Assembly: GCA_016928395.1 (NCBI GenBank)
Contig: JAFGKV010000114.1
Coordinates: 16,525 to 80,524, forward strand
From: Candidatus Fermentibacterota bacterium
GTDB lineage: Bacteria; JAFGKV01
DNA length: 64,000 nt
Direction of reading: 5' to 3'
The position numbers and the translations under genes are program-made. Below, one piece after another: positions 1 to 64,000 of the stretch. The notes beneath the pieces were generated by a model. That model searched no databases, was not told the DNA's origin, and worked only from the letters and a program-made list of their open reading frames with translations. The number at the start of each line of letters is the position of its first letter. Positions within the stretch are counted from its first letter, which is position 1.

Positions 1-1452
1 AGAAGCACACCCGCCTGCTGGGCCGTGCTTTACCAAAGCGACTTATATGCGACCGTCCCGGAACGCATTCGCTCCAGCATCGACCGGAATTTCGAGGAGT
101 TGCAACGCTTCCCCACGCCATGGGGCGGCGTCGTCATGATAATGGCCACGCCGTGGCTCCGCGCCTCCGAGTCACAGTGGAGCTTCGAGCAGGAGCGGCT
201 GGCGTTGGGCGACGATCAGGGCAATGAGGCCTTGGTCGCCATGGCTCGGCTCTACCTTGATGCGGGACGACCGGATTCGGCCAAAACTGCGCTGGCAGAG
301 GCGCTGATCAGGTCGCCTGCCAATGTGCACGCGCTGATGCAAATGGCCCAAATCGCGGAGCGTGAAGGTGATGACGAAGGCGCTGCCGCATGGTATGGTA
401 AGGCAGCCAGGGCTGATTCCTCTGACCCGAGGCCCTACTTCGAGCACGGCCGCCTCATGGCCCAGGCGGGCAGGCTGCAGACTGCCGCGGCAAGTCTTGA
501 GCGGGCGCTGGCGCTGGAGAATAGGCATGTGCCGGCCGCTCAGCTTCTCTCCCGCGTCTATGATGATCTCGGTCGAACGGAAGATGCCTCAGGCATGGAG
601 CAGCGGCTCCAAGGTATGAGCGGCAGCGCCATTCTTGACTTCGAGTTTGGCCGAGTCTTGGCGGTGAGATCGGCGGAACTACCCACCATGACCTGGGCGC
701 CCGGCGAAGAGGTTTCAATCCTCTTGTCATGGGAGACCCTTCGATCCTCGAGCACGGGTATCATGCCGACCCTGGTGGTCGAATCGGAGACGTCGAGCCC
801 CATGCTCCGGCCTCCGCCGGGGGGGTGGACCTTGAGCCTGCCTGACTCGGGATTCGAGGCCGGCCTCAGCGGAACGGATTCGCTGTCAGTGCATTTCCTC
901 TACCGTGATCTTCCCCAGCTATACCCCGATATCGTGCAGATATCACTCAAACTCCTTGATACCGCGGGAATTCCTCTGTCGATCTCGACGACCCGAGGCG
1001 ACCAGTTGACCACAGCTTCCCTCGCCAGACTGGTAGCATGGCGTGCCTCAAGCCAACGGCGCGTCACGGTTGAGGCCGAGGAGATGGATCAACACCCTGG
1101 CTTCCCGGTACCCGGTGGCATCAATGTCGGAGATGCGGGCCTTACCCATGGATTTCGGTTTCCCGGAGGTCCTGTCGCGTTCGAAGTCGTGGCACGGGGT
1201 ACACCGGCCGCAGGACAATGGCCAAAGATGATCATCGAGATCGCAGGGCAGGTAGTGCGGGAACTGGATGTTCCGGATCGCGAATGGCGGACCTACACGG
1301 TCTCGGCCACCGTCCCCCCGGGGCTCCGGATCGTCCGCATGAAATTCCCCAATGATTACGTCAATCAGGCCACTGGTGAAGACCGCAACCTGGTCATCGA
1401 CAAAGTCACCTTGGTAGAAGAGGAGATTCGATTCCGATTGGAAGCACCTTGA
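1..1452 (+). CDS. TPR-repeat protein with C-terminal beta-rich (carbohydrate-binding-like) domain; 5' partial
   Basis: ORF 25..1452 stays open in frame back to nt 1. The N-terminal half has TPR-like helix pairs (ALVAMARLYLDAGRPDSAKTALAEAL; AAAWYGKAARAD...YFEHGRLMAQAG). The C-terminal ~130 aa is beta-rich (NDYVNQATGEDRNLVIDKVTLVEE). The stop overlaps the next start (ATGA at 1449-1452). Confidence 0.5.
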   Translation, partial: RSTPACWAVLYQSDLYATVPERIRSSIDRNFEELQRFPTPWGGVVMIMATPWLRASESQWSFEQERLALGDDQGNEALVAMARLYLDAGRPDSAKTALAEALIRSPANVHALMQMAQIAEREGDDEGAAAWYGKAARADSSDPRPYFEHGRLMAQAGRLQTAAASLERALALENRHVPAAQLLSRVYDDLGRTEDASGMEQRLQGMSGSAILDFEFGRVLAVRSAELPTMTWAPGEEVSILLSWETLRSSSTGIMPTLVVESETSSPMLRPPPGGWTLSLPDSGFEAGLSGTDSLSVHFLYRDLPQLYPDIVQISLKLLDTAGIPLSISTTRGDQLTTASLARLVAWRASSQRRVTVEAEEMDQHPGFPVPGGINVGDAGLTHGFRFPGGPVAFEVVARGTPAAGQWPKMIIEIAGQVVRELDVPDREWRTYTVSATVPPGLRIVRMKFPNDYVNQATGEDRNLVIDKVTLVEEEIRFRLEAP

Positions 1453-2663
1453 AACACGCCGCGGCACGGGTGCTGCCGCCTGCACTCTGCCTCGCCGTCG
1501 CACTGCTGATTTGGTATCCGTTGCGGATTCCCTTGCATATCCCCTGGGCTGGTACTCTGTGGGAACGATTGCACGATGTGACGGTGGCACTCTTACTGAT
1601 AGCCTCGGTACCCTCCGCCGCACGGTTCCTTCGTACCCGGGGCCCGTGGATGAGGGATGTACCTGTGCTGTACTTGGCGTTGTGCATGGTATCCGTGATT
1701 CCGCTGCTGGGAGTCCCGACACTGGGTTTCGCGTACGCGCGAATGCAGTGGATCACCTTGGCCGTCTACGGAGCCACGTTTCTGTGCGCCTACGGAGTGG
1801 CACGACAGTCACCGAGGGTGGTGATCGGTTTGGCCGCGGCCTGGTGTTCGTGGGCGGTGGTGAGTGCAGGCGGAGCAGTGATCTCAGCTCTGATCCATGG
1901 CCGTTTGATCCACGATGCGGTGGATGCCATGGGTCACACCAACAGCCGCGCGGGCTTCGAACTCGTGGTCATGCTCTTCATACTCGGTGCTGTCTGGCGC
2001 GACGCCCCACGCCTGCGGGCGGCGTTCCTGCCTTTGCTCCTGCTGCTCGCGACCTCGGTCACACTCAGCCTGTCTCGAGGCGCATGGATGGGCTTCCTCG
2101 CTGGCCTGGTGGTGTGCGTTGGGTGGCACTGGGGATGGCGAAGGGGAGCCGTGGTCTTGGCTGCGGGCGTGGTGCTTGCCGTGGCGCTTCCGGGCCCCGT
2201 CGGTGACAGGGCAAGATCCGTGGCTGACGCAGGTCTTGCCAGCAATCTTTTTCGTGTTCAGGTGTGGCGCGCCGCCCTTTCCGTGATACGCGAAAACCCC
2301 TGGGGAGGCAGCGGCTACGATACTCTGTGGTTTTCGTTGCTCTCGCACCTTGGCGCCGACACTCCCACGATGGCGGGCAAACATGTCCACAACCTGCTGC
2401 TGCAGACATGGGCTGAGACCGGGCTTCTGGGGGCCGCAGCGCTTGGTGGCGTCTTTGCTGGCATGCTGCGCAGTGCGTGGGCCATGGGAAACGGGCCGGC
2501 CGGAGTGAACCGCCTCGTCGGGCGTGGTGTTGTTATTGCACTGGCCGGTTCGGTCGCGCACTCTTTGGTCGACTGCACGTGGCGTGACTACGGTCAACAG
2601 ATACTGTTCTGGAGTCTGGCGGGATGGATTGCGGGGTCGCGGGAACATGAGGATGCGACATGA
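1449..2663 (+). CDS. O-antigen ligase / Wzy_C family polytopic membrane protein
   Basis: Multiple hydrophobic helices. Contains the Wzy_C signature HNLLLQTWAETGLLGAA (H-N-x-y-L...E-x-G). 4-nt overlap with the upstream TPR gene. Confidence 0.6.
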   Translation: MKHAAARVLPPALCLAVALLIWYPLRIPLHIPWAGTLWERLHDVTVALLLIASVPSAARFLRTRGPWMRDVPVLYLALCMVSVIPLLGVPTLGFAYARMQWITLAVYGATFLCAYGVARQSPRVVIGLAAAWCSWAVVSAGGAVISALIHGRLIHDAVDAMGHTNSRAGFELVVMLFILGAVWRDAPRLRAAFLPLLLLLATSVTLSLSRGAWMGFLAGLVVCVGWHWGWRRGAVVLAAGVVLAVALPGPVGDRARSVADAGLASNLFRVQVWRAALSVIRENPWGGSGYDTLWFSLLSHLGADTPTMAGKHVHNLLLQTWAETGLLGAAALGGVFAGMLRSAWAMGNGPAGVNRLVGRGVVIALAGSVAHSLVDCTWRDYGQQILFWSLAGWIAGSREHEDAT

Positions 2664-2889
2664 GATCGATGCTGGTGTCAGGGTTCGAGTCGCACGATCG
2701 ACATCATCCCATGGCGTCCTACGGTAGCGGTTCAATCCTAGGTTGGAGTCCGCTCCGATTCGGACCCTTCTGGTGCACGAGTCGAAGCGAGGGGACTTTC
2801 CCCTCACGCTTCGTCCTATGGTGTTCGAGACGTCGCACTCGGCGGGTTCCCATGAACCCTGAACCCTTCTCCACGCGTGGTTACCCGCT

Positions 2890-4194
2890 ATGAAGTTCTC
2901 CATCGATACCATGGGATGTCAGATGAACAAGGCCGACAGCGAACGAGTGGCTGGTGCCCTCCTGGCAACCGGGTGGAGTGAGGCCGACAGTATGGACCAG
3001 GCCGACATGGTGCTGGTGAACGGCTGCGTCGTTCGCGCCAAGGCGGAGCAGAAGGCATTGCTCCGGGTTCGCGAACTGCTTCAGAGGCAAAGGCCTCCGA
3101 AGGTGGGCCTCATCGGATGCGCGGCCCAGTGGCGTGGGGCCGGGCTATTTCGCGAGCTACCCGCCCTCCACCTCATGGTGTCCCCATCCCGGCTGGATGA
3201 ACTGCCGTCCATCGCCTCAGAAGGAGGATGTCTCCTGGGCGAGAGCGAATTGCGGTCTCCTGGAACCGTAATTCGACGCCGTTCGGGAATCAAGGCCTGG
3301 ATTCCTGTCATGCACGGGTGCGACCACGGGTGTACCTTCTGTGTGGTGCCGCAGACAAGAGGCCATGAGACATCGCTTCCCCCTCCCCATGTAATGCGGA
3401 TCGCGTCCGAGGCAGTTCGCGCGGGGCACGTAGAACTCGATCTTCTCGGTCAACGCGTCTCGGCATACCGGTATCGCGGAGTGACATTCGCCGCCTTGGT
3501 GCAACAGCTGGCCCTCATGGCCGGTGTGAAGCGGATTAGATTCACCGCACCGTATCCTGCTGATGTGGGGGATGACTTGTTGCAGATCATGGCCGACAGC
3601 AGAGTGGTGGAACACAGACTCCATCTGCCGCTGCAGTCTGGTTCTGACCGGGTTCTTGCCCGTATGGGAAGAGGGTACACAGTCTCAGAGTACATGGGCA
3701 TTGTGGAACGCGGAAGGTCGCTGATGCCTGACTTTGGCTTGTCCACCGACATTATCGTTGGGTTCCCGGGAGAGACGGAAGCGGACTATGCGACCACCGA
3801 GCGGCTGGTCCGCGACGCTGAGTTCGACACGGCATTCACTTTTATGTTTTCACCCCGCGCAGGAACACCCGCCGCGGCCATGGACGGCCAGATACCTCAT
3901 TATGTCAAGAAAGAACGGCTTGCTCGGCTTATCTCGGTCCTGCACGACACGTTGGAAAGACGGCTTGCCAATTTTGTCGGCACCACCATGGAGGTACTGG
4001 TGGAGAGACTTGACGAATCCACTGGAGATCACTCCGTGGGAAAGGCATCCAATGGCAGAGTTGTCGCCATCGCGGGGCGCCATGCGGCCGGTGAGCTGGT
4101 GACGGTGAAGGTGACAGGCCTGCAGGGTCACACACTGAACGCGGTACCCGTAGACGAAGGAGGCCAGAGATGTGGTTTGTCCGTTGGCTCGTGA
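2890..4194 (+). CDS. miaB: tRNA methylthiotransferase, MiaB family (radical SAM)
   Basis: N-terminal MTTase domain MKFSIDTMGCQMNKADSE. Radical-SAM CDHGCTFCVVP (CxxxCxxC). C-terminal TRAM-like region. About 434 aa, typical for MiaB. Confidence 0.75.
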   Translation: MKFSIDTMGCQMNKADSERVAGALLATGWSEADSMDQADMVLVNGCVVRAKAEQKALLRVRELLQRQRPPKVGLIGCAAQWRGAGLFRELPALHLMVSPSRLDELPSIASEGGCLLGESELRSPGTVIRRRSGIKAWIPVMHGCDHGCTFCVVPQTRGHETSLPPPHVMRIASEAVRAGHVELDLLGQRVSAYRYRGVTFAALVQQLALMAGVKRIRFTAPYPADVGDDLLQIMADSRVVEHRLHLPLQSGSDRVLARMGRGYTVSEYMGIVERGRSLMPDFGLSTDIIVGFPGETEADYATTERLVRDAEFDTAFTFMFSPRAGTPAAAMDGQIPHYVKKERLARLISVLHDTLERRLANFVGTTMEVLVERLDESTGDHSVGKASNGRVVAIAGRHAAGELVTVKVTGLQGHTLNAVPVDEGGQRCGLSVGS

Positions 4195-4514
4195 TTGCGA
4201 TTGTCTTCGTTGCCCTGCTATTCTTCGGGTTTCAGAACTCAGGTCAGATCGTGCAGCAGCTATGGATCGTACGTACGATCTACAACGTTCCGCTGCTGCT
4301 GGTGCTCCTGGCTTCATTTCTCCTGGGCATGGTCGTCATGTTCTTCATCGCCAGCGTCGAGTACTTTCGGATGCAGGCCAAGGTACGAGGCGTCCGCAAG
4401 GAACGGGATCGTTTGACTGAGCAGGCACAAGGTTTCCAGCGAATACCCCTCCAGGACATTGATGATGCCCTGACGGACAACGCGGACGACGCGGGCGGAG
4501 GAGGAATGGGATGA
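4170..4514 (+). CDS. lapA: LapA-like (DUF1049) inner-membrane protein
   Basis: 114 aa with two TM helices (WLVIAIVFVALLFFGF; LLLVLLASFLLGMVVMFFIA) and a charged C-terminus. Lies immediately upstream of, and overlapping, a LapB-like gene, which is the canonical lapA-lapB arrangement. Confidence 0.55.
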   Translation: MWFVRWLVIAIVFVALLFFGFQNSGQIVQQLWIVRTIYNVPLLLVLLASFLLGMVVMFFIASVEYFRMQAKVRGVRKERDRLTEQAQGFQRIPLQDIDDALTDNADDAGGGGMG

Positions 4515-5671
4515 CCTCCACGGCGAACACGTCCATCCTGCTCGGCCTGCTGGCAATTGTCCTTCTAATCCTGATGCTTCTGCGCGTCGATCAAAGGCGA
4601 AAGCGCAGACAGCGGCAGCGAGCGTATCCAGAGTATGTGGAGGGGCTCCACCTGCTCCTTCGAGGGCGAAAGGACGCCGCAGCTCGGGCGTTCCGGGCCG
4701 CCATTGAGTCGGGTCCCTACGCCCTGGAGGCTCGGCTCCGCTTGGGGGATCTGCTCAGAGCGCGAGGCGCCGTCGAACAGGCTGCGCGGCTGCACGAATC
4801 CCTCTTGTCCTTCCCTAGCATACCGGTAGCCCTCCGTCGCGACGCGGCGCTCGCCTTGGCTGATGACCATAAGGCGGCCGGGAAGTCCGAGGCCTCGATC
4901 GATGCCATCCAGCGGGCCGTGACCGCCATCGGCAATGACGAGATGCTCCTCCAGCGCCTCCTGCAGGCGCTGGAGGAGAACGGGCGCTGGGATCGGGCCA
5001 TGGATGCCGCACGCACCCTGGAGAAAATGAGTGCGCGATCAGTCAAACCCCGCGCGGCATTGTACCGAGTCGAGCGGGCTCGAGAAGCACTGGCCTCTGG
5101 CAATCTCCGCCGAGCCCGCGCGGATCTGCGAAAAGCGCTGGTCGAGGATCCCAAATGCGGACCCGCCCGCCTTCTCACGGGTGATGCCTTCTTTCAGGAA
5201 GGGGATCTCGACAAGGCCGTTGCTGAATGGCTGCGCCTGGCCGAGGACGTACCAGAGCTGGCATCGCTGGCCTACTCCCGCATCGAGCCGGCGCTCTATG
5301 ACTCCGGCGACTACGGGAGGATCCTCGCCATCTACAACTCAATACTCCAGAAGCGCCCCGGCGATGTGGAGACGCTGTGCCGTCTGGCACGCCACGATGA
5401 GCGTATCGGTTCTCTGGAGAAGGCAGTGGAACGCGCCCACCAGGCTTCAGAATCCGCCCCGGGCACGATCTATCCCCGTTCGATCATGGCAGCCTACCTC
5501 TGCGACCTGAACAGGCCAAAGCCTGCGGGGATTCTCTGCCGGGAGATTGCTCAGCAGGCGCAGTCCGAGGTCTATCGTTGCCCGCATTGCGGTATCACGG
5601 GGCCTGATTTCGCCTGGCGATGCCCTTCATGCCTGCGCATCGGGTCATTTGTGCGGTCGAAATCCGGCTGA
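4511..5671 (+). CDS. lapB: LPS assembly protein LapB (YciM): N-terminal TM, TPR repeats, C-terminal rubredoxin-like Cys4 finger
   Basis: N-terminal TM LLGLLAIVLLILMLL followed by a K/R patch. TPR helices. C-terminal CPHCGITGPDFAWRCPSCLRIGSF with two CxxC motifs, typical of the LapB metal-binding domain. Confidence 0.7.
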   Translation: MTSTANTSILLGLLAIVLLILMLLRVDQRRKRRQRQRAYPEYVEGLHLLLRGRKDAAARAFRAAIESGPYALEARLRLGDLLRARGAVEQAARLHESLLSFPSIPVALRRDAALALADDHKAAGKSEASIDAIQRAVTAIGNDEMLLQRLLQALEENGRWDRAMDAARTLEKMSARSVKPRAALYRVERAREALASGNLRRARADLRKALVEDPKCGPARLLTGDAFFQEGDLDKAVAEWLRLAEDVPELASLAYSRIEPALYDSGDYGRILAIYNSILQKRPGDVETLCRLARHDERIGSLEKAVERAHQASESAPGTIYPRSIMAAYLCDLNRPKPAGILCREIAQQAQSEVYRCPHCGITGPDFAWRCPSCLRIGSFVRSKSG

Positions 5672-5673
5672 GC

Positions 5674-6582
5674 ATGTCTCGACTCCTCGCCATACTGATC
5701 GCGATGGGGCTGTTCATGGGACGAAACGTCTCCATCGCGAGGGGGACGGAGTTCGACGCCGATTCCTGCTTCAAAGACCTTCGCCGCGCAGTCGGTGAGA
5801 CCACTTCCGTAGCCGGCGTCGAGTATCTATCCGGCCTCTATGCCGTAGGTCGGATTGACGAGGCGCTGGATGCGTGGCGCGCCTTAGTGGATGCTACGCC
5901 ATCCGTTCTGTCCAGAATAGATCACCTTTACTGGTTCTGCCTCACGCTCTTGGAGACCGAACGGTCGGGAGAGGCCGTGGCACTTCTGGAGGATGCCCGG
6001 GCTTCCGGCCTTCTGGACAGTCATCGCTCCTACCTTCACTCCATGACCAAGGAACTGCTTTGCGCGGCCTACCTTGAGTTGGAGGAGTTCGAACAGGCCG
6101 TCGCATTGGCGGCGGAAATCGCCCGTCACGGCGTCGTACCGGAGGCCAGAATCCTGGCCCTGTACGACGTGGCTCGGGCTAGGGAGGGATTGGGTGATAC
6201 AGACGGCGCCCGGGAGGCCTGGGAGCTTTTGACATCCACGGCGGAAGATACTCCTGAAGCGGTCCGTGCCCGAGAACGCCTGGGCAGGATACAGGCCACG
6301 CCGCGGGTGCCCATCCCCCCAGGTTCAGACATGCCGGGAAATGCCGTCTGCCTTCACTTGGGTTCGTCTCGTAACCATACGGCTGCAACGTCGTGGGCCG
6401 CCATGGCCCGTGCACTGGGTATTGCCACCTTCATCCGCGACGACACAACCCCAGCCGGCAGAGTCTTCACGGTTCACACGCCCCGCCTCACCTCATTCCA
6501 AGATGGATTGAGAGCCCGAGCCCTCCTTACGGCTTCAGGTCACAATGATGTGGTAATCGTGCCGTGCGAAGGCCTTGAGTGA
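5674..6582 (+). CDS. Exported TPR-like protein with C-terminal SPOR (peptidoglycan-binding) domain
   Basis: Likely start at internal Met (MSRLLAILIAMGLFMG, signal-like); the ORF itself begins at 5620, overlapping lapB. The C-terminal ~75 aa (VCLHLGSSRNHTAATSWAAMARALGIATFIRDD...RVFTVHTPRLTSFQDGLRARALL) fits the SPOR fold pattern. Confidence 0.45.
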   Translation: MSRLLAILIAMGLFMGRNVSIARGTEFDADSCFKDLRRAVGETTSVAGVEYLSGLYAVGRIDEALDAWRALVDATPSVLSRIDHLYWFCLTLLETERSGEAVALLEDARASGLLDSHRSYLHSMTKELLCAAYLELEEFEQAVALAAEIARHGVVPEARILALYDVARAREGLGDTDGAREAWELLTSTAEDTPEAVRARERLGRIQATPRVPIPPGSDMPGNAVCLHLGSSRNHTAATSWAAMARALGIATFIRDDTTPAGRVFTVHTPRLTSFQDGLRARALLTASGHNDVVIVPCEGLE

Positions 6583-6608
6583 CGGGGCAGTAGTGCCGTC
6601 GATGACCT

Positions 6609-9236
6609 ATGAATCGCCCCGCTGAGAACACCAGCGCCACAGGCAGGCGTACCGCAGGGGCCAAGACCGCGACCCCCATGATGCGCCAGTACTGGAGCGT
6701 GAAACGGCGCTATCCCGGCGCGTTGGTGCTGTTCAGACTGGGTGACTTCTACGAGACCTTCGGAGAAGACGCAGCCCTAGCTTCCAAAGTGCTGGGCATT
6801 GCCCTCACCTCCCGCGGCGGGGACATCCCTCTCGCCGGCATCCCATTTCACAGCGCGGACCCGTACATCGACCGTCTCGTGGCCGCCGGACACAAAGTGG
6901 CGATCTGCGAGCAGCTCGAGGACCCCGCAAAGGCCAAGGGCATCGTACGGCGGGACGTGGTACGCGTGGTCACTCCGGGCACGGTACTCAGTGAAGGGCT
7001 TCTCAACGCCGGGGCACCCACCTACCTGGCCGCCGTGAATCCGGGTCCCTCCCGCTGGGGGCTCGCCATCGTGGACATCGCTTCGGGTGAGTTCAAGGCC
7101 ACCGAACTCGCACTCAACGAAGTCGGCGAGGAAATCCAGCGCGTGTCGCCTGCGGAGCTGCTGGTACCCCGATGGCTACGGGACCAAGATGCGCTCCATC
7201 AGGTTCTGGCGGTCGTACCGCACGCAGCGGTGGAAGCCCGGGAGGATTGGGTATTTGACGGAGAGGCAGGCGCCGACCTGCTGAATCGTCACTTCGGAAC
7301 AGCCACGCTGGAGGGTTTCGGTCTTCACTCCGGCTGCGCCGCCGTCGGCGCAGCCGGTGCGGTGATTCACTATCTCCTGGAGACCCAGAAATCGGGACTT
7401 GGCCATATCAGGTCCCTCCGGGTGTATCATCTCTCCGAATTCATGCGCCTGGACCGGCATACGCGTCGGAACCTCGAACTCGTCGACTCCTTGGATCCCG
7501 ACGACAGGGACGTGACGCTGCTCGCGGCCCTGAATCGCACGTGTTCGCGCATGGGCGAGCGACTGCTGCGTCGTTGGATCCTGGAGCCGTTGCTTGACAT
7601 CGACGCCATTGAGGAACGGCTGGATGCCGTACAGGCTCTCGTGGATGACGACCTTGGGCGGTCAGAAGTGCGGGGTCTTCTTTCCTCCATGGCAGACATC
7701 GAACGCCTGACGGGTAGGATCGGATGTCGCGCCGCCTCGGCCCGCGATCTGGTCTCCTTGGCATCGTCTCTGGAGCATCTTCCCCGGCTTGCGGAGCAGC
7801 TGTCGAAGAGCACGAGCTCGTTCTTGGGGCAGACCGCCATGAAGCTTCGGGGTGAGCAGGAGATTGTCGAGGAGATCCACCGGGTCCTGGTTGACCGCCC
7901 GCCCCCTCACCTGCGGGCTGGCGGGTATGTACGCACCGGTTGCGATACGGCCCTGGATGAACTGCGAGCGGCCGCCCGCGACGGCAAGACCTGGCTGTCG
8001 GAACTGCAGCAGCGCGAGCGTGACGATACGGGGATCCCCAGCCTCCGGGTCGGTTTCAACCGGGTATTCGGGTTTTACATCGAGGTGACCAAGCCTCATC
8101 TACCCCGGGTGCCGGAGCGCTACCTCCGCAAGCAGACCCTGGCCAATGCGGAGCGCTTCTACACCGCGGAGCTGAAAGAGAAGGAATCGCTGATTCTGGG
8201 AGCCGAGGAGAGGGCGCTGGAGCGGGAACGCGAGCTGTTCGACGCGCTGCTCATTTGGCTGGAAATCAGGCTAACCGCTCTCCTGACCATGGCGTCAGCC
8301 GTGGCAACTGGGGACGTCATTCAGTCCCTGGCGCAGCTCGCCAGGGAGCGATCCTACCGGAGACCAGACATTGACAGCTCCGCTAGAATCTCCCTCTCAT
8401 CAAGCAGGCATCCCGTGGTGGAGCAACTCGGCACTGAGCCGTTCATGCCAAATGACGTTCTGCTTGACAACCAGGACCATCAGCTCGTCCTGCTCACGGG
8501 CCCCAATATGGCCGGTAAGTCGACCTATCTTCGCCAGGTCGGACTCATCGTCTTGATGGCCCAGATCGGCTCGTTTGTGCCGGCCGAGGCCGCGGAGATC
8601 GGCGTCGTGGATCAGATCTTCACCCGCGTCGGCGCCACTGATCGGTTGGCCCGGGGTCAGAGCACGTTCATGGTGGAGATGATCGAGACTGCGTCCATCC
8701 TGCATCATGCCACGGACAGGAGCCTCGTGCTCTTGGACGAGATCGGCCGGGGCACTAGTACGTACGACGGGCTCGCCATAGCCTGGTCTGTTGCCGAGCG
8801 CCTTCACCAGGGGCCAATGACACCACGGACCATATTCGCCACTCACTACCATGAGTTGACCGCGCTGGAGGCCGATTTCCCCCGCATCGTCAACTACAAC
8901 GTAGCGGTCCGCCGGGAGGGGGACCGGGTTCTGTTTCTCCACCGTATCCAACGGGGCGCAGCCAGCAGCTCCTACGGCATCGAAGTGGCCCGGCTTGCAG
9001 GGCTGCCAGCCGATGTCCTGCTGCGGGCAGCCGAGATTTTGGCTCAGCTGGAAGACCACCCCCCAGCCGCACGCACGCCCACGATCCGCAGAGCGGTATC
9101 CGACCAACTGGAGCTTTTCGGCGCCCCAGAGGATCCCCTCAAGTCTAGACTCCAGGGGCTTGTGGTCGACCAGATCACCCCGTTGCAGGCGCTGCACTTG
9201 CTCCACGAGCTCAAACGGCTGGCCCGGGACAAGTAG
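6609..9236 (+). CDS. mutS: DNA mismatch repair protein MutS
   Basis: N-terminal MMRQYWSVKRRYPGALVLFRLGDFYETFGEDA (mismatch-binding domain). Walker A GPNMAGKSTYLRQ. FATHYHELT and DEIGRGTSTYDG motifs. 875 aa. Confidence 0.92.
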   Translation: MNRPAENTSATGRRTAGAKTATPMMRQYWSVKRRYPGALVLFRLGDFYETFGEDAALASKVLGIALTSRGGDIPLAGIPFHSADPYIDRLVAAGHKVAICEQLEDPAKAKGIVRRDVVRVVTPGTVLSEGLLNAGAPTYLAAVNPGPSRWGLAIVDIASGEFKATELALNEVGEEIQRVSPAELLVPRWLRDQDALHQVLAVVPHAAVEAREDWVFDGEAGADLLNRHFGTATLEGFGLHSGCAAVGAAGAVIHYLLETQKSGLGHIRSLRVYHLSEFMRLDRHTRRNLELVDSLDPDDRDVTLLAALNRTCSRMGERLLRRWILEPLLDIDAIEERLDAVQALVDDDLGRSEVRGLLSSMADIERLTGRIGCRAASARDLVSLASSLEHLPRLAEQLSKSTSSFLGQTAMKLRGEQEIVEEIHRVLVDRPPPHLRAGGYVRTGCDTALDELRAAARDGKTWLSELQQRERDDTGIPSLRVGFNRVFGFYIEVTKPHLPRVPERYLRKQTLANAERFYTAELKEKESLILGAEERALERERELFDALLIWLEIRLTALLTMASAVATGDVIQSLAQLARERSYRRPDIDSSARISLSSSRHPVVEQLGTEPFMPNDVLLDNQDHQLVLLTGPNMAGKSTYLRQVGLIVLMAQIGSFVPAEAAEIGVVDQIFTRVGATDRLARGQSTFMVEMIETASILHHATDRSLVLLDEIGRGTSTYDGLAIAWSVAERLHQGPMTPRTIFATHYHELTALEADFPRIVNYNVAVRREGDRVLFLHRIQRGAASSSYGIEVARLAGLPADVLLRAAEILAQLEDHPPAARTPTIRRAVSDQLELFGAPEDPLKSRLQGLVVDQITPLQALHLLHELKRLARDK

Positions 9237-9237
9237 C

Positions 9238-10956
9238 ATGGCTCCCATCAGACTACTAAGCGAGCGTGTCATCAATCAGATCGCGGCAGGTGAAGTGATT
9301 GAGCGACCGGCTTCTGTGGTGAAGGAATTGGTCGAGAACTCCCTGGACGCTGGCGCGGAGTCGGTGACCGTCGAGGTGGACCGAGGCGGCACGCGACTGA
9401 TCCGTGTCAGCGACAATGGAGCCGGCATGTCCCGCGATAGTGCGCTGTTGTGCTTCGAGCGTCACGCCACCAGCAAGATCGTCACTGAGCATGACCTGTT
9501 CTCCGTGTCCAGTCTGGGATTCCGGGGAGAAGCCCTGGCCGCCATTGCGGCCGTGGCGAGGGTGGAGATTGAGACAGCGGAACACGACGCTCCAATCGGA
9601 ACGAGAGTCGCCCTGTCGGCTGGCGCCGTGGATGCCGTGGAGGATAGTGCGCGGCCGCCGGGCACCACCATCGCGGTGCGCCACCTCTTCTTCAATGTCC
9701 CGGTTCGCCGTGGGTTCCTTCGCAGCGTTGAGAGCGAGACGCGGGCAGTCATGGATGTCGTGTTCCGTATCGCCATAGCCAGGCCCGCGGTGCAGTTTCG
9801 CCTCGTGGTTGAGGGCCGGGAAGTATGGAATATGCCGCCAGTGGGCGATATGAAGGGACGGCTGCACCAGCTTATCGGGGCACAGCGAACTGATGAGCTC
9901 ATCCCCGTGCGGGCCTTGGCCCCCGGTGTCGCGGTGGAGGGGTTCGTGGGCGTACAGGCGGCCGCACGTTACAGCAGGCGCCAGCAGGTGGTGGCCATCA
10001 ACGGCAGGCCGGCGGATGCCCCTATCATACGCGCGGCGCTGGTGGAGCTGTTGCAGGGAGGAGGAGGAGGCCGGGCGGAGGCATACCTCTCACTGAGAAT
10101 CGATCCCTCGGCAGTCGATGTGAACGTGCATCCGGCCAAGCGCGAGGTGCGGTTCCGCGAGCCGGGCCGTATCCGCGCGGCCCTGGCCGCCGCCATCAAG
10201 GATGCTGCCGTGCGCGCAGGTACCCTAGCCCAGGAGTATCCAGTATCCACCGACGGTATGACACTGCAGAGGTCACCACAGCCCCGCTCCGCGGAGTTTC
10301 TGAGTCTTGTGGCGGAGGAGAGCGTCGCCTGGGAACACCTCGCCCGGTCCGAGGCTCCCACCGCGGGTAGCACCCGTGACACCCCGCCACGGGGCATCCC
10401 GCTCATCCAAATCGCCCGGACCTTCGTGGTCGCCAGGGTAGGCGATACGCTGACGGTATTTGACCAGCACGCCTGCCATGAGCGGATCATGTATGAAGAG
10501 ACTCTGAAACGATTGGCCGGCACCAGAGGCATGGCGCAACAGCTCCTCTTCCCCATCACGGTGGACCTGACCCCGCAGGAGCTCTCTCTGGCGCAGGAGT
10601 ATGAAGAGGAGCTTCGATTAGTCGGATTCGAGATCCGTCAGTTCGGCAGGGCCACAGTTATCGTGGAGGCGGTCCCGGCGGACTTCCAGGGAGAGGTGAA
10701 CGAAGAGCTGGTCCGCCAAGTGCTGGCAGGAATCGGGGAAGAGAAGGGAGCCATGGGCGGCCGGCATCACAGGGTTGCCAGCAGCATCGCATGTCATGCC
10801 TCCGTGCGTGCGGGCGACGCGCTACGCGACGAGCAGATGCGTGATCTGATCGATCGTCTCCTGGCTACCGAGGCGCCCCACACCTGTCCCCATGGTCGCC
10901 CGACCTTCATCCAGATTACCGCCCAAGAGCTGGAACGACGTTTCCAACGGGTCTGA
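9238..10956 (+). CDS. mutL: DNA mismatch repair protein MutL
   Basis: GHKL ATPase N-terminus MAPIRLLSERVINQIAAGEVIERPASVVKELVENSLDAGA. The start was chosen at the Met just after the mutS stop; the ORF track extends upstream to 8995 in the same frame. C-terminal dimerisation domain. Confidence 0.9.
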   Translation: MAPIRLLSERVINQIAAGEVIERPASVVKELVENSLDAGAESVTVEVDRGGTRLIRVSDNGAGMSRDSALLCFERHATSKIVTEHDLFSVSSLGFRGEALAAIAAVARVEIETAEHDAPIGTRVALSAGAVDAVEDSARPPGTTIAVRHLFFNVPVRRGFLRSVESETRAVMDVVFRIAIARPAVQFRLVVEGREVWNMPPVGDMKGRLHQLIGAQRTDELIPVRALAPGVAVEGFVGVQAAARYSRRQQVVAINGRPADAPIIRAALVELLQGGGGGRAEAYLSLRIDPSAVDVNVHPAKREVRFREPGRIRAALAAAIKDAAVRAGTLAQEYPVSTDGMTLQRSPQPRSAEFLSLVAEESVAWEHLARSEAPTAGSTRDTPPRGIPLIQIARTFVVARVGDTLTVFDQHACHERIMYEETLKRLAGTRGMAQQLLFPITVDLTPQELSLAQEYEEELRLVGFEIRQFGRATVIVEAVPADFQGEVNEELVRQVLAGIGEEKGAMGGRHHRVASSIACHASVRAGDALRDEQMRDLIDRLLATEAPHTCPHGRPTFIQITAQELERRFQRV

Positions 10957-10959
10957 GTG

Positions 10960-11470
10960 CAGGACGGTCTGTAGTTGGCTATCGGCTGTCGGCTATCAGG
11001 CCCGCCCAGCGCTACCAGAAACCGTTGCCCTCGTAGGGGCAACCGTCTCTGGTCGCCCGTGGGGCCGGGATGGGGTTTGCTATCGCAATCGCTATCGGTA
11101 TCGAGAGACGCGGTCCCGTGAACGAGTACGTGAACGAGTACGAGTACGAGTGCTAGTACGCAGTCGGGATGTACTCTCACACGAGTTCTCAGTTGTCAGT
11201 AAGGCCTCTGGATGCGAGAGCACCCAGGTTTTCGATGTGGAGAGTACGGCCGGCTGTTGGCTATCGGCTCTCAGCTATCGGTTCTCAGCTATCGGCTGTC
11301 AGCTATCGGCTGTCAGCTATCGGCTGTCAGCTATCGGCTGTCAGCTATCGGCTGTTAGCTATCGGCTGTTAGCTATCGGCTGTTAGCTCACTCCTATCTC
11401 CTCACTCAGGGTCGGTATCGGTATCGTAATTGACGAGCTGGGGCAGTCGAGCACGAGTATGTGTACGAGC
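10960..11470. repeat. Mosaic intergenic repeat element, copy A (contains hairpin GTTGCCCTCGTAGGGGCAAC and a 14-bp tandem array)
   Basis: Modules X (ggctatcgg...caggcccgcccagcgctaccagaaaccgttgccctcgtaggggcaaccgtctctggtcgcccg), Y (ggtatcgagag...gagtacgagtacgagtg) and Z (cagtaaggcctctggatgcgagagcacc...gagagtacggcc) recur at 35790-36010, 54596-54775 and, inverted, 56585-56895. Spurious ORFs translated across it mirror each other (for example RPALPETVALVGATVSGRPWG vs RPALRGTVAVAGATVYGRPQG). Confidence 0.8.
11250..11395. repeat. 14-bp tandem repeat array (cagctatcggctgt), about 10 copies, inside repeat copy A
   Basis: Direct reading: cagctatcggctgt x5, then tagctatcggctgt x3, preceded by degenerate copies (cagctatcggttct, ggctatcggctct). 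No spacers, so not CRISPR. Confidence 0.85.
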
Positions 11471-11818
11471 ATTGCATCGACTCTCGCACAGGTTCCGGCC
11501 CCGGGCCTTGCCCTGCTCATACATAGGGAGACTTCTAGGGTTGCCGCGTGAAGTCACAGGTTAGGTGTACTAAACTCTGAACCTGGACCCTCTCTCGTAG
11601 TCCGCTCCCGCCACGCGTCGCTCCTCTCTCACAGTCGAAACCCCTCCGCTCCCCTGTTCCTGCCCGCGCGGCGCCGAGTGGCACTCTATTTGCGTAACTC
11701 ACCTCCGACAGGGCGATATCGGTGTGCGGGCGACTGGGTCGTCGCAGAATGCAACGGCAGTCCCGCAACTTTCCGGGCGAGGGGCAGTAATCCTGATCCC
11801 CAGAAGACCTCACGGACC

Positions 11819-13000
11819 ATGAGGATGGCGATGCGCATACACAAGCCGCTCGAACTCTGCCGGGTTGACCGTGCGTTGATTTTGGCCGCCCTGCCCATGC
11901 TGTTCTATGCGGTGGGCACGGCAGTAGTGGCCCGTGACCTCCAATCCCACCTGCCGTCCGGTCCTTCCCGGCTGGTCTTCTCGTCGGCCGTCGACTGGGC
12001 ATTGGGCGTGGTAGCCGGATATGCTGTTCTCATCGCACTCGGTGTTGTGCTGCGTCACCGATCGCCATCGAGCGGTGTCTTCGTGTACATGACCCTGGTC
12101 TACTTCGCCATCAATAACGCGATTCTGGCCACGTTCATCGGGCCACTCTCCAGCCCGCCCTGGCTCTCCATCCTGGGGCTGGCAGTACTAGGCCTTCTCC
12201 TCCTGGGTTCCCGGGAAGTCTTCACCAGTATCAGCATCTACCTGGTGGCATTGGGCCTCATCCATGCGCTGGGGACGACCGGCAGGCTTCCTTACCGGTA
12301 CATCTTCGAGGAAGGCGCGGCGCCTTCGTGGTGGATGTGGCGGATGGCAGTGGTCACCATTGCCAATACCGTGATCATCGTTCTGGTTACCGCCTATGTC
12401 GTTGCGGCATGGCAGCGGCGGGAATCCAGTTTCCGCGATCTTTCCAACCAGGATGATCTCACCGGCGTGGGGAATCGCCGCTTTCTCAGCCATGCTCTGC
12501 GCACTGAATTCTCCCGCGCCCGCCGCTATGGCCGGGAGATGACCTACGCCATTGTCGATCTTGACCACTTCAAGCGTGTGAATGACCGGCACGGCCATCC
12601 CATTGGAGACTTCGTTCTCAGGGCAACGGCAAAGGCTTTGACCGCCTCCACGCGGGAAAGCGACACGGTCGCCCGCTGGGGAGGCGATGAGTTTGTGCTG
12701 CTCTTGCCCGAAACAGGCGTGTCAGGTGCACAGGAACTGGCCGAACGGTGCAGAGCCGCCATTCGCGCGACCGTGGCCGCCGAGACGGGGATAGGGATCA
12801 CCAGCAGCGTCGGCATCGCCTCAATGCGCCACGAGGGTCTTCACTCCCCGGATGATCTGGCTCGGATCGCGGACACAGCCCTGTACGCGGCCAAGCAGGC
12901 CGGTCGGAATCGCGTGGTGATCGCCGCCGAGCCGGCGAAAGACGGCGTCGTCACCTTTCCTCGAATCGTCTCTCAGAATCCGCGCCCCAACGCTATGTGA
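11819..13000 (+). CDS. Membrane-anchored diguanylate cyclase (GGDEF domain)
   Basis: Six or so N-terminal TM helices, then a GGDEF domain: GVGNRRFLSHAL...YAIVDLDHFKRVNDRHGHPIGDFVL...RWGGDEFVLLLPE (intact GGDEF motif). Start placed at an internal Met cluster (MRMAMRI); the ORF begins at 11678. Confidence 0.75.
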   Translation: MRMAMRIHKPLELCRVDRALILAALPMLFYAVGTAVVARDLQSHLPSGPSRLVFSSAVDWALGVVAGYAVLIALGVVLRHRSPSSGVFVYMTLVYFAINNAILATFIGPLSSPPWLSILGLAVLGLLLLGSREVFTSISIYLVALGLIHALGTTGRLPYRYIFEEGAAPSWWMWRMAVVTIANTVIIVLVTAYVVAAWQRRESSFRDLSNQDDLTGVGNRRFLSHALRTEFSRARRYGREMTYAIVDLDHFKRVNDRHGHPIGDFVLRATAKALTASTRESDTVARWGGDEFVLLLPETGVSGAQELAERCRAAIRATVAAETGIGITSSVGIASMRHEGLHSPDDLARIADTALYAAKQAGRNRVVIAAEPAKDGVVTFPRIVSQNPRPNAM

Positions 13001-14589
13001 ACGCGACCCTGGAGCGGATCACTCCCGCGGGGCACGCCGTAGGCTAGTTCGATCATGCCCACTGTGGTGCGAGCCATGATACCCATCCCGACCCCCAGCA
13101 GTCCTTCATGGCGCTCACCCACTTGATACACGCCACAGTCGACAAACGCGAAAAGTGATGATGCACCGCGCGATACGCGATGCAACTCCATCACGATCCA
13201 CCCGGCGCTCTCTGTACGGAATTGGGCTTCACGGTAGCCGCGCACGGTCCGTGCGCCACCCACCGAGAAGCGCTCGGGAAGCGGAAGCTCCTGACCTCCG
13301 TGTACGGCATGCCGCGCAGCACCACGAAGGACTGCCAGGATCCCCGACCCGAGCCCCAGCGATCGCCGGACGTCGACCTCGACACGTACGACAGGCGTCA
13401 CGATCTCTGAGGCAATCTCACGCAGTTCCTGGTACCCGACCCTCAGACTCACCCAGGATCCCGTGGGAGGGACATCGTCGCCATGCTCCCTGTTCCAGAT
13501 TCCCTTTCCCCACGCCTCATCCGCCCTGGTTGAGGCAAGAGGGGCCCCTTCGCCCGGAATCACCCGCCGGCCACGATACCCGATGTAGCCCCTGAAGCTG
13601 CCTCCGAGGTCCCAACCAAGGGCGACCGTTCCATCCCGCTCCACCCAGAGGGTGTCTTCCACCACCTGATTGATGCCGATCTCCAGCGACGGCGGCAACC
13701 CAAGAATCCACGGCTCACGGTACGTCAGCGCCAAGTCGGTTCGCCCAGCGCCACGGGCTTCCCATCGGAACGATGCTTCCCGGGCCGTGCCCGCGATGTT
13801 GCGAAATGCGGCCTGCACACTGCCCACCACCGCGCCGTCCCTTGCAAGACCCACCGCGCCCCGGGCTGTATGGGTAACCCGCTCCACCAGGGGAAACCGC
13901 ACCACAACTCCACCAGGGTCGATGCCGCGCAGAAGTACGGGTTCACCAACCGAGGAGTAGTACCCGGTTTCTCGCAGTCGAGCCACCGCACGATCCATGC
14001 CGCTCTGACGGTACGGCATGCCTGGCCTGATTCCCGCCAGTTTCGACACTACGGAAGCTCTCGTTCTCACAGAATCCGATACCTCGATGCGCTCGATGAC
14101 ACTCCGCGGGCCTGCAGTCGCGCCGACGCGCAACGTCACCATCCCGGCACTGCTGTCCACATCCACATGTCGAACGCCGAGAGAAACAAATGGAAACCCC
14201 GCCTCCTCATGCGCTCCGAGGAGTGTGCTCAGCCTCGCAGTGACGACGCCTGCCTCCCACGGACTCCCTGCCAGATCCTGCAACCGCAGCACTGCATCAG
14301 CGGCATCCGACGAGGCGCCATCCACCACGATACGAGCCACAGTGTATCGCCGCCCGGGAACAAGGCGAAGCGTACGCACGCCTTCCGCCGCGGTGGTCTC
14401 GAATCGTGCCTCGAAAAAACCGTTCCTGCCCAATTCGACCAGTATATCCTCCTTGACGCAGGATTCCCGCCCACTCTCGGTGGTGTCGGCACATGGGGCA
14501 GCGAATCGGGAGGCGGCCGACTCCGGTAGGATGTCACTCATCTCCCACACGGTGGCCATGAGCCCCATCGCTACGACTGCGCAGATCAT
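12973..14589 (-). CDS. Omp85/BamA-TamA family outer-membrane protein
   Basis: Signal-like N-terminus MICAVVAMGLMATVW. Long soluble POTRA-like region followed by a beta-rich C-terminus ending ...VHIALGRGF (terminal Phe typical of OM barrels). The start ATG shares one nt with the upstream stop (TGATG at 14587-14591). Confidence 0.6.
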   Translation of the reverse strand: MICAVVAMGLMATVWEMSDILPESAASRFAAPCADTTESGRESCVKEDILVELGRNGFFEARFETTAAEGVRTLRLVPGRRYTVARIVVDGASSDAADAVLRLQDLAGSPWEAGVVTARLSTLLGAHEEAGFPFVSLGVRHVDVDSSAGMVTLRVGATAGPRSVIERIEVSDSVRTRASVVSKLAGIRPGMPYRQSGMDRAVARLRETGYYSSVGEPVLLRGIDPGGVVVRFPLVERVTHTARGAVGLARDGAVVGSVQAAFRNIAGTAREASFRWEARGAGRTDLALTYREPWILGLPPSLEIGINQVVEDTLWVERDGTVALGWDLGGSFRGYIGYRGRRVIPGEGAPLASTRADEAWGKGIWNREHGDDVPPTGSWVSLRVGYQELREIASEIVTPVVRVEVDVRRSLGLGSGILAVLRGAARHAVHGGQELPLPERFSVGGARTVRGYREAQFRTESAGWIVMELHRVSRGASSLFAFVDCGVYQVGERHEGLLGVGMGIMARTTVGMIELAYGVPRGSDPLQGRVHIALGRGF

Positions 14590-17500
14590 CAGAAGTACGC
14601 TACCAATTCCATCGAACCTTCTCGCACTTTGCCCCTGCCCGCCTCTGATCCGACGCTCAGGCTCATGGTCAAGGTCAACTTCTCCTGTATCTTGTGTTCG
14701 CCCCCAACCTTGATGAGACGGGAGAAACCCTCTTGATCCACGCGGCGCAGCAATGGAGCCAACGCAGACCACGGCCCATCGGCCCGGCGCCATGCAAGCT
14801 CACCATCGATGCGGAACCGTCCTCTCCCGGGCAACGCCAGCCGAAGCCCGGGTGTGACCACGGCCGCATGGAGCACGGCCTCGGTCGCTTCTCTGCTCTC
14901 GCCCGCCACTTCTCGGACAACGTCTTCCCGGGAGAGCTCGCCGCTTCCCACCACATCCAACCGGCCTGTTAGGGGCAGAGAAACAGCCGGCGAGAATCCC
15001 CAGGTCTTCGACCTCGCCACCACCGTGCTTCCTCCTGAGAGCGCGGGACTCTCCCGTTCCTCGGATGAGGCGCGATACACGGCCATGTCGGTGGAAATCA
15101 TCTTCCATCTCGCTCCCCTCGCCCGCACGGCGCATCGCGTCTGATGACGCCTGGTGCGCTGGTCTACCCGCCGGTTATCCGCATCGGCAGCGTAGGCGAA
15201 CTGGGTTGCGATGGCGAACTCGCCGCCCGCGGGCCGAACCTGCATGCTGCCGTCTATTCGACTCACGCGCCGTAGTGTCGTGGAATCGCACTTCACTACT
15301 GCAGGGCGCAACAGGTAGAGATCCGTTCTCCTGTCTGACCGGCTGGTGACCTGGATACGACCGGTCACGTCAGCATTGATGCGCCGTCGCCACTCCGGGC
15401 CACGGCCCCCTGGTGCCAGGCGGAGCCCAACGATCCCCTCCACCAAATCTGTCCTCTCGGCGCCCCCGGAGGGCACCAAGACCTTTTTGTGAGTACCCAG
15501 TTCTGTGCCCACCCACGTTCCCAACGAATCATACTCGCCCACATTGGTCTCCCACGATTCCTCCGGGACCAGTTCTTCGACGAGCTGTTCCGATTGTCGG
15601 CCCGAGATCTTGTAGTCCAGCTCCAGCCTGGGCCCCCAGGACACCGGCAGTGCGGATACCCGTGCGGTGCCCAGAGAGGACACAATGTCCTCGGGCAGAA
15701 CCTTGCCTTGATCCGCCAAGAGCATCCGGTAGGCAGTGGCATAGCGGAGCCGGGTGTGGTTGAAGTCAACCCTGGCCGTCGCCTTGACACCCGCGTTCCC
15801 CGCCACGCCTATCTCCCACCACCGTCCTGACGAGCTGCGCATCCATGCGTCGGGATCCGTGATATGCTCTTTGGTGATTCGGCTGCCGGTTACCACCCTT
15901 GCCGTTGTAGCGGAGCGGCCGATTCGTGCGCCCGCGCCGATATCCATGTACCCCCGGCCCGAGAGCCCGCTGTTCGCCTCTCCCTTCCACATCACGAGAG
16001 GACTCCAGAAACCGAAAGGACGATCCAGCGCGCCGTCGGTCCACCACCGCGTGTCGTCTTTGGCCACTGATCGATTGAAGCGCCCAGTCATTGAATAACC
16101 GCCCGGACCCAGAATCGTCCCGGTCACTTGAGCCCGGCGGGATACTGTCGTCCCCCGGCGCATTCCACCGAGCACGAGGCCGAGGCGACCGTCCCGGGGC
16201 AGCCCGAAGGATAGATCCAGCGTGGCTTCGTCCTCGGAGCCAGTGTCGTCGATACCGCTCCAATCCCGTGTCCATTCCACCGGCCTGGCGCGGCCGGGCG
16301 TCGCGAATCCCGCTCCCTGAGACCGCCACGTTGCGCCCCCCTGCCACCACGGAAAGACTCCTCCCCCACCATGCGCCGACAGATGGGCGTACACTGCGCC
16401 CTGGGTATTGTCCCGGTCATCCCGTGAGGATAAGGTATTAGCATCCCGTACCCCCGCCGCTGCCTCTACATCCAGACGCATGCTGTCCTCTCCCACGCGA
16501 ATACCGACAACCGCGCTTTCGTGCGACCGGGGTGCCTGTACGGTTCGCCAGGCCACGTAGTCCCCGTGCCCGGGCCCGACATATGCCCAAAAGGCGGCGT
16601 CAACGCGCACATAGTCGCCTCCTGCATCACGGTAGAACGTCGCCTCAAAGGCCCCGGCGCCCCCCCCGAGCGAGCTGATCCGCCCCATGTCCACGGGAGT
16701 GTGCGGCGCCCGCGGGATCTCCCCCCCCCGCACTAAGATCACATCCTCACGGCGGTCGTATGCGCCTGCGCCCGTGCTTTCGGCTCGGGCTGCGAAAGGC
16801 CCGCCGCCCGGACCGTAGTACTCGAAACGCGAGCCGACCCGGCGATAGGAGCCCGAGGCCCCGACCGAATCGAACACTGCGTCCCATCCTCCCCCATCGT
16901 GGGGCACGAGAAAGCCAACGTGCAGGGTGTCATACGTGCCCGCGTTCAATCCGACAAACCGGTAGGTGGGCGCCCTGGCCCGTTCGGGATCGTCGCCCGC
17001 GGCCCCCAGCACCGCCCGCTCCTCCTCACCCAGAATCCAGTCCATGGGCTGGGATGCATCGTCTGCTTCACGAAACGCTGCGAATCGTATGGTTATTGCG
17101 TCGGAGATGCTGCGGACTGCCGTTGCCAGGTACACGGTGCGACGGTAGCTCTCCGCGGTGTACTGGAAGTCGACGCTGATGCGCGACAGTCCGGTAATTG
17201 GGCGGCGCTCGGTAAACGTCACCTCGCCAGTCGAATAGTCGATGGTGTAGTCCTTGTCACTGCCTCGGGCCACGGGCGATCCGTCGACCCAGACCCGTTC
17301 CGTTCCCGCCAGGATGACGACGGTACTGGCCCCGCCAGAGAGATGGCGCGCCAGGTAGTAGGGACCTTGGGCGCCGTCGATGCCGGTGAATTCGACACTC
17401 ACGAAGGTCCCCCCGGTGGAAGCCGCAGCCACGTCTCCGGACCACTGCCCGTGGGCCAGCGTACCGGCAACGCCCTGCATCTTTCTCTCAAGGCTCAAGA

Positions 17501-18194
17501 ACCTGAACCCTTCTGTGGCGATGGCGCAATCGCCCACGCTAAGACTGCTCTCCTTCCGCTTCAGCTCGATGACCACACGGTCAATGTCACGCAGCTCCTG
17601 GGTCGTGCCCTGAGGCTGGATGGGCGTACTCTGGTCACTCAGTGAGGCGGTGACCTCCACGTCGCCCGCCAGCCTCCCCTGAAGCTGTACCTGTAATGCC
17701 TGGTCAAGGCTGGGATCTTTGCCTGAGCCGAACCGTACGCCGATGGTCTTGGTGCCGGCGACCTGGAGGGAATGCTCGGACGAGAGATCGGCGGGGTATT
17801 CCGTGGCGGGAGCGGCCGCCGTCACTGCCACAATCTCTTCACCCGGCGAAGGCAAAGCGCGGCGCTGGAGGTGAACCGGTATGCCCAACGGCAGAAAACG
17901 ATACTGGATGCGTACCGTGCTTTCGGCCATGCTGGGGAGGAAGTGAATGCGATTGCGGAAGTCAAGACGAAACCCAGCGCCGGCGGAGAGAAGAGAGTCG
18001 GCCGCCCACACCACGACGGATTCGCCCACGACAAAGGAATCCGGCAGCGCCACCTCCCGAGGCACCGGTGGTCCTAATGCGATAACCCTCTGGATCCCTG
18101 GCGCCGCCTGGGCATTGAGCCCGAGGAAAAGCAGAAGGATGCAACAACGGATAGCCCAGCCCCTGCCTGACGGCGCCCGTTCTTCCCTGTCCAC
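14589..18194 (-). CDS. Giant (~1200 aa) exported W/G/R-rich beta-type protein of unknown family; C-terminal ...ELVAYF
   Basis: ORF 14589..18641. A probable GTG start near 18194 gives signal peptide (M)DREERAPSGRGWAIRCCILLLFLGLNAQA|AP. No motif recognisable to me. Terminal aromatic residue and abundant alternating aromatic/Gly segments suggest an OM beta-barrel or beta-rich exported protein. Confidence 0.5.
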   Translation of the reverse strand: MDREERAPSGRGWAIRCCILLLFLGLNAQAAPGIQRVIALGPPVPREVALPDSFVVGESVVVWAADSLLSAGAGFRLDFRNRIHFLPSMAESTVRIQYRFLPLGIPVHLQRRALPSPGEEIVAVTAAAPATEYPADLSSEHSLQVAGTKTIGVRFGSGKDPSLDQALQVQLQGRLAGDVEVTASLSDQSTPIQPQGTTQELRDIDRVVIELKRKESSLSVGDCAIATEGFRFLSLERKMQGVAGTLAHGQWSGDVAAASTGGTFVSVEFTGIDGAQGPYYLARHLSGGASTVVILAGTERVWVDGSPVARGSDKDYTIDYSTGEVTFTERRPITGLSRISVDFQYTAESYRRTVYLATAVRSISDAITIRFAAFREADDASQPMDWILGEEERAVLGAAGDDPERARAPTYRFVGLNAGTYDTLHVGFLVPHDGGGWDAVFDSVGASGSYRRVGSRFEYYGPGGGPFAARAESTGAGAYDRREDVILVRGGEIPRAPHTPVDMGRISSLGGGAGAFEATFYRDAGGDYVRVDAAFWAYVGPGHGDYVAWRTVQAPRSHESAVVGIRVGEDSMRLDVEAAAGVRDANTLSSRDDRDNTQGAVYAHLSAHGGGGVFPWWQGGATWRSQGAGFATPGRARPVEWTRDWSGIDDTGSEDEATLDLSFGLPRDGRLGLVLGGMRRGTTVSRRAQVTGTILGPGGYSMTGRFNRSVAKDDTRWWTDGALDRPFGFWSPLVMWKGEANSGLSGRGYMDIGAGARIGRSATTARVVTGSRITKEHITDPDAWMRSSSGRWWEIGVAGNAGVKATARVDFNHTRLRYATAYRMLLADQGKVLPEDIVSSLGTARVSALPVSWGPRLELDYKISGRQSEQLVEELVPEESWETNVGEYDSLGTWVGTELGTHKKVLVPSGGAERTDLVEGIVGLRLAPGGRGPEWRRRINADVTGRIQVTSRSDRRTDLYLLRPAVVKCDSTTLRRVSRIDGSMQVRPAGGEFAIATQFAYAADADNRRVDQRTRRHQTRCAVRARGARWKMISTDMAVYRASSEERESPALSGGSTVVARSKTWGFSPAVSLPLTGRLDVVGSGELSREDVVREVAGESREATEAVLHAAVVTPGLRLALPGRGRFRIDGELAWRRADGPWSALAPLLRRVDQEGFSRLIKVGGEHKIQEKLTLTMSLSVGSEAGRGKVREGSMELVAYF

Positions 18195-18240
18195 CGCGCC
18201 TAAACCGTTCCGTCCACGGAACCGCGGGCGCGCCGTCGCG

Positions 18241-19095
18241 CTACGGCACCTCGGCCAGGGCAAGCCCCACGATCGTGTCGCTCTCACGTTCCGCGACAAG
18301 AAGCATGCCATCCGTGGCGAAACACACGGCGGACGGGCTGGCGAGTTGCGGCATGCCGGCAGGCGGGCATGACAGATCGTAGACGACACCGTTCTTGAAC
18401 ACCCTGACGACATGTGCCTCCTCGTCAACCATCGCGCCGAGCCCGTCTTTGCGAATGTCCACGCTCCCCGGCGATCCCCCCACCGCGATGGCTCCCCGAT
18501 GGTTGCCGTGTGTGTCAAAGAAGTGCACAAGGCCTCCAGCCTGATCAGACACCGCCACACGTCCAGCCGCACATGCGAGGCCGGCCGGTATGAGCGGGAT
18601 TCGCGGTTCGTCTCCTGCCCCGCTGAGTCGGCGCAAGCCATCGAAGGGGTCTGTTACCATGATCGTTCCTGAGCCCTCGTCGGCGACAAACACCCGCCCG
18701 TCGGGCAGCGAGGCCACTGCCAGGGGTTTCCAAGGCCACACTCCGCCACCGGGGCCACGGATCTCCGTCACGGGCACACCGGCTCTGTCGACCTTCAGCA
18801 TGCGTGAACCGTCGGTATCAGCCAGATAGACGAACTGCCCCCCCGGATCCGTGACTGCCACGCGGTCTGAGAACTCCATCCATCCCTGCCCATTCCCACC
18901 GAAGGAGCGGACATGCCTGCCGTCCATAGAAAAGAAGTGAAAACGGGCCACTCCACGGTCTCCCACCCAGAAACCACCATGGGGACTCCGCGCCAACGCC
19001 TCCGGGCCATGCAGGATGCCCGGCCCAACCACCACGGATGACGACATCACCGACACGGTCTCCATAGCGGCGGCCGTCAGCAGCGCAAGTATCAT
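18241..19095 (-). CDS. NHL-repeat beta-propeller protein (exported)
   Basis: Signal MILALLTAAAMETVSV. Repeated blades: GQFVYLADTDGSRMLKVDRAG, DGRVFVADEGSGTIMVTDPFDG, AGRVAVSDQAGGLVHFFDTHGNHRGAI, DGMLLVAERESDTIVGL. ATGA overlap with the tonB stop. Confidence 0.5.
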   Translation of the reverse strand: MILALLTAAAMETVSVMSSSVVVGPGILHGPEALARSPHGGFWVGDRGVARFHFFSMDGRHVRSFGGNGQGWMEFSDRVAVTDPGGQFVYLADTDGSRMLKVDRAGVPVTEIRGPGGGVWPWKPLAVASLPDGRVFVADEGSGTIMVTDPFDGLRRLSGAGDEPRIPLIPAGLACAAGRVAVSDQAGGLVHFFDTHGNHRGAIAVGGSPGSVDIRKDGLGAMVDEEAHVVRVFKNGVVYDLSCPPAGMPQLASPSAVCFATDGMLLVAERESDTIVGLALAEVP

Positions 19096-19784
19096 CGGAG
19101 AACAAACTCCACGGTCACGTCGCCGGTGGCGTCGGCGGATCCCGTCACCGATTCGAAACGCCATTGTCGAAGAGCCTCTATGGCGGCGTCATCCAGGGCG
19201 GGGTGAGCTTTGAGTACCAGAGTCGCGACCCTGACGTTCCCGTCCGGCGTGACCACCAGACGAACCTTGACAATCCCCCCGCTGGGCGCGCCCGGGGGAA
19301 AGACCGGGTCGACCATGTAGATCGGCGTTCGGGTCGAGAGCGTCCCTTCCACTCTGACTTTGACTCCCGATCCCACCGCCGGCGAGGACGTGGTCACCGG
19401 CATCGGAGCCAGTCGTGCGCCCGGAGAGGGGCCGGGAGGGGCAGGATCGGACGGGGAGAGCAAAGGGCTGGGGGGACGGTCCGAAAGAGCAGAGGAGGCC
19501 GGCAAGTCGGGAAGAAGTGCTTCGTTCCGCTCGGAAGCCGGCAGCGGCGCGATGTCACCGGTGCGTGCCCGCGGCCCTGTGGACTCCCGGGGCGGTGCCT
19601 GCGGCGCCGGCTGTTCCTCTGCCGAGGAGATCTCTCCAGCCAGCAACTCCACCTCCAGAGGCGGCGCCGCCATGGGCCGCACAGAGACATGAACAAGGAG
19701 GAAAAGCACGGCAAGGAGACCGTGCAACGCCACGGCGGCTCCCACTCCCACATGAGAGGGGGAACACCACGGATCGCGTCTCAC
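19092..19784 (-). CDS. tonB: Energy transducer TonB (N-terminal TM, Pro-rich linker, TonB_C domain)
   Basis: TM LHGLLAVLFLLVHV. Pro-rich PSPLLSPSDPAPPGPSPGARLAPMP. C-terminal PIYMVDPVFPPGAPSGGIVKVRLVVTPDGNVRVATLVLKAHPALDDAAIEALRQWRFES matches the TonB C-terminal fold pattern. Confidence 0.65.
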   Translation of the reverse strand: MRRDPWCSPSHVGVGAAVALHGLLAVLFLLVHVSVRPMAAPPLEVELLAGEISSAEEQPAPQAPPRESTGPRARTGDIAPLPASERNEALLPDLPASSALSDRPPSPLLSPSDPAPPGPSPGARLAPMPVTTSSPAVGSGVKVRVEGTLSTRTPIYMVDPVFPPGAPSGGIVKVRLVVTPDGNVRVATLVLKAHPALDDAAIEALRQWRFESVTGSADATGDVTVEFVLR

Positions 19785-20203
19785 CGGGCATCCTCCGGCT
19801 TCGACGCGATAAGCAACCGCTGGTACCCGGCGCGACGACCTGCATCCAGTACGCTCACCACCCAGTGGAACTGGCTCACCCGATCTGCCCTGATGATGAG
19901 CGAGGGTACTTCCTGCACGGGATCCAACGCGTGACGCAACTCCTCTTCCAGGCGTTCCGCCCCGATCCTCCGGGCGCCGAGAAAAATCTCACCGCGCTCG
20001 GTCACCGTCACCACGACTCGGTTGTGGGGCTCCGGCTCTGCGGTCTGAGTTCGTGGGAGGTCTATCTTGATACCCGGCTGCACCACGAAACTCGATGAGA
20101 GAAGGAAGAAGATCAGGAGCAAAAACACGATATCGGTAAGCGAGACTGCCGGGATGGAGGAGATCCGACGCCGTGACGTCTCAAACAACGACCGGGCCAT
20201 CAT
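19781..20203 (-). CDS. exbD: Biopolymer transport protein ExbD/TolR
   Basis: Internal Met start MMARSLFETSRRR. Single TM DIVFLLLIFFLLSSSFVV. Periplasmic domain ...RVVVTVTERGEIFLGARRIG...SLIIRADRVSQFHWVVSVLDAGRRAGYQRL typical of ExbD/TolR. Confidence 0.7.
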   Translation of the reverse strand: MMARSLFETSRRRISSIPAVSLTDIVFLLLIFFLLSSSFVVQPGIKIDLPRTQTAEPEPHNRVVVTVTERGEIFLGARRIGAERLEEELRHALDPVQEVPSLIIRADRVSQFHWVVSVLDAGRRAGYQRLLIASKPEDAR

Positions 20204-20816
20204 CTTCACCCTGAGTCGGCACCAGGCGCAGCAACTCCACCGCTGCGCGACGCATCTGGTGAGCAAGGCCTTCGATCTCGCCCACCAGCCAGTTGTTGCC
20301 GATGAGCGCGGGTATGCCCACCACCAATCCTCCGGCCGTGGTGACCAAGGCCTCCCAGATTCCTCCAGCGAGGATACTGGCATCAACCTGCCCGGCATGG
20401 GTCTGCACCTGCATGAAGGCCCGGATCATGCCCGTCACCGTGCCTAAGAACCCGACCATGGGCGCGGCGGCCGCCACGATGGCGAGCCAGCCTATGCGCC
20501 GCTCAAGAGTGTCGATCTCCAACTGCCCCGCCATGGCCATGCCGTCCCGCGCGACATCGCGATTGCCGCCGGCCTCCAGCCCCGCCAGTAACACCTTCGC
20601 TACGGGTGCGGTGCTTCGCCTGCACCGGGCCTGTGCTACTTCTTCCTGGCGCTCCTTGACCAGCGCCAGGATTTCCCAAGAGATCCGGTCAGTCCCCTTC
20701 CGGGCGCGCCGCAACACGATGTAGCGCTCGATGAACACCGCCAGGGCCACCAGTGACCCCAGCGCGATGGGCACCATGAAGTAGCCGCCCTTGATCACCA
20801 GCGTGAGAAGATTCAC
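20181..20816 (-). CDS. exbB: MotA/TolQ/ExbB proton-channel protein
   Basis: Probable GTG start (VNLLTLVIKGGYFMVPIALGSLVALAVFIERYI) sharing one G with the upstream TAG stop (ctaGTG). Three TM helices. Conserved C-terminal segment WLAIVAAAAPMVGFLGTVTGMIRAF. Confidence 0.7.
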   Translation of the reverse strand: MNLLTLVIKGGYFMVPIALGSLVALAVFIERYIVLRRARKGTDRISWEILALVKERQEEVAQARCRRSTAPVAKVLLAGLEAGGNRDVARDGMAMAGQLEIDTLERRIGWLAIVAAAAPMVGFLGTVTGMIRAFMQVQTHAGQVDASILAGGIWEALVTTAGGLVVGIPALIGNNWLVGEIEGLAHQMRRAAVELLRLVPTQGEDDGPVVV

Positions 20817-22243
20817 TAGGCTCCCTCCTGCCCGTAGGGCCGTTTGAGGCTCCATCCTAATCCGATCGCCACCATCGTGCGAGGACGCGCGGTGAGGCTG
20901 AACCCCCACCCACTGGATCCTCGAGCTATCGCTTCCCAACCCCCTCCCAGAGGCATCGCCACATCCAGCGTGACACCGCCTGATGCCGGGAGTGAAGCGT
21001 CCCACCCATGCAGTCCTGTTTCTCCTTCCACCGTTGCCCGGAGCCGGGGACGCTGCCCGCGGGCAGCAGACACCCACCACTCCATTTCCGGAATGAGGGG
21101 CCACTGCGCCGAGTACGGCAGAGAGCCAGCCCGGGTGGTGACCTCCAGTCCATCCAACGCCACGCCGCCACTGATCCGCCCTCGCGAGTCATGCCACGAC
21201 ACGGCCAGGCTTACCTTGAAGCCTTCTCCGGCCAGCGATTCCGTTACCCAGAGGTCGTCAACTTCCCGCCAGGCAGGCGCATGGCCAATGTGTCGATCCT
21301 GGAGAGTCCCAACGACGGTCATCCGGGGCGACGCCCGAACAGCCACGGTCGCGTCCACACTCCAATCCGTCACACACGCATGGCCAGAGGTCGTGGGATG
21401 GGCTGCGGGGAAGGCCTCACGCAGCGAGGTCTCATCGAGAAACGAGAGTGTCCGCTCTGCCGAAATCGCCCACGCGGTGCGTCCCAACGAGAGGGGACCG
21501 AGGCGAGTGGATGCCTCCATGATCAGGCGAGTCGTGTCACCATCGTCAACCATCATGGGACCGGCGCTGACCATGATCCGGGGACTCTCGTGGCACCAAC
21601 GCACCATGCCGCCCGCGACATGATCCCCCCCCGTCACCTCGAAGGGAAGATGCACTCCCGGCACATGGCCGGATACCCAGGCCTGACCATGGAAGGTGCT
21701 CTTCTCCCCCTCCCAGCCGCTCCCCGAGACCATGGCCCGGGTATGGTACAGGCCCAACGGGACCTCAGCCCAGAGACGTCCATGGACCCAGCCCGGTGCG
21801 ACCTCGATCTCGTCCAGCCGATCAGCCCAGTGCTGCACCCTTAGTCCCACGGACCCCCACGCGCCCGCCGTCAGAGCGCCGGCGCGCATGCCCCGGCGCT
21901 CCAGACGCCCCGCATCGAAACTCCAGAGCCGGGCCGCCACCCCGCCGCCGGCTTCTCCGAGACCGGCCGTAATCACTCCCGCGTACACGGGACCGGCGGC
22001 CGCGGACAGGCTGAATCCTACCGGGGGAGGCCGGTGAAGCGGCCGGACCGGGGCCTCCCGGTGCGAATCGCCCATCTCCGGCCTCGGCAACTGAATCGGG
22101 GGGATTGCCCGAGGAAGCAGCGGGGCAGACCAGAACTCCCTCTGGGGAAGATCAAGCTGTGGGGAGCCCTTCACCACCAGATGGGGCAGGTCTAGCTCGC
22201 CGGCCGCCATGACGAAGATCAGGCCGGCGACAAGGCTGCTCAC
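20816..22243 (-). CDS. Hypothetical exported W-rich protein, probable outer-membrane beta-barrel (475 aa)
   Basis: GTG start overlapping the upstream TPR stop (GTGA). Signal MSSLVAGLIFVMAAG. Many Trp/Gly. No family recognised. Confidence 0.4.
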   Translation of the reverse strand: MSSLVAGLIFVMAAGELDLPHLVVKGSPQLDLPQREFWSAPLLPRAIPPIQLPRPEMGDSHREAPVRPLHRPPPVGFSLSAAAGPVYAGVITAGLGEAGGGVAARLWSFDAGRLERRGMRAGALTAGAWGSVGLRVQHWADRLDEIEVAPGWVHGRLWAEVPLGLYHTRAMVSGSGWEGEKSTFHGQAWVSGHVPGVHLPFEVTGGDHVAGGMVRWCHESPRIMVSAGPMMVDDGDTTRLIMEASTRLGPLSLGRTAWAISAERTLSFLDETSLREAFPAAHPTTSGHACVTDWSVDATVAVRASPRMTVVGTLQDRHIGHAPAWREVDDLWVTESLAGEGFKVSLAVSWHDSRGRISGGVALDGLEVTTRAGSLPYSAQWPLIPEMEWWVSAARGQRPRLRATVEGETGLHGWDASLPASGGVTLDVAMPLGGGWEAIARGSSGWGFSLTARPRTMVAIGLGWSLKRPYGQEGA

Positions 22244-25086
22244 GGGCCGGCTCCAACGCCTTCGCCCGCCAATCGCCGCGCAGCCTCATTGGCTGGAGCC
22301 GCCAACGAATCCTGAGGGGAGAGGTAGGCCAGCCGGAGATAGAGCCTGCGTGCTTCACTGATGCTGCCCAAGGCTTCCTGAACCCGCGCGGCAATCCAGT
22401 AGACCCGTGGGGAGGGCCCGGTCGAGCGTTCAAGAAGCGGCGAAAGCCATGCCCAAGCGCTGTCGGCGCGGTCGGCGGCCAAATGCGTCTCCGCCCCGGC
22501 CAGGACTGCCTTGTCGCGCCACTCCACGCCGCCGGTGCTGGCCAGTGTCGCCCAGACGGCAATGGCCGAATCGGAGGAATCTTCAAGGGCGAAGCCCAGT
22601 TCATACCGTGCGGCGTCTCCCAGCTCGCTGCCTGGATAGAGGGCCAACATCTCTCGCAATAGCCTCGCCGCGGTAGCGGAATCCCGGGGGCGGGAGAGCC
22701 GCGCAGCCTCGTAGAGCCCCTCTGCGGCTTCGCGGGCATCGGGCCAAAGGCGAGCCAAGGACTCAAATGCCTCCTGCGCCTCGTCCACCCGCCCGGAACG
22801 GGCAAGACTCCACGCGGCACGCAGATCTGCCCAAGGCGTGCCAAGACTTCGATACAAGGGCAATGCATCCTCGTATCGATTGAGCCCGAAAAGAAGGTCT
22901 GCCTTTGCCTGGATCAGCCCGCTCCTCCTGCTCTCGTCCTGCGCCCGATTCAGCAGGGTATCACAGAGGATGATGGCCTGCCCGGCATCCGACGACTGCA
23001 ATTCCGCCCACAACGCTCCCTGGACGGCATGGGCCCACAGGTCAGAGTCAGGATAGCCTTGAACCAAGGAGAGATACGTGGTACGGGCAGTAGCATACTC
23101 ACCACGGTTATACTGACAATCTCCGATCCGATAGAGGGCATTGTCCCGCACTGTACGATCCCGTTGAAGGGCGACTACCCGTCGGTATTCGACCTCCGCC
23201 TCGTCGAATCTGCCGGCGCGGAAGAGGGCCTCAGCCTTCTCGAACAGCGCATTGTCGGCAATGTCTTCGGTGGGCGATGCATGGAATAGCCTGTCCAGCG
23301 TGGCAATAGCCTCATCAGTCTCACCGGCCAGCGACAGGGCCCGCCCCAGCCCCAACAAGGCTTCATCACCAATCTCGCGGCGGGCAACAATCTGGGTCGC
23401 CGCCCGGTACGATGCTGCGGCCTCGCGGTAGAGTTCCTGGGCCATGAGCACGTCCCCCGCGCGAAGAGTTGCCCTGGCAGCAGTCTCTGATCGCGGGTCG
23501 GCCGCCGCGGCTTCCCTGAAGCCCGCCAAAGCGTCGTCGTTCTTCCCCATGGAAAGAGAGGCCCATGCCCTGCCGAAGGCTGCGTCAGCCCGCTCCCGAG
23601 CCGTCGGCATGCCCGGAAGCGCCTCCCGATAGGCGGCCTCCGCCTCGGACCACCTCCCCTGACGGGCAATGGCCTCAGCTTTCCAGAATGCAATCCTGGC
23701 CGCAAGGCTGTCGTTCACCGACCCGCTGAAGGCACCGGCCAGACGCTCCACCCGATCCCATGACTCGGCACGATAAGCGGCAACCAGGGCCCGATATCCT
23801 AGATCGTGCGCCAGGTCTCCTTGCGCACGATCACGGGCATCGAGGAAGTACTCAGATGCATCGCTCCACCGGCCCTCGGCCGCCGAGATCTCAGCATAGA
23901 GAGCAAACGCCTCCACGCTGTCTCCGCGGCTGTGCAGGCGGGCCAAACCCCGGTCAAGGGTCTGCCTCGCCTCCCCCAGCCGGTTAAGATCGCGCTGGAG
24001 GCTCGCCCGAAGGAGAATGGCCCTGGCCAGCAGCGTCCGGTCGCTGATCCCGGCAGTTTCCACCGCCAGGAGCGAATCACCCGCCCCGGGCCGATCTGTC
24101 CTCTGAAGTGCGCTGGCCAGCAGGACTGCTGCCTCGCCCCGCTCGCTGCCCTCAAGCGTGCGCATGGCGCCTGAAAGCAACGCCGACGCCTCTTTGGGCC
24201 GGTCTTCCTCCATGTACATCCACCCCAGCAGCCTCACCGATTCAAGCCCGCGCTCGGCGAGAACCGCGATGGCCTCATCGTGCCGGCCCTGATCCCAGAT
24301 GCTGCGCGCCTTGAGTTCCCGCACCACTCGCGAATCCGCTCGTTCTGGCCAGCGCCGCGCCAGTGTCTGGAGGGTTACCTCGGTATCCGCGGGACGCTCC
24401 GTCTCCACCAATAGCCTCGCCAGGGACACTATGTCATCAGGCCGTGCATCGGGGCTGGCTACCAGCCTCGTCAAGACGTCTCTGGCCTGCTCGTCGCGCC
24501 CCATGCGCTGCAGGGCCTCGGCCTGGCGTCGCAGTGCCCATCCGTGGAGATCACCGGCGGGAAGCTTCTGGGTTGCCTGGCTCAGGAGTTCCGCGGCGCG
24601 GGGAAACGCATCTCGCCTGAATGCCGCCTCGCCGGCCCAGTAGATAGCCTCACCTGCTCCATGAGAGGCCTCGGCGGCAGCCCGAAGATACAGGCTCTCG
24701 GCTTGAACGAACGAGCCCAGCTCGAACAGCGTCGCAGCGAGACGGAGGAGGGCTTCACCTGTCCATGGTGAGACCGGATGCGTGGCAATAAAGGATTCCA
24801 GACGTGTGCGAGCGCGTACCCATTCACCCAGTTGCACCCAGCAGTCTGCCGCCAGAAAGGCGGCTTCCTCGGCATCGGGATGTGATCGACGCTGAGCGAC
24901 GAAGCGTTCGAGTTCATCAGCAGCCAGACGGTACTCGCCCTGGGAGTAAAGGTGCCGGGCGAAGTCAAGATCGAGCCGGGCACCGGCATCGGGTTGCGCG
25001 CGTAGTGGTGACACCGATGGCATGAGGACCACGAGGAGCCCGACAGCCCCGATGACCGCACCGCGGGGATGAAAACGCCGCATCAT
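22240..25086 (-). CDS. Large periplasmic tetratricopeptide-repeat protein (~949 aa)
   Basis: Signal MMRRFHPRGAVIGAVGLLVVLMPSVSPLRAQ. More than 20 TPR-like helix pairs across the length (AEALQRMGRDEQARDVLTRL; YRIGDCQYNRGEYATARTTYLSLV, etc.). ATGA overlap with the upstream lipoprotein stop. Confidence 0.65.
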   Translation of the reverse strand: MMRRFHPRGAVIGAVGLLVVLMPSVSPLRAQPDAGARLDLDFARHLYSQGEYRLAADELERFVAQRRSHPDAEEAAFLAADCWVQLGEWVRARTRLESFIATHPVSPWTGEALLRLAATLFELGSFVQAESLYLRAAAEASHGAGEAIYWAGEAAFRRDAFPRAAELLSQATQKLPAGDLHGWALRRQAEALQRMGRDEQARDVLTRLVASPDARPDDIVSLARLLVETERPADTEVTLQTLARRWPERADSRVVRELKARSIWDQGRHDEAIAVLAERGLESVRLLGWMYMEEDRPKEASALLSGAMRTLEGSERGEAAVLLASALQRTDRPGAGDSLLAVETAGISDRTLLARAILLRASLQRDLNRLGEARQTLDRGLARLHSRGDSVEAFALYAEISAAEGRWSDASEYFLDARDRAQGDLAHDLGYRALVAAYRAESWDRVERLAGAFSGSVNDSLAARIAFWKAEAIARQGRWSEAEAAYREALPGMPTARERADAAFGRAWASLSMGKNDDALAGFREAAAADPRSETAARATLRAGDVLMAQELYREAAASYRAATQIVARREIGDEALLGLGRALSLAGETDEAIATLDRLFHASPTEDIADNALFEKAEALFRAGRFDEAEVEYRRVVALQRDRTVRDNALYRIGDCQYNRGEYATARTTYLSLVQGYPDSDLWAHAVQGALWAELQSSDAGQAIILCDTLLNRAQDESRRSGLIQAKADLLFGLNRYEDALPLYRSLGTPWADLRAAWSLARSGRVDEAQEAFESLARLWPDAREAAEGLYEAARLSRPRDSATAARLLREMLALYPGSELGDAARYELGFALEDSSDSAIAVWATLASTGGVEWRDKAVLAGAETHLAADRADSAWAWLSPLLERSTGPSPRVYWIAARVQEALGSISEARRLYLRLAYLSPQDSLAAPANEAARRLAGEGVGAGP

Positions 25087-25688
25087 TCGCTCGTGACAAA
25101 GAAGAGGGCCAGCAACGTGCCTACCACGCCGGCGACCACCATGGGCGCCACCACACCTGGCGACGTAGGCACTGCTGCCGAAGGTGTGAAAACAGGATCG
25201 GACAACCCTGCCAATTCGACGGCCGGTGTCCACTCCTGCCGGCGGTCCACGGCCCTGGTGCTGGCAATCACGTCGCCGCCCGGCCCGAGCAGCCGCGCCA
25301 CCAGACTACACGACCCATCGCGCAGAACCCAGGGTTTCATCATGATCCCCCGTCGGTCAACTTTCCGATGGCGAACCCCCAACTCCACGATGCGCACGTG
25401 GAGTGTGTGGGTCGTGGAGTCACGTCCACTCTCCCGCAGCGCAAATCCGCGACCCAGCAGCTCGCCCTCCAGCAATGAACGCACAAGCCATGCGCCTTCG
25501 CCCCCGCCCGTCATCTCAAGACTGAGGCCTTCTTGTGGGTACGCCTTACATAGTGCGGTCACGCTGTCCACCGCGACGGCAGCCGCCCTGCTCACCATCT
25601 CGAGATCGGTAGGCTGCGGACGAAGCTGGGCAGAACCGGATGCGCAGGCCAGGAACCCCAACCCGACCAAGGCGAGGTAGCGCCTCAC
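25083..25688 (-). CDS. Hypothetical exported/lipoprotein-like protein with C-terminal TM
   Basis: GTG start overlapping the upstream stop (GTGA). Signal MRRYLALVGLGFLACASG. C-terminal hydrophobic VVAPMVVAGVVGTLLALFFV. Confidence 0.4.
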   Translation of the reverse strand: MRRYLALVGLGFLACASGSAQLRPQPTDLEMVSRAAAVAVDSVTALCKAYPQEGLSLEMTGGGEGAWLVRSLLEGELLGRGFALRESGRDSTTHTLHVRIVELGVRHRKVDRRGIMMKPWVLRDGSCSLVARLLGPGGDVIASTRAVDRRQEWTPAVELAGLSDPVFTPSAAVPTSPGVVAPMVVAGVVGTLLALFFVTSE

Positions 25689-26203
25689 GGCTCCTGCTCC
25701 AGATCATACAAGTCGGTAATACGGAAGCGATCGTCGGCGCACCTCGTAATCACAAACTCCGCCCAGAAGTAGCCGACGCCTTTCTCGAAAAGCTGGTCGG
25801 CGGTCTCCCAGACGAGTAGATCGCACTCTCGGTACAAACGCCACGTCTCCGGATCGTCGCTGATTCTGGTCGCATAGTCTCCCACCATGGTCAGCTCGAT
25901 GTGATCCATGGTGCTGAACATCTTGCGGTGCATCCGCTCCTCCTCCACCTTGCCCCAGGAAGGCGCCGGCCAGATGTCGTTCACGTCGCGGGGGACCAGA
26001 TGGAACTCAAAGGTGTCCACGAGGCATTCCAAGTAGCGGTCGATATCTTTGCGTTGATAGGCGTTGGCCAGTTGCACGACGACGCCTGCAGGGGTTGCCA
26101 GCAAATCCTGGGGGTCACCATCATCCTTGTCCGGGTCAAAGATGCAACCGGCAAGGCATAGGGCCGCCACCGGCAGGATCACGCCCACTTTCCATCTGGT
26201 CAT
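25685..26203 (-). CDS. Hypothetical lipoprotein
   Basis: Signal plus consensus lipobox ILPVAALCLAGCIFD (L-A-G-C). ATGA overlap with the ClpX-like stop. Confidence 0.4.
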   Translation of the reverse strand: MTRWKVGVILPVAALCLAGCIFDPDKDDGDPQDLLATPAGVVVQLANAYQRKDIDRYLECLVDTFEFHLVPRDVNDIWPAPSWGKVEEERMHRKMFSTMDHIELTMVGDYATRISDDPETWRLYRECDLLVWETADQLFEKGVGYFWAEFVITRCADDRFRITDLYDLEQEP

Positions 26204-27798
26204 GGCTCCTCCTTATCCTCTGAGTTACCCGCGGACTTCGACCGGTTTGAACCCGTAGGCAGCGGGGGTTCACGGTGGGCATACGTGGTCTTGATCATCG
26301 CATCAAGGTAGGCACGGGGATCTTTGCATGCCGCGAGGCCAAGTCGCAGGCTCCTCTTACCCGCCAACTGCAGGCCGTACTCCAAGTCCGCGAACCGCTC
26401 CTGGCAGAATGCCTTGACATCCTGACCATCCTGCGTTGCGCGGTCAATGATCCAGCGACGAGCCGGGGGAGTAATATCGATTCGGATCCCGGTGCGTTCC
26501 CGAAACTGGCTCGCAAAGACCTCAAGCAGCCCTTTCACCAGCACCTGCCGAAGATCTCCCTCGGGATCAAGAACTGTGTCCTTCGTCACCACGACCCGGG
26601 GAATTCCGGAACCGGGGATTCCATGCTCGAAGGGCAGTAGGCATCGCTCCAGAATCGACTTCAGGCCCCGAGCGCCAGTCCCCTCGGCGGACGCACGATG
26701 GGCGATCTCCCGGTATGCATCATCGGCAAACTCCAGGGTTACCCCATAGGATGCGAAGTCCCGTATCTTGCCTTGCGTGAGTGGGCTCAGCGGAGTCCTG
26801 AGGATCTCCAGGAGCTTATCTTCATCCAACGGGTGGAACACCACGACGATGGGAAGCCTGCCGATGAACTCCGGTTCAAACCCGTACGCGATAAGGTCTT
26901 CAGAGCGAACCTGGGAGAGAATCCAAAACGGATTCTCAAACTTCGCCTCTTCAGTAGACTCGAAGCCGATGACCCGTTTGCGCAGGCGACGGCGTATGAT
27001 ATCGTCCAGCCCGACAAACGCACCGCTCATGATGAAGAGTATGTTGCGGGTGTTAATCTTCTTCCGGTGTACGCGGCCCGTGCGCTGGGCCTCCATCATC
27101 GCCTCCATCTGACTGGCCAGATCGAATGGCGCCCGCAGATCGACTTCCGTCTCCTCCATGAGCTTCAGCAGGTTCCGCTGCACACCCGTACGGGACACAT
27201 CCGGTCCCTGTGTGACACCACTGGCCGCGATTTTGTCGATTTCGTCAAGATAGATGATCCCATGCTCCGCCAGAGAAACCATACCGTTGGCCTGGTGGGC
27301 CAGATCCCGGACCAACTGCTCGACATCGCCACCCACGTACCCGGTCTCGCTGAACTTGGTGGCGTCACCCTTGACGAACGGCACCCCCAGTTCTTCGGCA
27401 ATCAGCCTGACGATGTAGGTCTTGCCCACACCCGTCGGGCCGATCATGAGCATATTCGCCTTCACCTCCCCCACGAGACGCCGCTCAGCAGAGGCCGATT
27501 CCCAGGCTACCCTGTGAAAATGCGTACAGACCTTCGTTGCCATGGCCCTGGTAGCCTCGCCCTGCCCGATGACGAACTGCCGGAGACTGCCTTCCAGGCC
27601 GGCAGGCAACACGTCGAACCGAATCCTCTGGGGTTCATCCTCCGGCTCCTCCGCCTTCGGTGGCGCCGGACGCGCCGCAGGCATCATGACCTTCACACCG
27701 TACTGGTCACCGATAAAGCCCTGCAGCTTCTCCTGGAGTTTCTCCAGGACACGCTCGAAGCCCTCGGCACCCTCTTCCCTTGTCGTCTCGTCACTCAT
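26200..27798 (-). CDS. ClpX/HslU-family AAA+ ATPase (ClpX-like unfoldase without Zn-finger N-domain, extended termini)
   Basis: Walker A MLMIGPTGVGKTYIV. ClpX-like GDATKFSETGYVGGDVEQLV. Walker B GIIYLDEIDKIA. Sensor VQRNLLKLMEET. No CxxC zinc-binding N-domain. About 110 aa N- and 150 aa C-terminal extensions. Start chosen at MSDETTREE after GGAAGGA. Confidence 0.65.
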   Translation of the reverse strand: MSDETTREEGAEGFERVLEKLQEKLQGFIGDQYGVKVMMPAARPAPPKAEEPEDEPQRIRFDVLPAGLEGSLRQFVIGQGEATRAMATKVCTHFHRVAWESASAERRLVGEVKANMLMIGPTGVGKTYIVRLIAEELGVPFVKGDATKFSETGYVGGDVEQLVRDLAHQANGMVSLAEHGIIYLDEIDKIAASGVTQGPDVSRTGVQRNLLKLMEETEVDLRAPFDLASQMEAMMEAQRTGRVHRKKINTRNILFIMSGAFVGLDDIIRRRLRKRVIGFESTEEAKFENPFWILSQVRSEDLIAYGFEPEFIGRLPIVVVFHPLDEDKLLEILRTPLSPLTQGKIRDFASYGVTLEFADDAYREIAHRASAEGTGARGLKSILERCLLPFEHGIPGSGIPRVVVTKDTVLDPEGDLRQVLVKGLLEVFASQFRERTGIRIDITPPARRWIIDRATQDGQDVKAFCQERFADLEYGLQLAGKRSLRLGLAACKDPRAYLDAMIKTTYAHREPPLPTGSNRSKSAGNSEDKEEP

Positions 27799-28289
27799 CT
27801 GCATCCTTCCTATGGCGAGCCCGTGGCATGGGCACAATCGTAGCGGCCGCACTCAGAAGGCATGCGTTCTCCACCCGAGACGCTGCGATGCGTGCCACGC
27901 CCGCCTGTTCCTGCCCAGGCCCACGTTCTCAATCTGCCTACCCATTGTCAGGCCAAGCGGTTCCGTGGCATGCGCCCTGGGAGGGAAGGGCCTTCGGATG
28001 GCAGGTTGCCCGCTTCACTGGCAGTCAGGGTCCGGGGACGCCGTCTCTCCTAGTTTCACTCACGGAATGCGGTATCACCGGGCCCGGCTCCTCTCCCGCG
28101 CCAGCGGCCGCGGCGTGAGGGCCACATCTAACACCAGCAGGTCATTCTCGTCAGCATTACCGGCAGTTGGATTCGCTTCCGGGTGGCTTGACGGAGAGGC
28201 ACCCGTTGCCCTGCTTGCGTGTCACGTACGAACTACCCTTGATGGAGGGTCATGGCACCCTCGTCTGCGGGCATTCACGCCGGGCCTCA

Positions 28290-29378
28290 ATGGAGTGGAG
28301 CGTTTCCATGAGATGCGCATTCGCAGCGATGAGTACTCTCCTTCTTGCCTTCGAAGCCTCGCCGGCCGATACACCGCTGGTGTACCGCAAGATGTGGGAG
28401 CCGAAGCAGCGGGCCTTTTCCTTTCTCGCACCTGACGGTTGGAAGGTCGAAGGAGGCATGTTCTACATCGACCCCATGCAGACGAATGGCCCGGGCAATA
28501 CGATGGAACCAAAATGCGATATGCTGATCAAGAAGGACGATGTGGGAACCGTGATGCTTCACTGGGTCCCCAGCTACAACTACGCCGACCTCCGGGCGCC
28601 GCAATTCGCCATGGGAGCAGGGTACTTTCCATGGGGCTCATACTACCAGGGCATGCTGGTCAAGCCGCTGCCCACGGTGGACGAATTCCTTGAAGAGGTC
28701 TTCGCCTACTACCATCCGCAGGTCAGGGACGCGAAGACAGTGGATCGCAAGAGCCTCCCCGAGTTGATCGCCTACGAGCGGAAGGTCTACGAGCCCTCTG
28801 AGATACTCGCTCGTCAGATGGGATACCCCGGCGTCGGCATAGACGCGGGCATGCTCGTCAAGGAGTACTCTGAAAGCGGCGTCGGCTACACCGAGGCACT
28901 GGCCTGCGCCATCATCGACCTGCGCTGGACCGGGGCCATGTGGACAAATCAGTACACCCTTCGGCTCCGTTCGCCCGCAACCGAAGCGGACCGGTGGCGC
29001 CCGGTGCTTGACCATATCAGACAATCCACCACGGTGAACCCCCAGTGGCTCGCCCAGGTGCAGCGAGCCGTAGCGCAGCGCGGGGAGAGCTGGAGGGAGA
29101 CCCAACGCCATCTCAACAGGATCGACCAGGAGATATGGGAGCACCGAGCGCAGACCCATGCCGAGATCCGGCATGAGGACTACCTGTTCCTCAGCGGCCA
29201 GGAGGAGTATGTCAATCCGTTCACCAAAGAGGTTGAGCAGGACACGAATGCGTACACATGCCGCTGGACCAATGGATCGGGCGACATGATCTACTCCGAT
29301 GATGACCGGTATGACCCCAACAAGGTCCGCGAGTTGAACCATGTGGAATGGAAGCTGACCCCCGTGAGGCCTCGATAG
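28290..29378 (+). CDS. Hypothetical exported protein (~360 aa)
   Basis: Internal Met with signal-like MRCAFAAMSTLLLAFEASPA. No recognisable motif. ORF begins at 28167. Confidence 0.4.
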   Translation: MEWSVSMRCAFAAMSTLLLAFEASPADTPLVYRKMWEPKQRAFSFLAPDGWKVEGGMFYIDPMQTNGPGNTMEPKCDMLIKKDDVGTVMLHWVPSYNYADLRAPQFAMGAGYFPWGSYYQGMLVKPLPTVDEFLEEVFAYYHPQVRDAKTVDRKSLPELIAYERKVYEPSEILARQMGYPGVGIDAGMLVKEYSESGVGYTEALACAIIDLRWTGAMWTNQYTLRLRSPATEADRWRPVLDHIRQSTTVNPQWLAQVQRAVAQRGESWRETQRHLNRIDQEIWEHRAQTHAEIRHEDYLFLSGQEEYVNPFTKEVEQDTNAYTCRWTNGSGDMIYSDDDRYDPNKVRELNHVEWKLTPVRPR

Positions 29379-29387
29379 GAGGATGGC

Positions 29388-29813
29388 ATGAGACCCGAGT
29401 TCTTCGCTTTGCTGACCGCCATCGCCTGGGGAGTCGGCGGCTACTTCGAGAAGAAGGGACTGCACGCGGGGAACCTGTCGCCACAGGTCGGCATCACCCT
29501 GCGCACTGCCGTAGCTTTGGTGGTTCTGGGCTTCATCAGTGCGTCCCAGTGGAAGTCTCTTGCCCACGCCGGCACCAAAGCTCTAGTCCTGATGATCGTC
29601 GGAGGCGGGATCGTGGCGGGCAGCGTCGGCATGCTGTGCTTCTATGCCGCCATCAAGGGCGCACCCTTGAGCCGGGTCATGCCCATCGCCTTCACCTCTC
29701 CCCTCTTCGGGGCGCTGATGGGGTTCGCGCTGGGCGGCGAAGCATTCACCCTTCGGGCCGTCATGGGCATTGCCATGACCGTGGGAGGCATCGCGCTGCT
29801 GACGGCCCGATAG
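29388..29813 (+). CDS. Small EamA/DMT-type 4-TM transporter
   Basis: 141 aa with four hydrophobic helices and Gly-rich segments (IVGGGIVAGSVGMLCFYAAIKGAP; MGFALGGEAFTLRAVMGIAMTVGGIALL), resembling half-size EamA (DUF6) domains. Confidence 0.5.
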   Translation: MRPEFFALLTAIAWGVGGYFEKKGLHAGNLSPQVGITLRTAVALVVLGFISASQWKSLAHAGTKALVLMIVGGGIVAGSVGMLCFYAAIKGAPLSRVMPIAFTSPLFGALMGFALGGEAFTLRAVMGIAMTVGGIALLTAR

Positions 29814-29853
29814 CGCACAGAAGCGCGTGCCAGGGCTGATGTCCATGCATCCG

Positions 29854-29879
29854 GGACTATTCTACTAGTAGAATAGTCC
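29854..29879. promoter_or_regulatory. Perfect 26-nt AT-rich palindrome GGACTATTCTACTAGTAGAATAGTCC between convergent genes (bidirectional terminator or protein-binding site)
   Basis: Read directly. The first 13 nt are the exact reverse complement of the last 13 nt. Local AT content is far above the genome background. Confidence 0.4.
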
Positions 29880-30063
29880 TCCATCACGAGATTCCGGCTC
29901 ACAACCGCAAGCAAAGCGCTGTAGGAGGGCCTTCAGGCCCGACGCATCTCGCTGTTCAGGCCCGGCATCCAGCAATGCTGGATCAGGCGCCATACAATGC
30001 GACGCAACCGTGGGGAGCACGACCTGGCCGGAATCACCCCTTTCGATCGAACTCCGGCGAGTC

Positions 30064-31668
30064 TCAGGGTGGTAAGGGTATGCCGAACTCACGCTCGCCG
30101 GCGCGGTGTGACCTGGCCATTTCCCATCCCTGCCCCTGCATCGCCATGACCAGATACGACCATTCATCCCCCGGGTCGGCCACGCCCTGGACCGTGGACC
30201 ACGTCGTGGTGCCGCCCGGCACCACTGCCACGCGAAAGAGGAAGTCCGACGCTGCACCGGGAAGGAAGTACGCATCGTTGGCGGCCCCGAAGATCCAGTA
30301 GTGGTCTGAACCGGGGAGGTCGTTCCATGACAACTCCACGGTCGCGCCCATGAAGCGGGCCGAGAGGAAGAGCCGCGCTCCCGCAGGGAAGGCCCCCATG
30401 TCGGCGGCCGTCCCGTCGGGGTCGGCCGGGGAGGAGGGATCCCCCGCATTGATGCAGGGGGAGGGGAAATCCAGGTGAAAGTCACCGCTCGCGGGATCCA
30501 TGAACACCGGGTCGAGGAGGAGATTGCCGTACACATCACATGAGTCACCGTTGGCATTGACGAACGCCACAACGCCAAACCCAGGAGGAGGAGTGCCCGC
30601 GATCATCGCTCCTTCGTTGCCCCACACATCAGAGTAGCCGATGCCGGCCTGGCAGTACCCCTCCAGAGAAAAAACACTCCCAGCTTCGTTCCCCTCGATG
30701 ATGCAGTCGGTAACAACGATCGAGCCATCCATCAGCACAATGGCCCCGCCCGAGCTTACATTCCGTACGATGGTGGCGCGCTCGAGCTGAAGGACGGTGT
30801 AGGCCGACGAGATCGCTCCTCCCCACACCGCCGCCTGGTTGCCCGTGAGAAGGACACAAGACATAGTGACCTCGTCGCTGCTGGTGAAACTGGCGCCGGC
30901 GCCGAAGGGGCTACTGTTGTCTCTGATTATCGTGAACTCGATCCTCGCCCGCGCGGCGCCGACATAGATGCCGCCGCCATCACCACTCGAATTGCCACAA
31001 ATGGTACATCCCGCAATGAGCGGTGATGCCTCTCCCTCGACTGCGATTCCTCCCCCAGGACCCACCGCCACATTGTCGTGGATGAGGCATCCCTCAATCC
31101 GCGGCGTGCTGCCGCCATCGACATAGATCGCGCCCCCCGAACCAGCGGTATTGGCGAAGAACTCGCAGTCACGGAGGAGTGGGGCGCCGCCCTCGGCGTA
31201 GAACCCGGCGCCGTGGTTCCCCGCGTAGTTGGCGGTGAACACCATCTCTTCTAGCGTCGGTGAAGATCCAAGGCAGCGGACCCCGCCGCCGGAGCACCAG
31301 GGTCACGTGCCCGATGCGTGGCCGTTGCGGATCGTGAAACCCCGGATCACCGTGGTCGTGTCGACACCGCTGTACACGCCGAGAACCTGCTCCTCCCCTC
31401 CCCCATCCAGAATCGTCAACTGGGGGCCGTGGGTGCTCATGAGCTTGATCCCCTGCTTCATGAGAGGCCAGACTATGTTCTCAGGGTACACACCGGGAGC
31501 AACCAAAATGGTGTCGTACGACAGGGCGTACCACAGCGCAATGTCGATCTCATCGTGGTCACCGGGCACGTTGATGACGCGACCGTGAACAACGCCGCAT
31601 ACGGCCATGACGCCCAGAGAACACACCGTGATACTCTGTCGTATCCCTGCACGGTAGCGGCTGCGCAT
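30064..31668 (-). pseudogene. Exported right-handed parallel beta-helix (PbH1) repeat protein interrupted by an in-frame TGA (~31248)
   Basis: ORFs 31303..31722 (signal MRSRYRAGIRQSITVCSLGVMAVCGVVHG ...FTIRNGHASGT*) and 30064..31245 are in the SAME frame, separated only by TGA. Translation reads through as ...GHASGT*PWCSGGGVRCLGSSPTLEEMVFTANYAGNHGAGFYAEGG..., which continues the beta-helix repeat pattern (GGAIYVDGG..., GGGIAVEG..., GGGIYVG...). Confidence 0.55.
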
Positions 31669-32029
31669 CGTACGAACGACTCGGCAGCAAAAGCTATTCG
31701 GCGGCTGCCGCATGGCCGGCATCCTCCCCCTGAAGTCGGAGACGGAAGCGACCCCACTCTCCCAGCGATACGATCACGTGGCCGTTGCGTCGCATTGCTT
31801 CGTCCCACACCCCCCGCTCCACCCACAGGGTAAGCGGGGGACTGGGCACAAACATGAACTTCTCAGGGTTGGGTGGCGCAACCGGCAGACCTACCGGCAT
31901 CTCTATCGCCCCTCATCACCCCACGACGACGAAGCGCTTCTCGATGGTGAGTACACCACCGTGACTGCCAATCCAGCCCTTGAGCCATTCAGACTCGATG
32001 CACGCGGTGGGAGAGAGCATGAAGGATGA

Positions 32030-32563
32030 CTAGAGCGAGAGACGCACCACGGCCCCCAGCGTCACCGTGTCGGTGTCGATGTCTTCCTCCGTGTAGTGCA
32101 TGTTCCACTTCTCGATACGGTAGTTGGCATTGATATCCAGACATATCTTCGGCAGAATCTCCAGATCAACGCCGACCCGCAGTGGGAAGAAGGGATTCGG
32201 CGCCCATTCATCCCCCGCGCGGTAAATGCCTACGCCGATTCCTCCGTAGATCATGGGACCGACGAGGATCATGGCCTGGGGACCCCAGACGCGGTAGCCC
32301 GATTCGGCCGCGCCGTAGGTCTCGGGCATGATCAGAATATCCGCTTCGAAGGTGACGAGCGGATTGGAGGAGTACTGATACGAGAGGATCCACGAGACAC
32401 CATTGTCTTTGATGGAGGCTCCTTCGAGGGTCTCGACGTCGATCTCGTCGATGGTCTTCCAGTAGTGCAGCCCAGCCCCAATCTTGTGATGGCCCTGGGC
32501 ATGCGCGGGCGTGATCAACACGACAACAGCGAGCCACGCTGCAACACCGATCGTCCTGCTCAT
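32030..32563 (-). CDS. Small outer-membrane beta-barrel protein (OmpW/OmpA-like 8-strand type)
   Basis: Signal AAWLAVVVLITPAHAQG. Alternating hydrophobic strands. C-terminal ...GAVVRLSL. Confidence 0.45.
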   Translation of the reverse strand: MSRTIGVAAWLAVVVLITPAHAQGHHKIGAGLHYWKTIDEIDVETLEGASIKDNGVSWILSYQYSSNPLVTFEADILIMPETYGAAESGYRVWGPQAMILVGPMIYGGIGVGIYRAGDEWAPNPFFPLRVGVDLEILPKICLDINANYRIEKWNMHYTEEDIDTDTVTLGAVVRLSL

Positions 32564-32928
32564 CCATTCCTCCTGGTGAGAGATTCAGAGAAGATCGCCA
32601 ATCCGCCGCCGCCGTCAAGCCGGAGGCTTCTACGTGGTTGGCTCACGCCCCTCGTTCTTTCCCCACAGGGTACGTTCGAAGAGGACAACACAGCGGGAGA
32701 ATGAAGGATGAGAGGAAAGGTTGACCCGCGGCATCACACGGCACCCACAGGGGAGAACCGGGAGAGGAGAAATCGCTGAGGCAGAGATGAAGGAACTCAA
32801 GACAGCGAGCTTCGAAGAGCAAAGTGGCGAACGTCAAGAACGGAATGTGAACGCTTCATCCCAGCCTAAAGCGCTACGCCGTGTGACACGCATCCCCCAA
32901 CCGCAGACTGTGTCACACGGTCAGACAC

Positions 32929-33017
32929 TGGCGGAGGGGGTGGGATTCGAACCCACGGACCCCAGAGGGGTCAACGGTTTTCGAGACCGCCCCGTTCAAC
33001 CGCTCCGGCACCCCTCC
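32929..33017 (-). tRNA. tRNA-Ser (anticodon CGA), class II with long variable arm
   Basis: Reverse complement reads GGAGGGGTGCCGGAGCGGTTGAACGGGGCGGTCTCGAAAACCGTTGACCCCTCTGGGGTCCGTGGGTTCGAATCCCACCCCCTCCGCCA. Acceptor GGAGGGG/CCCCTCC. Anticodon loop CTCGAAA. T-loop GGTTCGAATCC. CCA encoded. Confidence 0.8.
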
Positions 33018-33486
33018 GCTTGGCTTCCTCACGCATCTGGGAGAAGAAGCGGCGCATCAACGCTTCAACCTCCTCCCCCATCGCGCCTGTTCGCACGGTC
33101 AGCCTACCGGCCACACGCGCGTACGCAATCACGTCTATCGTCGACCCGCAGGCGCCCATGGTCGGATCGACAGCACCATACACGAGAGTACCGACTCTCG
33201 CCAGCAACGCGGCCCCTGCGCACATGGCGCACGGTTCCAGCGTCACGTACAGCGTCGCGCCGGGCATTCGCCAAGAACCAAGGGCAGACCCCGCGGCTCC
33301 CAAGGCAATGATCTCGGCATGGGCAGTCGGATCACACAGTGACTCACACTGGTTGTGCCCCCGACCTACAATGAGGCCATCGTGCACGACAACGGCACCC
33401 ACCGGAACCTCTCCTTCCCTGCGGGCGCACTCCGCCTCTCGGAACGCCTCACGCATCCATCTCGTATCAGAGGATGAGTCGTTCAC
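32971..33486 (-). CDS. tadA: tRNA-specific adenosine-34 deaminase TadA
   Basis: CDA-fold zinc motifs HAEIIAL and PCAMCAGA. The ORF has no stop until it has run about 45 nt into tRNA-Ser, so the true 3' end is uncertain. Confidence 0.8.
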   Translation of the reverse strand: MNDSSSDTRWMREAFREAECARREGEVPVGAVVVHDGLIVGRGHNQCESLCDPTAHAEIIALGAAGSALGSWRMPGATLYVTLEPCAMCAGAALLARVGTLVYGAVDPTMGACGSTIDVIAYARVAGRLTVRTGAMGEEVEALMRRFFSQMREEAKRRGAGAVERGGLENR

Positions 33487-33524
33487 GGGCGGGATCCGAG
33501 AGACGAAGGGAAGGTCAGGCAGGC

Positions 33525-33601
33525 TGGTACGCCCAGGAGGAGTCGAACCCCCAGCCTTCTGGTCCGTAGCCAGACGCTCTGTCCAGTTGAGCTATGGGCG
33601 C
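33525..33601 (-). tRNA. tRNA-Arg (anticodon ACG)
   Basis: Reverse complement GCGCCCATAGCTCAACTGGACAGAGCGTCTGGCTACGGACCAGAAGGCTGGGGGTTCGACTCCTCCTGGGCGTACCA. Anticodon stem TCTGG/CCAGA. Loop CTACGGA. T-loop GGTTCGACTCC. CCA encoded. Confidence 0.8.
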
Positions 33602-33686
33602 ACGAAGAATGCGAGAGCAATGTGCGGCAATGAAGCCTGTCTGTCAACACCTCAATCTCCATACCGGATGATGCTGTACAGAGTAC

Positions 33687-34388
33687 CTAGACAGGGTGAA
33701 GACTGCTCCGCCCACTGGGCCGCACGCAGCCGGGTATCGGATCCTCGCCTGCGCAGCGCAAACCATTCTGCCCGGAACCCAGGCCGCGGGTGGTCACGAG
33801 CCTTCCGACAGTTTCCCTGATCTGGGCGGCGATTACCCGCCCCTCGGCCGCCGCATTCACTACCACGGCATTGGGAATCCTGGCGACCCATTCAAGGTAC
33901 ATCCTGCGGACGATCACGAGGTAGTCGAGCCGCTCAAAAGGGTCCGCAGAGCGATGCTTCCGAATGCGGGCCAACGCCGCGTTGGGTTCGATATCGAAGA
34001 GAAACGTCACATCGGCCAGCGGTGAGAATCTGATGCAACGTCTCAGGATCTCCTCAGGGTCGAGGCCCAGTGCCCCCTGGTACGCCACCGAAGAAAGGTA
34101 GTGACGATCCAACAGCACCACGACTCCCTGGGCCAGAAGGGGCCGTATGACCGACCGTGCCTGTTCTCGCCTGTCCCGGAGGAAAAGGGCAAGCTCCGTC
34201 TCCGGTGATAGCCGGCGATGGGCATGGGTCGCCCTTCGAAGCATCCGTCCCGCCAGTGAGTCCGAGGGTTGTGCTAACATGGCGCAGCGGGCACCCTGCT
34301 CGGCAAGCCAGCCGGCCAGCATCTCCCGCTGGGTGCTCTTGCCCGAGCCATCGATACCCTCGAAGACAACCAGGATTCCTCTATCCAT
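33687..34388 (-). CDS. tmk: Thymidylate kinase
   Basis: MDRGILVVFEGIDGSGKSTQ P-loop typical of dTMP kinase. DRH-type lid region (VLLDRHYLSSVAYQG). Confidence 0.8.
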   Translation of the reverse strand: MDRGILVVFEGIDGSGKSTQREMLAGWLAEQGARCAMLAQPSDSLAGRMLRRATHAHRRLSPETELALFLRDRREQARSVIRPLLAQGVVVLLDRHYLSSVAYQGALGLDPEEILRRCIRFSPLADVTFLFDIEPNAALARIRKHRSADPFERLDYLVIVRRMYLEWVARIPNAVVVNAAAEGRVIAAQIRETVGRLVTTRGLGSGQNGLRCAGEDPIPGCVRPSGRSSLHPV

Positions 34389-34571
34389 GATACGTTCCCA
34401 TTTCGCCAATGCTTCTCATCATCACCGCGCATGAATCGAGCCGCCAATGTACCCGCCAGCCGCATGGTGACAAGGGTCACCGCAGAGGGGTTGACGACTG
34501 GCCATGGGCCGCCGACATTGGTGGTTTCGCATCGGCCAACGTTCACTCATCTGGAACGAGTGAGGTACTCC

Positions 34572-35777
34572 GTGCATCTTGCTGAACGTGTGTCAAGAAT
34601 ACAGCCGTCCCTGACCCTCGAGCTCTCGGCAAAGGCGTCAGCCTTGGCCAAAGCCGGTGAACCAGTCATCAATCTCACGGTGGGGGAACCCGACTTCCCC
34701 ACTCCGCGCCACATCCGCCAGGCAGCCATCGCCGCCATGGAGAAGGGCCTGACCAAGTATACGGCCAGTGCAGGCATCATCGACCTGCGCACGGCGGTGG
34801 CGTCTTTGCTGAACACCAAGTGGGGCAGCGTTTACGAACCTCGCAACATCGTGATTACCTCAGGTGCCAAGGAGGCCTTGGCCAATACGGTGCTCGCGAC
34901 ATGCCAGCAAGGAGATGAGATCCTCATTCCTGCTCCTTACTGGCTCAGCTATCCCGAAATGGCACGGCTCGCCCATGCGACGCCCGTGACTATCCCGACG
35001 GGTCTGGCCGACGGCTTCAAACTGACGCCGGAGGCACTGGAGGCCGCCATCACACCACGATCGCGCCTGATCATGCTCAACTCCCCGTCCAATCCCACCG
35101 GTGTCGCCTACAATCGAGGCGAGTTGGAGGCGCTGATCCCGGTGATCCTCAATCATGAGCTCTGGGTCCTATCAGACGAGATTTACAGTCGGCTGCTCTA
35201 CGAGGGCCGGCCCCACTTCTCACTGGCATCTCATCCGGAAGTCCGCGACCGTCTCATTCTCGTCGACGGGTGGTCAAAGGCATACGCCATGACGGGATGG
35301 CGAATCGGCTTTCTTGCCGCTCCCCCGGAGGTGAGTTCCGCGGTTATCCGGATGCAGAGCCACACGACGTCGCACCCATCCAGCATCTCCCAATGGGCCG
35401 CGTTGGCAGCGCTCACGGGGCCTGAGGATGAACTCAATGCCATGGTGAAAGAGTTCGAACGCCGCCGCAACATGGCCTACGAGAAGCTCTGCACTATCCC
35501 TGAACTGCCCACGAGAAAACCCGAGGGCGCCTTCTACCTGTTTGCCGATGCCTCAGCCTACCTCGGTGGCGAGCATAATGGAGTTCGCATTGACACCTCG
35601 CTGTTGCTGTGCGAATACCTGCTTGAGTCGCAGCGACTGGCCATCGTCCCGGGTTCGGTGTTCGGTGCGGAAGGATTCATCAGGCTCAGCTACGCCGCTC
35701 GCTACGATCGTGTCGCCGAAGGGATCGAGCGACTCGCCAAAGGCCTTGCGGCGCTGAGACTAACCCCTCGGAGTTGA
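34572..35777 (+). CDS. Aspartate/aromatic aminotransferase (class I PLP fold)
   Basis: Probable GTG start (gagtgagg N8 gtg) giving (M)HLAERVSRIQPSLTLELSAKASALAKAGEPVINLTVGEPDFPTP. PLP-lysine region SKAYAMTGWRIG. The ORF track begins at 34431. Confidence 0.75.
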   Translation: MHLAERVSRIQPSLTLELSAKASALAKAGEPVINLTVGEPDFPTPRHIRQAAIAAMEKGLTKYTASAGIIDLRTAVASLLNTKWGSVYEPRNIVITSGAKEALANTVLATCQQGDEILIPAPYWLSYPEMARLAHATPVTIPTGLADGFKLTPEALEAAITPRSRLIMLNSPSNPTGVAYNRGELEALIPVILNHELWVLSDEIYSRLLYEGRPHFSLASHPEVRDRLILVDGWSKAYAMTGWRIGFLAAPPEVSSAVIRMQSHTTSHPSSISQWAALAALTGPEDELNAMVKEFERRRNMAYEKLCTIPELPTRKPEGAFYLFADASAYLGGEHNGVRIDTSLLLCEYLLESQRLAIVPGSVFGAEGFIRLSYAARYDRVAEGIERLAKGLAALRLTPRS

Positions 35778-35789
35778 GAGGGCCCCGCG

Positions 35790-36010
35790 ATAGGGTTCAG
35801 GGGTCAGTCGGGCCTTCGGGTTCCGCTGCGCTCCGCAGTTCTCAGTTGTCGGTTCTCAGTCAAGCCTGAACTGCCGACCGCCGGCTGACAAGAGCTCGGT
35901 GTCGGTATCCCTTTCGCTATCGGAATCGACGAGCCCCGCCTATTCGATCACGAACCCGATTACGATAGCGCTTGGCGCGGAATCGCAGGCCGCCTACTCT
36001 CGGGCAAAGG
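35790..36010. repeat. Mosaic intergenic repeat, copy C
   Basis: Shares gggttcaggggtcagtcgggcc..., ttctcagttgtcggttctcagtcaagcc and ctcggtgtcggtatcc...gctatcggaatcgacgagc modules with copies A and D. Confidence 0.6.
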
Positions 36011-36139
36011 TTTCGGGTTCAGAACTACCCCGGCTGCACCAAGGCTTACTGCTCGCTTCCCGTCGACACGCTTACCCTGGAGCGGGACGCCTGCGAACCG
36101 TAAACCGTCAACGGTGAACGGCCGGCGATGCCGCCGCCT

Positions 36140-36460
36140 CTACACACTTTCGATCATGACGGCGGTGCCGTAGGCCAGAATCTCGGCGGCGCCGCTCATC
36201 ACCGAGGTCGTGCTGAAGCGTAGACCCACCACCGCATTCGCCCCAAGCTGGGCAGCATTCTCCACCATGCGATCGATGGCCTGTTCCCGTGACTCCGCAA
36301 TCATCTGCGTGTACTCCTCGATCTCACCGCCGGTGATGTTCTTGATGGATGCAATAATGTCCTTGCCAATGCTTTTGGCCCGTATCGTATTGCCCTTCAC
36401 CAGACCCAGCGCTTTGATGATTCTGTATCCCGCCAGAGACTCAGTGGTCGCCACGATCAT
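36140..36460 (-). CDS. ybjQ: YbjQ/UPF0145 (DUF74) family protein
   Basis: MIVATTESLAGYRIIKALGLVKG...IKNITGGEIEEYTQMIAESREQAIDRMVENAAQLGANAVVGLRFSTTSVMSGAAEILAYGTAV aligns by eye with E. coli YbjQ (IVGGRSGAYE...LGADAVVGI...GTAV). ORF extends to 36808; start placed at internal Met. Confidence 0.7.
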   Translation of the reverse strand: MIVATTESLAGYRIIKALGLVKGNTIRAKSIGKDIIASIKNITGGEIEEYTQMIAESREQAIDRMVENAAQLGANAVVGLRFSTTSVMSGAAEILAYGTAVMIESV

Positions 36461-36906
36461 CGCCGTATCTCCTTGTACCGATCGTACCGGTAGGTGAGCA
36501 TCTTCTCTCGGACGGTTGACACGGTGAGCACAATGAACCCCAGTGCGAGCAAGGTGCAGCCTCCCCGGAGTACGAGGGGAACATCTGCCCTGCTCAGCCA
36601 ATCCCGGCACAACTCCCAGGCCCCGTAGCACAGGAGAAGGATGGCTCCCAATCCAGCGACAACATAGCCTGCGCTGCGTTCCAGCCGGTTGTAGAGCTGG
36701 TTCCAGTGTGCATCCCACGCCTCGTCGGACAGGCGGGGCAGAGACACCCTCTTCATAAGTCCCTCCAAATGCCGAAGCTCGGCCAACTCCCGCGAACACC
36801 GCGGGCAATGATCCAGGTGAGCGAGCAACTCCTCTCTCTGTTCTACCGTCAGTTGCCCATCGAGTAATCCGCTCAGAAGAACGCTGGCAGCGTCACAGGT
36901 CATTAC
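36457..36906 (-). CDS. ZAS-type anti-sigma factor (zinc-binding HxxxCxxC, single TM)
   Basis: MTCDAASVLLSGLLDGQLTVEQREELLAHLDHCPRCSRELAELRHLEG, then TM GYVVAGLGAILLLCYGAW. Overlaps the sigma-factor gene stop. Confidence 0.55.
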   Translation of the reverse strand, partial: VMTCDAASVLLSGLLDGQLTVEQREELLAHLDHCPRCSRELAELRHLEGLMKRVSLPRLSDEAWDAHWNQLYNRLERSAGYVVAGLGAILLLCYGAWELCRDWLSRADVPLVLRGGCTLLALGFIVLTVSTVREKMLTYRYDRYKEIRR

Positions 36907-37475
36907 TCCTCCTTCCACGCGGCCATTGCCGTAGCCAGCGCCTTTCTGGCGTGATGCAGTCGCGACATGACCGTGCCTATGGGGCATCCAAGACTCTGCG
37001 CTATCTCATCATATGACAGATCCTGGAAATGCCTCAGGAGGATGATCTCCCGGTGATCCGGGGAGAGCGATGTCATTGCCCTGGAGAGGTCGTGCCTGAT
37101 CTCGACGATGCGCGGAGAATCATCAAGGGTTCCCCCGAGCCGTTCATCAAACTCCACAGTCTCACGATCCCTGCTCCGTCGAGCCAGCCGCGACATGCAG
37201 CGGTTGCGCACGATGGCATAGAGCCACGGGAAAAACGGCGAGCCCTGGCGAAAACGTGGTAGTGCCCGCCACGCACGGATGAATGACTCCTGTGTCACCT
37301 CAAGAGCGTCGTCCTCGTTGAGTACAAGACCTGAGGCAATGGCGTATACCCGTGGAGCGTACATGCGATACAACTCTCCGAATGCATCCTTATCGCCCGC
37401 GACGGCCGCACCGACAAGCATGGATTCACGTTCGCCAAGCCTCATCGCGGCCGACGGGCCAGCCTGTTCTTCCAC
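36903..37475 (-). CDS. ECF (sigma-70 group IV) RNA polymerase sigma factor
   Basis: Region 2 FGELYRMYAPRVYAIASGLVLNEDDALEVTQESFIRAWRAL. Region 4 LSYDEIAQSLGCPIGTVMSRLHHARKAL. Confidence 0.8.
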   Translation of the reverse strand: MEEQAGPSAAMRLGERESMLVGAAVAGDKDAFGELYRMYAPRVYAIASGLVLNEDDALEVTQESFIRAWRALPRFRQGSPFFPWLYAIVRNRCMSRLARRSRDRETVEFDERLGGTLDDSPRIVEIRHDLSRAMTSLSPDHREIILLRHFQDLSYDEIAQSLGCPIGTVMSRLHHARKALATAMAAWKEE

Positions 37476-37477
37476 CA

Positions 37478-37536
37478 GCCCTCCTCCCTCTTCTCGATCA
37501 CTAGAGAACTACCCCGCGCACGCCGTGCCTATTCTC
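37478..37536 (-). promoter_or_regulatory. Two 13-nt direct repeats GTTCTCT(G/A)GTGA(G/T) just upstream of the ECF sigma start (candidate autoregulated promoter or operator)
   Basis: Minus-strand reading ...gaGGTTCTCTGGTGAGaataggcacggcgtgcgcggggtaGTTCTCTAGTGATcg ATG. Repeats are about 30 nt apart. Confidence 0.25.
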
Positions 37537-37845
37537 ACCAGAGAACCTCCGGCGCTCGTTGAGGGAAAGACGCCCTCTGGCAAGACATCTAATGGCAGGG
37601 GCTCTCTTTCGGCATCTCAGTGCCCCGCGAGTGCGCACACAGCAACCTGGAGTCAGATGTGTCGCCTCCTCACCCGGCGCCAACACCCAGCGATCTCTTC
37701 GCAGGACGCCAGATCCCGACTTCGTACTCAGCAACGAGACGCCGAAAGAGCGGGACGGAAGGCATTTACAACGCTGCGCACAAGGCCGTGCCGAGGCCCA
37801 CGCCCGACGCCACCGAGAACGCGGAAACCGACCCTCCCTATGGGG

Positions 37846-38313
37846 CTATCGTTTTGTGGAGTCACCCTGTGGCGGCGTGAGGTCTTCCTTGGGTACGCCC
37901 ATGGTCTCCGTGGATGCCATGAAGACCAGCCTTGACAGATTCACCGCTCGGGCCTTCCACTCCGCACCATCCCTGGCGAAACCAAAAAACCAATCGTTCC
38001 CCCAAAGAATACCTTGCTTTGTCTTTCCGTCTTGAAGGGTGATGGTGATGGCCATCTTGCGCCCATCCCGATCGCTGCGGGCAAAGGCTATGGTCGAGAT
38101 CTCTTCGTATGGAATCTTAGGACGGGCGTCGCCGTCGATGAAGCAGAGGATGCGGACAAAACCTCGGTCCAACGCCTCGTGGAAATCGAAGACCGTGTCA
38201 ACCCTACCGTCAGCGTAGGTGACTTCGACATCAAATGTCGCCTCCGAGGCCACGATAGTCGTGGACCCGGTGGCTCCGAGAATGGCGATCGCAAGCAAGA
38301 CAGAGCGGTGCAA
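37846..38313 (-). CDS. Hypothetical small exported protein
   Basis: Signal MHRSVLLAIAILGATGSTTIVASEA. No recognised motif. Confidence 0.35.
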   Translation of the reverse strand: MHRSVLLAIAILGATGSTTIVASEATFDVEVTYADGRVDTVFDFHEALDRGFVRILCFIDGDARPKIPYEEISTIAFARSDRDGRKMAITITLQDGKTKQGILWGNDWFFGFARDGAEWKARAVNLSRLVFMASTETMGVPKEDLTPPQGDSTKR

Positions 38314-38455
38314 GGACTTCCTCCTTCCGAAGACAAGTCAGTGTTCCTCCCGTCATTCGCGCCAGGAGGACACTCTTGTTGATGAGCTCGGCATGCAAGA
38401 TAGTCGGCGAGGCCGCAGCGTTCCAGATCCGCCACCTCGGCGCGTCCACGCCAAT

Positions 38456-39847
38456 TCATGCGCCGTCGATGAGAGGACGAATCAACGGACCCGGGAGAAT
38501 GCCATGCTCTCGTGGGTCCAGCCCGGCCACAATCGTGATCGAAGGGCCTGAATCGGCGAGGTCAATGGTCAGCGGGCGGTCAACCGCCCGCCCGTCCTCG
38601 TGGGTGATTATCCGCACCCGCGGCCGGAGCACGTGAGCCGGATTTGTGGTCACTACCATTGCCAATCGACCGTCGCTCAGCCGCACGAAGGTACCAGGAG
38701 CAAACACCCCGACCATGCTGACAAAGGAAGAGAAAAGCCTGGCACTGAATGCCTTTCCCACCAGCCGCGACAGCTGCAGGATTGCCTCATCGCTACGGAT
38801 GCCACGCTCACCGCTCCTGGGCGTAACCAAGTCAACAAACTCATCGGCCAGCCCAACCAGTTCCGCCATGGGATGGATCTGCCGTTTTCCCGAAACTCGA
38901 GGGAATCCACTCAGATCATATCGCATGTGATGCTCGAATGCCACCACGACGCTGAGGCGATCCACCTGCCTCCCCAGCAAGAGCATCCGGGCACCCTCGG
39001 CAGGGTGCATCTGAAAGAGCCGCTCGTCCTCCGATGCCGATTCCCTCCGAAGACCCAATGCCAGCAGTCCCACATCATAGAGAAACGAGGCTGTGCCAAG
39101 CGCAGCGGTCTGCTCGGGCGTGAGGCCCAGATGCCGCGCATACCCCACAGCGAGCGTGGTCACTCTGACCAGGTGCGTCAACCACTCGTCCTCATGCCGC
39201 TCCATCAGTGCCAGTGACAGGACAGGAGATCTGCCTTCTACCAGTGCCTGCGTGAGTTCATACACGTAGGCACGGGCGGGACCGATAGAAATCGGACGGT
39301 GCGACATGGCACTCTCGACGATTCCCTCAAACCCCGCTCGTGCATGTACAAAGAGGCCGGACACCACCCGATGTTCCGCGTCAAGTTGATCCGGAGGACG
39401 GGCGAGATCCTTGGCTTGCAGGGCAGTAGGGGTCAAGCGGTTGAGGGTGATAGTCCGAATGCCCCGGGCTTGAAGAACCCGATGAGATCCGCCACGACTC
39501 TGGACAGCTTCAGGGGATTGCTGAAGGACGTCGATCAGTTCACTGAGGTCCTCTGCTGAGCATCCCTGGCTGAAGGTAACGCGGTCAACGCCGTGACTCT
39601 GCAGAATCCGCAAGAGATGGTCGGCGCCGGAGGTAGCCTGGAAGGTGTCGCCATCCTGAAAGACAATCTCCTCAGCCAGGATTCCCAGATCCACCGCCGC
39701 GCACCGTCGGAGCAGAGCAGCCAGCTCTTCCTCGGCTCGCTGCAGGCTTGATGCGATGGATTGGTGGCCCCGGGGATAGAGCTGGGCCATACGAAGGGCG
39801 CTGTTGAGCGTTCGAAGGAGATCGTCGAGGCTACTGCGTGGTTGCAT
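38456..39847 (-). CDS. HD-GYP-type domain protein (apparently degenerate: YD for HD, GFP for GYP) with N-terminal DUF3391-like domain
   Basis: C-terminal region ...ARHLGL...ASFLYDVGLLALG...MHPAEGARML...FEHHMRYDLSGFPRVSG... follows HD-GYP spacing (H..HDxGK..HHE.xDGSGYP) but with Y replacing H and F replacing Y. Confidence 0.55.
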   Translation of the reverse strand: MQPRSSLDDLLRTLNSALRMAQLYPRGHQSIASSLQRAEEELAALLRRCAAVDLGILAEEIVFQDGDTFQATSGADHLLRILQSHGVDRVTFSQGCSAEDLSELIDVLQQSPEAVQSRGGSHRVLQARGIRTITLNRLTPTALQAKDLARPPDQLDAEHRVVSGLFVHARAGFEGIVESAMSHRPISIGPARAYVYELTQALVEGRSPVLSLALMERHEDEWLTHLVRVTTLAVGYARHLGLTPEQTAALGTASFLYDVGLLALGLRRESASEDERLFQMHPAEGARMLLLGRQVDRLSVVVAFEHHMRYDLSGFPRVSGKRQIHPMAELVGLADEFVDLVTPRSGERGIRSDEAILQLSRLVGKAFSARLFSSFVSMVGVFAPGTFVRLSDGRLAMVVTTNPAHVLRPRVRIITHEDGRAVDRPLTIDLADSGPSITIVAGLDPREHGILPGPLIRPLIDGA

Positions 39848-42068
39848 CGTGGTGTCCCTTGGCTTCCTCTAGCGCGCCGCGGCACGCCTTGCGGACCGCT
39901 CCAATTCCCCATCGGGCGCGCTGCAGGACGAATCCTCGGCCGGCCCGGTCTTCCAGTGAAAGAAGCGCCTTGGCGGCGGCGAGGGCCAGTTGGTCATCCC
40001 GGGCGCGCCTGGTCCAACCGCCGACACCACGCACGGCCTCTTCCAGCGTGTCGCGAAGCGCGACAAGCTTGGCACTCCCTGCCAGACGCACGGCCCCAAC
40101 GCGCACCGGCACAAATTCCGGATTCTCATGGTGTCCTCGGATGAGGGTGGCCAGCGCCCCGGCAAACTGGGCTGGGCCGAGCTCGTCCGCGGCGTCCAGG
40201 GCGATTTGCACTACCTGTGCGCTGGTGTCCCGCAAGCACCGCTCAACAGCGCGTGACCTCTCCGATCCGCCAATTCTCATCATCGCTGAGAGTGCGGCCG
40301 ATCTGACAGCCTGATCCCGGTGCGAGAGCAGCGCATCGATCTTTCCTGCCCCACGTCGTGATCCAAGAAGCCGGATAATGATCAAAGCCTCCCGCACCAC
40401 TCGGGGATCGGCGTCCGAAAACCATTCGACAACCTCCTCCTCAGCACTCTGTCCGTATTGGCACACAATCTCGTTACGCAGTTCTTCGCAGATGTCCCAC
40501 TCCGGTGCCCGCGAGAGCGCCTTCATGACCGCTCGCACCCCAGGGTCGCCGAACCTCGCGGCCGTATGCCTGGCGGATACCCGCTGCCCGGGATCGGCGG
40601 AGAGCATTCCTCTGGCAAGATGATCCACCAGGGTGACGCCCAGCAGCTTGGCCATGGCCTCCTTGGGCCTGAAGCCCCGGGTGGCGAGTTCTCCCGCCAA
40701 TTCCTCCGCGAGTCGCTGCAATTCGGCATACTCATCATCCTCAGCCAGGCGTACGAATTCGGTGTGATAGTGGGACAGCACTGCCTCAACTTGCTCGGGC
40801 GTGTCGCTGAGGCAGATGAGCCCTCTCAGGTCATCCAAGTAGCTTGCGAGGACCATCTCCTCGTGCATACCGCTCCTTAGCCGCTCACCATCAACCACGC
40901 CGAGATCGCCGCGCGGTGGGGTGGCGGCCAAGAGCGACGAGAACAGAGGATCGACGTCGTCGAGGAACCCCACTCCACGAACCACGCGCTCCTCCCACCA
41001 AGTCAGGATCTCGGAGCGTCTCGTTTCGGGCACCCCGCTCAAAGCCAGCTCTTGTGCCAGTAACGGTTCGAGTCTGACCCGACGATCATGATCGGGCACG
41101 AGATCACGAATCACAAGCCCGAGCCCGTCGTCGAGGCCGCCCCGTTCGGTCACGGCATCCGCGATGGCTGAGGCCAGATCGGCATCGTCCATCTCATCGG
41201 CCAGCGTTGGCGCGCGGGCTTTGTGGTGAAGTGCGCTTCCGAGAAGCTCGGGCCGCCGCGCAAGTACCAGATTGGCATCCAGAGAGAGCGTTGCCCCGAC
41301 CAGGGTCTTTCGCAGCGATTCCCACCGTTCGGGGTACAAATTGCGGAGTCGCTCTGCCAGGAGCCCGAGGGTGCCCACGGTCCCCTCGGCCAGGGGCGTC
41401 GTCGCCTTTGCCGGTGCGGGATGCGACCCCTTGAGACTCAGCTCTAGGAGACGGGCCAGGGCTGCCCGATCCTCGGATAGCCGCCCCAAGACATCGATCT
41501 CCTCATCGCTCATTGCCTTCTGCATCGGGCGGGGATCCCACAGGGTCAGAAGTCGGGCAAAGTGCTCCGCATCTCTCTCCCCGACCTCAGCGGGAGCGCC
41601 CACACCGTCGGCAAAGAGCCTGCCATAGTCCAACGGGTAGAGCGTAATCCTCTCGAGGCCTTGCTCGGATGCCAGTTCCGAGAGGCGAGTCTGCGGAGCC
41701 ATGCGGCGAGTATCGATGGCGAGAACTCTCATCAATACGCCGAGCTCGCGGCTCTCCACATCGGCGGGGAATTCCACAGATGCCAATCCGAGTCTCAGAA
41801 ATCGGTCCGAAAAGCCGGCCGGAACCTCCACGGGAACCTCGGGAGCGAGTTCGTCGAGAAAGCATTCCTGTTTGTAGACGGTAAGCTTGAGTGTGGCGCC
41901 TCCGGCCGCAAGAGACAGAATGGTCTCGCGCAGTGACTCCAGCGCTGCGGAGAACCGAGGGTGGGATGCCGGGTACAGAGCAGCGCACCGACGGGCGGCT
42001 TCGATCCCTCCCAAGAGCTTCACAATTCTACCCGCTGTCGGGGCCTGCGTGTGCGACCGGTCAGTCAT
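39831..42068 (-). CDS. Large HEAT-repeat protein with N-terminal domain related to the adjacent HD-GYP protein's N-terminus
   Basis: N-terminus IVKLLGGIEAARRCAALYPASHPRFSAALESLRE parallels LLRTLNSALRMAQLYPRGHQSIASSLQRAEEE of the neighbour. C-terminal HEAT-like repeats (DPRVVREALIIIRLLGSRRG; DQAVRSAALSAMMRIGGSE; SAQVVQIALDAADELG). Confidence 0.5.
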   Translation of the reverse strand: MTDRSHTQAPTAGRIVKLLGGIEAARRCAALYPASHPRFSAALESLRETILSLAAGGATLKLTVYKQECFLDELAPEVPVEVPAGFSDRFLRLGLASVEFPADVESRELGVLMRVLAIDTRRMAPQTRLSELASEQGLERITLYPLDYGRLFADGVGAPAEVGERDAEHFARLLTLWDPRPMQKAMSDEEIDVLGRLSEDRAALARLLELSLKGSHPAPAKATTPLAEGTVGTLGLLAERLRNLYPERWESLRKTLVGATLSLDANLVLARRPELLGSALHHKARAPTLADEMDDADLASAIADAVTERGGLDDGLGLVIRDLVPDHDRRVRLEPLLAQELALSGVPETRRSEILTWWEERVVRGVGFLDDVDPLFSSLLAATPPRGDLGVVDGERLRSGMHEEMVLASYLDDLRGLICLSDTPEQVEAVLSHYHTEFVRLAEDDEYAELQRLAEELAGELATRGFRPKEAMAKLLGVTLVDHLARGMLSADPGQRVSARHTAARFGDPGVRAVMKALSRAPEWDICEELRNEIVCQYGQSAEEEVVEWFSDADPRVVREALIIIRLLGSRRGAGKIDALLSHRDQAVRSAALSAMMRIGGSERSRAVERCLRDTSAQVVQIALDAADELGPAQFAGALATLIRGHHENPEFVPVRVGAVRLAGSAKLVALRDTLEEAVRGVGGWTRRARDDQLALAAAKALLSLEDRAGRGFVLQRARWGIGAVRKACRGALEEAKGHHDATTQ

Positions 42069-42282
42069 GGAATAGGGCTCCTGGATCCTGCCATAGATAC
42101 GAAGAGTCGCCCGCTATGGTGTGGCTGCCGAGAGCGCCTGTCAATCCTGAGAGCACGTCGAGCTTCATGCATCACAGCTATCCACCTTACCATTGCTCTT
42201 GACAGAAGGCTCTCGGAAGCGGTTTCTCACTGATCATCAGTCGTGTCAGGCCCACTCATGCCCTGCGCGGACGGGAAACAAC

Positions 42283-44031
42283 GTGGAGAACCATCAGTCA
42301 GTAATCGTGCAAGGACTTCCGGTAGCCGAGGGTGTGGCCCTCGGTCGCGCGTTCGTCTATTCAACCGATGTATCATGCGTTCTAAGGCGAGAGGTTCCGG
42401 ACCAAGAGGTCGACCACGAGATATCTCGCTTCGTTGAAGCGAGGGAGGATGTTGAGAGATACTACGAGGCCGCCGTTGAGGAGGCGGTGAGGGACCTCGG
42501 CCAGGAAGAGGCAGACATACTGCGAAGTCACTTCCACATCGTCCGGGATCCTTACTTCATGGAGGAAGTTCCTGAGCTCATCCGCAGCCAGAACGTCAAC
42601 CCGGAGTGGCTGGTCTCGGAGGGAGTTCACCGCATCGCCAAGACCTTGGGAGACAGCCCGGATTCCTATCTCCGGGAACGGGCGACCGACGTTGAAGACG
42701 TCGGTCGACAACTGCTGCACAGGCTCCTGCAGATGGAGGGAATCGGCCACATACCAGGCCATGAGCCGGTAGTGGTGGTAGCACGAGAGCTGACGCCGTC
42801 CGATATCCTCCGCCTCAAGAAGTCCCGGGTACTGGCTCTGGTGACGGAACTGGGCACGGCAACGTCGCATGCAGCGGTGATCGCCAAGCCCCTGAACATC
42901 CCGGTAGTGATGGGAATCACGGGGCTGATGAATTCCGTGCGAACGGATGACACTATCTTCGTCGACGGTTCCAAGGGCGAGATTCACCTCAATCCTGATC
43001 CTGCTGCCGCACGGTTGTTCCAGCGCAGGATTCGGGAGGCCCAAGACCATCGGGTACGCATCGTCGAAGATACGACACTTCCCGCTCTCACCACGGACGG
43101 TGTAAAAGTGTCGCTCTTGGCCAATCTCGCCCATCCGGAGGAGACCCACGCGGCCCTAGCTGCGGGAGCCGAGGGAGTTGGCCTGTTCCGTACCGAGTTC
43201 GCGTTTTTGGCGGAGGGTCGGTTGCTCGATGAAGATGAGCAGTACGCCATCTATGAAGCCGTTGTCAGGGGGATGGCGGGGCGACCCGTGGTGATACGCA
43301 CGCTTGATCTGGGCGGTGACAAACTGGTGCCGCATCATGAACGCCAGCTGGAGGCGAATCCCTTCCTGGGATGGCGCTCAATCCGGATATCGCTTCAGAT
43401 GAAGGAAAGCTTTAAGATCCAGCTCAGATCGATACTGCGTGCCAGCGCGTCGGGACCGACGAGCATCATGTACCCCATGATCTCGACTGTCGATGAGGTA
43501 ATCGATGTCAAGGCCGTGGTGGATGAAGTGATGCGGGATTTGATGCGTGAGGGTCTCGACTACAACCCGCAGATTCCGCAGGGGATGATGATTGAGGTGC
43601 CATCAGCCGCGGTGAACATACGCGCGTTTCTCCCCCATACCGACTTCGTCAGTATCGGCACGAATGATTTGGTACAGTATGCTCTGGCTGTTGACCGCAA
43701 CAATCCACGCGTCGCATCCTACTATCGACCGTGTGATCCGGCCGTACTCCGGCTCATACGCCACACCGCCTGGACGACGCGGCGGGCCCGCAAACACACC
43801 TCGGTATGCGGTGAGATGGCCGGCCGGCCCCGATACGCCCCGTTACTCATAGGTTTGGGAGTTGATGAGCTCAGCATGGCACCGAATCTGATCCCCGCGG
43901 TGAAGCACATAATCCGGAATACGAGCCTCGCCGACGCCGCGGTCTTGGCCCGGGATACCCTGGCCTGTTCGACGGCTACAGAGGTGGAGAAACTGGTAGA
44001 CACTTTCGTGGCCAACATACCAGGCTCGTAG
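42283..44031 (+). CDS. ptsI: Phosphoenolpyruvate-protein phosphotransferase (PTS Enzyme I)
   Basis: N-terminal SVIVQGLPVAEGVALGRAFVY. Phospho-His region TELGTATSHAAVIAKPLNIPVVMG. RTLDLGGDK, IGTNDLVQY and CGEMAG motifs. ORF begins with TTG at 42193; a GTG at 42283 gives a canonical ~582-aa EI. Confidence 0.8.
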   Translation: MENHQSVIVQGLPVAEGVALGRAFVYSTDVSCVLRREVPDQEVDHEISRFVEAREDVERYYEAAVEEAVRDLGQEEADILRSHFHIVRDPYFMEEVPELIRSQNVNPEWLVSEGVHRIAKTLGDSPDSYLRERATDVEDVGRQLLHRLLQMEGIGHIPGHEPVVVVARELTPSDILRLKKSRVLALVTELGTATSHAAVIAKPLNIPVVMGITGLMNSVRTDDTIFVDGSKGEIHLNPDPAAARLFQRRIREAQDHRVRIVEDTTLPALTTDGVKVSLLANLAHPEETHAALAAGAEGVGLFRTEFAFLAEGRLLDEDEQYAIYEAVVRGMAGRPVVIRTLDLGGDKLVPHHERQLEANPFLGWRSIRISLQMKESFKIQLRSILRASASGPTSIMYPMISTVDEVIDVKAVVDEVMRDLMREGLDYNPQIPQGMMIEVPSAAVNIRAFLPHTDFVSIGTNDLVQYALAVDRNNPRVASYYRPCDPAVLRLIRHTAWTTRRARKHTSVCGEMAGRPRYAPLLIGLGVDELSMAPNLIPAVKHIIRNTSLADAAVLARDTLACSTATEVEKLVDTFVANIPGS

Positions 44032-44206
44032 TAGTCGCCGACCCCGGTGGTATAGCCCGGTTGCTGCGTTGTGAGGAGGTTCAAGGTTCGGAGTTCACTC
44101 CAGTGGTGCGGGGTGGAGGGAGAAAGCCATGGATGAGGCTGACCTCTCCCCGAGCGAAAACCCGTGGCCTGTACAGCACACGCAGTCTCCCACAGCAGAA
44201 CTCCTT

Positions 44207-44677
44207 TCAGATAGCGCTCGCCCACACCTCCCACGACACGAAACAAGGCTTCAGTCCACTATCCTTGTATGCCTTGAATCTCTTACGGCTGGCTTCCCGT
44301 AGCCGCTCGTCCCCGGGGACAGTCTCGGCAATCAACTCGGCCGTACACAGCGCGCCCGTGGGGCTTACGGAAGCCTGGATCACGACGGGACGTTCCGCTG
44401 CCGGTACTCCAATACTGATCACCACGGGGTCAAGACGGTCATCAGCGTCGTCCCCTGCGATGCCATGGGGTACAAAGATAGACGGCGGCAAGGCCCAGAG
44501 TGCACGGCTCAGGTGCCGGGCCTCTTCATCGCTGCTGACAATCACGCTGAGCTTTCCATGCGACAGGAGTGATGCGACAAGCTGAGCCACTGCGGGCCAG
44601 TGGGCTGAAGGAGGCATTTGGTAGAACACGACGCGGGGCATTGCCACTCCCGGGACAGCGGTGGTCACTTGCTTCAT
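44207..44677 (-). CDS. holC: DNA polymerase III chi subunit (HolC-like)
   Basis: MKQVTTAVPGVAMPRVVFYQMPP...EEARHLSRALWALPPSIFVPHGIAGD...RKRFKAYKDSGL parallels E. coli HolC (ATFYLL...DEALWARPAESFVPHNLAGE...RERYKAYRVAGF). Confidence 0.55.
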   Translation of the reverse strand: MKQVTTAVPGVAMPRVVFYQMPPSAHWPAVAQLVASLLSHGKLSVIVSSDEEARHLSRALWALPPSIFVPHGIAGDDADDRLDPVVISIGVPAAERPVVIQASVSPTGALCTAELIAETVPGDERLREASRKRFKAYKDSGLKPCFVSWEVWASAI

Positions 44678-44703
44678 GAGGGCATTCACGATACACTCCC
44701 GCC

Positions 44704-45783
44704 ATGCAACGTGCAAACCAAACCCTACTGGCAGCAGTACTACTCTTCGCGCAGTGCGGGCGCCATACCCCCCCCGCCTCACCATGGGCTCAGGCGCAAC
44801 GGGGAGTCGTTCATGTCCAGGCGGATTTCCTCTCATCGTTGGACACGGCACTCATCGACCCGGGCAATGCAGGGCCTGTGCAGCACTCCAAGGTGATGAT
44901 CAATGGCCAGACAAGGGATGGCATCTACATGCAGGCGCCTGCCCAGGCGCGCTTTCCCGTGTTCGTGCATCCCGGAAGTCGGGTGTCTGCATGGTGTGCC
45001 ATGCTCCCGAAATCGTGGGACGGCAGCACCGACGGCGCCGAGTTCCGCATCTCCGTCATCGCTTCTGATACCCAGGACAGCGTGCTGTTGGGGGTGACTT
45101 CGCTGAATCCGATGCGCCGCGAGGAGGACCGCGCTTGGTTCCTGCGGGAGCACGATCTCTCGCCATGGGTGGGGTCCACGGTCCTCATCGAGTTGGCGGT
45201 CGCACCCGGCCCTGCGGGCGACAGTTACCGTGACTGGTGCATCTGGGGTGAACCTGTGGTATTCTCTCCACCCTTGGCGCTCCCACGGGATACTATGGAG
45301 AGAGTCAGCCGCCAACTGGAGTCGGCGGCAATGAGCGTGGACTGGTGCTTCGTCTCGACCAGAGCACTCCATGCCACGCCAGACTCGTCGCAACTCACTT
45401 CCTCGCTCACATTGGGAGGATTGACGAGAGAAGGTCTCTATGCTCACCCTCCCTGGTCGCGTTCGGCTATCGTGACTCCGGGCCCTCGGGCGAGGCTGGT
45501 GACCTCGCTGGGGATGGTGGAATCATGCTGGAGTCGGAGCGATGGCGTCATGTTCCGTGTCCTCGCCGAGACTTCTGAACAGGCCCCGATTACTCTGTTC
45601 GAGTACATGCTTCATCCCAGGGCGAACAGATGCGACAGGGCCTGGGTGGACATCTCGGTGGATCTGTCTCGATTCTCGGGCAGCCCCGTCCGCCTGACTC
45701 TTGCCACCACGGCCGGCTGGGGAAACCATCTGCTGTGCGATTCTGTCGTGTATGGGCTGCCGCGGGTAGTCTCCGACATCTGA
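44704..45783 (+). CDS. Hypothetical exported/lipoprotein-like protein
   Basis: Signal MQRANQTLLAAVLLFAQCG. No recognised domain. Confidence 0.4.
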   Translation: MQRANQTLLAAVLLFAQCGRHTPPASPWAQAQRGVVHVQADFLSSLDTALIDPGNAGPVQHSKVMINGQTRDGIYMQAPAQARFPVFVHPGSRVSAWCAMLPKSWDGSTDGAEFRISVIASDTQDSVLLGVTSLNPMRREEDRAWFLREHDLSPWVGSTVLIELAVAPGPAGDSYRDWCIWGEPVVFSPPLALPRDTMERVSRQLESAAMSVDWCFVSTRALHATPDSSQLTSSLTLGGLTREGLYAHPPWSRSAIVTPGPRARLVTSLGMVESCWSRSDGVMFRVLAETSEQAPITLFEYMLHPRANRCDRAWVDISVDLSRFSGSPVRLTLATTAGWGNHLLCDSVVYGLPRVVSDI

Positions 45784-45787
45784 TTCC

Positions 45788-46861
45788 GTGCGGATTCTCT
45801 TCGTCAGCAACCATTTTCCTCCACTGCACGTAGGAGGCTATGAGATCTACTGCGCCGCCACGGCTGCCGCCCTTCGGGAGCGCGGCCACGAGGTTCTCGT
45901 GGTGACTACCGGCGATGCCTCGCTCTCTGATACCACGGTCTGCAGGGGGCTCACCTTCGATATGACGCTGGCCGATGCTGAGGCCGCACGAAAGAATAGC
46001 GAATGCCTTGCGGATCAACTGCACCGTTTCCGAGCGGATAGAGCCCTGGTCTGGAATACCTATGGCCTGCATCATGACGCGGTCTTCAAAGCGCTGAAGA
46101 TGACGCCCACGACGTGTTACCTGATGCTGCACGATTTGGCGTTCTTTGGCCCGCCCGGCCTCCGCAGCATTCCCCTGATCGCCGCCAGTCAGGTGATCCG
46201 GTTCCACTTCCTTCGCTGCGGATTTGCCGCGGAGTCGCTTCGGTTAGTCTACCCTGGCGTTCACCTTCCCCAGGCCTTCCGACACCACACGGAGAATGAT
46301 CTCGTTCGCATTCTTTTCTGCGGCAGGATCATCTCCTACAAAGGGCTCCACGTCGCTCTGCTGGCACTGGAACGCCTTCCGGGGCGTTTTGCCCTGACAG
46401 TCATCGGGGAGGCGGATGCCACCCTCGACTACGGGCCGCAGATTCGTCACTGGGTTACGGCGAACCACCTTGATTCCCGCGTCACCTTCCTCGGCGGTCT
46501 CACCCATGATCAGGTAGTGGCGGAATATGCCCGGCACGACATCGTGGTGTTCCCCTCTCTGTGGGAGGAGCCCCTGGGCCTCGTGGTGCTGGAAGCCATG
46601 GCTGCCGGTCTGCCGGTAGTCGCATCACGGCGTGGTGCACCCGTAGAGCTGATCACGGGGGGGCGCACCGGCCTCTTCCACGAGCCGGGCAATGCGGTCG
46701 ACCTTGCCCGCGCCGTGCAGGAGCTGTCGTGTGCTTCACGACGTCAGGAGATCGGCCAGGCGGCCCGGGAGAGCATCCGGCAGAGGTTCGACTTCGATCG
46801 GTACATAGAGGATATCGAAGGCATCGTGACCTCGTTGGCCCGGGAGCGTCGCGGAGGTTGA
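45788..46861 (+). CDS. Glycosyltransferase family 4 (GT-B fold)
   Basis: MRILFVSNHFPPLHVGGYEIYC N-terminus. Conserved C-terminal EEPLGLVVLEAMAAGLPVVASRRGAPVELI. Confidence 0.75.
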   Translation: MRILFVSNHFPPLHVGGYEIYCAATAAALRERGHEVLVVTTGDASLSDTTVCRGLTFDMTLADAEAARKNSECLADQLHRFRADRALVWNTYGLHHDAVFKALKMTPTTCYLMLHDLAFFGPPGLRSIPLIAASQVIRFHFLRCGFAAESLRLVYPGVHLPQAFRHHTENDLVRILFCGRIISYKGLHVALLALERLPGRFALTVIGEADATLDYGPQIRHWVTANHLDSRVTFLGGLTHDQVVAEYARHDIVVFPSLWEEPLGLVVLEAMAAGLPVVASRRGAPVELITGGRTGLFHEPGNAVDLARAVQELSCASRRQEIGQAARESIRQRFDFDRYIEDIEGIVTSLARERRGG

Positions 46862-46939
46862 AGCGCCCCGCGTTGACGCGGAGCGCTTCAACCCACACCT
46901 TGTGCGACTCCTGCCGCACCACACCCTTGGAGGTCTCCC

Positions 46940-49900
46940 ATGCGTTCTGCGTGCCTCACCCAGTCCATGACAAGAATCATTCATCGCCTTGGTCGCCAGG
47001 CGGTTCACCCGCTCATTGCCTTGTCATGCCTTATTCTCGCGCTGAATGCATTCCCCGCGTGGACCGAATCCGTGATTCGCGTGGACCTCGGCGATTTACC
47101 TCAGCGCACCATGCATCGCCTTCTGGAAGGGGATTTTGATATCCTCGCCCACGGCCGTGACTGGGTCGATGTCTTGGTTGACGATGCGGAGAAGCTCACC
47201 CTCGCCGACATGGGGGTTCGTTCCACCACCAGAATCCCCGATGCCCGTGCCTTTGAACACGACTTGCGGGGAAGAGACTACTTCGACCACTTCCATGACT
47301 ACGACGAGATCCTCGAAGAGCTTATGCGGGTCGTCCAAGATCATGGGTCTGTCGTCAAGCTTCTGGACATCGGGGATTCGTGGGAGAAGATCCAGGGTAG
47401 CGCGGATCGCGACATCTGGGCAGTGAAGATCTCCGACAACGTCGAACTCGACGAGCCGGATGAAGCTGAAGTGCTCATCATGGCCAACCTGCATGCCCGG
47501 GAAATCATCACCCCTGAAATCGCCCTCTACCTGCTCAACTATCTCGTGGAAGGCTACGGCACCGACCCGAGGATCACAGATCTGGTGAATAATCGCCAGA
47601 TCTGGATTATCCCTTCGTGCAATCCCGACGGCTTGGACCATGTCCACGACACTGATATCTGGTGGCGGAAAAACCGCAGGAACAACGGCGACGGCACCTT
47701 CGGCGTCGATCTGAACCGCAACTGGGGGTACGAGTGGGGCTACGATGACACTGGATCAAGCCCCAGCACCTGGTCTGAAACCTACCGTGGGATGGGGCCC
47801 TTTTCCGAGCCGGAAACCCAGGCGCTTCGTGACTTCTTCGAGACTCATGCCTTCGTGATCAGTCTGTCGTTCCACAGCTATGGCAACTGGTGGCTCTATC
47901 CGTGGGGATACATCCCCGAGGACACCCCTGATCATCCCGTTTTCGTGGCCATTGCCGACAGTTGCGTTGCCTACAACGGCTATGATCCCGGCAACTCCGC
48001 CAGCGGGACGATCTACCCGACAAACGGTGACTCCGACGACTGGATCTATGGAGAGCAGACCACCAAGTACAAGACATATGGATTCACCCCTGAATGCGGC
48101 GGCGACGCTGACGGCTTTCACCCCGATACGACTCGCGTCATGCCACTCATACTGGAGAACATAGGCCCCTGCCTGTATGTGATCGAGGCTGCCGAACAGT
48201 ACGCTCCCAGGCCGGTGATCGCGCATGCTCCCCTGTCAGACACCGAGGACCTTTCCGGCCCGTATCCCGTGGTCGCCCAGATCACGCCGTCACTCTGGCC
48301 GATAGACCTCTCGTCGCCGACTCTGCACTACCGGTGGGATGGAGGCGTATTTGCCGAGGTCTCGCTCATTCCGGGCAGTCAACCCGACGATTTCGAAGGC
48401 GTTATTCCCGGCCCGGGCCAAAGCGGCACCTACGAGTACTACCTCTCCGCCGCCGACAGCATCGGCCGCGTCGCCCGGCTTCCGGCAGCGGCGCCCGACA
48501 GCCTCTTTTCCTTTGCAGTTGGGATGGACGCGGTGCCTCCGGTGATCGTGCACGTTCCGTTGGGAGACCAACCCACACAGGCCGCACCGTTTCCCGTGCA
48601 GGCAATCGTGACCGACAATGTTGGCATCGATTCCGCCTGGGTGGAGTTCAGCGTCAACGGAAGCCCTCCCACATTGAATCCTTTGCTGCCTCAGGAACAG
48701 GATACGTATTCGGGCTTCATCAACCCGACAACCCCTGTTGAAGGAGACACGGTGGAGTACCGCCTCATCGCCCGGGATGCCGCGGCGGGCCAGAACACGA
48801 GTACCCACCCCGCTCAGGGGTATCACCGCTTCGCGGTGAGTCAGGGCTATCGATTTGACTTCGAAGCATCAGATGGCGGCTTCGCCGTCTCCGCCGGCCA
48901 GGATTGGCAGTGGGGGCATCCAACATCCGGCCCCGGCAATGCCCATTCCGGACAGAATACCTGGGCGACGAATCTTGCCGGGACCTACCGTGACAACTCC
49001 AACTCATGTCTGGATACCCCCCCGCTGGTGCTGACGAACGCCGTATCCGCCATACTCACCTTCTGGCACTGGTATCGCATGGAGTACAGCGACGGGGTCT
49101 ACTGGGACGGCGGCAATGTGAAGATCTCGGTTGACGGTGGAGCCACCTTCCAGGTCATCTACCCCGAGGGTGGCTACGACGGAACGGCGACAAACACGGC
49201 AAATCCGCTCTACGGCCAACCCGTGTTTGGCGGCCCTCCTTCCACGGGCAACTTCTGGCACCAGGAGACCTTCGATCTGTCGTCATACGCAAACAACACT
49301 GTCATCGTCCGATTCCACTTCGGTAGCGACGCCTATCTCACCGACATCGGCTGGTACATCGACGATGTCGTGATGACAACTCCCCAGTCAACCATACCGC
49401 TCTTTCGCAACACAGTGCAGCTTCAGAACACCGCGGACACCGCAGGACCTTATGTGGTGACCTCCGAGATTACCGACGATGGCGGCATCGCCGGGGCCTC
49501 CCTCCTCTACCGCCTGGTTGACAGTCGGTTTGCCATGGTGCCGATGCATCTGGCTTCGGGTGTGACGTATCTAGGGGAGATACCCGGCCATCCCGTGGGA
49601 TCCACGATCGAGTATTTTCTGCGCGCCGCAGACATCGATGGCAGTGTGGTCACGGATCCGCCATGCGCGCCCGATTCGCTGTTCGCATTCTCCGTGGTGG
49701 ACCAGCCGCAACAACTCGGTCCCCTGCCTGCCAGCCTGTTCTTCTCCGGGGAAGAAGGCGGGTCGCTCTGCGACACGCTGCTGATTCAAAACCTCGGGCT
49801 CATTCCTCTCGCCTTCGCGATTTTCGATTCGTGCGTGGGGGAAGCGCAGTCAGGCATGTCGGACATCATCACGGACCCACTCGGCGATGTCTCCGCCGCG

Positions 49901-50848
49901 TGCCCGGATGTGGTCGCACTGCGGGCAGGCATACAGGCAGACGCCGTTGTCTTCCAAGTAGTCCTGGCTCCTGGGCGACCCGAGACGACCTTCACCATCA
50001 TCTCACTGGATCTCGACCAGAACCCCGATACGGGTGCGCGGCCCCCGGCCTTCGGGCTTGGATCGCCTTATCACGACGTGGGCGCGGAAGTCGACATCAT
50101 CATTGACCCGACCAATCTCTACGGCGCGCAATATGGCATCACAACTCCCTCGGCCATAGTCATCGCGAGTGATGCAGTCATCGGCGCGTACCCTCTTGAC
50201 ATCGATCCCAATGAGATCGGCTTCAGTCTCCCTCTGGCGACCTTAGCCGACGACGGCAGCATGAACCTGTGTCTTCTGGCGTTCTCCGACTATGCGAGCT
50301 TCTCGGAAGTCGATTTTGTCCCCGATCGAGGCCACGGCGTCATCGGTTCCTGCGGCAATGCCCTGTGGCTTTCCGCCGACCCTGATTCCGGCAGCGTACC
50401 GGGGGAGCAGACCACGCCAGTTATCATCACGGCGGATGCCCACTACCTTATGGCGGGCCAATACGAAGCCCTACTGTATGTGGCGACAAACGACCCCACT
50501 GCCCCTGTGACTGCTATTCCGGTGACCTTCCAGGTGGCGTCGCTGAGCGGCGATTCACCACTGGAGTTACCGGCGCGGCTCACGGTGCACGCAGCGCCCA
50601 ACCCGTTTGATTGCGACGTCGCCCTTTTCATCGGTCTACCCCAGGAGGGTTGGGTTACGCTTCGCGTCTACGACCTCTTGGGCCGACGCATCCGAACGCT
50701 GCAGGATGGCGTTCTGTCGGCCGGTTGGCACGAGGCCAGCTGGAAAGGCGATGACGACAGCGGCCGCACGGTGGCCAGTGGGCTCTACATCGGCCGCGTG
50801 GTGACTCCCCGGGGTGTAGGAACCCTACGGATGGTGAAGAAACGATAG
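46940..50848 (+). CDS. Multidomain secreted M14 zinc carboxypeptidase with C-terminal T9SS (Por) sorting domain
   Basis: Signal RLGRQAVHPLIALSCLILALNAFPA. M14 motifs (MANLHAREIITPE; IIPSCNPDGLDH; WRKNRR; SFHSYGNWWLYPWGY). A long middle region of Ig/beta-sandwich-like repeats. Last ~85 aa LTVHAAPNPFDCDVALFIGLPQEGWVTLRVYDLLGRRIRTLQDGVLSAGWHEASWKGDDDSGRTVASGLYIGRVV...LRMVKKR matches the T9SS type-A CTD pattern (NPF...vyDllGR.v.tL...aG.he..W.g.d.sG..vaSGlY). Confidence 0.75.
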   Translation: MRSACLTQSMTRIIHRLGRQAVHPLIALSCLILALNAFPAWTESVIRVDLGDLPQRTMHRLLEGDFDILAHGRDWVDVLVDDAEKLTLADMGVRSTTRIPDARAFEHDLRGRDYFDHFHDYDEILEELMRVVQDHGSVVKLLDIGDSWEKIQGSADRDIWAVKISDNVELDEPDEAEVLIMANLHAREIITPEIALYLLNYLVEGYGTDPRITDLVNNRQIWIIPSCNPDGLDHVHDTDIWWRKNRRNNGDGTFGVDLNRNWGYEWGYDDTGSSPSTWSETYRGMGPFSEPETQALRDFFETHAFVISLSFHSYGNWWLYPWGYIPEDTPDHPVFVAIADSCVAYNGYDPGNSASGTIYPTNGDSDDWIYGEQTTKYKTYGFTPECGGDADGFHPDTTRVMPLILENIGPCLYVIEAAEQYAPRPVIAHAPLSDTEDLSGPYPVVAQITPSLWPIDLSSPTLHYRWDGGVFAEVSLIPGSQPDDFEGVIPGPGQSGTYEYYLSAADSIGRVARLPAAAPDSLFSFAVGMDAVPPVIVHVPLGDQPTQAAPFPVQAIVTDNVGIDSAWVEFSVNGSPPTLNPLLPQEQDTYSGFINPTTPVEGDTVEYRLIARDAAAGQNTSTHPAQGYHRFAVSQGYRFDFEASDGGFAVSAGQDWQWGHPTSGPGNAHSGQNTWATNLAGTYRDNSNSCLDTPPLVLTNAVSAILTFWHWYRMEYSDGVYWDGGNVKISVDGGATFQVIYPEGGYDGTATNTANPLYGQPVFGGPPSTGNFWHQETFDLSSYANNTVIVRFHFGSDAYLTDIGWYIDDVVMTTPQSTIPLFRNTVQLQNTADTAGPYVVTSEITDDGGIAGASLLYRLVDSRFAMVPMHLASGVTYLGEIPGHPVGSTIEYFLRAADIDGSVVTDPPCAPDSLFAFSVVDQPQQLGPLPASLFFSGEEGGSLCDTLLIQNLGLIPLAFAIFDSCVGEAQSGMSDIITDPLGDVSAACPDVVALRAGIQADAVVFQVVLAPGRPETTFTIISLDLDQNPDTGARPPAFGLGSPYHDVGAEVDIIIDPTNLYGAQYGITTPSAIVIASDAVIGAYPLDIDPNEIGFSLPLATLADDGSMNLCLLAFSDYASFSEVDFVPDRGHGVIGSCGNALWLSADPDSGSVPGEQTTPVIITADAHYLMAGQYEALLYVATNDPTAPVTAIPVTFQVASLSGDSPLELPARLTVHAAPNPFDCDVALFIGLPQEGWVTLRVYDLLGRRIRTLQDGVLSAGWHEASWKGDDDSGRTVASGLYIGRVVTPRGVGTLRMVKKR

Positions 50849-50892
50849 GCTCGGCTCACACACCGGTTGACACATGCACAAACCGGACGCCC

Positions 50893-50945
50893 CACGTTCC
50901 GGCTTCCGCGTACCGGGGGGCTTCGTATCGAGTTTTTTGTTCGGA
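50893..50945 (+). terminator. Possible intrinsic terminator after the M14 gene (imperfect hairpin CCGGACG-CCCCA-CGTTCCGG ... CGAGTTTTTTGTTC)
   Basis: Hairpin with one bulge. Followed about 25 nt later by a T6 tract, the only T-run in the neighbourhood. Confidence 0.3.
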
Positions 50946-51006
50946 CCGGATGAATCGCTGACCAATCATTGTCGCGCCCGACCCATGCTCACGGGAGATC
51001 ACTATC

Positions 51007-51957
51007 ATGGATGACAAGATTAGAATCGGCATCAGTACGTGTCTGCTCGGTCGGGATGTCCGTTTCGACGGTGGACACAAGCATGACCCCTTCCTCACCG
51101 AGACGTTGGGCGAGTATGTGGAGTATGTTCCGGTCTGCCCTGAGGTCGAATGCGGCTTAAGCATTCCCCGGGAGGCCATGCGTCTCGTGGGAAATCCCGC
51201 CGCACCGCGCCTACTCACCATCAAGACCAAGGTGGATCACACCGATCGGATGGAGACCTGGGCGCGCCGCCGGCTTGACGAATTGGAACACGAAGGCCTC
51301 TGCGGCTTCATCTTCAAGAGCAAGTCGCCCAGCAGCGGCATGGAGCGGGTGAAGGTCTACGACGACAATGGCGTTCCCTCCAAGAACGGCGTCGGCGTCT
51401 TTGCCCGCATGTTCATGGCGCGATTTCCCCTCATACCCGTTGAAGAAGAAGGCCGGCTTCATGACCCTGGCCTCCGGGAGAACTTCATCGAGACCATCTT
51501 CGCCCTCAGACGCTGGTGCGCCGCCCGCGCGTGCGAGCGGGGGTTGCGCTGTCTCGTTGAGTTCCACACTCGGGAAAAGCTCCTGCTCCTTGCCCACAGC
51601 CCAGTGCATTACCGCGCGTTGGGAAAGCTGGTGGCGGGCGGTACGGCTCTGCCTTTGGACGAGCTCTACGAGGCCTATGAGCGCGACTTCGTCTCCGCGC
51701 TACGCCTGAGACCCACTGTGCGCAAGCACGTCAATGTTCTCATGCATATCATGGGGTACTTTAAGAGAGATCTATCGCCCGACGAAAAACAGGAACTGCT
51801 GGAGATCATCGGGCTCTACAAGGATGGTTCGGCGCCACTTATCGTGCCGGTAACGCTATTGAATCACTATGTCCGCAAGTACGACCAGCAATACTTGCGT
51901 GGACAAACCTACCTAAACCCGCATCCTGTTGCGTTGAAGCTCCGCACCCACGCATAG
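51007..51957 (+). CDS. DUF523 (TudS/YbbK-like) + DUF1722 (YbgA-like) fusion protein
   Basis: N-terminus MDDKIRIGISTCLLGRDVRFDGGHKHD (DUF523 Cys-rich). C-terminal LLEFHTREKLLLLAHSPVHYRALGKLVA typical of DUF1722. Confidence 0.6.
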   Translation: MDDKIRIGISTCLLGRDVRFDGGHKHDPFLTETLGEYVEYVPVCPEVECGLSIPREAMRLVGNPAAPRLLTIKTKVDHTDRMETWARRRLDELEHEGLCGFIFKSKSPSSGMERVKVYDDNGVPSKNGVGVFARMFMARFPLIPVEEEGRLHDPGLRENFIETIFALRRWCAARACERGLRCLVEFHTREKLLLLAHSPVHYRALGKLVAGGTALPLDELYEAYERDFVSALRLRPTVRKHVNVLMHIMGYFKRDLSPDEKQELLEIIGLYKDGSAPLIVPVTLLNHYVRKYDQQYLRGQTYLNPHPVALKLRTHA

Positions 51958-51985
51958 GGGTAGCCGTGCGGCCACGGGTAAGGTC

Positions 51986-52411
51986 GTGATGCCAATTCTG
52001 GGGCTGGCCAGGCGTGATCTCCTACTGGTTGGCGCCGCCGCCTTCGCGCTGCTCTGTGCTGGCTTCGTGGTAACCAAGGTCGTCATCACCACAGAAGTGG
52101 ATTGTATCTGCAGCCTGGCAGAGGGCGAATTCCCCGGCGACAGACTGGCCGCACTCATCGCTGTCGCCCAGTCTCCCCACCAGAGCCTCGCCCGCCGCAA
52201 TCGCGCAGTCTGGGCCCTCGGCCAGCTCGGAGATGCCCGGGCCGTCGAACCACTGGAAGGCCTCCTCACTGGGCTTCCCTGCGACCATGACCATTTCGTG
52301 TGTCAGCGTGAGGTGCGCAAGGCACTCAGCGTGTGCAGACAACCCACGTGGCGTGCACGTCTCGAGAACGTCCTCCGTGGGATGATCCAAGGGGAGAAGC
52401 CGGCGGCCTGA
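51986..52411 (+). CDS. Small membrane-anchored HEAT-repeat protein
   Basis: TM LLLVGAAAFALLCAGFVV. HEAT-like NRAVWALGQLGDARAVEPLEGLL. Confidence 0.35.
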   Translation: MMPILGLARRDLLLVGAAAFALLCAGFVVTKVVITTEVDCICSLAEGEFPGDRLAALIAVAQSPHQSLARRNRAVWALGQLGDARAVEPLEGLLTGLPCDHDHFVCQREVRKALSVCRQPTWRARLENVLRGMIQGEKPAA

Positions 52412-52545
52412 GTGGGCTCGCCCGGATCGCGGCACGATTCTCCCCTCTTCGGCTGATCGCAGCCCCATCCGTCACCCGACGCCCATGAACTGAAGAGCCT
52501 CAACTACCGACCGTGAACGGCCCGTCCCTCGCCTCGCGAGGCCGC

Positions 52546-54327
52546 CTACCTCCCGTCGGTACCGGGAGCCAGAAGATCCCCGGAATACAGGAATCGTTTT
52601 ACCTTGCGCGTAGTGGTTTTCTGGAATTCATCGGTCAGCACCTGGAAGCGGCGGATGCGAGCATAGGGCGGCAGGTCCTTGCCGGCCTCCCGAATCTCAC
52701 CGGCGATCAGCGCACGGATCGCCTCCATGGTCTGCGGGGTCCCCAAGGCCACGAAATGGCTGGCCACCTGTTCGAGGTCGGGATAGATCAGCGCGCCGAC
52801 CTCTTCTCCATAACCGGTGTGCCTTGGTATGCCCATCACCAGAGACTCCATGATACAAGGTCTACGATTCAGAAGGGTCTCAACTTCCTCGGGGTAGACA
52901 TTCTTACCGCCGGCGGTCACTATCACGTTCTTCTTGCGCCCCATGATCTGAAGGTAGCCGTCCGGGTGGATTTTGCCGAGATCGCCGGTGTGAAACCAGC
53001 CATCTTCGTCGAAGGCATCCACCGTGGCTTCTTCATTCTTGTAGTAGCCGACAAAAACATTCGGACCCCTTATACATACTTCACCGATCCCGCTTTCCCC
53101 GGGGTCGTCGATGCGGCACTCCACCCCCGGCAGCGGAAGCCCCACACACTCATGCCGAATCCTCCCGGGCGGCGTCGCATGAGTCAACGGGCTCGCCTCG
53201 GTGAGCCCAAACCCTTGGAGCAATGGAATGCCCAGGCGCGTGAAAAAGCGTGAGGTGGCCGGATCCAGCGGCGCCGCGCCCGTGACGAAGTAATGCACCG
53301 ACCCCAGCGATGCCTTGCGTCGAAGCCCCCGGAACAGCCTTCGACCCAGGGGCTTCCCGAACAGCTCGGCACCCCGTACGACTCCCATCAGCGTGCTGAA
53401 CAGGATTCGGGCCACGACCCCTTTCTTGCGCACATTGCGCATGATTCCCTCGTGCATCTTCTCGAAGAGCAGCGGCGCCGAGGCCATGGCAGTCACGCGA
53501 GTCGCGGAGATATCAGCCAGGAGGTCTGCGGTCTTGATGCTGCGGGCGTACGTGATAGCGCACCCGCAGTAGAACGGAAACAGGAAACCCGCGGTCGCTT
53601 CGAAACTGTGATGCATGGGCAGCATGGAGAGGAGCGTATCGCCCGGACCCAGCGGCAGAAGTTGGCTGCAGCCGGCCACATTGGACATGATATTCCGTTG
53701 GGTCAACATGACACCCTTGCTCTGCCCGGTGGTACCCGAAGTATAGAGTATGGCGGCCAGATCGCTCAATGATCGAGGTACAAGCTGCGCCGCGCTGGTG
53801 CTGCCTGCATCCAGAGCGAGGGACCACGGAGTCGCCCCCTCGGTGTTGTTCTCATCGAAACTGACGATGCGTTCGACCTTGGGCAACGGCTGTGCATCCG
53901 CGACGGTTGCAAGATAGCGCTCAGAGGTGAACAGCAGCCTCGATTCCGAGTGGGTGAGTAGTGTGCGTATACCGGAGGCGGGCTGCAGCCTGTCCACCGG
54001 CACGACCACGCCTCCCGCACACTGGATGGCAAGATAGGCCATACCCCACTCTGGCCTGTTTTCGCCCAGTATCGCAATGCGATCGCCATGCCGGATACCG
54101 ATGTCGACAAGCCACCGGGCGACACTCCACACCGCTTTGGCAAAGGCCGCGTAGGAAATCTCACGATGGTCCTCACCCGTCCACGCCCTCATCACCACGT
54201 GGGGCCCGAAATCCCGCGCGCTGCGTACAACAAGCTCGTCCAGGGGGAAGATGCCACGATCCGGACGGCACACTGGAAAAGACTGTGTCCTCATCGCCTG
54301 CGACTGCCTCCTACGCTCTACCCTCAA
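52546..54327 (-). CDS. Long-chain-fatty-acid--CoA ligase / AMP-dependent synthetase
   Basis: AMP-binding motif ILYTSGTTGQSKGVMLTQRNI. Conserved GYGLTE-like FGLTEASPL. C-terminal TAGGKNVYPEEVE. Confidence 0.8.
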   Translation of the reverse strand: MRVERRRQSQAMRTQSFPVCRPDRGIFPLDELVVRSARDFGPHVVMRAWTGEDHREISYAAFAKAVWSVARWLVDIGIRHGDRIAILGENRPEWGMAYLAIQCAGGVVVPVDRLQPASGIRTLLTHSESRLLFTSERYLATVADAQPLPKVERIVSFDENNTEGATPWSLALDAGSTSAAQLVPRSLSDLAAILYTSGTTGQSKGVMLTQRNIMSNVAGCSQLLPLGPGDTLLSMLPMHHSFEATAGFLFPFYCGCAITYARSIKTADLLADISATRVTAMASAPLLFEKMHEGIMRNVRKKGVVARILFSTLMGVVRGAELFGKPLGRRLFRGLRRKASLGSVHYFVTGAAPLDPATSRFFTRLGIPLLQGFGLTEASPLTHATPPGRIRHECVGLPLPGVECRIDDPGESGIGEVCIRGPNVFVGYYKNEEATVDAFDEDGWFHTGDLGKIHPDGYLQIMGRKKNVIVTAGGKNVYPEEVETLLNRRPCIMESLVMGIPRHTGYGEEVGALIYPDLEQVASHFVALGTPQTMEAIRALIAGEIREAGKDLPPYARIRRFQVLTDEFQKTTTRKVKRFLYSGDLLAPGTDGR

Positions 54328-54488
54328 TGCCTGAGACGGGCAACACCGTGCTGCTCGGAGTACGCGGGTGACGCCGGCTCGCCCGTGGGGTGCACTGTAC
54401 CTCTACTGGGAAACAAAATGCACTTCCCTCCGGCGCAAGGGTAGCGTCAGGTGGCCTCCCACAGGCAGGCCAAGCGGATCCAGAATAG

Positions 54489-54566
54489 GAATGGAACGAT
54501 GGATGGAAGAATGGATGGATGGATGGGTGGGTGGGTGGATGAATGGATGGATGAAGGGATAAATGG
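54489..54566. repeat. G-rich tetranucleotide microsatellite (GGAT)n/(GGGT)n/(GAAT GGAT)
   Basis: atggaacgatggatggaagaatggatggatggatgggtgggtgggtggatgaatggatggatgaagggataaatgg. Contains GGGTGGGTGGGTGG, a potential G-quadruplex. Confidence 0.85.
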
Positions 54567-54595
54567 GCCTTCTGGATTCTGAATACTGCCCAAGG

Positions 54596-54775
54596 TTGAC
54601 TGGCGGCTTCCCTTCGCTCGCAGGCGACAGGGTTCAGGGTTCGGGATTCAGGCTGTCGCCCCATCTCCTCACTCCTATCTCCTTACTCTTGAGCCTCTTC
54701 ACCTCTTTACTCTTTTGCCCCTTTGAGTCCTTTGTGCCTCTGGACCTTTCCGCCCGCGTGACGAGCCCGTAGTAA
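54596..54775. repeat. Mosaic intergenic repeat, copy D (CT-rich module ctcactcctatctcct shared with copy A)
   Basis: gggttcagggttcgggattcaggctgtcgcc...ctcctcactcctatctccttactcttgagcctcttcacctctttactc matches modules of copies A and C. Confidence 0.55.
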
Positions 54776-54784
54776 TCAATGGTT

Positions 54785-54814
54785 GAGGGCTCGGCCCCCG
54801 CGGGCCGAGCCCTC
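54785..54814 (-). terminator. 12-bp perfect GC hairpin (AGGGCTCGGCCC-ccgc-GGGCCGAGCCCT) 23 nt downstream of the W-rich protein gene
   Basis: Read directly. No T-tract, which is common in high-GC genomes. Confidence 0.35.
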
Positions 54815-54836
54815 TTCATCGACGCAGGATCAGTTG

Positions 54837-55823
54837 CTACCTGCGGGCAGTCCCCCTCGCTTGAATCCCGTCACTGTGTTGCGTGGATCGTGTCTGTGTC
54901 TGCCCAGGATCGCGGACACCTCCCGCCTGGCCTCGGTCCCGATCCCCAATGGGTCGCGAAGGCGCATCGCTTCGGACTTCATCGCCCTGCCGAGGTGGTC
55001 TCCCGTATTCTTCGCGGGTGGGCGAGGGTGACTCCGCGGGGCGATGGCGCTCAATGCTCCGCGGCTCCCTGGTCCTCTCCGGCTCTCGGGATCGCTCGAG
55101 ACGAGAGTCCCGCTCGTCCGTGGTCCTCTCCCGAACCACGCCACGGTCGCGGTGCGGCTGCATCGTACGTTCCACGCGCTCCGCCCCGGGTCGCTCCACT
55201 ACGACAGTGGCGATTTTGCCTGTCACTCTCTCAATGGTCTGCCGTTCGGGAGCCTGCCCAAGAGTGTACCCTCTCTTGTCACGACGATCATACTCGCGGG
55301 CGAAATCAGCCTTCACTTTTGTCTCCGGCAGACGCTCCTGGGAGAGCGAGGGCGAGAGGAACCCGTGGTTGCTCACCATAACCCACCGGCCATGATGGCG
55401 GTGGTAGTCTCTGTGGCGCCAGTAGCCGTAGCACCAGTCAGGCGAGGCAGGAGCCCACCCAATCCATCCCGGCCCGCTAATCCACACGACCCACGCGGGG
55501 GACCAGACTCGCCCGGGCACCCACACCCAGCCATGATGCGGGGTCCACAACCACCGCCCATAGTGATCAGTCAGATGACCCCACGGATCGTTGGATACCC
55601 ACATCCAGCCCCAGGGGCTCCAGGCCCAGTGACCGTGAAGGTAAGGCTGCCAGGTGACGTGGACCCTCGGCACCCACACCTCTCCCACGTCGGGCATCGA
55701 CACCCATCGGCCATGGAACGAGAGATCGTTGTCCCAGGAGAATCCGACGCTGGCGCTGATTCGGGCATGGGCGGGCAGTGCGGCGAGGAGAACGAGTGCG
55801 ACGACGATGCCTTTCATGATCAT
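54837..55823 (-). CDS. Exported Trp-rich repeat protein with RE-rich disordered C-terminus
   Basis: Signal MIMKGIVVALVLLAALPAHA. Repeats HGHWAWSPWGWMWVSNDPWGHLTDHYGRWLWTPHHGWVWVPGRVWSPAWVVWISGPGWIGWAP. The C-terminus is ERTREPRSIERHRPAESPSPTREEYGRPPRQGDE low-complexity. Confidence 0.45.
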   Translation of the reverse strand: MIMKGIVVALVLLAALPAHARISASVGFSWDNDLSFHGRWVSMPDVGEVWVPRVHVTWQPYLHGHWAWSPWGWMWVSNDPWGHLTDHYGRWLWTPHHGWVWVPGRVWSPAWVVWISGPGWIGWAPASPDWCYGYWRHRDYHRHHGRWVMVSNHGFLSPSLSQERLPETKVKADFAREYDRRDKRGYTLGQAPERQTIERVTGKIATVVVERPGAERVERTMQPHRDRGVVRERTTDERDSRLERSREPERTREPRSIERHRPAESPSPTREEYGRPPRQGDEVRSDAPSRPIGDRDRGQAGGVRDPGQTQTRSTQHSDGIQARGTARR

Positions 55824-56097
55824 CCTCCCATTGTCTGTGGTGAGTGAGGGCATCACAACGGTACTCACACACGACCGACATGCACAAGTCGTGCCCGAAT
55901 GCTGCCAACGACCAAAATGCCTTGTGCGGCAATGCATTCATCTGTACCCGACGCGAGGAGAGCCCATCCGATCCGCGACCTATACTCGGCATGACTGTCG
56001 CCCAATGAGGACGCAGTGAGGGTCAACGGCATCCTGTGCGCCTGAGCGAGGGAGCGACGCGAATCGTAGCCCTCATTTCCCCGAGAAGCCTTGGTGA

Positions 56098-56140
56098 ACC
56101 GTATAGGACTGATCATATATAGGACACGTCCTATATGCCG
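56098..56140. promoter_or_regulatory. AT-rich operator-like site: TATAGGAC-N10-TATAGGAC-AC-GTCCTATA
   Basis: gtataggactgatcatatataggacacgtcctatatgcc has two direct copies of TATAGGAC and an 18-nt perfect palindrome TATAGGACACGTCCTATA. It sits in a 1.1-kb divergent intergenic region with locally low GC. Confidence 0.35.
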
Positions 56141-56584
56141 CATTGACCGAAAGGGTTGACTCGCCGATCATTCGACACCCTGCGCGGGAGCACCGGCGTA
56201 CCTCTGTGGGGTGGCCTCTGGCCTGGAGAGCCCCGGTAGTTGGCTCGCACGAAGACCGGTCAAAGGGCCAAGAGCCTGGCTCACCTGACATGACGAAGGC
56301 ACTCTGCGAAGCGGGACTAACCTGTACCTTCACGCATCAACCTTAGAAGTTTCCCTATGTATGAGCAGGGCAATGCCCGGGGCCCCCACTACGCTGTAAC
56401 TTCATAGGGGAGCAGAGGTTCCCACGCAGAGCATGAGATCCAGCCGGAGGAATGAGGAGCCCGAATGTCATCACCCGGCGTGCCCGGGTGATCCAGAACT
56501 CGGTCGATATGCTCCTGCCTGGATTGCCGATCGAGTCGGGCAATGACGGGGGAGGTGTGGAAGTTGCACCATGTATCGTCCGGG

Positions 56585-56895
56585 CACGCCCGGGCCCCCA
56601 CTCGTACTCGGAGGTACGCCTCTCGATACCGATACCGATACCAATACCGACTCCGACCCCCGCCCACCCTGCGGGCGACCATAGACGGTCGCCCCTGCGA
56701 CGGCAACGGTTCCTCGTAGCGCTGGGCGGGCCTGGTAGATGAAGGCCGATAGCCACCAGCGGGCCGTACTCTCCACCTCAAAGGCCCCGGGTGCTCTCGC
56801 ATCCAGAGGCTTTACTGATGCGAGACACCGGTGAGCTATCCGCAGTCTGGGCTGTGCCTCGCAAGGCCAAGGTTGACTCGGCTTGCGTGAGGGCA
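56585..56895. repeat. Mosaic intergenic repeat, copy B (inverted relative to copy A; module order Z-X-Y)
   Basis: Reverse complement contains cagtaaagcctctggatgcgagagcacccggggcctttgaggtggagagtacggcc and ggctatcggcc...caggcccgcccagcgctacgaggaaccgttgccgtcgcaggggcgaccgtctatggtcgcccg plus ggtatcggtatcggtatcgaga. That is about 85% identical to the copy-A modules over more than 250 nt. Confidence 0.8.
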
Positions 56896-56987
56896 CGATG
56901 TCAGGTACGTTCGTCCCTCTTCCACCCTAATCGTGCAGTCTAGACGGCATCGGGGGCGGGCCGTGCTTCGGCGCCACTGAGACTCGG

Positions 56988-58808
56988 TTGACACAGATGA
57001 AAGACCGCATACAAGGCAAGGGAGTCGAAGGCTCCTCCCGGTCCAGCGTGCGCCTGCTCGCGGCCCTGTTGCTGCGTCACAAGCGGCAGATGACCATTGG
57101 GCTGTTGGGGCTCATCGGCGTCGACGCGCTCCAGCTTGTGATCCCCAAGATCACCCAGTACGTCGTGGATGATCTGGCCCGGGGCGTTGCCACCGTGCCG
57201 CGCCTCTGGGTCATGGGCGGTGCCATCGTGGGCGTTGCCGCACTCATGGCGGGCTGTCGGTTTGTCTGGCGTTTCTTTGTCATCCGATCCAGCCATCGCA
57301 TCGAGCGCGATCTGCGGCAGGATCTCTACGATCACCTCATCACTCTGTCGCCGCAGTTCTACGACGAGAATAAGGTTGGGGATTTGATGGCCCACGCCAC
57401 CAATGACTTGAACGCGGTGCGCATGGCCACGGGTATGGCCTCACTCGTCACCATCGACGCGCTATTCCTCGCTATCGCCTGCATCGGAATAATGGTGTCA
57501 ATGGACGCGCGACTCACGATGCTGGCTCTTCTGCCGCTTCCCCTGTTGTCCGTGGTCATGCTTCGGTTCGGGAGCCTGGTTCACGACCGGTTCACCGCGG
57601 TGCAAGATGCATTCTCCCGGCTCTCCGAACGCGTGCAGGAGAGCTTTTCCGGCATCCGCGTCGTCAAGGCCTACGGTGATGAAGAATCCGAGTTCCTTCA
57701 CTTCGCCCAGACTGCGGGACGCAGTCGCGACGAGAACATCAGGTTGGGCCGGCTCTGGGGCATGTTCGAGCCGCTCATCGGCGGATTGGCCCTGACCAGC
57801 ATAGCGATCCTGCTGGGTGCGGGCGGCCGGATGGTCGTATACGGGCGGATCTCCTTGGGTGAGTTCGTGGCATTCTTCAGCTACCTCCACATGCTCATCT
57901 GGCCCATGATGGCTGCGGGATGGGTCGTGAACATACTCCAGCGCGGCACCGCCAGCATGGACAGGCTTCAGACCCTCTTCCACACGCGGCCGGATATCGT
58001 GGGCGGGCATCTTGATGCACCGGATTCCCCATCCATCGCCGTGCACGACCTCTCCTTCTCGTACCCGGGGACCTCGGCTCCCGTGCTCAGGAACGTATCA
58101 TTCTCTTTGCGCGCCGGCGCGACGCTGGGAATCGTAGGGCGAACGGGTTCTGGCAAGACGACCCTCGTGGAGTTGCTCATGCGCCTCTATGACCCACCTC
58201 CCGGCACCGTGTTCATCGGTGATGTCGACGTGCGCACCATGGAGCTTCCCCGTCTCAGAGAGCTCTTCGGGTTTGTACCCCAGGAGACATTCCTGTTCGC
58301 GATGAGTATCGCGGACAACATCGCCTTCGGGTGCGACTCCCTCTCCCGTGATGAGGTAATCTCCCTGGGCATCGGTGCGCAGATCCACGATGAGGTAGTG
58401 AATTTCCCCGACGGATATGACACCATGATCGGTGAGCGCGGCGTTACCCTCTCCGGCGGCCAGAAGCAGCGCGTGGCTATCGCCAGGGCCATGGCCGTTC
58501 AGCCGCCTGTCCTGATACTGGACGATGCTCTCTCCAGCGTCGACACCGAAACGGAAGCAGCACTACAGGATGACGTGGCATTGAGACACGGCCGGACCAC
58601 GATTCTCATCGCCCACCGTATCAGCACGGTTCGCAATGCAGACCTCATTATCGTGCTGGATGATGGTCGACTCATCGATGCGGGGACACATGATGATCTG
58701 CTGCGTCGAGGCGGCTTCTATGCCGAACTGTTCCGCATGCAGCAGCAGGAGGAAGACCAATGCAGCGAACCGCCGGATGAAGGCCCATTCGAAGGGGCTG
58801 ACCTCTGA
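56988..58808 (+). CDS. ABC exporter, fused permease-ATPase (type I exporter, MsbA/ABCB-like), subunit 1
   Basis: Six N-terminal TM helices. Walker A GRTGSGKTT. Signature LSGGQKQRVAIARAM. Walker B ILILDDALSSVD. H-loop IAHRIST. Stop overlaps the next start (TGATG). Confidence 0.85.
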   Translation: MTQMKDRIQGKGVEGSSRSSVRLLAALLLRHKRQMTIGLLGLIGVDALQLVIPKITQYVVDDLARGVATVPRLWVMGGAIVGVAALMAGCRFVWRFFVIRSSHRIERDLRQDLYDHLITLSPQFYDENKVGDLMAHATNDLNAVRMATGMASLVTIDALFLAIACIGIMVSMDARLTMLALLPLPLLSVVMLRFGSLVHDRFTAVQDAFSRLSERVQESFSGIRVVKAYGDEESEFLHFAQTAGRSRDENIRLGRLWGMFEPLIGGLALTSIAILLGAGGRMVVYGRISLGEFVAFFSYLHMLIWPMMAAGWVVNILQRGTASMDRLQTLFHTRPDIVGGHLDAPDSPSIAVHDLSFSYPGTSAPVLRNVSFSLRAGATLGIVGRTGSGKTTLVELLMRLYDPPPGTVFIGDVDVRTMELPRLRELFGFVPQETFLFAMSIADNIAFGCDSLSRDEVISLGIGAQIHDEVVNFPDGYDTMIGERGVTLSGGQKQRVAIARAMAVQPPVLILDDALSSVDTETEAALQDDVALRHGRTTILIAHRISTVRNADLIIVLDDGRLIDAGTHDDLLRRGGFYAELFRMQQQEEDQCSEPPDEGPFEGADL

Positions 58809-60907
58809 TGCACGATTCCTTTGCCAGCGACTACGTGGAAGGCGCCGCCTATGATGGGGCCATGGTGCGACGCCTTCTCTCCTATGTCACGCCCCATCGC
58901 AGGCTGGTCCTGCTGGCCATGGCCTTCATGCTCTTCTCCACAACCCTTGAACTGCTCATCCCCTACATCACGAAAGTGGGAATAGACCGGTATCTGGCCC
59001 GCCTCTACCATGTCTATGAGGCGCCGGCGGCGTTCTGCGATTCGCTCATCGAGGCCGATCCTACTGGGAACGACTGCCTCCGCCTCGACGGGGGCGCCCT
59101 TCTGTTGCGCAAGGCATCGATGGAACGGTTCGATCCCGCGGCGCGTAGCCGTCTCACGGCCCGAGGCAGCCTCCAAAGCGAGACCTATTACGCATTCGAC
59201 GCCCACGCGCGGCACGCCGATGTCGGCGCGATCCGCGGAAGCTTCTGGCTTGTTCCGGAGGCGCAGTTATCGCGGGTGCCCCCGCGAGAGCTGGCCAGGC
59301 TGCGTTCCCAAGATCTGACGGGGATCACCCGTCTTGCTCTACTGGCGGCGGGCCTCATCATCGTGGGCATGGTCTCGGGGTATGGCCACGTGTATGCCTT
59401 ACAGATCGCCGGCCAACGATCAATGTATGACGTGCGAACGGCCCTATTCCGCCACATCCACTCGCTCTCCCTCTCATTCTTCGACAGGAATCCCATCGGA
59501 CGCCTGGTCACCCGGGCCACCAATGACATCGAGGCCCTGAACGAGATGTTCACCGCAGTGTTGGTGAATCTGGTGAAGGATGTGATTCTGGTTGTGGGTA
59601 CGGTCGCGATTCTCTGCGCCCTCAACCTCAGGCTGGCGCTCATAGCCCTGGCCGTGGTCCCCGTGTTCACCTTCGCGTCTGTCGTGTTCCGACGAAAGGC
59701 CCGAGGAGCGTACCGGGAAGTCAGGCGACTCCTGGCCCAACTCAACGCCACCTTGGCTGAAGACCTTTCCGGCATCAAGATCATCCAGGTCTTCAGGCGG
59801 GAACGCCACCGCAGAGACAGCTATCGCGCCATCAACGAGCAGTTCTTCGCCGCGAACATCCACCAACTGGTCATCTTCGGCGTCTTCCGGCCTCTCATCG
59901 AGTTGATCGCCACCACCGGCATCGCCTTGGTGCTGGTGTACGGCGGCATGGGCGTGCTGTCGGGCGGACTGACCCTGGGAGCATTGGTGGCGTTCCTCAG
60001 CTATGTGCGACAGATGTTCGAACCGCTTTCCGACATGAGCGAGAAATACAATATCATGCAGAGCGCCATGGCGTCATCCGAACGCATCTTCGGGATCATG
60101 GATGAAACGCCAACCATCCTGGAATCTCATGCACCGGTGCAGGCCGAAATCCGAGGCCGCGTGGTCTTCGACGACGTCTCGTTCTCCTACACACCCGGCC
60201 GGGCCGTACTCCGAAACGTCTCCTTTTCGGTGGAACCTGGCCACAGCGTCGCAATCGTTGGCCCTACCGGTGCAGGCAAAACCTCCCTCATTAATCTCCT
60301 GTGCAGGCTCTACGATCCCGACACCGGTCGCGTCATGCTGGACGGAGTTGACCTCCGGGATCTACCGCTGCGAACGCTTCGCCACAGTATCGCCGTGGTG
60401 CTTCAGGACGCATTCATCTTCAGCCGCAGCGTGGAAGACAATGTCCGCCTGGGAACCCCCATGGAGCGAAGCCAAATCACGCACGCGGCCGACATGGTGC
60501 AGGCCTCCGGTTTCATCGGACGCCTTCCGGGAAGATTCGACGAGATCATGGCGGAACGCGGCGCAACGCTCTCGACGGGGCAGAAGCAACTCCTCTGCTT
60601 TGCCCGGGCTTTGGCCCATGACCCGAAGATTCTCATCCTCGACGAAGCCACCAGCAGCGTCGATCCCGCGACGGAGCACCTCATCCAGCGAGCCATCGAA
60701 ACACTCATGACGGGCCGTACCAGCATCATAGTCGCCCACCGGCTCACCACCATCCAGCGCGCCGACGAGATCCTGGTCATCGACCATGGGCGAATTGTCG
60801 AGCGCGGGACACACCAGCAGCTTCTGGCACAACGGGGCATGTACTACAAGCTCTACTTGCTGCAGTATGTCCGGGCGGAGGAGCCTGAGACGGCGAGGGT
60901 TGAATGA
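58808..60907 (+). CDS. ABC exporter, fused permease-ATPase, subunit 2 (with ~80-aa insertion in TMD periplasmic loop)
   Basis: TM helices. Walker A GPTGAGKTS. Signature LSTGQKQLLCFARAL. Walker B ILILDEATSSVD. AHRLTT. About 100 aa longer than its partner. Confidence 0.85.
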   Translation: MHDSFASDYVEGAAYDGAMVRRLLSYVTPHRRLVLLAMAFMLFSTTLELLIPYITKVGIDRYLARLYHVYEAPAAFCDSLIEADPTGNDCLRLDGGALLLRKASMERFDPAARSRLTARGSLQSETYYAFDAHARHADVGAIRGSFWLVPEAQLSRVPPRELARLRSQDLTGITRLALLAAGLIIVGMVSGYGHVYALQIAGQRSMYDVRTALFRHIHSLSLSFFDRNPIGRLVTRATNDIEALNEMFTAVLVNLVKDVILVVGTVAILCALNLRLALIALAVVPVFTFASVVFRRKARGAYREVRRLLAQLNATLAEDLSGIKIIQVFRRERHRRDSYRAINEQFFAANIHQLVIFGVFRPLIELIATTGIALVLVYGGMGVLSGGLTLGALVAFLSYVRQMFEPLSDMSEKYNIMQSAMASSERIFGIMDETPTILESHAPVQAEIRGRVVFDDVSFSYTPGRAVLRNVSFSVEPGHSVAIVGPTGAGKTSLINLLCRLYDPDTGRVMLDGVDLRDLPLRTLRHSIAVVLQDAFIFSRSVEDNVRLGTPMERSQITHAADMVQASGFIGRLPGRFDEIMAERGATLSTGQKQLLCFARALAHDPKILILDEATSSVDPATEHLIQRAIETLMTGRTSIIVAHRLTTIQRADEILVIDHGRIVERGTHQQLLAQRGMYYKLYLLQYVRAEEPETARVE

Positions 60908-62721
60908 TCGCCGAAACGGTGGCCCCGGGAAGCCTGGTGCTGTACAAGGAACGGCCTGCCCGGGTGGCAGTCGTGGACGATCGACTGCAGATCGAAGTGC
61001 CCGGGGGAGAAACCTTGCGCGTCCGCCGCAAGGACATCCGGCTTCTCCATCCGGGCCCTCTGCGAAGCTTGGCAGACCTCCGTCCGCTGACCGGCGAGGC
61101 CGATGCCGCATGGGAGTTGCTGGCCGGCTCGACCACAACCTTGGAGGAACTGGCGGAGCTGGCATTCGGTGGGTTCACTCCGGAGACTGCCTGGGCCGCC
61201 TGGGAACTCATCCGCGATGGGATGCGATTTCAGGGCTCGCCCGAGCATGTGATCGTGGTCACTCCCGAAGAGGTGGCCCGGCGCCTGGCGTCCCGGGCCG
61301 TGGATGAGGGCAGACGAGCGAGGTGGGGCGAACTCATGAGCAGGATCCGCGCCAGGCAGATCAGCCCTGACGACAACAGCGCCTTGGCTGATTTAACCGA
61401 TCTGGCCCTTGGGCGGTCGGCCAGGAGTAAAATCTTGAGGGAACTGGGCCGGACGGAGAGCCCCGAAGAAGCGCACGCTCTCCTCCTCGATCTCGGCCAT
61501 TGGACAGCGCAGATCAATCCCTACCCAACCCGTCTGGGCCTACCGCTTGAAGCGCCGGCCATGCCGGTTTTCCCCGTGCCTGCCGAACCTCGCCGTGATC
61601 TCACCCATCACCAGGCCTTTGCCATCGACGATGATACGACCGGCATTGCGGATGATGCCCTCAGCCTTCATGACGGCCGGTTCTGGGTGCATGTGGCGGA
61701 TCCCGGTTCCTCGGTACTCCCCGGAGACGCCGCTGACCTGGAAGCCCGAGGCCGCGGCACGGCGCTGTATCTTCCCGAGCAGACAGTACCCATGTTCCCG
61801 GCCCAGGCGATCGCCATGTTCGGGCTCGGCTGTGCAGAGGTGTCGCCGGCGCTCTCGTTCAGCTTGGAGCTGACCTCCACCGGCGCCCGAGTGGCGGAGG
61901 TGTGCCCCTCACTGGTGCGGGTGCGGCGACTGACCTATGCCCAGGTCGAGGAGTGCCTCGGTGACGCACCATTCGCGACATTGCGTGAAGTGACCCGACG
62001 CTACCAGGAGTACCGCCAAGACCGCGGCGCGGTCTCCCTCGCCATCCCCGAAGTTGACGTCAAGGTCACGGAGGGAGGCGTCGTGGTGCGCCCCGTTCCG
62101 CAGACAAGCAGCCGGATTCTGGTTCAAGAAGCCATGATAATGGCGGGCGAGGCCACGGCGCGTTGGGCCTTGGATCGCAGCCTTCCCATGCCCTTTGCGT
62201 GCCAAGAGCTGGGCGGCATCGCGGGAGAGACCACAACGCTCTCCGCCATGTACGCGACCCGCCGGATCCTGCGGCCCCGGCAGTACCGGACTGCGGCATC
62301 CCGCCACGCCAGTCTCGGGCTGGATGCCTATGTTCAGGTAACAAGCCCGCTGCGGCGGTATCTGGATCTTGTGTCCCATCAGCAGATCAGGGCGGTGCTT
62401 GCGGGCCGGCCTCCGTTGGGGACGGCCGAGCTGGTCGAGCGCCTTGGTGCAGTAGAGGCTATCGGTGGGGCATTGCGCGCGGCCGAAGGGCTCTCCAACC
62501 GGCATTGGACACTGGTCTACCTTTTGGCTCGGCCCGGCTGGAGAGGACAGGGAACCGTTGTGGAGAAACGCGGCCGCACCGCCGTGATTCTGATCGAAGA
62601 ACTGGGTTTGGAAACATCCATGGTGCTCGGCGATGACGTTTCGTTGGACTCCACCGTGCCGCTGATCTTGATGGGCGTCAGCCTTGCCGGGCTGGAGGCT
62701 CACTTCCGAATTGGAGCATAG
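60904..62721 (+). CDS. RNB-domain exoribonuclease (RNase II/R family)
   Basis: RNB motif I AFAIDDDTTGIADDALS. WVHVADPGS. ALYLPEQTVPMFP...CSL-like FSLEL. ATGA overlap with the ABC subunit 2 stop. Confidence 0.65.
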   Translation: MIAETVAPGSLVLYKERPARVAVVDDRLQIEVPGGETLRVRRKDIRLLHPGPLRSLADLRPLTGEADAAWELLAGSTTTLEELAELAFGGFTPETAWAAWELIRDGMRFQGSPEHVIVVTPEEVARRLASRAVDEGRRARWGELMSRIRARQISPDDNSALADLTDLALGRSARSKILRELGRTESPEEAHALLLDLGHWTAQINPYPTRLGLPLEAPAMPVFPVPAEPRRDLTHHQAFAIDDDTTGIADDALSLHDGRFWVHVADPGSSVLPGDAADLEARGRGTALYLPEQTVPMFPAQAIAMFGLGCAEVSPALSFSLELTSTGARVAEVCPSLVRVRRLTYAQVEECLGDAPFATLREVTRRYQEYRQDRGAVSLAIPEVDVKVTEGGVVVRPVPQTSSRILVQEAMIMAGEATARWALDRSLPMPFACQELGGIAGETTTLSAMYATRRILRPRQYRTAASRHASLGLDAYVQVTSPLRRYLDLVSHQQIRAVLAGRPPLGTAELVERLGAVEAIGGALRAAEGLSNRHWTLVYLLARPGWRGQGTVVEKRGRTAVILIEELGLETSMVLGDDVSLDSTVPLILMGVSLAGLEAHFRIGA

Positions 62722-62933
62722 CTCCATGATTTCCACAAGGCCGGGGTCCCTGCTGCTGTCCCATTGACCACCGTGGGGACGCGTATAGTCTCCTTCCGGA
62801 GGAAGGTATCTTGGCGGATCGTTGCCCTTCAACCATGCAAGAGACGCTGCATGACCGTGCCGTTGGTTCGACCGTACCGGGCGACGGCGCACGGGCCTGT
62901 TCACCCGAGGAGCTCAAGTGCCATATCTGGCTC

Positions 62934-64000
62934 GTGCTCCTGGCCATCACCGCCTTCTGGGTTGCGTTCAAATCGCCCGTGGATCATGCGGGAAGTGATC
63001 CAAAGGGTACGCTCTTGACTTCCCAGGCAATCCTGGAAAGCGGTTCCGCCCGGCTGGATTCCTATGCCGCCCAAGACAACTCGTGGGTCAGCCCCGGGCA
63101 ACCCGACCGTTTCGTGAGCCGCCACGACCACATCTACTATCGCTTTCCCATGGCTCCGGCACTGGTGTCGCTGCCCTTCGTCTGGATGGCCAATCTCCAG
63201 GGGAAGGACATGCACAAACCCACCACGGACGCCGAAACTCAGAACCTGCTCTCTGCCCTCTTGGTCGCCGTATCGGTGCTTCTTGCATACTCGCTGGGCA
63301 GGCGGTTCGCCGACCCGATGCCCGCGCTCCTGCTCACCGTCGGCTTTGTATTCGGCGGGCCCATCATGAGCACCGGGGGAACGGCACTGTGGAACTCCGG
63401 AGTCGCCGCGTTGCTTGGCATTGCCGCGGTAATGCTGATGACCGACTTCGCGCGGGGGCAAAAGCCACCGATCGTCCTGCTCGCAATGCTCCTGGTGCTC
63501 TCCTTGTTCAGCAGGCCGACAATGGCAGTGCTGTTCGGCCTTTCGGTGCCGTATGTCTGGAAAGTGAGGCGTGACCTGTGGGTGCGGTTCACGGTGGTGT
63601 TGACGTGTACGAGCGTGGCGGTTTTTCTGGTGCATGTTCGCCTCTATGACGGGTGCCTGCTCGCCTACTATCACCCCTCCCGCATGGCGAGACCATGGTG
63701 GTTGCTGATGACCCTGGGTTGCGTGGCACTCGGTGGCGTATACCTCGGCCGGCGCCTGCTGCCTCGCCTGGCCAGGCAGAGCCTGCGCGGTTCGAACCGT
63801 GCGTCGTCCGGAGACGGAGTCGACCTCCGCATGATCAGGCCCTCTCGGCGAGTACGCGTGCTCTTCACGACGGCCTACGGACTCGCTCTGGCGATGCTCC
63901 TTGGCTTTCTCCTCTCCCTGCCCCGCATCCTCAACAGAAGCACTATCACCCGCACGTCGATCCTGCCCAACTATCGCGAGGTGACCGAAACGCTGCGGGC
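62934..64000 (+). CDS. Polytopic membrane protein, 3' partial (runs off window end); possibly glycosyltransferase-like
   Basis: Frame open from TGA at 62853 to nt 64000 and not present in the ORF track because no stop is reached. It has 8 or more hydrophobic helices (LLSALLVAVSVLLAYSL; IVLLAMLLVLSLF; WWLLMTLGCVALGGVYL). Start codon uncertain: GTG at 62934 or ATG near 63150. Confidence 0.35.
   Translation, partial: MLLAITAFWVAFKSPVDHAGSDPKGTLLTSQAILESGSARLDSYAAQDNSWVSPGQPDRFVSRHDHIYYRFPMAPALVSLPFVWMANLQGKDMHKPTTDAETQNLLSALLVAVSVLLAYSLGRRFADPMPALLLTVGFVFGGPIMSTGGTALWNSGVAALLGIAAVMLMTDFARGQKPPIVLLAMLLVLSLFSRPTMAVLFGLSVPYVWKVRRDLWVRFTVVLTCTSVAVFLVHVRLYDGCLLAYYHPSRMARPWWLLMTLGCVALGGVYLGRRLLPRLARQSLRGSNRASSGDGVDLRMIRPSRRVRVLFTTAYGLALAMLLGFLLSLPRILNRSTITRTSILPNYREVTETLR

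Follow-up and report, generated by a model that had tools for sequence, protein, structure and literature searches.

The window analysed here, a 64-kb stretch of a Candidatus Fermentibacterota contig, carries on its minus strand a gene for an AAA+ ATPase followed by a string of genes for exported and membrane proteins (Table 1). The ATPase reading frame (27798..26200) corresponds at 100% identity to the NCBI protein P0001, labelled 'AAA family ATPase [Candidatus Fermentibacteria bacterium]'. The maximal reading frame starts at 27852; we retained the start at 27798, which is that of the homologues and of the NCBI annotation. The protein contains the Pfam domains AAA_2 and ClpB_D2-small, and its best NCBIfam matches are ClpX (PRK05342, 299.9 bits) and, in second place, HslU (161.7 bits), a comparison that the earlier note had proposed. 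The ATPase lies under both ClpX equivalog cut-offs, however (299.9 versus 359 bits for PRK05342, 271 versus 370.75 for TIGR00382), and the HslU match (TIGR00390) falls short of its cut-off (161.7 versus 362.45 bits) and is broken into three stretches. This is a genuine gene, and its product is a protein-unfolding motor of the ClpX type that belongs to an undescribed subfamily.

Table 1. Features of the ATPase and of the downstream gene string, in positions of the window (-, minus strand; A1, alignment of 34 family members; motif counts refer to 120 family members).
Feature	Position	Strand	Remarks
ClpX-like AAA+ ATPase gene	26200..27798	-	532 aa, M1 = MSDETT...
Conserved N-terminal helix, residues 10-33	27700..27771	-	consensus LQxxxxEFLxxKYG; A1, AF2 secondary structure
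AAA+ large (alpha/beta) subdomain, residues 63-317	26848..27612	-	Pfam, NCBIfam, ClpX alignments
Walker A, G120-T127	27418-27441	-	GPTGVGKT in 119/120
Pore-1 loop, G153-Y-V-G156	27331-27342	-	GYVG in 120/120
Walker B, D185-E186	27241-27246	-	Y[LIV]DE[IV]D in 120/120
Remodelled loop at ClpX RKH-loop position, residues 220-250	27049..27141	-	HMMER alignments to solved ClpX chains
I277-G278-F279	26962..26970	-	aligns to ClpP-docking IGF of N. meningitidis ClpX 6vfs
Arg finger, R314	within large subdomain 26848..27612	-	GR[LIV]P in 120/120
Canonical AAA+ small (lid) subdomain, residues 318-412	26563..26847	-	Pfam ClpB_D2-small
Second, degenerate lid domain, residues 413-507	26278..26562	-	internal duplication of lid, sensor-2 lost
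Acidic low-complexity C-terminal tail, residues 508-532	26203..26277	-	A1, AF2; predicted disordered
ATGA overlap, ATPase stop TGA / lipoprotein start ATG	26200..26203	-	AAGGAGGAG just upstream
Lipoprotein 1, 172 aa	25685..26203	-	signal peptide and LAGC lipobox; no family match
Probable lipoprotein 2, 201 aa	25083..25688	-	no family match
Large exported TPR protein, ~948 aa	22240..25086	-	from ATG at 25086; maximal ORF to 25233
475-aa protein without family match	20816..22243	-	only 2 database matches
ExbB	~20181-20810	-	start approximate
ExbD	~19781-20200	-	start approximate
TonB	19092-19784	-	start approximate
NHL-repeat protein	18241 to ~19100	-	maximal-ORF start (block 12973..19164)
Giant protein, up to 1350 aa	14589-18641	-	no family match; maximal-ORF start
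Omp85/POTRA protein	12973-14793	-	maximal-ORF start

The ATPase comprises an AAA+ module of the HCLR clade with Walker A and B motifs, an Arg finger and a sensor-2 motif, the latter located in the canonical lid (G375-A-R377; GARGL in 115 of the 120 family members). The pore-region motif SETGYVGGDVEQ, pointed out in the earlier note, is also found. The ATPase has everything that ClpX uses for catalysis and translocation (Walker A/B, Arg finger, sensor-2, GYVG). It shares these elements with canonical ClpX (E. coli ClpX; TIGR00382/PRK05342; PDB 3hws, 6po1, 6vfs, 9ndj), and in both an IGF-type loop occupies the corresponding position. HslU differs on two counts: it carries an I-domain between Walker A and Walker B, an insertion absent from the ATPase in alignments to solved ClpX chains, and it has no IGF-type loop.

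By contrast with the motor, three elements with which ClpX selects its substrates or binds adaptors are replaced or supplemented, namely the zinc-binding domain, the RKH loop and the C-terminus. The first of them is a C4 domain in canonical ClpX, whereas the ATPase begins with a cysteine-free helix and a linker (residues 34-60, variable and of low AF2 pLDDT) that together occupy its place. Indeed, the ATPase gave no Pfam match to zf-C4_ClpX, its alignment to the ClpX profile begins at profile position 60, residues 1-62 contain no cysteine and no CxxC occurs in the whole protein; the N-terminal region is likewise free of cysteine in 119 of 120 family members. The description of a ClpX-family ATPase that lacks a CxxC...CxxC domain and carries terminal additions is supported. 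The size of these additions had been overestimated, however: the unique N-terminal region spans about 62 residues rather than about 110, which is approximately the length of the zinc-binding domain plus linker.

In E. coli ClpX, the RKH loop serves recognition of the ssrA tag. When aligned to two solved ClpX chains, the ATPase displays no RKH motif; instead, it has at this position a loop that is about 8-11 residues longer than in these two chains, with a conserved helix (DLASQMEAxMEAQRTGK in A1; residues 227-240 in the AF2 model) and a basic R-K-K cluster. Lengths in this region and at the C-terminus were taken from HMMER and NCBIfam coordinates.

The third difference is an additional lid-like domain of about 95 residues, absent from canonical ClpX, which is conserved across the entire ATPase family and recognized by the motifs YEYGLKL and PxxYLDxLIK. 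Lon, ClpA and ClpB also have lid (alpha/small) domains, but in the ATPase the additional copy follows an AAA+ module that is already complete, lacks the sensor-2 arginine and has neither a nucleotide-binding nor a protease domain behind it. The acidic tail that comes after it is restricted to the Fermentibacteria-type members. Altogether, the C-terminal extension measures about 105-120 residues, and not the 150 or so initially proposed. We also considered a 1067-residue protein (P0250) as a Rosetta-stone fusion: here, an exported enzyme of the CBM9/heparinase type is fused to nothing but the lid and second lid, without the ATPase core, and a chimera produced by gene calling or assembly is the most likely origin.

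We define here a tandem-lid ClpX-like subfamily by the N-terminal helix, a ClpX-type AAA+ module with GYVG and a hydrophobic-Gly-Phe tripeptide, and the second lid; alignment A1 and the C-extension profile place the ATPase in it. Its relatives are about 500-510 residues long, share 49-53% identity with it over about 92% of the length and, with the same architecture, occur in metagenome-assembled genomes labelled KSB1, Calditrichota, Latescibacteria, Gemmatimonadota and Bacteroidota. The C-extension profile retrieved 491 representative proteins or clusters out of 1.84 billion, and the full-length proteins that it matched (496-597 aa) carry the match at about residues 410-520. A literature search on ClpX without zinc-binding domain in Bacteroidetes or the FCB group returned nothing on the tandem-lid family, and a PADLOC search for anti-phage defence AAA+ proteins gave only a P-loop-level match to IetA (residues 111-142, 20 bits), so that we rejected membership of a defence system. 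A characterized protein that might have been a member is ClpX3 of Myxococcus xanthus (MXAN_2743), a ClpX paralogue without zinc-binding domain whose gene is isolated from clpP and which is non-essential but required for growth at elevated temperature (PMC11423568). We rejected it on its size: ClpX3, which we compared by description only, is a bare AAA+ module of 356 residues, as opposed to the 532 residues of the ATPase, so that, lacking the N-terminal helix and the second lid, it differs in architecture. ClpX3 does show that ClpX paralogues devoid of the zinc-binding domain can coexist with canonical ClpX.

At the position of the ClpX IGF loop, a hydrophobic residue followed by Gly-Phe occurs in all 120 family members (IGF 53, MGF 44, VGF 13, LGF 6, FGF 3, YGF 1), and in A1 G278 and F279 are invariant while the residues around them in the loop vary. 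Such invariance amid a variable loop is the hallmark of a docking motif under constraint. The earlier note had expected a ClpP-independent oddity, against which it had itself proposed to look for an IGF or LGF loop; with this tripeptide conserved throughout the family, the expectation does not hold. The absence of an adjacent clpP did stand, since tblastn detected no clpP within the window.

Taken as a whole, the earlier note's observation is confirmed in part and its interpretation supported in part. We favor, with a probability of roughly 0.6, the view that the ATPase is a cytoplasmic hexameric ClpX-type unfoldase of an undescribed subfamily, probably an alternative partner of ClpP equipped with new substrate-recognition parts. 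With its succession of N-terminal helix, AAA+ large domain, lid and second degenerate lid, the protein would dock on ClpP through its IGF-type loops and feed unfolded substrates into it, ATPase and ClpP together making up an alternative ClpXP-like protease. Substrates would be chosen through the N-terminal helix together with the remodelled basic loop and the extra lid, and not through adaptors that depend on a zinc-binding domain. Note that the lack of a clpP gene adjoining the ATPase gene in 14 distinct family loci, and of any clpP in the window, counts against a ClpP partner; the scores under both ClpX equivalog cut-offs likewise speak against this reading.

The ATPase might instead be the organism's sole housekeeping ClpX, an orthologue that acts with ClpP on the usual substrates and had its N-domain replaced in these lineages. 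The conserved IGF-type loop and motor motifs and the length of the N-terminal region are what one would expect in that case, no second clpX was found in the window or at any family locus, and the gene is a single conserved copy in many housekeeping-like contexts, e.g. beside mgsA, nusA-infB or lptCAB-rpoN. We nevertheless regard this possibility as doubtful: the common clpP-clpX arrangement, as seen at locus L003, is met at none of the 14 loci, the RKH loop is replaced, and the family signature domain is confined to so few of the representative clusters. Moreover, identity to E. coli ClpX is only 37-42%, over about 350 residues, far below the identity among canonical ClpXs across phyla (56% between the Chlamydiales and E. 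coli proteins).

An unlikelier possibility is that the protein acts alone as a chaperone or remodeller, the Gly-Phe tripeptide being kept for a structural reason. Such a role would fit with the missing linkage to clpP, the extra lid and the N-terminal helix could be client-binding modules, and ClpX does have known ClpP-independent activities. These are discussed in PMC8419472 and PMC12211083. A hydrophobic residue and an invariant Gly-Phe in an otherwise variable surface loop are, however, difficult to account for if the protein has no docking partner.

Finally, the gene string downstream of the ATPase raises the question of an envelope function. As the earlier note had described, the ATPase stop codon overlaps the start of the first lipoprotein gene in an ATGA preceded by a strong Shine-Dalgarno sequence, AAGGAGGAG; the ATG of the TPR gene at 25086 forms another such overlap, and the string ends with the Omp85/POTRA gene, convergent with a GGDEF gene. 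The succession of lipoprotein, TPR, ExbB-ExbD-TonB and Omp85 genes is shared by four independent Fermentibacteria-type loci (the window, L001, L005/L006 and L010), where the gene order and the 4-bp overlap with the ATPase gene were kept even though the neighbouring proteins retain only 26-59% identity. In Fermentibacteria, the ATPase gene is predicted to be co-transcribed and translationally coupled with the lipoprotein, TPR, ExbB-ExbD-TonB and Omp85 genes. Scans for sigma-70 promoters and terminators gave nothing above background, no Rfam family indicated a regulatory leader upstream of the ATPase gene, and no conserved upstream sequence was found among the four loci. Activity of the tonB/exbBD system has been reported for a population of Fermentibacteria (bioRxiv 10.1101/146886).

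These data could be taken to mean that the downstream envelope machine has in the ATPase a dedicated partner in the cytoplasm, one that unfolds, delivers or quality-controls the components or cargo of the machine. The family, however, is far wider than the operon: at ten loci outside Fermentibacteria, searched over 8-10 kb of flank (in L002 and L013, as far as the contig reaches), the ATPase gene lies in unrelated contexts, with neither ExbB, ExbD, TonB or Omp85 nor a homologue of any other protein of the operon. Co-occurrence with this block is thus confined to Fermentibacteria-type loci, and the context in relatives is ordinary, a result that the earlier note had named, along with an IGF loop, as one that would speak against it. 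Lipoprotein 1 (12 matches, all at least 54% identical) and the 475-aa protein were detected in close relatives only, and tracing the envelope block through their homologues did not lead outside Fermentibacteria. In addition, the downstream products are all exported or membrane proteins, whereas the ATPase has no membrane segment. Lastly, the claim that the ATPase heads an envelope operon holds in this genome, where it is the first gene of the overlapping string, but not in L005/L006: there, an unrelated radical-SAM gene is coupled to the ATPase gene in like manner, by an overlap at the ATPase start. The ATPase is thus not always at the head, and tight packing here is no proof of shared function.

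The envelope linkage reflects how the operon is arranged in one lineage and does not characterize the family as a whole. Because the link holds only inside a single candidate phylum, the data do not support a dedicated envelope role, which we consider distinctly improbable; an unfoldase serving the ExbBD/TonB/Omp85 machine was proposed from synteny alone. The persistence of the 4-bp-overlap operon despite the divergence of its neighbours may still leave room for a real functional link in Fermentibacteria. A ClpX-like unfoldase would then have been recruited as a fixed, coupled part of an ExbBD/TonB-TPR-Omp85 apparatus whose assembly, turnover or cargo it controls, a scenario to which we likewise attach little probability. 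We know of no described precedent in which a soluble AAA+ unfoldase is coupled to an outer-membrane machine of the TonB type, and the link to the envelope operon matters only if it is functional in Fermentibacteria.

The significance of the tandem-lid subfamily lies elsewhere. Among AAA+ unfoldases, ClpX serves as the reference model, and the zinc-binding domain, the RKH loops and adaptors account for its choice of substrates. In the tandem-lid proteins, which are spread across several mostly uncultured phyla, the motor and the ClpP-docking loop are kept while every known specificity element is swapped and a second lid is added, a difference masked by both labels that current pipelines give them, 'AAA family ATPase' and plain 'ClpX'. 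With its motor kept and its specificity parts exchanged, the subfamily would represent a natural experiment in re-targeting a ClpXP-type protease.

The ATPase gene lies in a minus-strand open reading frame whose maximal extent (27852..26200, GTG start) encodes 550 aa. Read from the ATG at 27798, the protein has 532 aa and begins MSDETT (M1 in our residue numbering); it is 100% identical to an NCBI entry, "AAA family ATPase [Candidatus Fermentibacteria bacterium]", from a 92,180-bp contig; the earlier note had these coordinates exactly but left out the strand. In Pfam, the 550-aa ORF matched AAA_2 (residues 131-336), AAA and ClpB_D2-small. The top NCBIfam models were those of ClpX, namely PRK05342 (299.9 bits, profile positions 60-401 of 418) and TIGR00382 (271 bits), both scores being below the equivalog cut-offs (359 and 370.75, respectively), and HslU came next (161.7 bits, in three stretches). 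The ranking of PDB sequences was similar: ClpX chains came first (E 1.5e-68 to 6e-59), ahead of mitochondrial CLPX and, below that, HslU. PADLOC gave only a P-loop-level match to the ATPase.

Genes of the window and of related loci, and motifs of the ATPase (residue numbers; counts among the 120 best relatives)
Feature	Position	Strand	Length	Remark
Divergent gene	28167-29378	+		unknown family; upstream of the ATPase
ATPase	26200-27798	-	532 aa	
Lipoprotein 1		-	172 aa	LAGC lipobox
Lipoprotein 2 (probable)		-	201 aa	
Exported TPR protein		-	~950 aa	
Protein of unknown family		-	475 aa	
ExbB, ExbD, TonB		-		after the 475-aa protein
NHL-repeat protein		-		after TonB
Giant protein, then Omp85/POTRA protein	12973-18641	-	up to 1350 aa; 606 aa	giant protein without family matches; Omp85/POTRA last of the string
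M14 carboxypeptidase	46940-50848	+	1302 aa	MAM-like and FlgD-Ig domains
M14 peptidase	L010:1-1540			close to the ATPase locus
Radical-SAM gene, B12-binding	L005:356-2152 / L006:186-1982		598 aa	
Radical-SAM gene	L001:8450-9454	as ATPase		5' of the ATPase
Walker A	G120-PTGVGKT127			GPTGVGKT in 119/120
Pore-1 loop	G153-Y-V-G156			within SETGYVGGDVEQ; GYVG in 120/120
Walker B	D185-E186			
Arg finger	R314			in EFIGRLP; GR[LIV]P in 120/120
Sensor-2	G375-A-R377			GARGL in 115/120

The motor motifs are nearly invariant among the 120 best relatives. In addition, I277-G278-F279 lines up with the IGF of solved ClpX, the tripeptide by which ClpX docks on ClpP. Whether a ClpP-binding loop is kept, a question raised in the earlier note, was clearly answered: a hydrophobic-Gly-Phe tripeptide is present at this position in the ATPase and in all 120 relatives (IGF in 53, MGF in 44, VGF in 13, LGF in 6, FGF in 3 and YGF in 1), and the flanking residues vary freely in the family alignment. 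It is mainly because this tripeptide is strictly kept inside a variable loop that we infer a ClpP partner.

ClpX's ZBD (zinc-binding domain) is absent, as previously noticed: residues 1-62 contain no Cys, and CxxC occurs nowhere in the ATPase. In its stead we found a conserved helix (residues 10-33, consensus LQxxxxEFLxxKYG) followed by a variable linker of low model confidence. Since this ~62-aa region roughly equals the ZBD and its linker in length, it is a replacement rather than the 110-aa extension initially proposed. The RKH loop, a substrate-recognition loop of ClpX, is replaced as well: HMMER alignments with two solved ClpX chains revealed an 8-11-residue insertion there, and the segment, conserved family-wide (PHDLASQMEAxMEAQRTGKxxRKK, with a basic cluster at its end), forms a helix in the structural model (residues 227-240). 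Finally, a C-terminal extension (residues 413-507) is kept throughout the family. Profile-profile comparison of the lid (residues 348-412) with residues 433-494 gave a match (probability 97.4%, E 1.2e-11) that identifies the extension as a second lid, a degenerate duplicate of the first from which the GARGL sensor-2 motif is missing. The net C-terminal addition is ~105-120 aa, and not 150 aa as first estimated; the final 25 residues, an acidic tail predicted to be disordered, are found in Fermentibacteria-type members only.

Database relatives of the ATPase, with which it forms what we call the tandem-lid family, are many (489-557 aa, median 508; 49-53% identity over ~92% of the query). Where named, their MAG labels are candidate division KSB1, Calditrichota, Latescibacteria, Gemmatimonadota, Bacteroidota or "bacterium", and closer matches are labelled Fermentibacteria and Eisenbacteria. 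An exhaustive search of 1.84 billion representative proteins with the second-lid profile alone retrieved 491 proteins with E ≤ 1e-3, of which 235 reach E ≤ 1e-10; full-length matches are 496-597 aa long, the matched region spans about residues 410-520, and most proteins show two matching stretches, the second being presumably the true lid. In one match, P0250 (1067 aa), both lids of the family follow CBM9 and heparinase II/III domains, and the ATPase core is missing; rather than a true fusion, this protein is probably the product of a chimeric gene call or of misassembly.

All family members tested are 37-42% identical to E. coli ClpX, as against 56% for the canonical Chlamydiales ClpX encoded beside clpP (locus L003), and the family therefore stands as a coherent clade separate from canonical ClpX. 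No NCBIfam model is dedicated to it, its members being named "AAA family ATPase" or ClpX at source. The ATPase would work like canonical ClpX, yet it lacks the ZBD and RKH loop and falls short of the HMM cut-off. The nearest described ZBD-less ClpX is M. xanthus ClpX3, which also lacks the RKH loop, occurs alongside the canonical ClpX1 and ClpX2 and is important under heat stress (PMC11423568). The architectures differ, however: ClpX3 is a bare AAA+ module of 356 aa without the N-helix or second lid, both present in the ATPase. In literature searches, no ClpX-like family with tandem lids was found to have been described. That the ATPase is a paralogue rather than the sole ClpX of the organism is favoured by this precedent, by how low its identity with canonical ClpX is and by the lack of clpP near the gene in every family locus examined.

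In the window, the ATPase heads a string of genes whose stop and start codons mostly overlap and whose end converges on a GGDEF gene. On its 5' side are ~370 bp of non-coding DNA, in which no RNA family or conserved leader was found, and then the divergent gene. In agreement with the earlier note, the ATPase stop overlaps the lipoprotein 1 start, the two sharing an ATGA; AAGGAGGAG lies directly upstream, and the ATPase would be co-transcribed with the operon. Similar 4-bp overlaps occur on the minus strand at lipoprotein 1/2 (25685-25688), lipoprotein 2/TPR (ATGA, 25086-25083) and TPR/475-aa protein (GTGA, 22240-22243); translational coupling is the rule along the operon and not peculiar to the ATPase junction. 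The giant protein (no Pfam or NCBIfam family, sub-threshold DUF2460 match) and the divergent Omp85/POTRA protein form a pair that recalls, by analogy, a TamB/TamA-type translocation module. The remaining genes of the window (G+C ~60-65%) are ordinary chromosomal ones: mutL, a GGDEF protein, an aminotransferase, a PEP-utilising enzyme (PtsI-type domains), glycosyltransferases, an M14 peptidase and two tRNAs. The M14 peptidases of the window and of L010 are probably proteases that a fermentative organism living on peptides secretes.

The earlier note suggested that the ATPase could be a partner of the downstream envelope machine, delivering or unfolding its substrates. Within Fermentibacteria, the association is kept: the relative loci L001, L005/L006 and L010 (the latter assembly from the study describing Ca. 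Sabulitectum silens), whose ATPases are 69%, 64% and 73% identical to that of the window, display the same gene order and 4-bp ATPase/lipoprotein overlap, so that the coupling outlived substantial divergence, operon neighbours being down to 26-59% identity (26-39% for the 475-aa protein). In L005/L006 and in L001, a radical-SAM gene lies directly upstream of the ATPase in the same orientation, a place taken in the window by the divergent gene. The one in L005/L006 shares 4 bp with the start of the ATPase, so that genes without relation to each other are tightly coupled in these genomes too. Outside Fermentibacteria, at ten loci with ATPases of ~50% identity (L002, L004, L007, L008, L009, L011, L012, L013, L014 and L015), there was no ExbB, ExbD, TonB or Omp85, and tblastn detected no homologue of the operon proteins within 8-10 kb, or as far as the contig reaches in L002 and L013. 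The contexts there are varied and housekeeping-like, for instance near rimP-nusA-infB (L009) or between nadC and uvrC (L014). Two micro-syntenies recur: mgsA/rarA after the ATPase, with ROK, GH57 and LptD upstream on the opposite strand (L007 and L015, where the ATPase adjoins mgsA; L012 and L002 are similar), or a divergent kdsC-lptC-lptA-lptB-rpoN (L004 and L008). LPS-transport genes are thus repeatedly close by, at loci that may derive from no more than two or three lineages. For lipoprotein 1, just 12 homologues could be detected, each with ≥54% identity, and the 475-aa protein has two database matches, one being itself. Taken with the absence of the operon from the wider family, this scarcity shows that the ATPase family is far older and wider than the operon association. 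The wider family therefore lends the envelope-partner proposal no support, and a soluble cytoplasmic hexamer would have no obvious physical route to exported proteins. Inside Fermentibacteria, given how the coupling outlasted sequence divergence, a dedicated partnership is a candidate of low probability.

The best-supported reading is that the ATPase is a ClpX-type unfoldase that would still dock on ClpP, through its IGF-type tripeptide, and whose N-helix, basic helical loop and second lid may provide new means of substrate recognition. For ClpX specialists, the question becomes what the second lid and N-helix bind. Current understanding is not overturned, and the envelope link is a lineage-specific trait.

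Follow-up and report, generated by a model that had tools for sequence, protein, structure and literature searches.

An ABC exporter gene pair overlapped by a gene for a DrII-type RNase II in one branch of Fermentibacterota

The exporter pair and its additional domain

Heterodimeric ABC exporters such as TM287/288 of Thermotoga, TmrAB of Thermus and BmrCD of Bacillus subtilis are encoded by two adjacent half-transporter genes, as is the exporter described here. In DrII of Deinococcus radiodurans (PDB 2R7D/2R7F), a helix-turn-helix (HTH) domain takes the place of the cold-shock domains (a passage of PMC5758563, with Schmier et al. 2012 cited there). The window, a 64,000-nucleotide stretch of Fermentibacterota DNA, combines relatives of both: ORF calls and inspection of its sequence revealed three plus-strand genes in a row, ABC1, ABC2 and RNB. 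The features of the locus are as follows.

55938..56987, no strand assigned: ORF-poor stretch of ~1,050 bp located 5′ of ABC1, with no convincing ORF
56988..58808, + strand: ABC1 half-transporter (TMD+NBD), 606 aa; Pfam ABC_membrane 146 bits, ABC_tran 102 bits
58806..58810, + strand: overlap of ABC1 stop and ABC2 start, TGATG, 1 nt shared (TGA 58806–58808, ATG 58808–58810)
58808..60907, + strand: ABC2 half-transporter, 699 aa; Pfam ABC_membrane and ABC_tran
58997..59305, + strand: ABC2 insert between TM1 and TM2, residues ~64–166, a folded alpha/beta domain in the AlphaFold2 model
60895..60899, + strand: GAGGG in the 3′ end of ABC2, a putative Shine-Dalgarno-like motif 4 nt 5′ of the RNB ATG
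60904..60907, + strand: overlap of RNB start and ABC2 stop, ATGA, 4 nt (ATG 60904–60906, TGA 60905–60907)
60904..62721, + strand: RNB, predicted DrII-type RNase II family 3′-5′ exoribonuclease, 605 aa; Pfam RNB and HTH_RNase_II
62811..64000 (runs off the window), + strand: gene X, multi-pass membrane protein, 581 aa, 89 nt after RNB

A preliminary description of the locus had recognized a heterodimeric ABC exporter, and this is borne out by the two adjacent TMD+NBD genes and by the presence of both degenerate and consensus site motifs. ABC1, which starts at TTG 56988 or ATG 56997 and whose relatives differ in their N-termini, has a degenerate Walker B (LILD512-D513, lacking the catalytic Glu) and a canonical LSGGQ signature (488–492). 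ABC2 has the Walker A motif GPTGAGKT, a consensus Walker B (D612-E613) and, like heterodimeric exporters with a degenerate site, a non-canonical signature, LSTGQ (588–592), in which T590 is invariant in 34 homologues. The two proteins are predicted to form a type IV (ABCB-like) heterodimer with one degenerate ATP site. The latter would be built from Walker A/B of ABC1 (Asp for the catalytic Glu) and LSTGQ of ABC2, and the predicted consensus site from E613 of ABC2 and LSGGQ of ABC1. BmrCD is alike in that Asp replaces the catalytic Glu in one subunit (BmrC D500, cf. ABC1) and Glu is retained in the other (BmrD E592, cf. ABC2). The best single-half PDB matches of ABC1 were BmrC (YheI; 5.6e-127) and TmrB (2.9e-114). 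At the sequence level ABC2 matched TmrA (1.9e-135), TM288 (2e-119) and BmrD (YheH; 6.2e-117), and the top Foldseek matches were TmrA, BmrD, TM288 and MsRv1273c/72c. ABC2 corresponds to TmrA/TM288/BmrD, and ABC1 is the predicted counterpart of BmrC/TmrB/TM287. None of the curated NCBIfam equivalog cut-offs (MsbA, SmdAB, CydDC, HlyB/T1SS, bacteriocin, glucan) was reached by either protein, the best scores being 470 versus 845 bits for ABC1 with SmdA and 436 versus 602 bits for ABC2 with MsbA_lipidA. Assignment of the pump to a characterised export family, which had been considered earlier, thus found no support among these models.

In the AlphaFold2 model of ABC2, a domain is lodged between helices 17–63 and 167–219 (block pLDDT 75–87). 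It consists of strands 66–71, 90–94, 97–101, 121–131, 141–143 and 146–150 and helices 74–83, 102–105, 110–119, 151–156 and 159–165. TmrA (residues 8–58 and from 84) aligns to ABC2 at 13–63 and again from 184/185. An insertion of ~80 aa had been noted for subunit 2, in its first periplasmic loop; the insertion exists, but its net size is ~95–100 aa, as judged by the TmrA alignment and AlphaFold2. Residues R101, T126, Y128, F130, W147 and V149 of the insert are invariant in 34 homologues, and P150 is nearly so. A Pfam search with the insert returned zero matches, and only 7 matches were obtained among 1.84 billion representatives. BmrD, likewise the consensus-site subunit of its pair, has an additional domain at the same place between TM1 and TM2, and it has the highest query-normalised TM in whole-chain Foldseek comparison (0.66–0.68, a value in which the insert is not scored separately). 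However, residues 1–200 of ABC2 gave no sequence match to BmrD, and the ABC2 insert is predicted to be mixed alpha/beta, whereas the BmrD extracellular domain has been described as primarily beta-stranded. LapA/LapB-like genes present in the same window suggest that the Fermentibacterota envelope is diderm, and the insert would therefore be periplasmic. We infer that it is a lineage- or phylum-specific periplasmic domain capping subunit 2.

A DrII-type nuclease

The earlier assignment of the third gene product to RNB exoribonucleases agrees with its Pfam RNB match, its motifs and its fold. The protein scored 165.1 bits with PF00773 (RNB; cut-off 29.3) and 50.5 bits with PF23161 (HTH_RNase_II; cut-off 24.7). 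No CSD match was found in the Pfam search; PF18614 (RNase_II_C_S1) scored 21.4 bits, under its 26.6 cut-off, and wH_RNase_II was likewise below cut-off. The domains follow each other as a beta-barrel (11–49), a winged helix (66–118), an HTH (121–210), RNB (230–540) and a predicted S1-like barrel (547–603). The AlphaFold2 model has a pLDDT of 90.4, and the C-terminal barrel, with five strands, is modelled at pLDDT >90. An orthologue of RNase R or of E. coli-type RNase II is ruled out by NCBIfam scores under the cut-offs (100 versus 597.85 bits for RNase R; 68.3 versus 542 and 64.9 versus 641.9 for exoribonuclease II).

A sequence match to PDB 2R7D (1.8e-90) covers residues 164–571, and Foldseek superimposed the model on 2r7d with TMt 0.92, an rmsd of 2.1 Å and 40% identity. 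DrII and the window protein share the HTH in place of cold-shock domains and the RNB core, and the C-terminal barrel modelled in the window protein would correspond to the S1-like barrel of DrII. They differ in length (605 aa versus 469 in the solved chain), the window protein having, unlike the solved DrII chain, the N-terminal barrel, which is five-stranded, and the winged helix. Mitochondrial Dss1 (PDB 6F3H; PMC5758563) has the same order of beta-barrel, winged helix, HTH, RNB and S1, and Foldseek aligns the two proteins over the full length (E 4.8e-25; 17% identity). The rmsd, however, is 24 Å, reflecting another domain arrangement, and the partner of Dss1 is the Suv3 helicase, whereas no such helicase is linked to the window RNB.

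Residues D242, D243, D250 and D251 and the stretch TSPLRRY are invariant in 25 homologues. Mapping by motif spacing (+0, +8, +9), we take D242, D250 and D251 of motif I to be the equivalents of D201, D209 and D210 of E. coli RNase II. Motif IV is present as TSPLRRYLD (TSP-x-RRY) with invariant R484, R485 and Y486. The fourth Asp of motif I (E. coli D207) is replaced by Ile248, with V/M in the window's clade; in DrII it is Asp, and across the 600-aa family the position varies (T/D/E/S/M). Because this position is not conserved in the family, Ile248 is not read as a loss of activity. In all linked lineages the RNB frame is open over its full length, with dN/dS of 0.10–0.23. The gene appears to be intact and under purifying selection, and its product is predicted to be catalytic. 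A degenerate, non-catalytic paralogue is contradicted by the catalytic motifs and the dN/dS values.

Gene junctions and the distribution of the linkage

Stop and start codons had been proposed to overlap at both junctions, and inspection of the sequence confirmed TGATG and ATGA. The ABC1/ABC2 junction reads ctcTGATGcac, and its 1-nt overlap is also called in loci L082, L124, L129 and L133. The ABC2/RNB junction reads gttgaATGAtcg. Its ATGA is identical in six contigs (L082, L083, L084, L124, L125 and the window), the ATG at 60904 is the sole RNB start codon common to all six, and RNB homologues align from residues 1–10. At the position equivalent to the putative Shine-Dalgarno-like motif, GAGG(G/A) is found in L083, L084, L124 and L125, and AAGG in L082. 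The conserved overlaps are what a candidate translationally coupled operon would look like. Ordinary coupled operons of bacteria likewise have 4-nt and 1-nt overlaps and a Shine-Dalgarno-like motif within the upstream gene; the present case differs in that no functional relation is known between the genes so joined and that the coupling occurs in one small clade only.

Overlaps as such are not unusual in these genomes. In eight Fermentibacterota loci, 4-nt overlaps were found at 13 of 70 co-directional junctions (19%) and 1-nt overlaps at 5 of 70, and functionally unrelated-looking genes are joined in this way too (PNP_UDP_1 with AIRS; PriA with an amidohydrolase, by 8 nt). What goes beyond chance is conservation: six contigs, each of an independent sample, all retain ATGA although the ABC2 tail has diverged.

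An artefact, be it chimerism in the assembly, a wrongly called start or an RNB paralogue that is decaying and no longer catalytic, is highly improbable and already largely refuted. It is true that the source of the window is a metagenome-assembled genome, that in the gene calls of L125 57 nt separate ABC2 from the start of RNB, with no overlap, and that Ile stands at the D207 position. However, the junction recurs in assemblies made with independent assemblers as well as from independent samples, and conserved residues G9, S10 and L11 lie upstream of any start later than the shared ATG. The D207 position is variable family-wide, whereas the other four aspartates and RRY are invariant, and the full-length frames and low dN/dS do not fit decay.

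The stretch 5′ of ABC1 contains Arg/Pro/Gly-rich ORFs only, 0 of them passing the GC3 filter. A search of Rfam with it gave no match, and its σ70-like site (56143–56171) is at chance level. It presumably holds the operon promoter; the gap varies from 268 bp in L082 and 405 bp in L124 to the ~1,050 bp of the window. On the other side, gene X (complete in L001, 2183–3928) had no match in Pfam or PDB. Its homologues are found 3′ of RNB in L083, L084 and L124 (56–82% identity) and are absent there in L082. No terminator-like site was detected between RNB and X, and X may be the fourth gene of the transcription unit. Neither RNB nor X has an above-chance promoter when scored with the σ70 consensus, which may not fit this phylum.

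ABC2 followed by RNB with ATGA occurs in five divergent lineages (the window, L082, L083, L084 and L124/L125), which are separated by pairwise dS of ~1 or more (saturated) and have different flanking genes. Six further Fermentibacterota lineages (L126, L127/128, L129/130, L131, L132 and L133) have the pump pair without RNB 3′ of it. Their ABC2 is 60–69% identical, with the same length and insert, and the context M16-M16-small ORF-ABC1-ABC2 is common to four of the six. Across Fermentibacterota ABC2 identity is 59–79%, and the pump pair appears to be conserved throughout the phylum; RNB is linked to it only in the clade whose ABC2 identity is at least 74%. The coupling is present in the closest relatives of the window and absent from the six other lineages.

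Outside the phylum we considered 118 RNB loci, the best 80 GTDB species loci and 38 metagenome loci; full-length neighbours could be assessed in ~86. A same-strand ABC exporter 5′ of RNB was found in 0 of these loci, the few ABC exporters within 10 kb of RNB being all on the opposite strand. Upstream neighbours at 75 loci belong to 82 different Pfam families, the commonest present in 7 of 75, and at 86 loci they lie on the minus strand in 44 cases and on the plus strand in 42. RNB orthologues elsewhere thus have no conserved neighbour. The earlier judgement that an exporter pair with RNB is a non-standard pairing stands, with no counterpart in the 80 and 38 loci; in distantly related genomes the linkage was not seen beyond the one clade with its five lineages. 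A full-text literature search retrieved no paper describing such an exporter–RNase pairing.

Persistence and origin of the arrangement

The locus is probably best understood as an operon limited to one clade: a housekeeping nuclease gene that lacks a promoter would be carried along by the pump genes, and the products would have no biochemical link. Two independent ordinary modules, a heterodimeric exporter and a DrII-type RNase II, would have been joined. The nuclease would be a cytosolic, hydrolytic 3′-to-5′ exoribonuclease with winged-helix and HTH domains in place of cold-shock domains; by analogy with DrII, its likeliest role is the trimming or decay of structured RNAs. In one sub-lineage its gene would have arrived directly behind ABC2. 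Since RNB has no evident promoter, it would be transcribed with the pump genes, and its translation would begin either by reinitiation, with ribosomes finishing ABC2 and starting again at the ATG that overlaps its stop codon, or by de novo initiation at GAGG. A break at the 4-nt overlap would strip the nuclease gene of its expression signals; the arrangement would persist because of this cost to RNB expression, and not because the proteins cooperate. By the standard reasoning of comparative genomics, the retention of the trio across five lineages with saturated dS and changing flanks hints weakly at selection for co-expression and counts against this reading. The C-terminal tail of ABC2 is longer in exactly the RNB-linked clade, which also counts against it.

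Recent horizontal arrival, with RNB landing 3′ of the pump genes and taking over their expression signals, is a special case of the same explanation with an explicit origin. We regard it as possible but doubtful. The nearest RNBs outside the clade are ~50–56% identical, compared with 61–77% within it, and those with names come from Chloroflexota, Tectimicrobiota and Competibacteraceae. The contrast between a phylum-wide pump and a clade-restricted RNB linkage also points to arrival, as does the lack of Fermentibacterota among the best 80 GTDB species loci, although this lack is weak evidence, the window's species being outside the GTDB representative set. On the other hand, no donor stands out, the outside relatives of RNB being about equally distant, and the GC content of the RNB region is 0.63 versus 0.62 in its surroundings.

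We consider it unlikely that joint action of pump and nuclease is the reason for their co-production. Such a link might take the form of a nuclease tethered to the membrane via the nucleotide-binding domains of the pump. It might be one stress response, BmrCD-type pumps being induced by drugs that target the ribosome and RNase II/R enzymes removing RNA that is stalled or damaged. Alternatively, the pump might export nucleotides or RNA fragments freed by the nuclease. Close coupling of translation can, in general, promote balanced production of two proteins and their assembly during synthesis. The ABC1-ABC2-RNB block with its identical ATGA in the five lineages argues for a link, and so does the membrane protein gene X behind RNB in 4 of 5. 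However, in all the remaining lineages sampled each partner is conserved without the other, no domain for membrane binding or docking has been added to the standard family architecture of the nuclease, this type of overlap is common among unrelated neighbours, and the literature search was negative. The specific proposal of an exoribonuclease assembled co-translationally on the cytoplasmic face of the exporter, as a membrane-anchored station for RNA decay or trimming or with a pump that disposes of its products, is less likely still. The functional module implied by the preliminary description is thus not supported: six lineages have the pump without RNB, RNB neighbours are not conserved, and overlaps are routine.

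The arrangement is genuine and is maintained within a small branch of Fermentibacterota, and all its parts are of known types. It puts on record a DrII-type RNase II co-encoded with a BmrCD/TmrAB-type exporter in a branch, so far sampled poorly, of a phylum without cultured members, and documents a phylum-specific periplasmic domain on the pump. As it stands, the significance is small, and the case cautions that a tight, conserved overlap of unrelated genes need not mean joint function. If the tethering reading were true, it would represent a new way to anchor RNA decay at the membrane, and the ABC1-ABC2-RNB block, often followed by membrane protein X, would be a genuine functional module.

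Overlapping gene junctions

Three genes with overlapping stop and start codons had been proposed in a preliminary description: the two half-transporters of a predicted heterodimeric ABC exporter (ABC1 and ABC2), followed by an RNase II family gene (RNB). The open reading frames and the junction sequences TGATG and ATGA confirm this layout:

56988-58808, plus strand: ABC1, 606 aa if read from the TTG; the start could equally be the ATG at 56997, three codons on
58806-58810, plus strand: ABC1/ABC2 junction, TGATG (TGA 58806-58808, ATG 58808-58810)
58808-60907, plus strand: ABC2, open reading frame of 699 aa
60895-60899, plus strand: GAGG motif inside the end of ABC2, before RNB; candidate translation signal
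60904-60907, plus strand: ABC2/RNB junction, ATGA (ATG 60904-60906, TGA 60905-60907)
60904-62721, plus strand: RNB, open reading frame of 605 aa

GC content is even over the three-gene region (0.62-0.63), and all three frames have the GC3 excess typical of real genes. That the three-gene junction is an artefact is essentially excluded, the ABC2/RNB junction being seen in six contigs from independent samples. For one of these relatives, L125 (2426-3202), the public gene call has RNB begin at 2486, which is 57 nt past ABC2. The conserved ATG that overlaps ABC2 is present there at 2426 and the RNB protein aligns from residue 1; the later start is an annotation inconsistency and no biological difference.

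Overlaps of this type are not very unusual in Fermentibacterota loci. The 70 co-directional junctions at eight loci include 13 with a 4-nt overlap, five with a 1-nt overlap and eight with overlaps of another length; once all junctions involving the genes in question are excluded, 4-nt overlaps make up 9 of 60 (15%). Some of the overlapping junctions link genes without evident relation. Elsewhere in the window, ATGA-type junctions lie at 4511, 25685 and 26200, one of them joining a LapA/LapB pair:

2890-5671, plus strand: MiaB-like radical SAM/TRAM gene, then LapA-domain and LapB-like (TPR and zinc ribbon) genes, which share a 4-nt overlap

The LapA and LapB genes point to a lipopolysaccharide-bearing outer membrane.

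The nuclease and the exporter

Pfam searches of the RNB protein matched RNB at 165 bits and HTH_RNase_II at 50.5 bits; the winged-helix and C-terminal S1 matches were below threshold. The best solved relative is an RNase II family protein of Deinococcus radiodurans (DrII; 2R7D, 1.8e-90), in agreement with the exoribonuclease family proposed earlier. DrII is described in PMC5758563, citing Schmier et al. 2012, as having an HTH domain instead of cold-shock domains. The structure model of the RNB protein (pLDDT 90.4) superimposes on 2R7D with a TMt of 0.92 and an rmsd of 2.1 Å. The following parts are predicted:

Residues 11-49: five-stranded barrel
Residues 66-118: winged helix
Residues 121-210: HTH region
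Residues 230-540: RNB core
Residues 547-603: S1-like barrel

Of the two accessory domains in question, S1 is represented by the subthreshold Pfam match and the predicted barrel, and no Pfam match to a cold-shock domain was found. Unlike the RNB protein, the solved DrII chain is without the first two domains (barrel and winged helix). Mitochondrial Dss1 (6f3h) aligns over the full length in a common domain order (barrel, winged helix, HTH, RNB, S1), and this order is shared by the bacterial family to which the RNB protein belongs (~600 aa, more than 3,000 homologues).

Catalytic aspartates D242, D243, D250 and D251 and the arginines of the TSPLRRY motif are invariant over 25 homologues. Ile occupies the site that corresponds to D207 of E. 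coli; we do not take this as inactivation because the position is variable throughout the family. Intact motifs and a pairwise dN/dS within the clade of 0.10-0.23 (compared to 0.10-0.15 for the pump genes) speak against a degenerate RNB paralogue. Scored against RNase R and against E. coli RNase II, the protein falls far short of the equivalog cut-offs. By sequence and model it is a DrII-type enzyme, presumably active, and an orthologue of neither of these two.

ABC1 and ABC2 each contain ABC_membrane and ABC_tran domains (Pfam) and are full half-transporters. The nearest single-half solved structures are BmrC/YheI (5.6e-127) and TmrB (2.9e-114) for ABC1, and TmrA (1.9e-135), TM288 (2e-119) and BmrD/YheH (6.2e-117) for ABC2; whole-chain Foldseek comparison of the ABC2 model ranks folds in the same order. 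ABC1 has Asp in the catalytic Glu position of Walker B (LILD512-D513) and a canonical LSGGQ signature, while in ABC2 these are D612-E613 and a non-canonical LSTGQ. The Asp/Glu asymmetry matches D500 of BmrC and E592 of BmrD, and asymmetry of these motifs is the trait that defines the TM287/288-, TmrAB- and BmrCD-type group of exporters. Judged from their sequences, ABC1 and ABC2 are new members of this family. Neither a characterised export family nor a substrate class could be assigned, every curated NCBIfam export model scoring below cut-off (SmdA, 470 bits versus 845; MsbA, 436 versus 602).

An insert of ~80 aa had been noted in the first periplasmic loop of ABC2. Its presence between TM1 and TM2 is borne out, and its size needs correction: residues 8-58 of TmrA pair with ABC2 13-63 and TmrA from residue 84 pairs with ABC2 from 184/185, which makes ABC2 longer by about 95 residues. 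In the AlphaFold2 model (mean pLDDT 77; 75-87 within the insert region), a TM1 helix at 17-63 leads into a compact alpha/beta domain at 64-166 and then TM2 from 167. The insert is kept in 34 of 34 aligned ABC2 homologues, with invariant residues including R101, T126, Y128, F130, W147 and V149. An extracellular domain occupies the same position in BmrD, but the two have no sequence similarity. Neither a PDB sequence match nor a Pfam family was found for the insert, and a search of 1.84 billion representatives yielded only seven matches, of which the good ones are fragments from the ABC2 family itself; in the Foldseek score, computed on the whole chain, the domain is not separable. We conclude that the insert is a lineage-restricted predicted periplasmic domain.

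Two of these seven, weak matches of ABC2 residues 93-151 (window about 59084-59260) to four to six repeated stretches in large Kelch- or FG-GAP-repeat proteins (P0245 and P0246; E 5e-6 and 5e-4), were not trusted and may reflect chance or a common small beta motif.

Occurrence of the linkage

L082 carries all three genes, joined by both overlaps as in the window, between different flanks (identity 61% for RNB, 77% for ABC1 and 74% for ABC2). The full trio is also present in L124 and L125, which are of one species (L124: ABC2 79%, RNB 66%). In L083 (RNB 77%) the ABC2 C-terminus closes with the same ATGA, and in L084 (RNB 68%) the only 34 nt upstream encode an ABC2-like tail, with ATGA at its end. 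Synonymous divergence among the five RNB-linked lineages is about 1 or more.

ABC2 identity is 59-79% throughout Fermentibacterota, and in six lineages the pump pair has no RNB behind it: Fermentibacter sp. (L126), Aegiribacteria MLS_C (L127/128), Sabulitectum (L129/130), L131, L132 and L133. Four of these six share one context:

About 1-10100 of L126, L127/L128, L129/L130 and L131: PriA and amidohydrolase genes (minus strand), then M16-M16-small ORF-ABC1-ABC2; the small ORF is 103-119 aa, of no known family

A search for this PriA/M16 context in the window, L001 (the contig with full gene X, below), L082 and L124, asking whether the pump had moved or been duplicated, gave no matches. The M16 peptidase genes beside the pump pair in these other genera hint that peptide processing or export may be its native role.

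From the nuclease side, one genome per GTDB species was surveyed. Among the best 80 of 569 loci (Chloroflexota, Competibacteraceae, Tectimicrobiota, Planctomycetota and others), none had a same-strand ABC exporter upstream of RNB; five had an exporter within 10 kb, on the opposite strand every time, which is about the chance expectation. JGI metagenome contigs contributed 38 RNB loci, all at about 55% identity or less and all lacking the pump. For 75 RNB loci from both sources, upstream neighbours are spread over 82 Pfam families, the most frequent occurring in only 7 loci, and neighbour orientation is random in the 86 loci where a neighbour could be picked. Outside the clade, the nearest relative (L085 575-3502, 54% identity) has an RNB gene that shares 10 nt with a ceramidase-family gene upstream and lies 4 nt before an ASCH-domain gene, a further case of tight packing among unrelated neighbours.

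The ABC-RNB linkage is therefore real and confined to a clade with ABC2 identity of at least 74%: the coupling holds in the five closest lineages and is absent from the six other Fermentibacterota lineages and from the surveyed RNB loci of other phyla.

Flanking sequence and origin of the arrangement

The genes and repeats flanking the trio are as follows:

54837-55937, minus strand: DUF6600 gene (94.6 bits), transcribed away from the pump operon; its protein has a long C-terminal tail rich in Arg, Glu and Asp
56474-56495 and 56572-56593: arms of a 22-nt inverted repeat upstream of ABC1
56624-56650: (CGATAC)x4.5 tandem repeat upstream of ABC1
62811-64000, plus strand (full gene, L001 2183-3928): gene X, 581-aa multi-pass membrane protein, 89 nt after RNB

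The ~1,050 bp upstream of ABC1 (55938-56987) contain no credible ORF and no Rfam match; this gap is 268-405 bp in relatives. A regulatory RNA or leader was rejected: Rfam over 54000-64000 (E<=1) gave only IRES_Bip, inside ABC2 (60652-60719, minus strand; 22.3 bits versus a gathering score of 40), taken as chance. Promoter and terminator counts did not exceed shuffle expectation and are uninformative. The sigma-70 consensus used for promoters may not suit this phylum.

Gene X has no family in Pfam or PDB. The 550/591-aa gene after ABC2 in Sabulitectum was considered as its homologue, which would have pointed to an insertion of RNB between ABC2 and X; the two are not homologous.

Two observations favor a real functional link between pump and nuclease, namely that the ABC1-ABC2-RNB block has been retained despite saturating synonymous divergence and changing flanks, and that gene X follows the block in four of five lineages (L083, L084 and L124, at 56-82% identity, but not L082). 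We nevertheless consider such a link unlikely. Probably, in one sub-lineage, the RNB gene joined the pump operon at its end and stayed there without a functional tie. Hitch-hiking is the simplest account because in every other lineage sampled the pump and the nuclease occur apart, conserved and intact, because the nuclease has no recurrent partner, and because its domains are exactly the family's own, none hinting at membrane-protein docking. On arrival of the nuclease gene at the 3′ end of the operon, its transcription would come to depend on that of the pump, with which it is presumably co-transcribed, and its translation would proceed by reinitiation or from the internal GAGG motif (60895-60899). 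Separation would then silence RNB, which would keep it behind ABC2. An extended ABC2 tail, found exactly in the RNB-linked clade, fits with a junction remodelled at joining.

The pairing had been called non-standard, and indeed it is absent from the surveyed RNB loci of other phyla, and a full-text literature search returned no report of an operon of an ABC exporter with RNase II/R. It is thus undescribed, yet not surprising in itself. The DrII-type RNase II and the exporter are new members of known families, and the ABC1-ABC2-RNB order is a clade-specific trait rather than a new kind of system.
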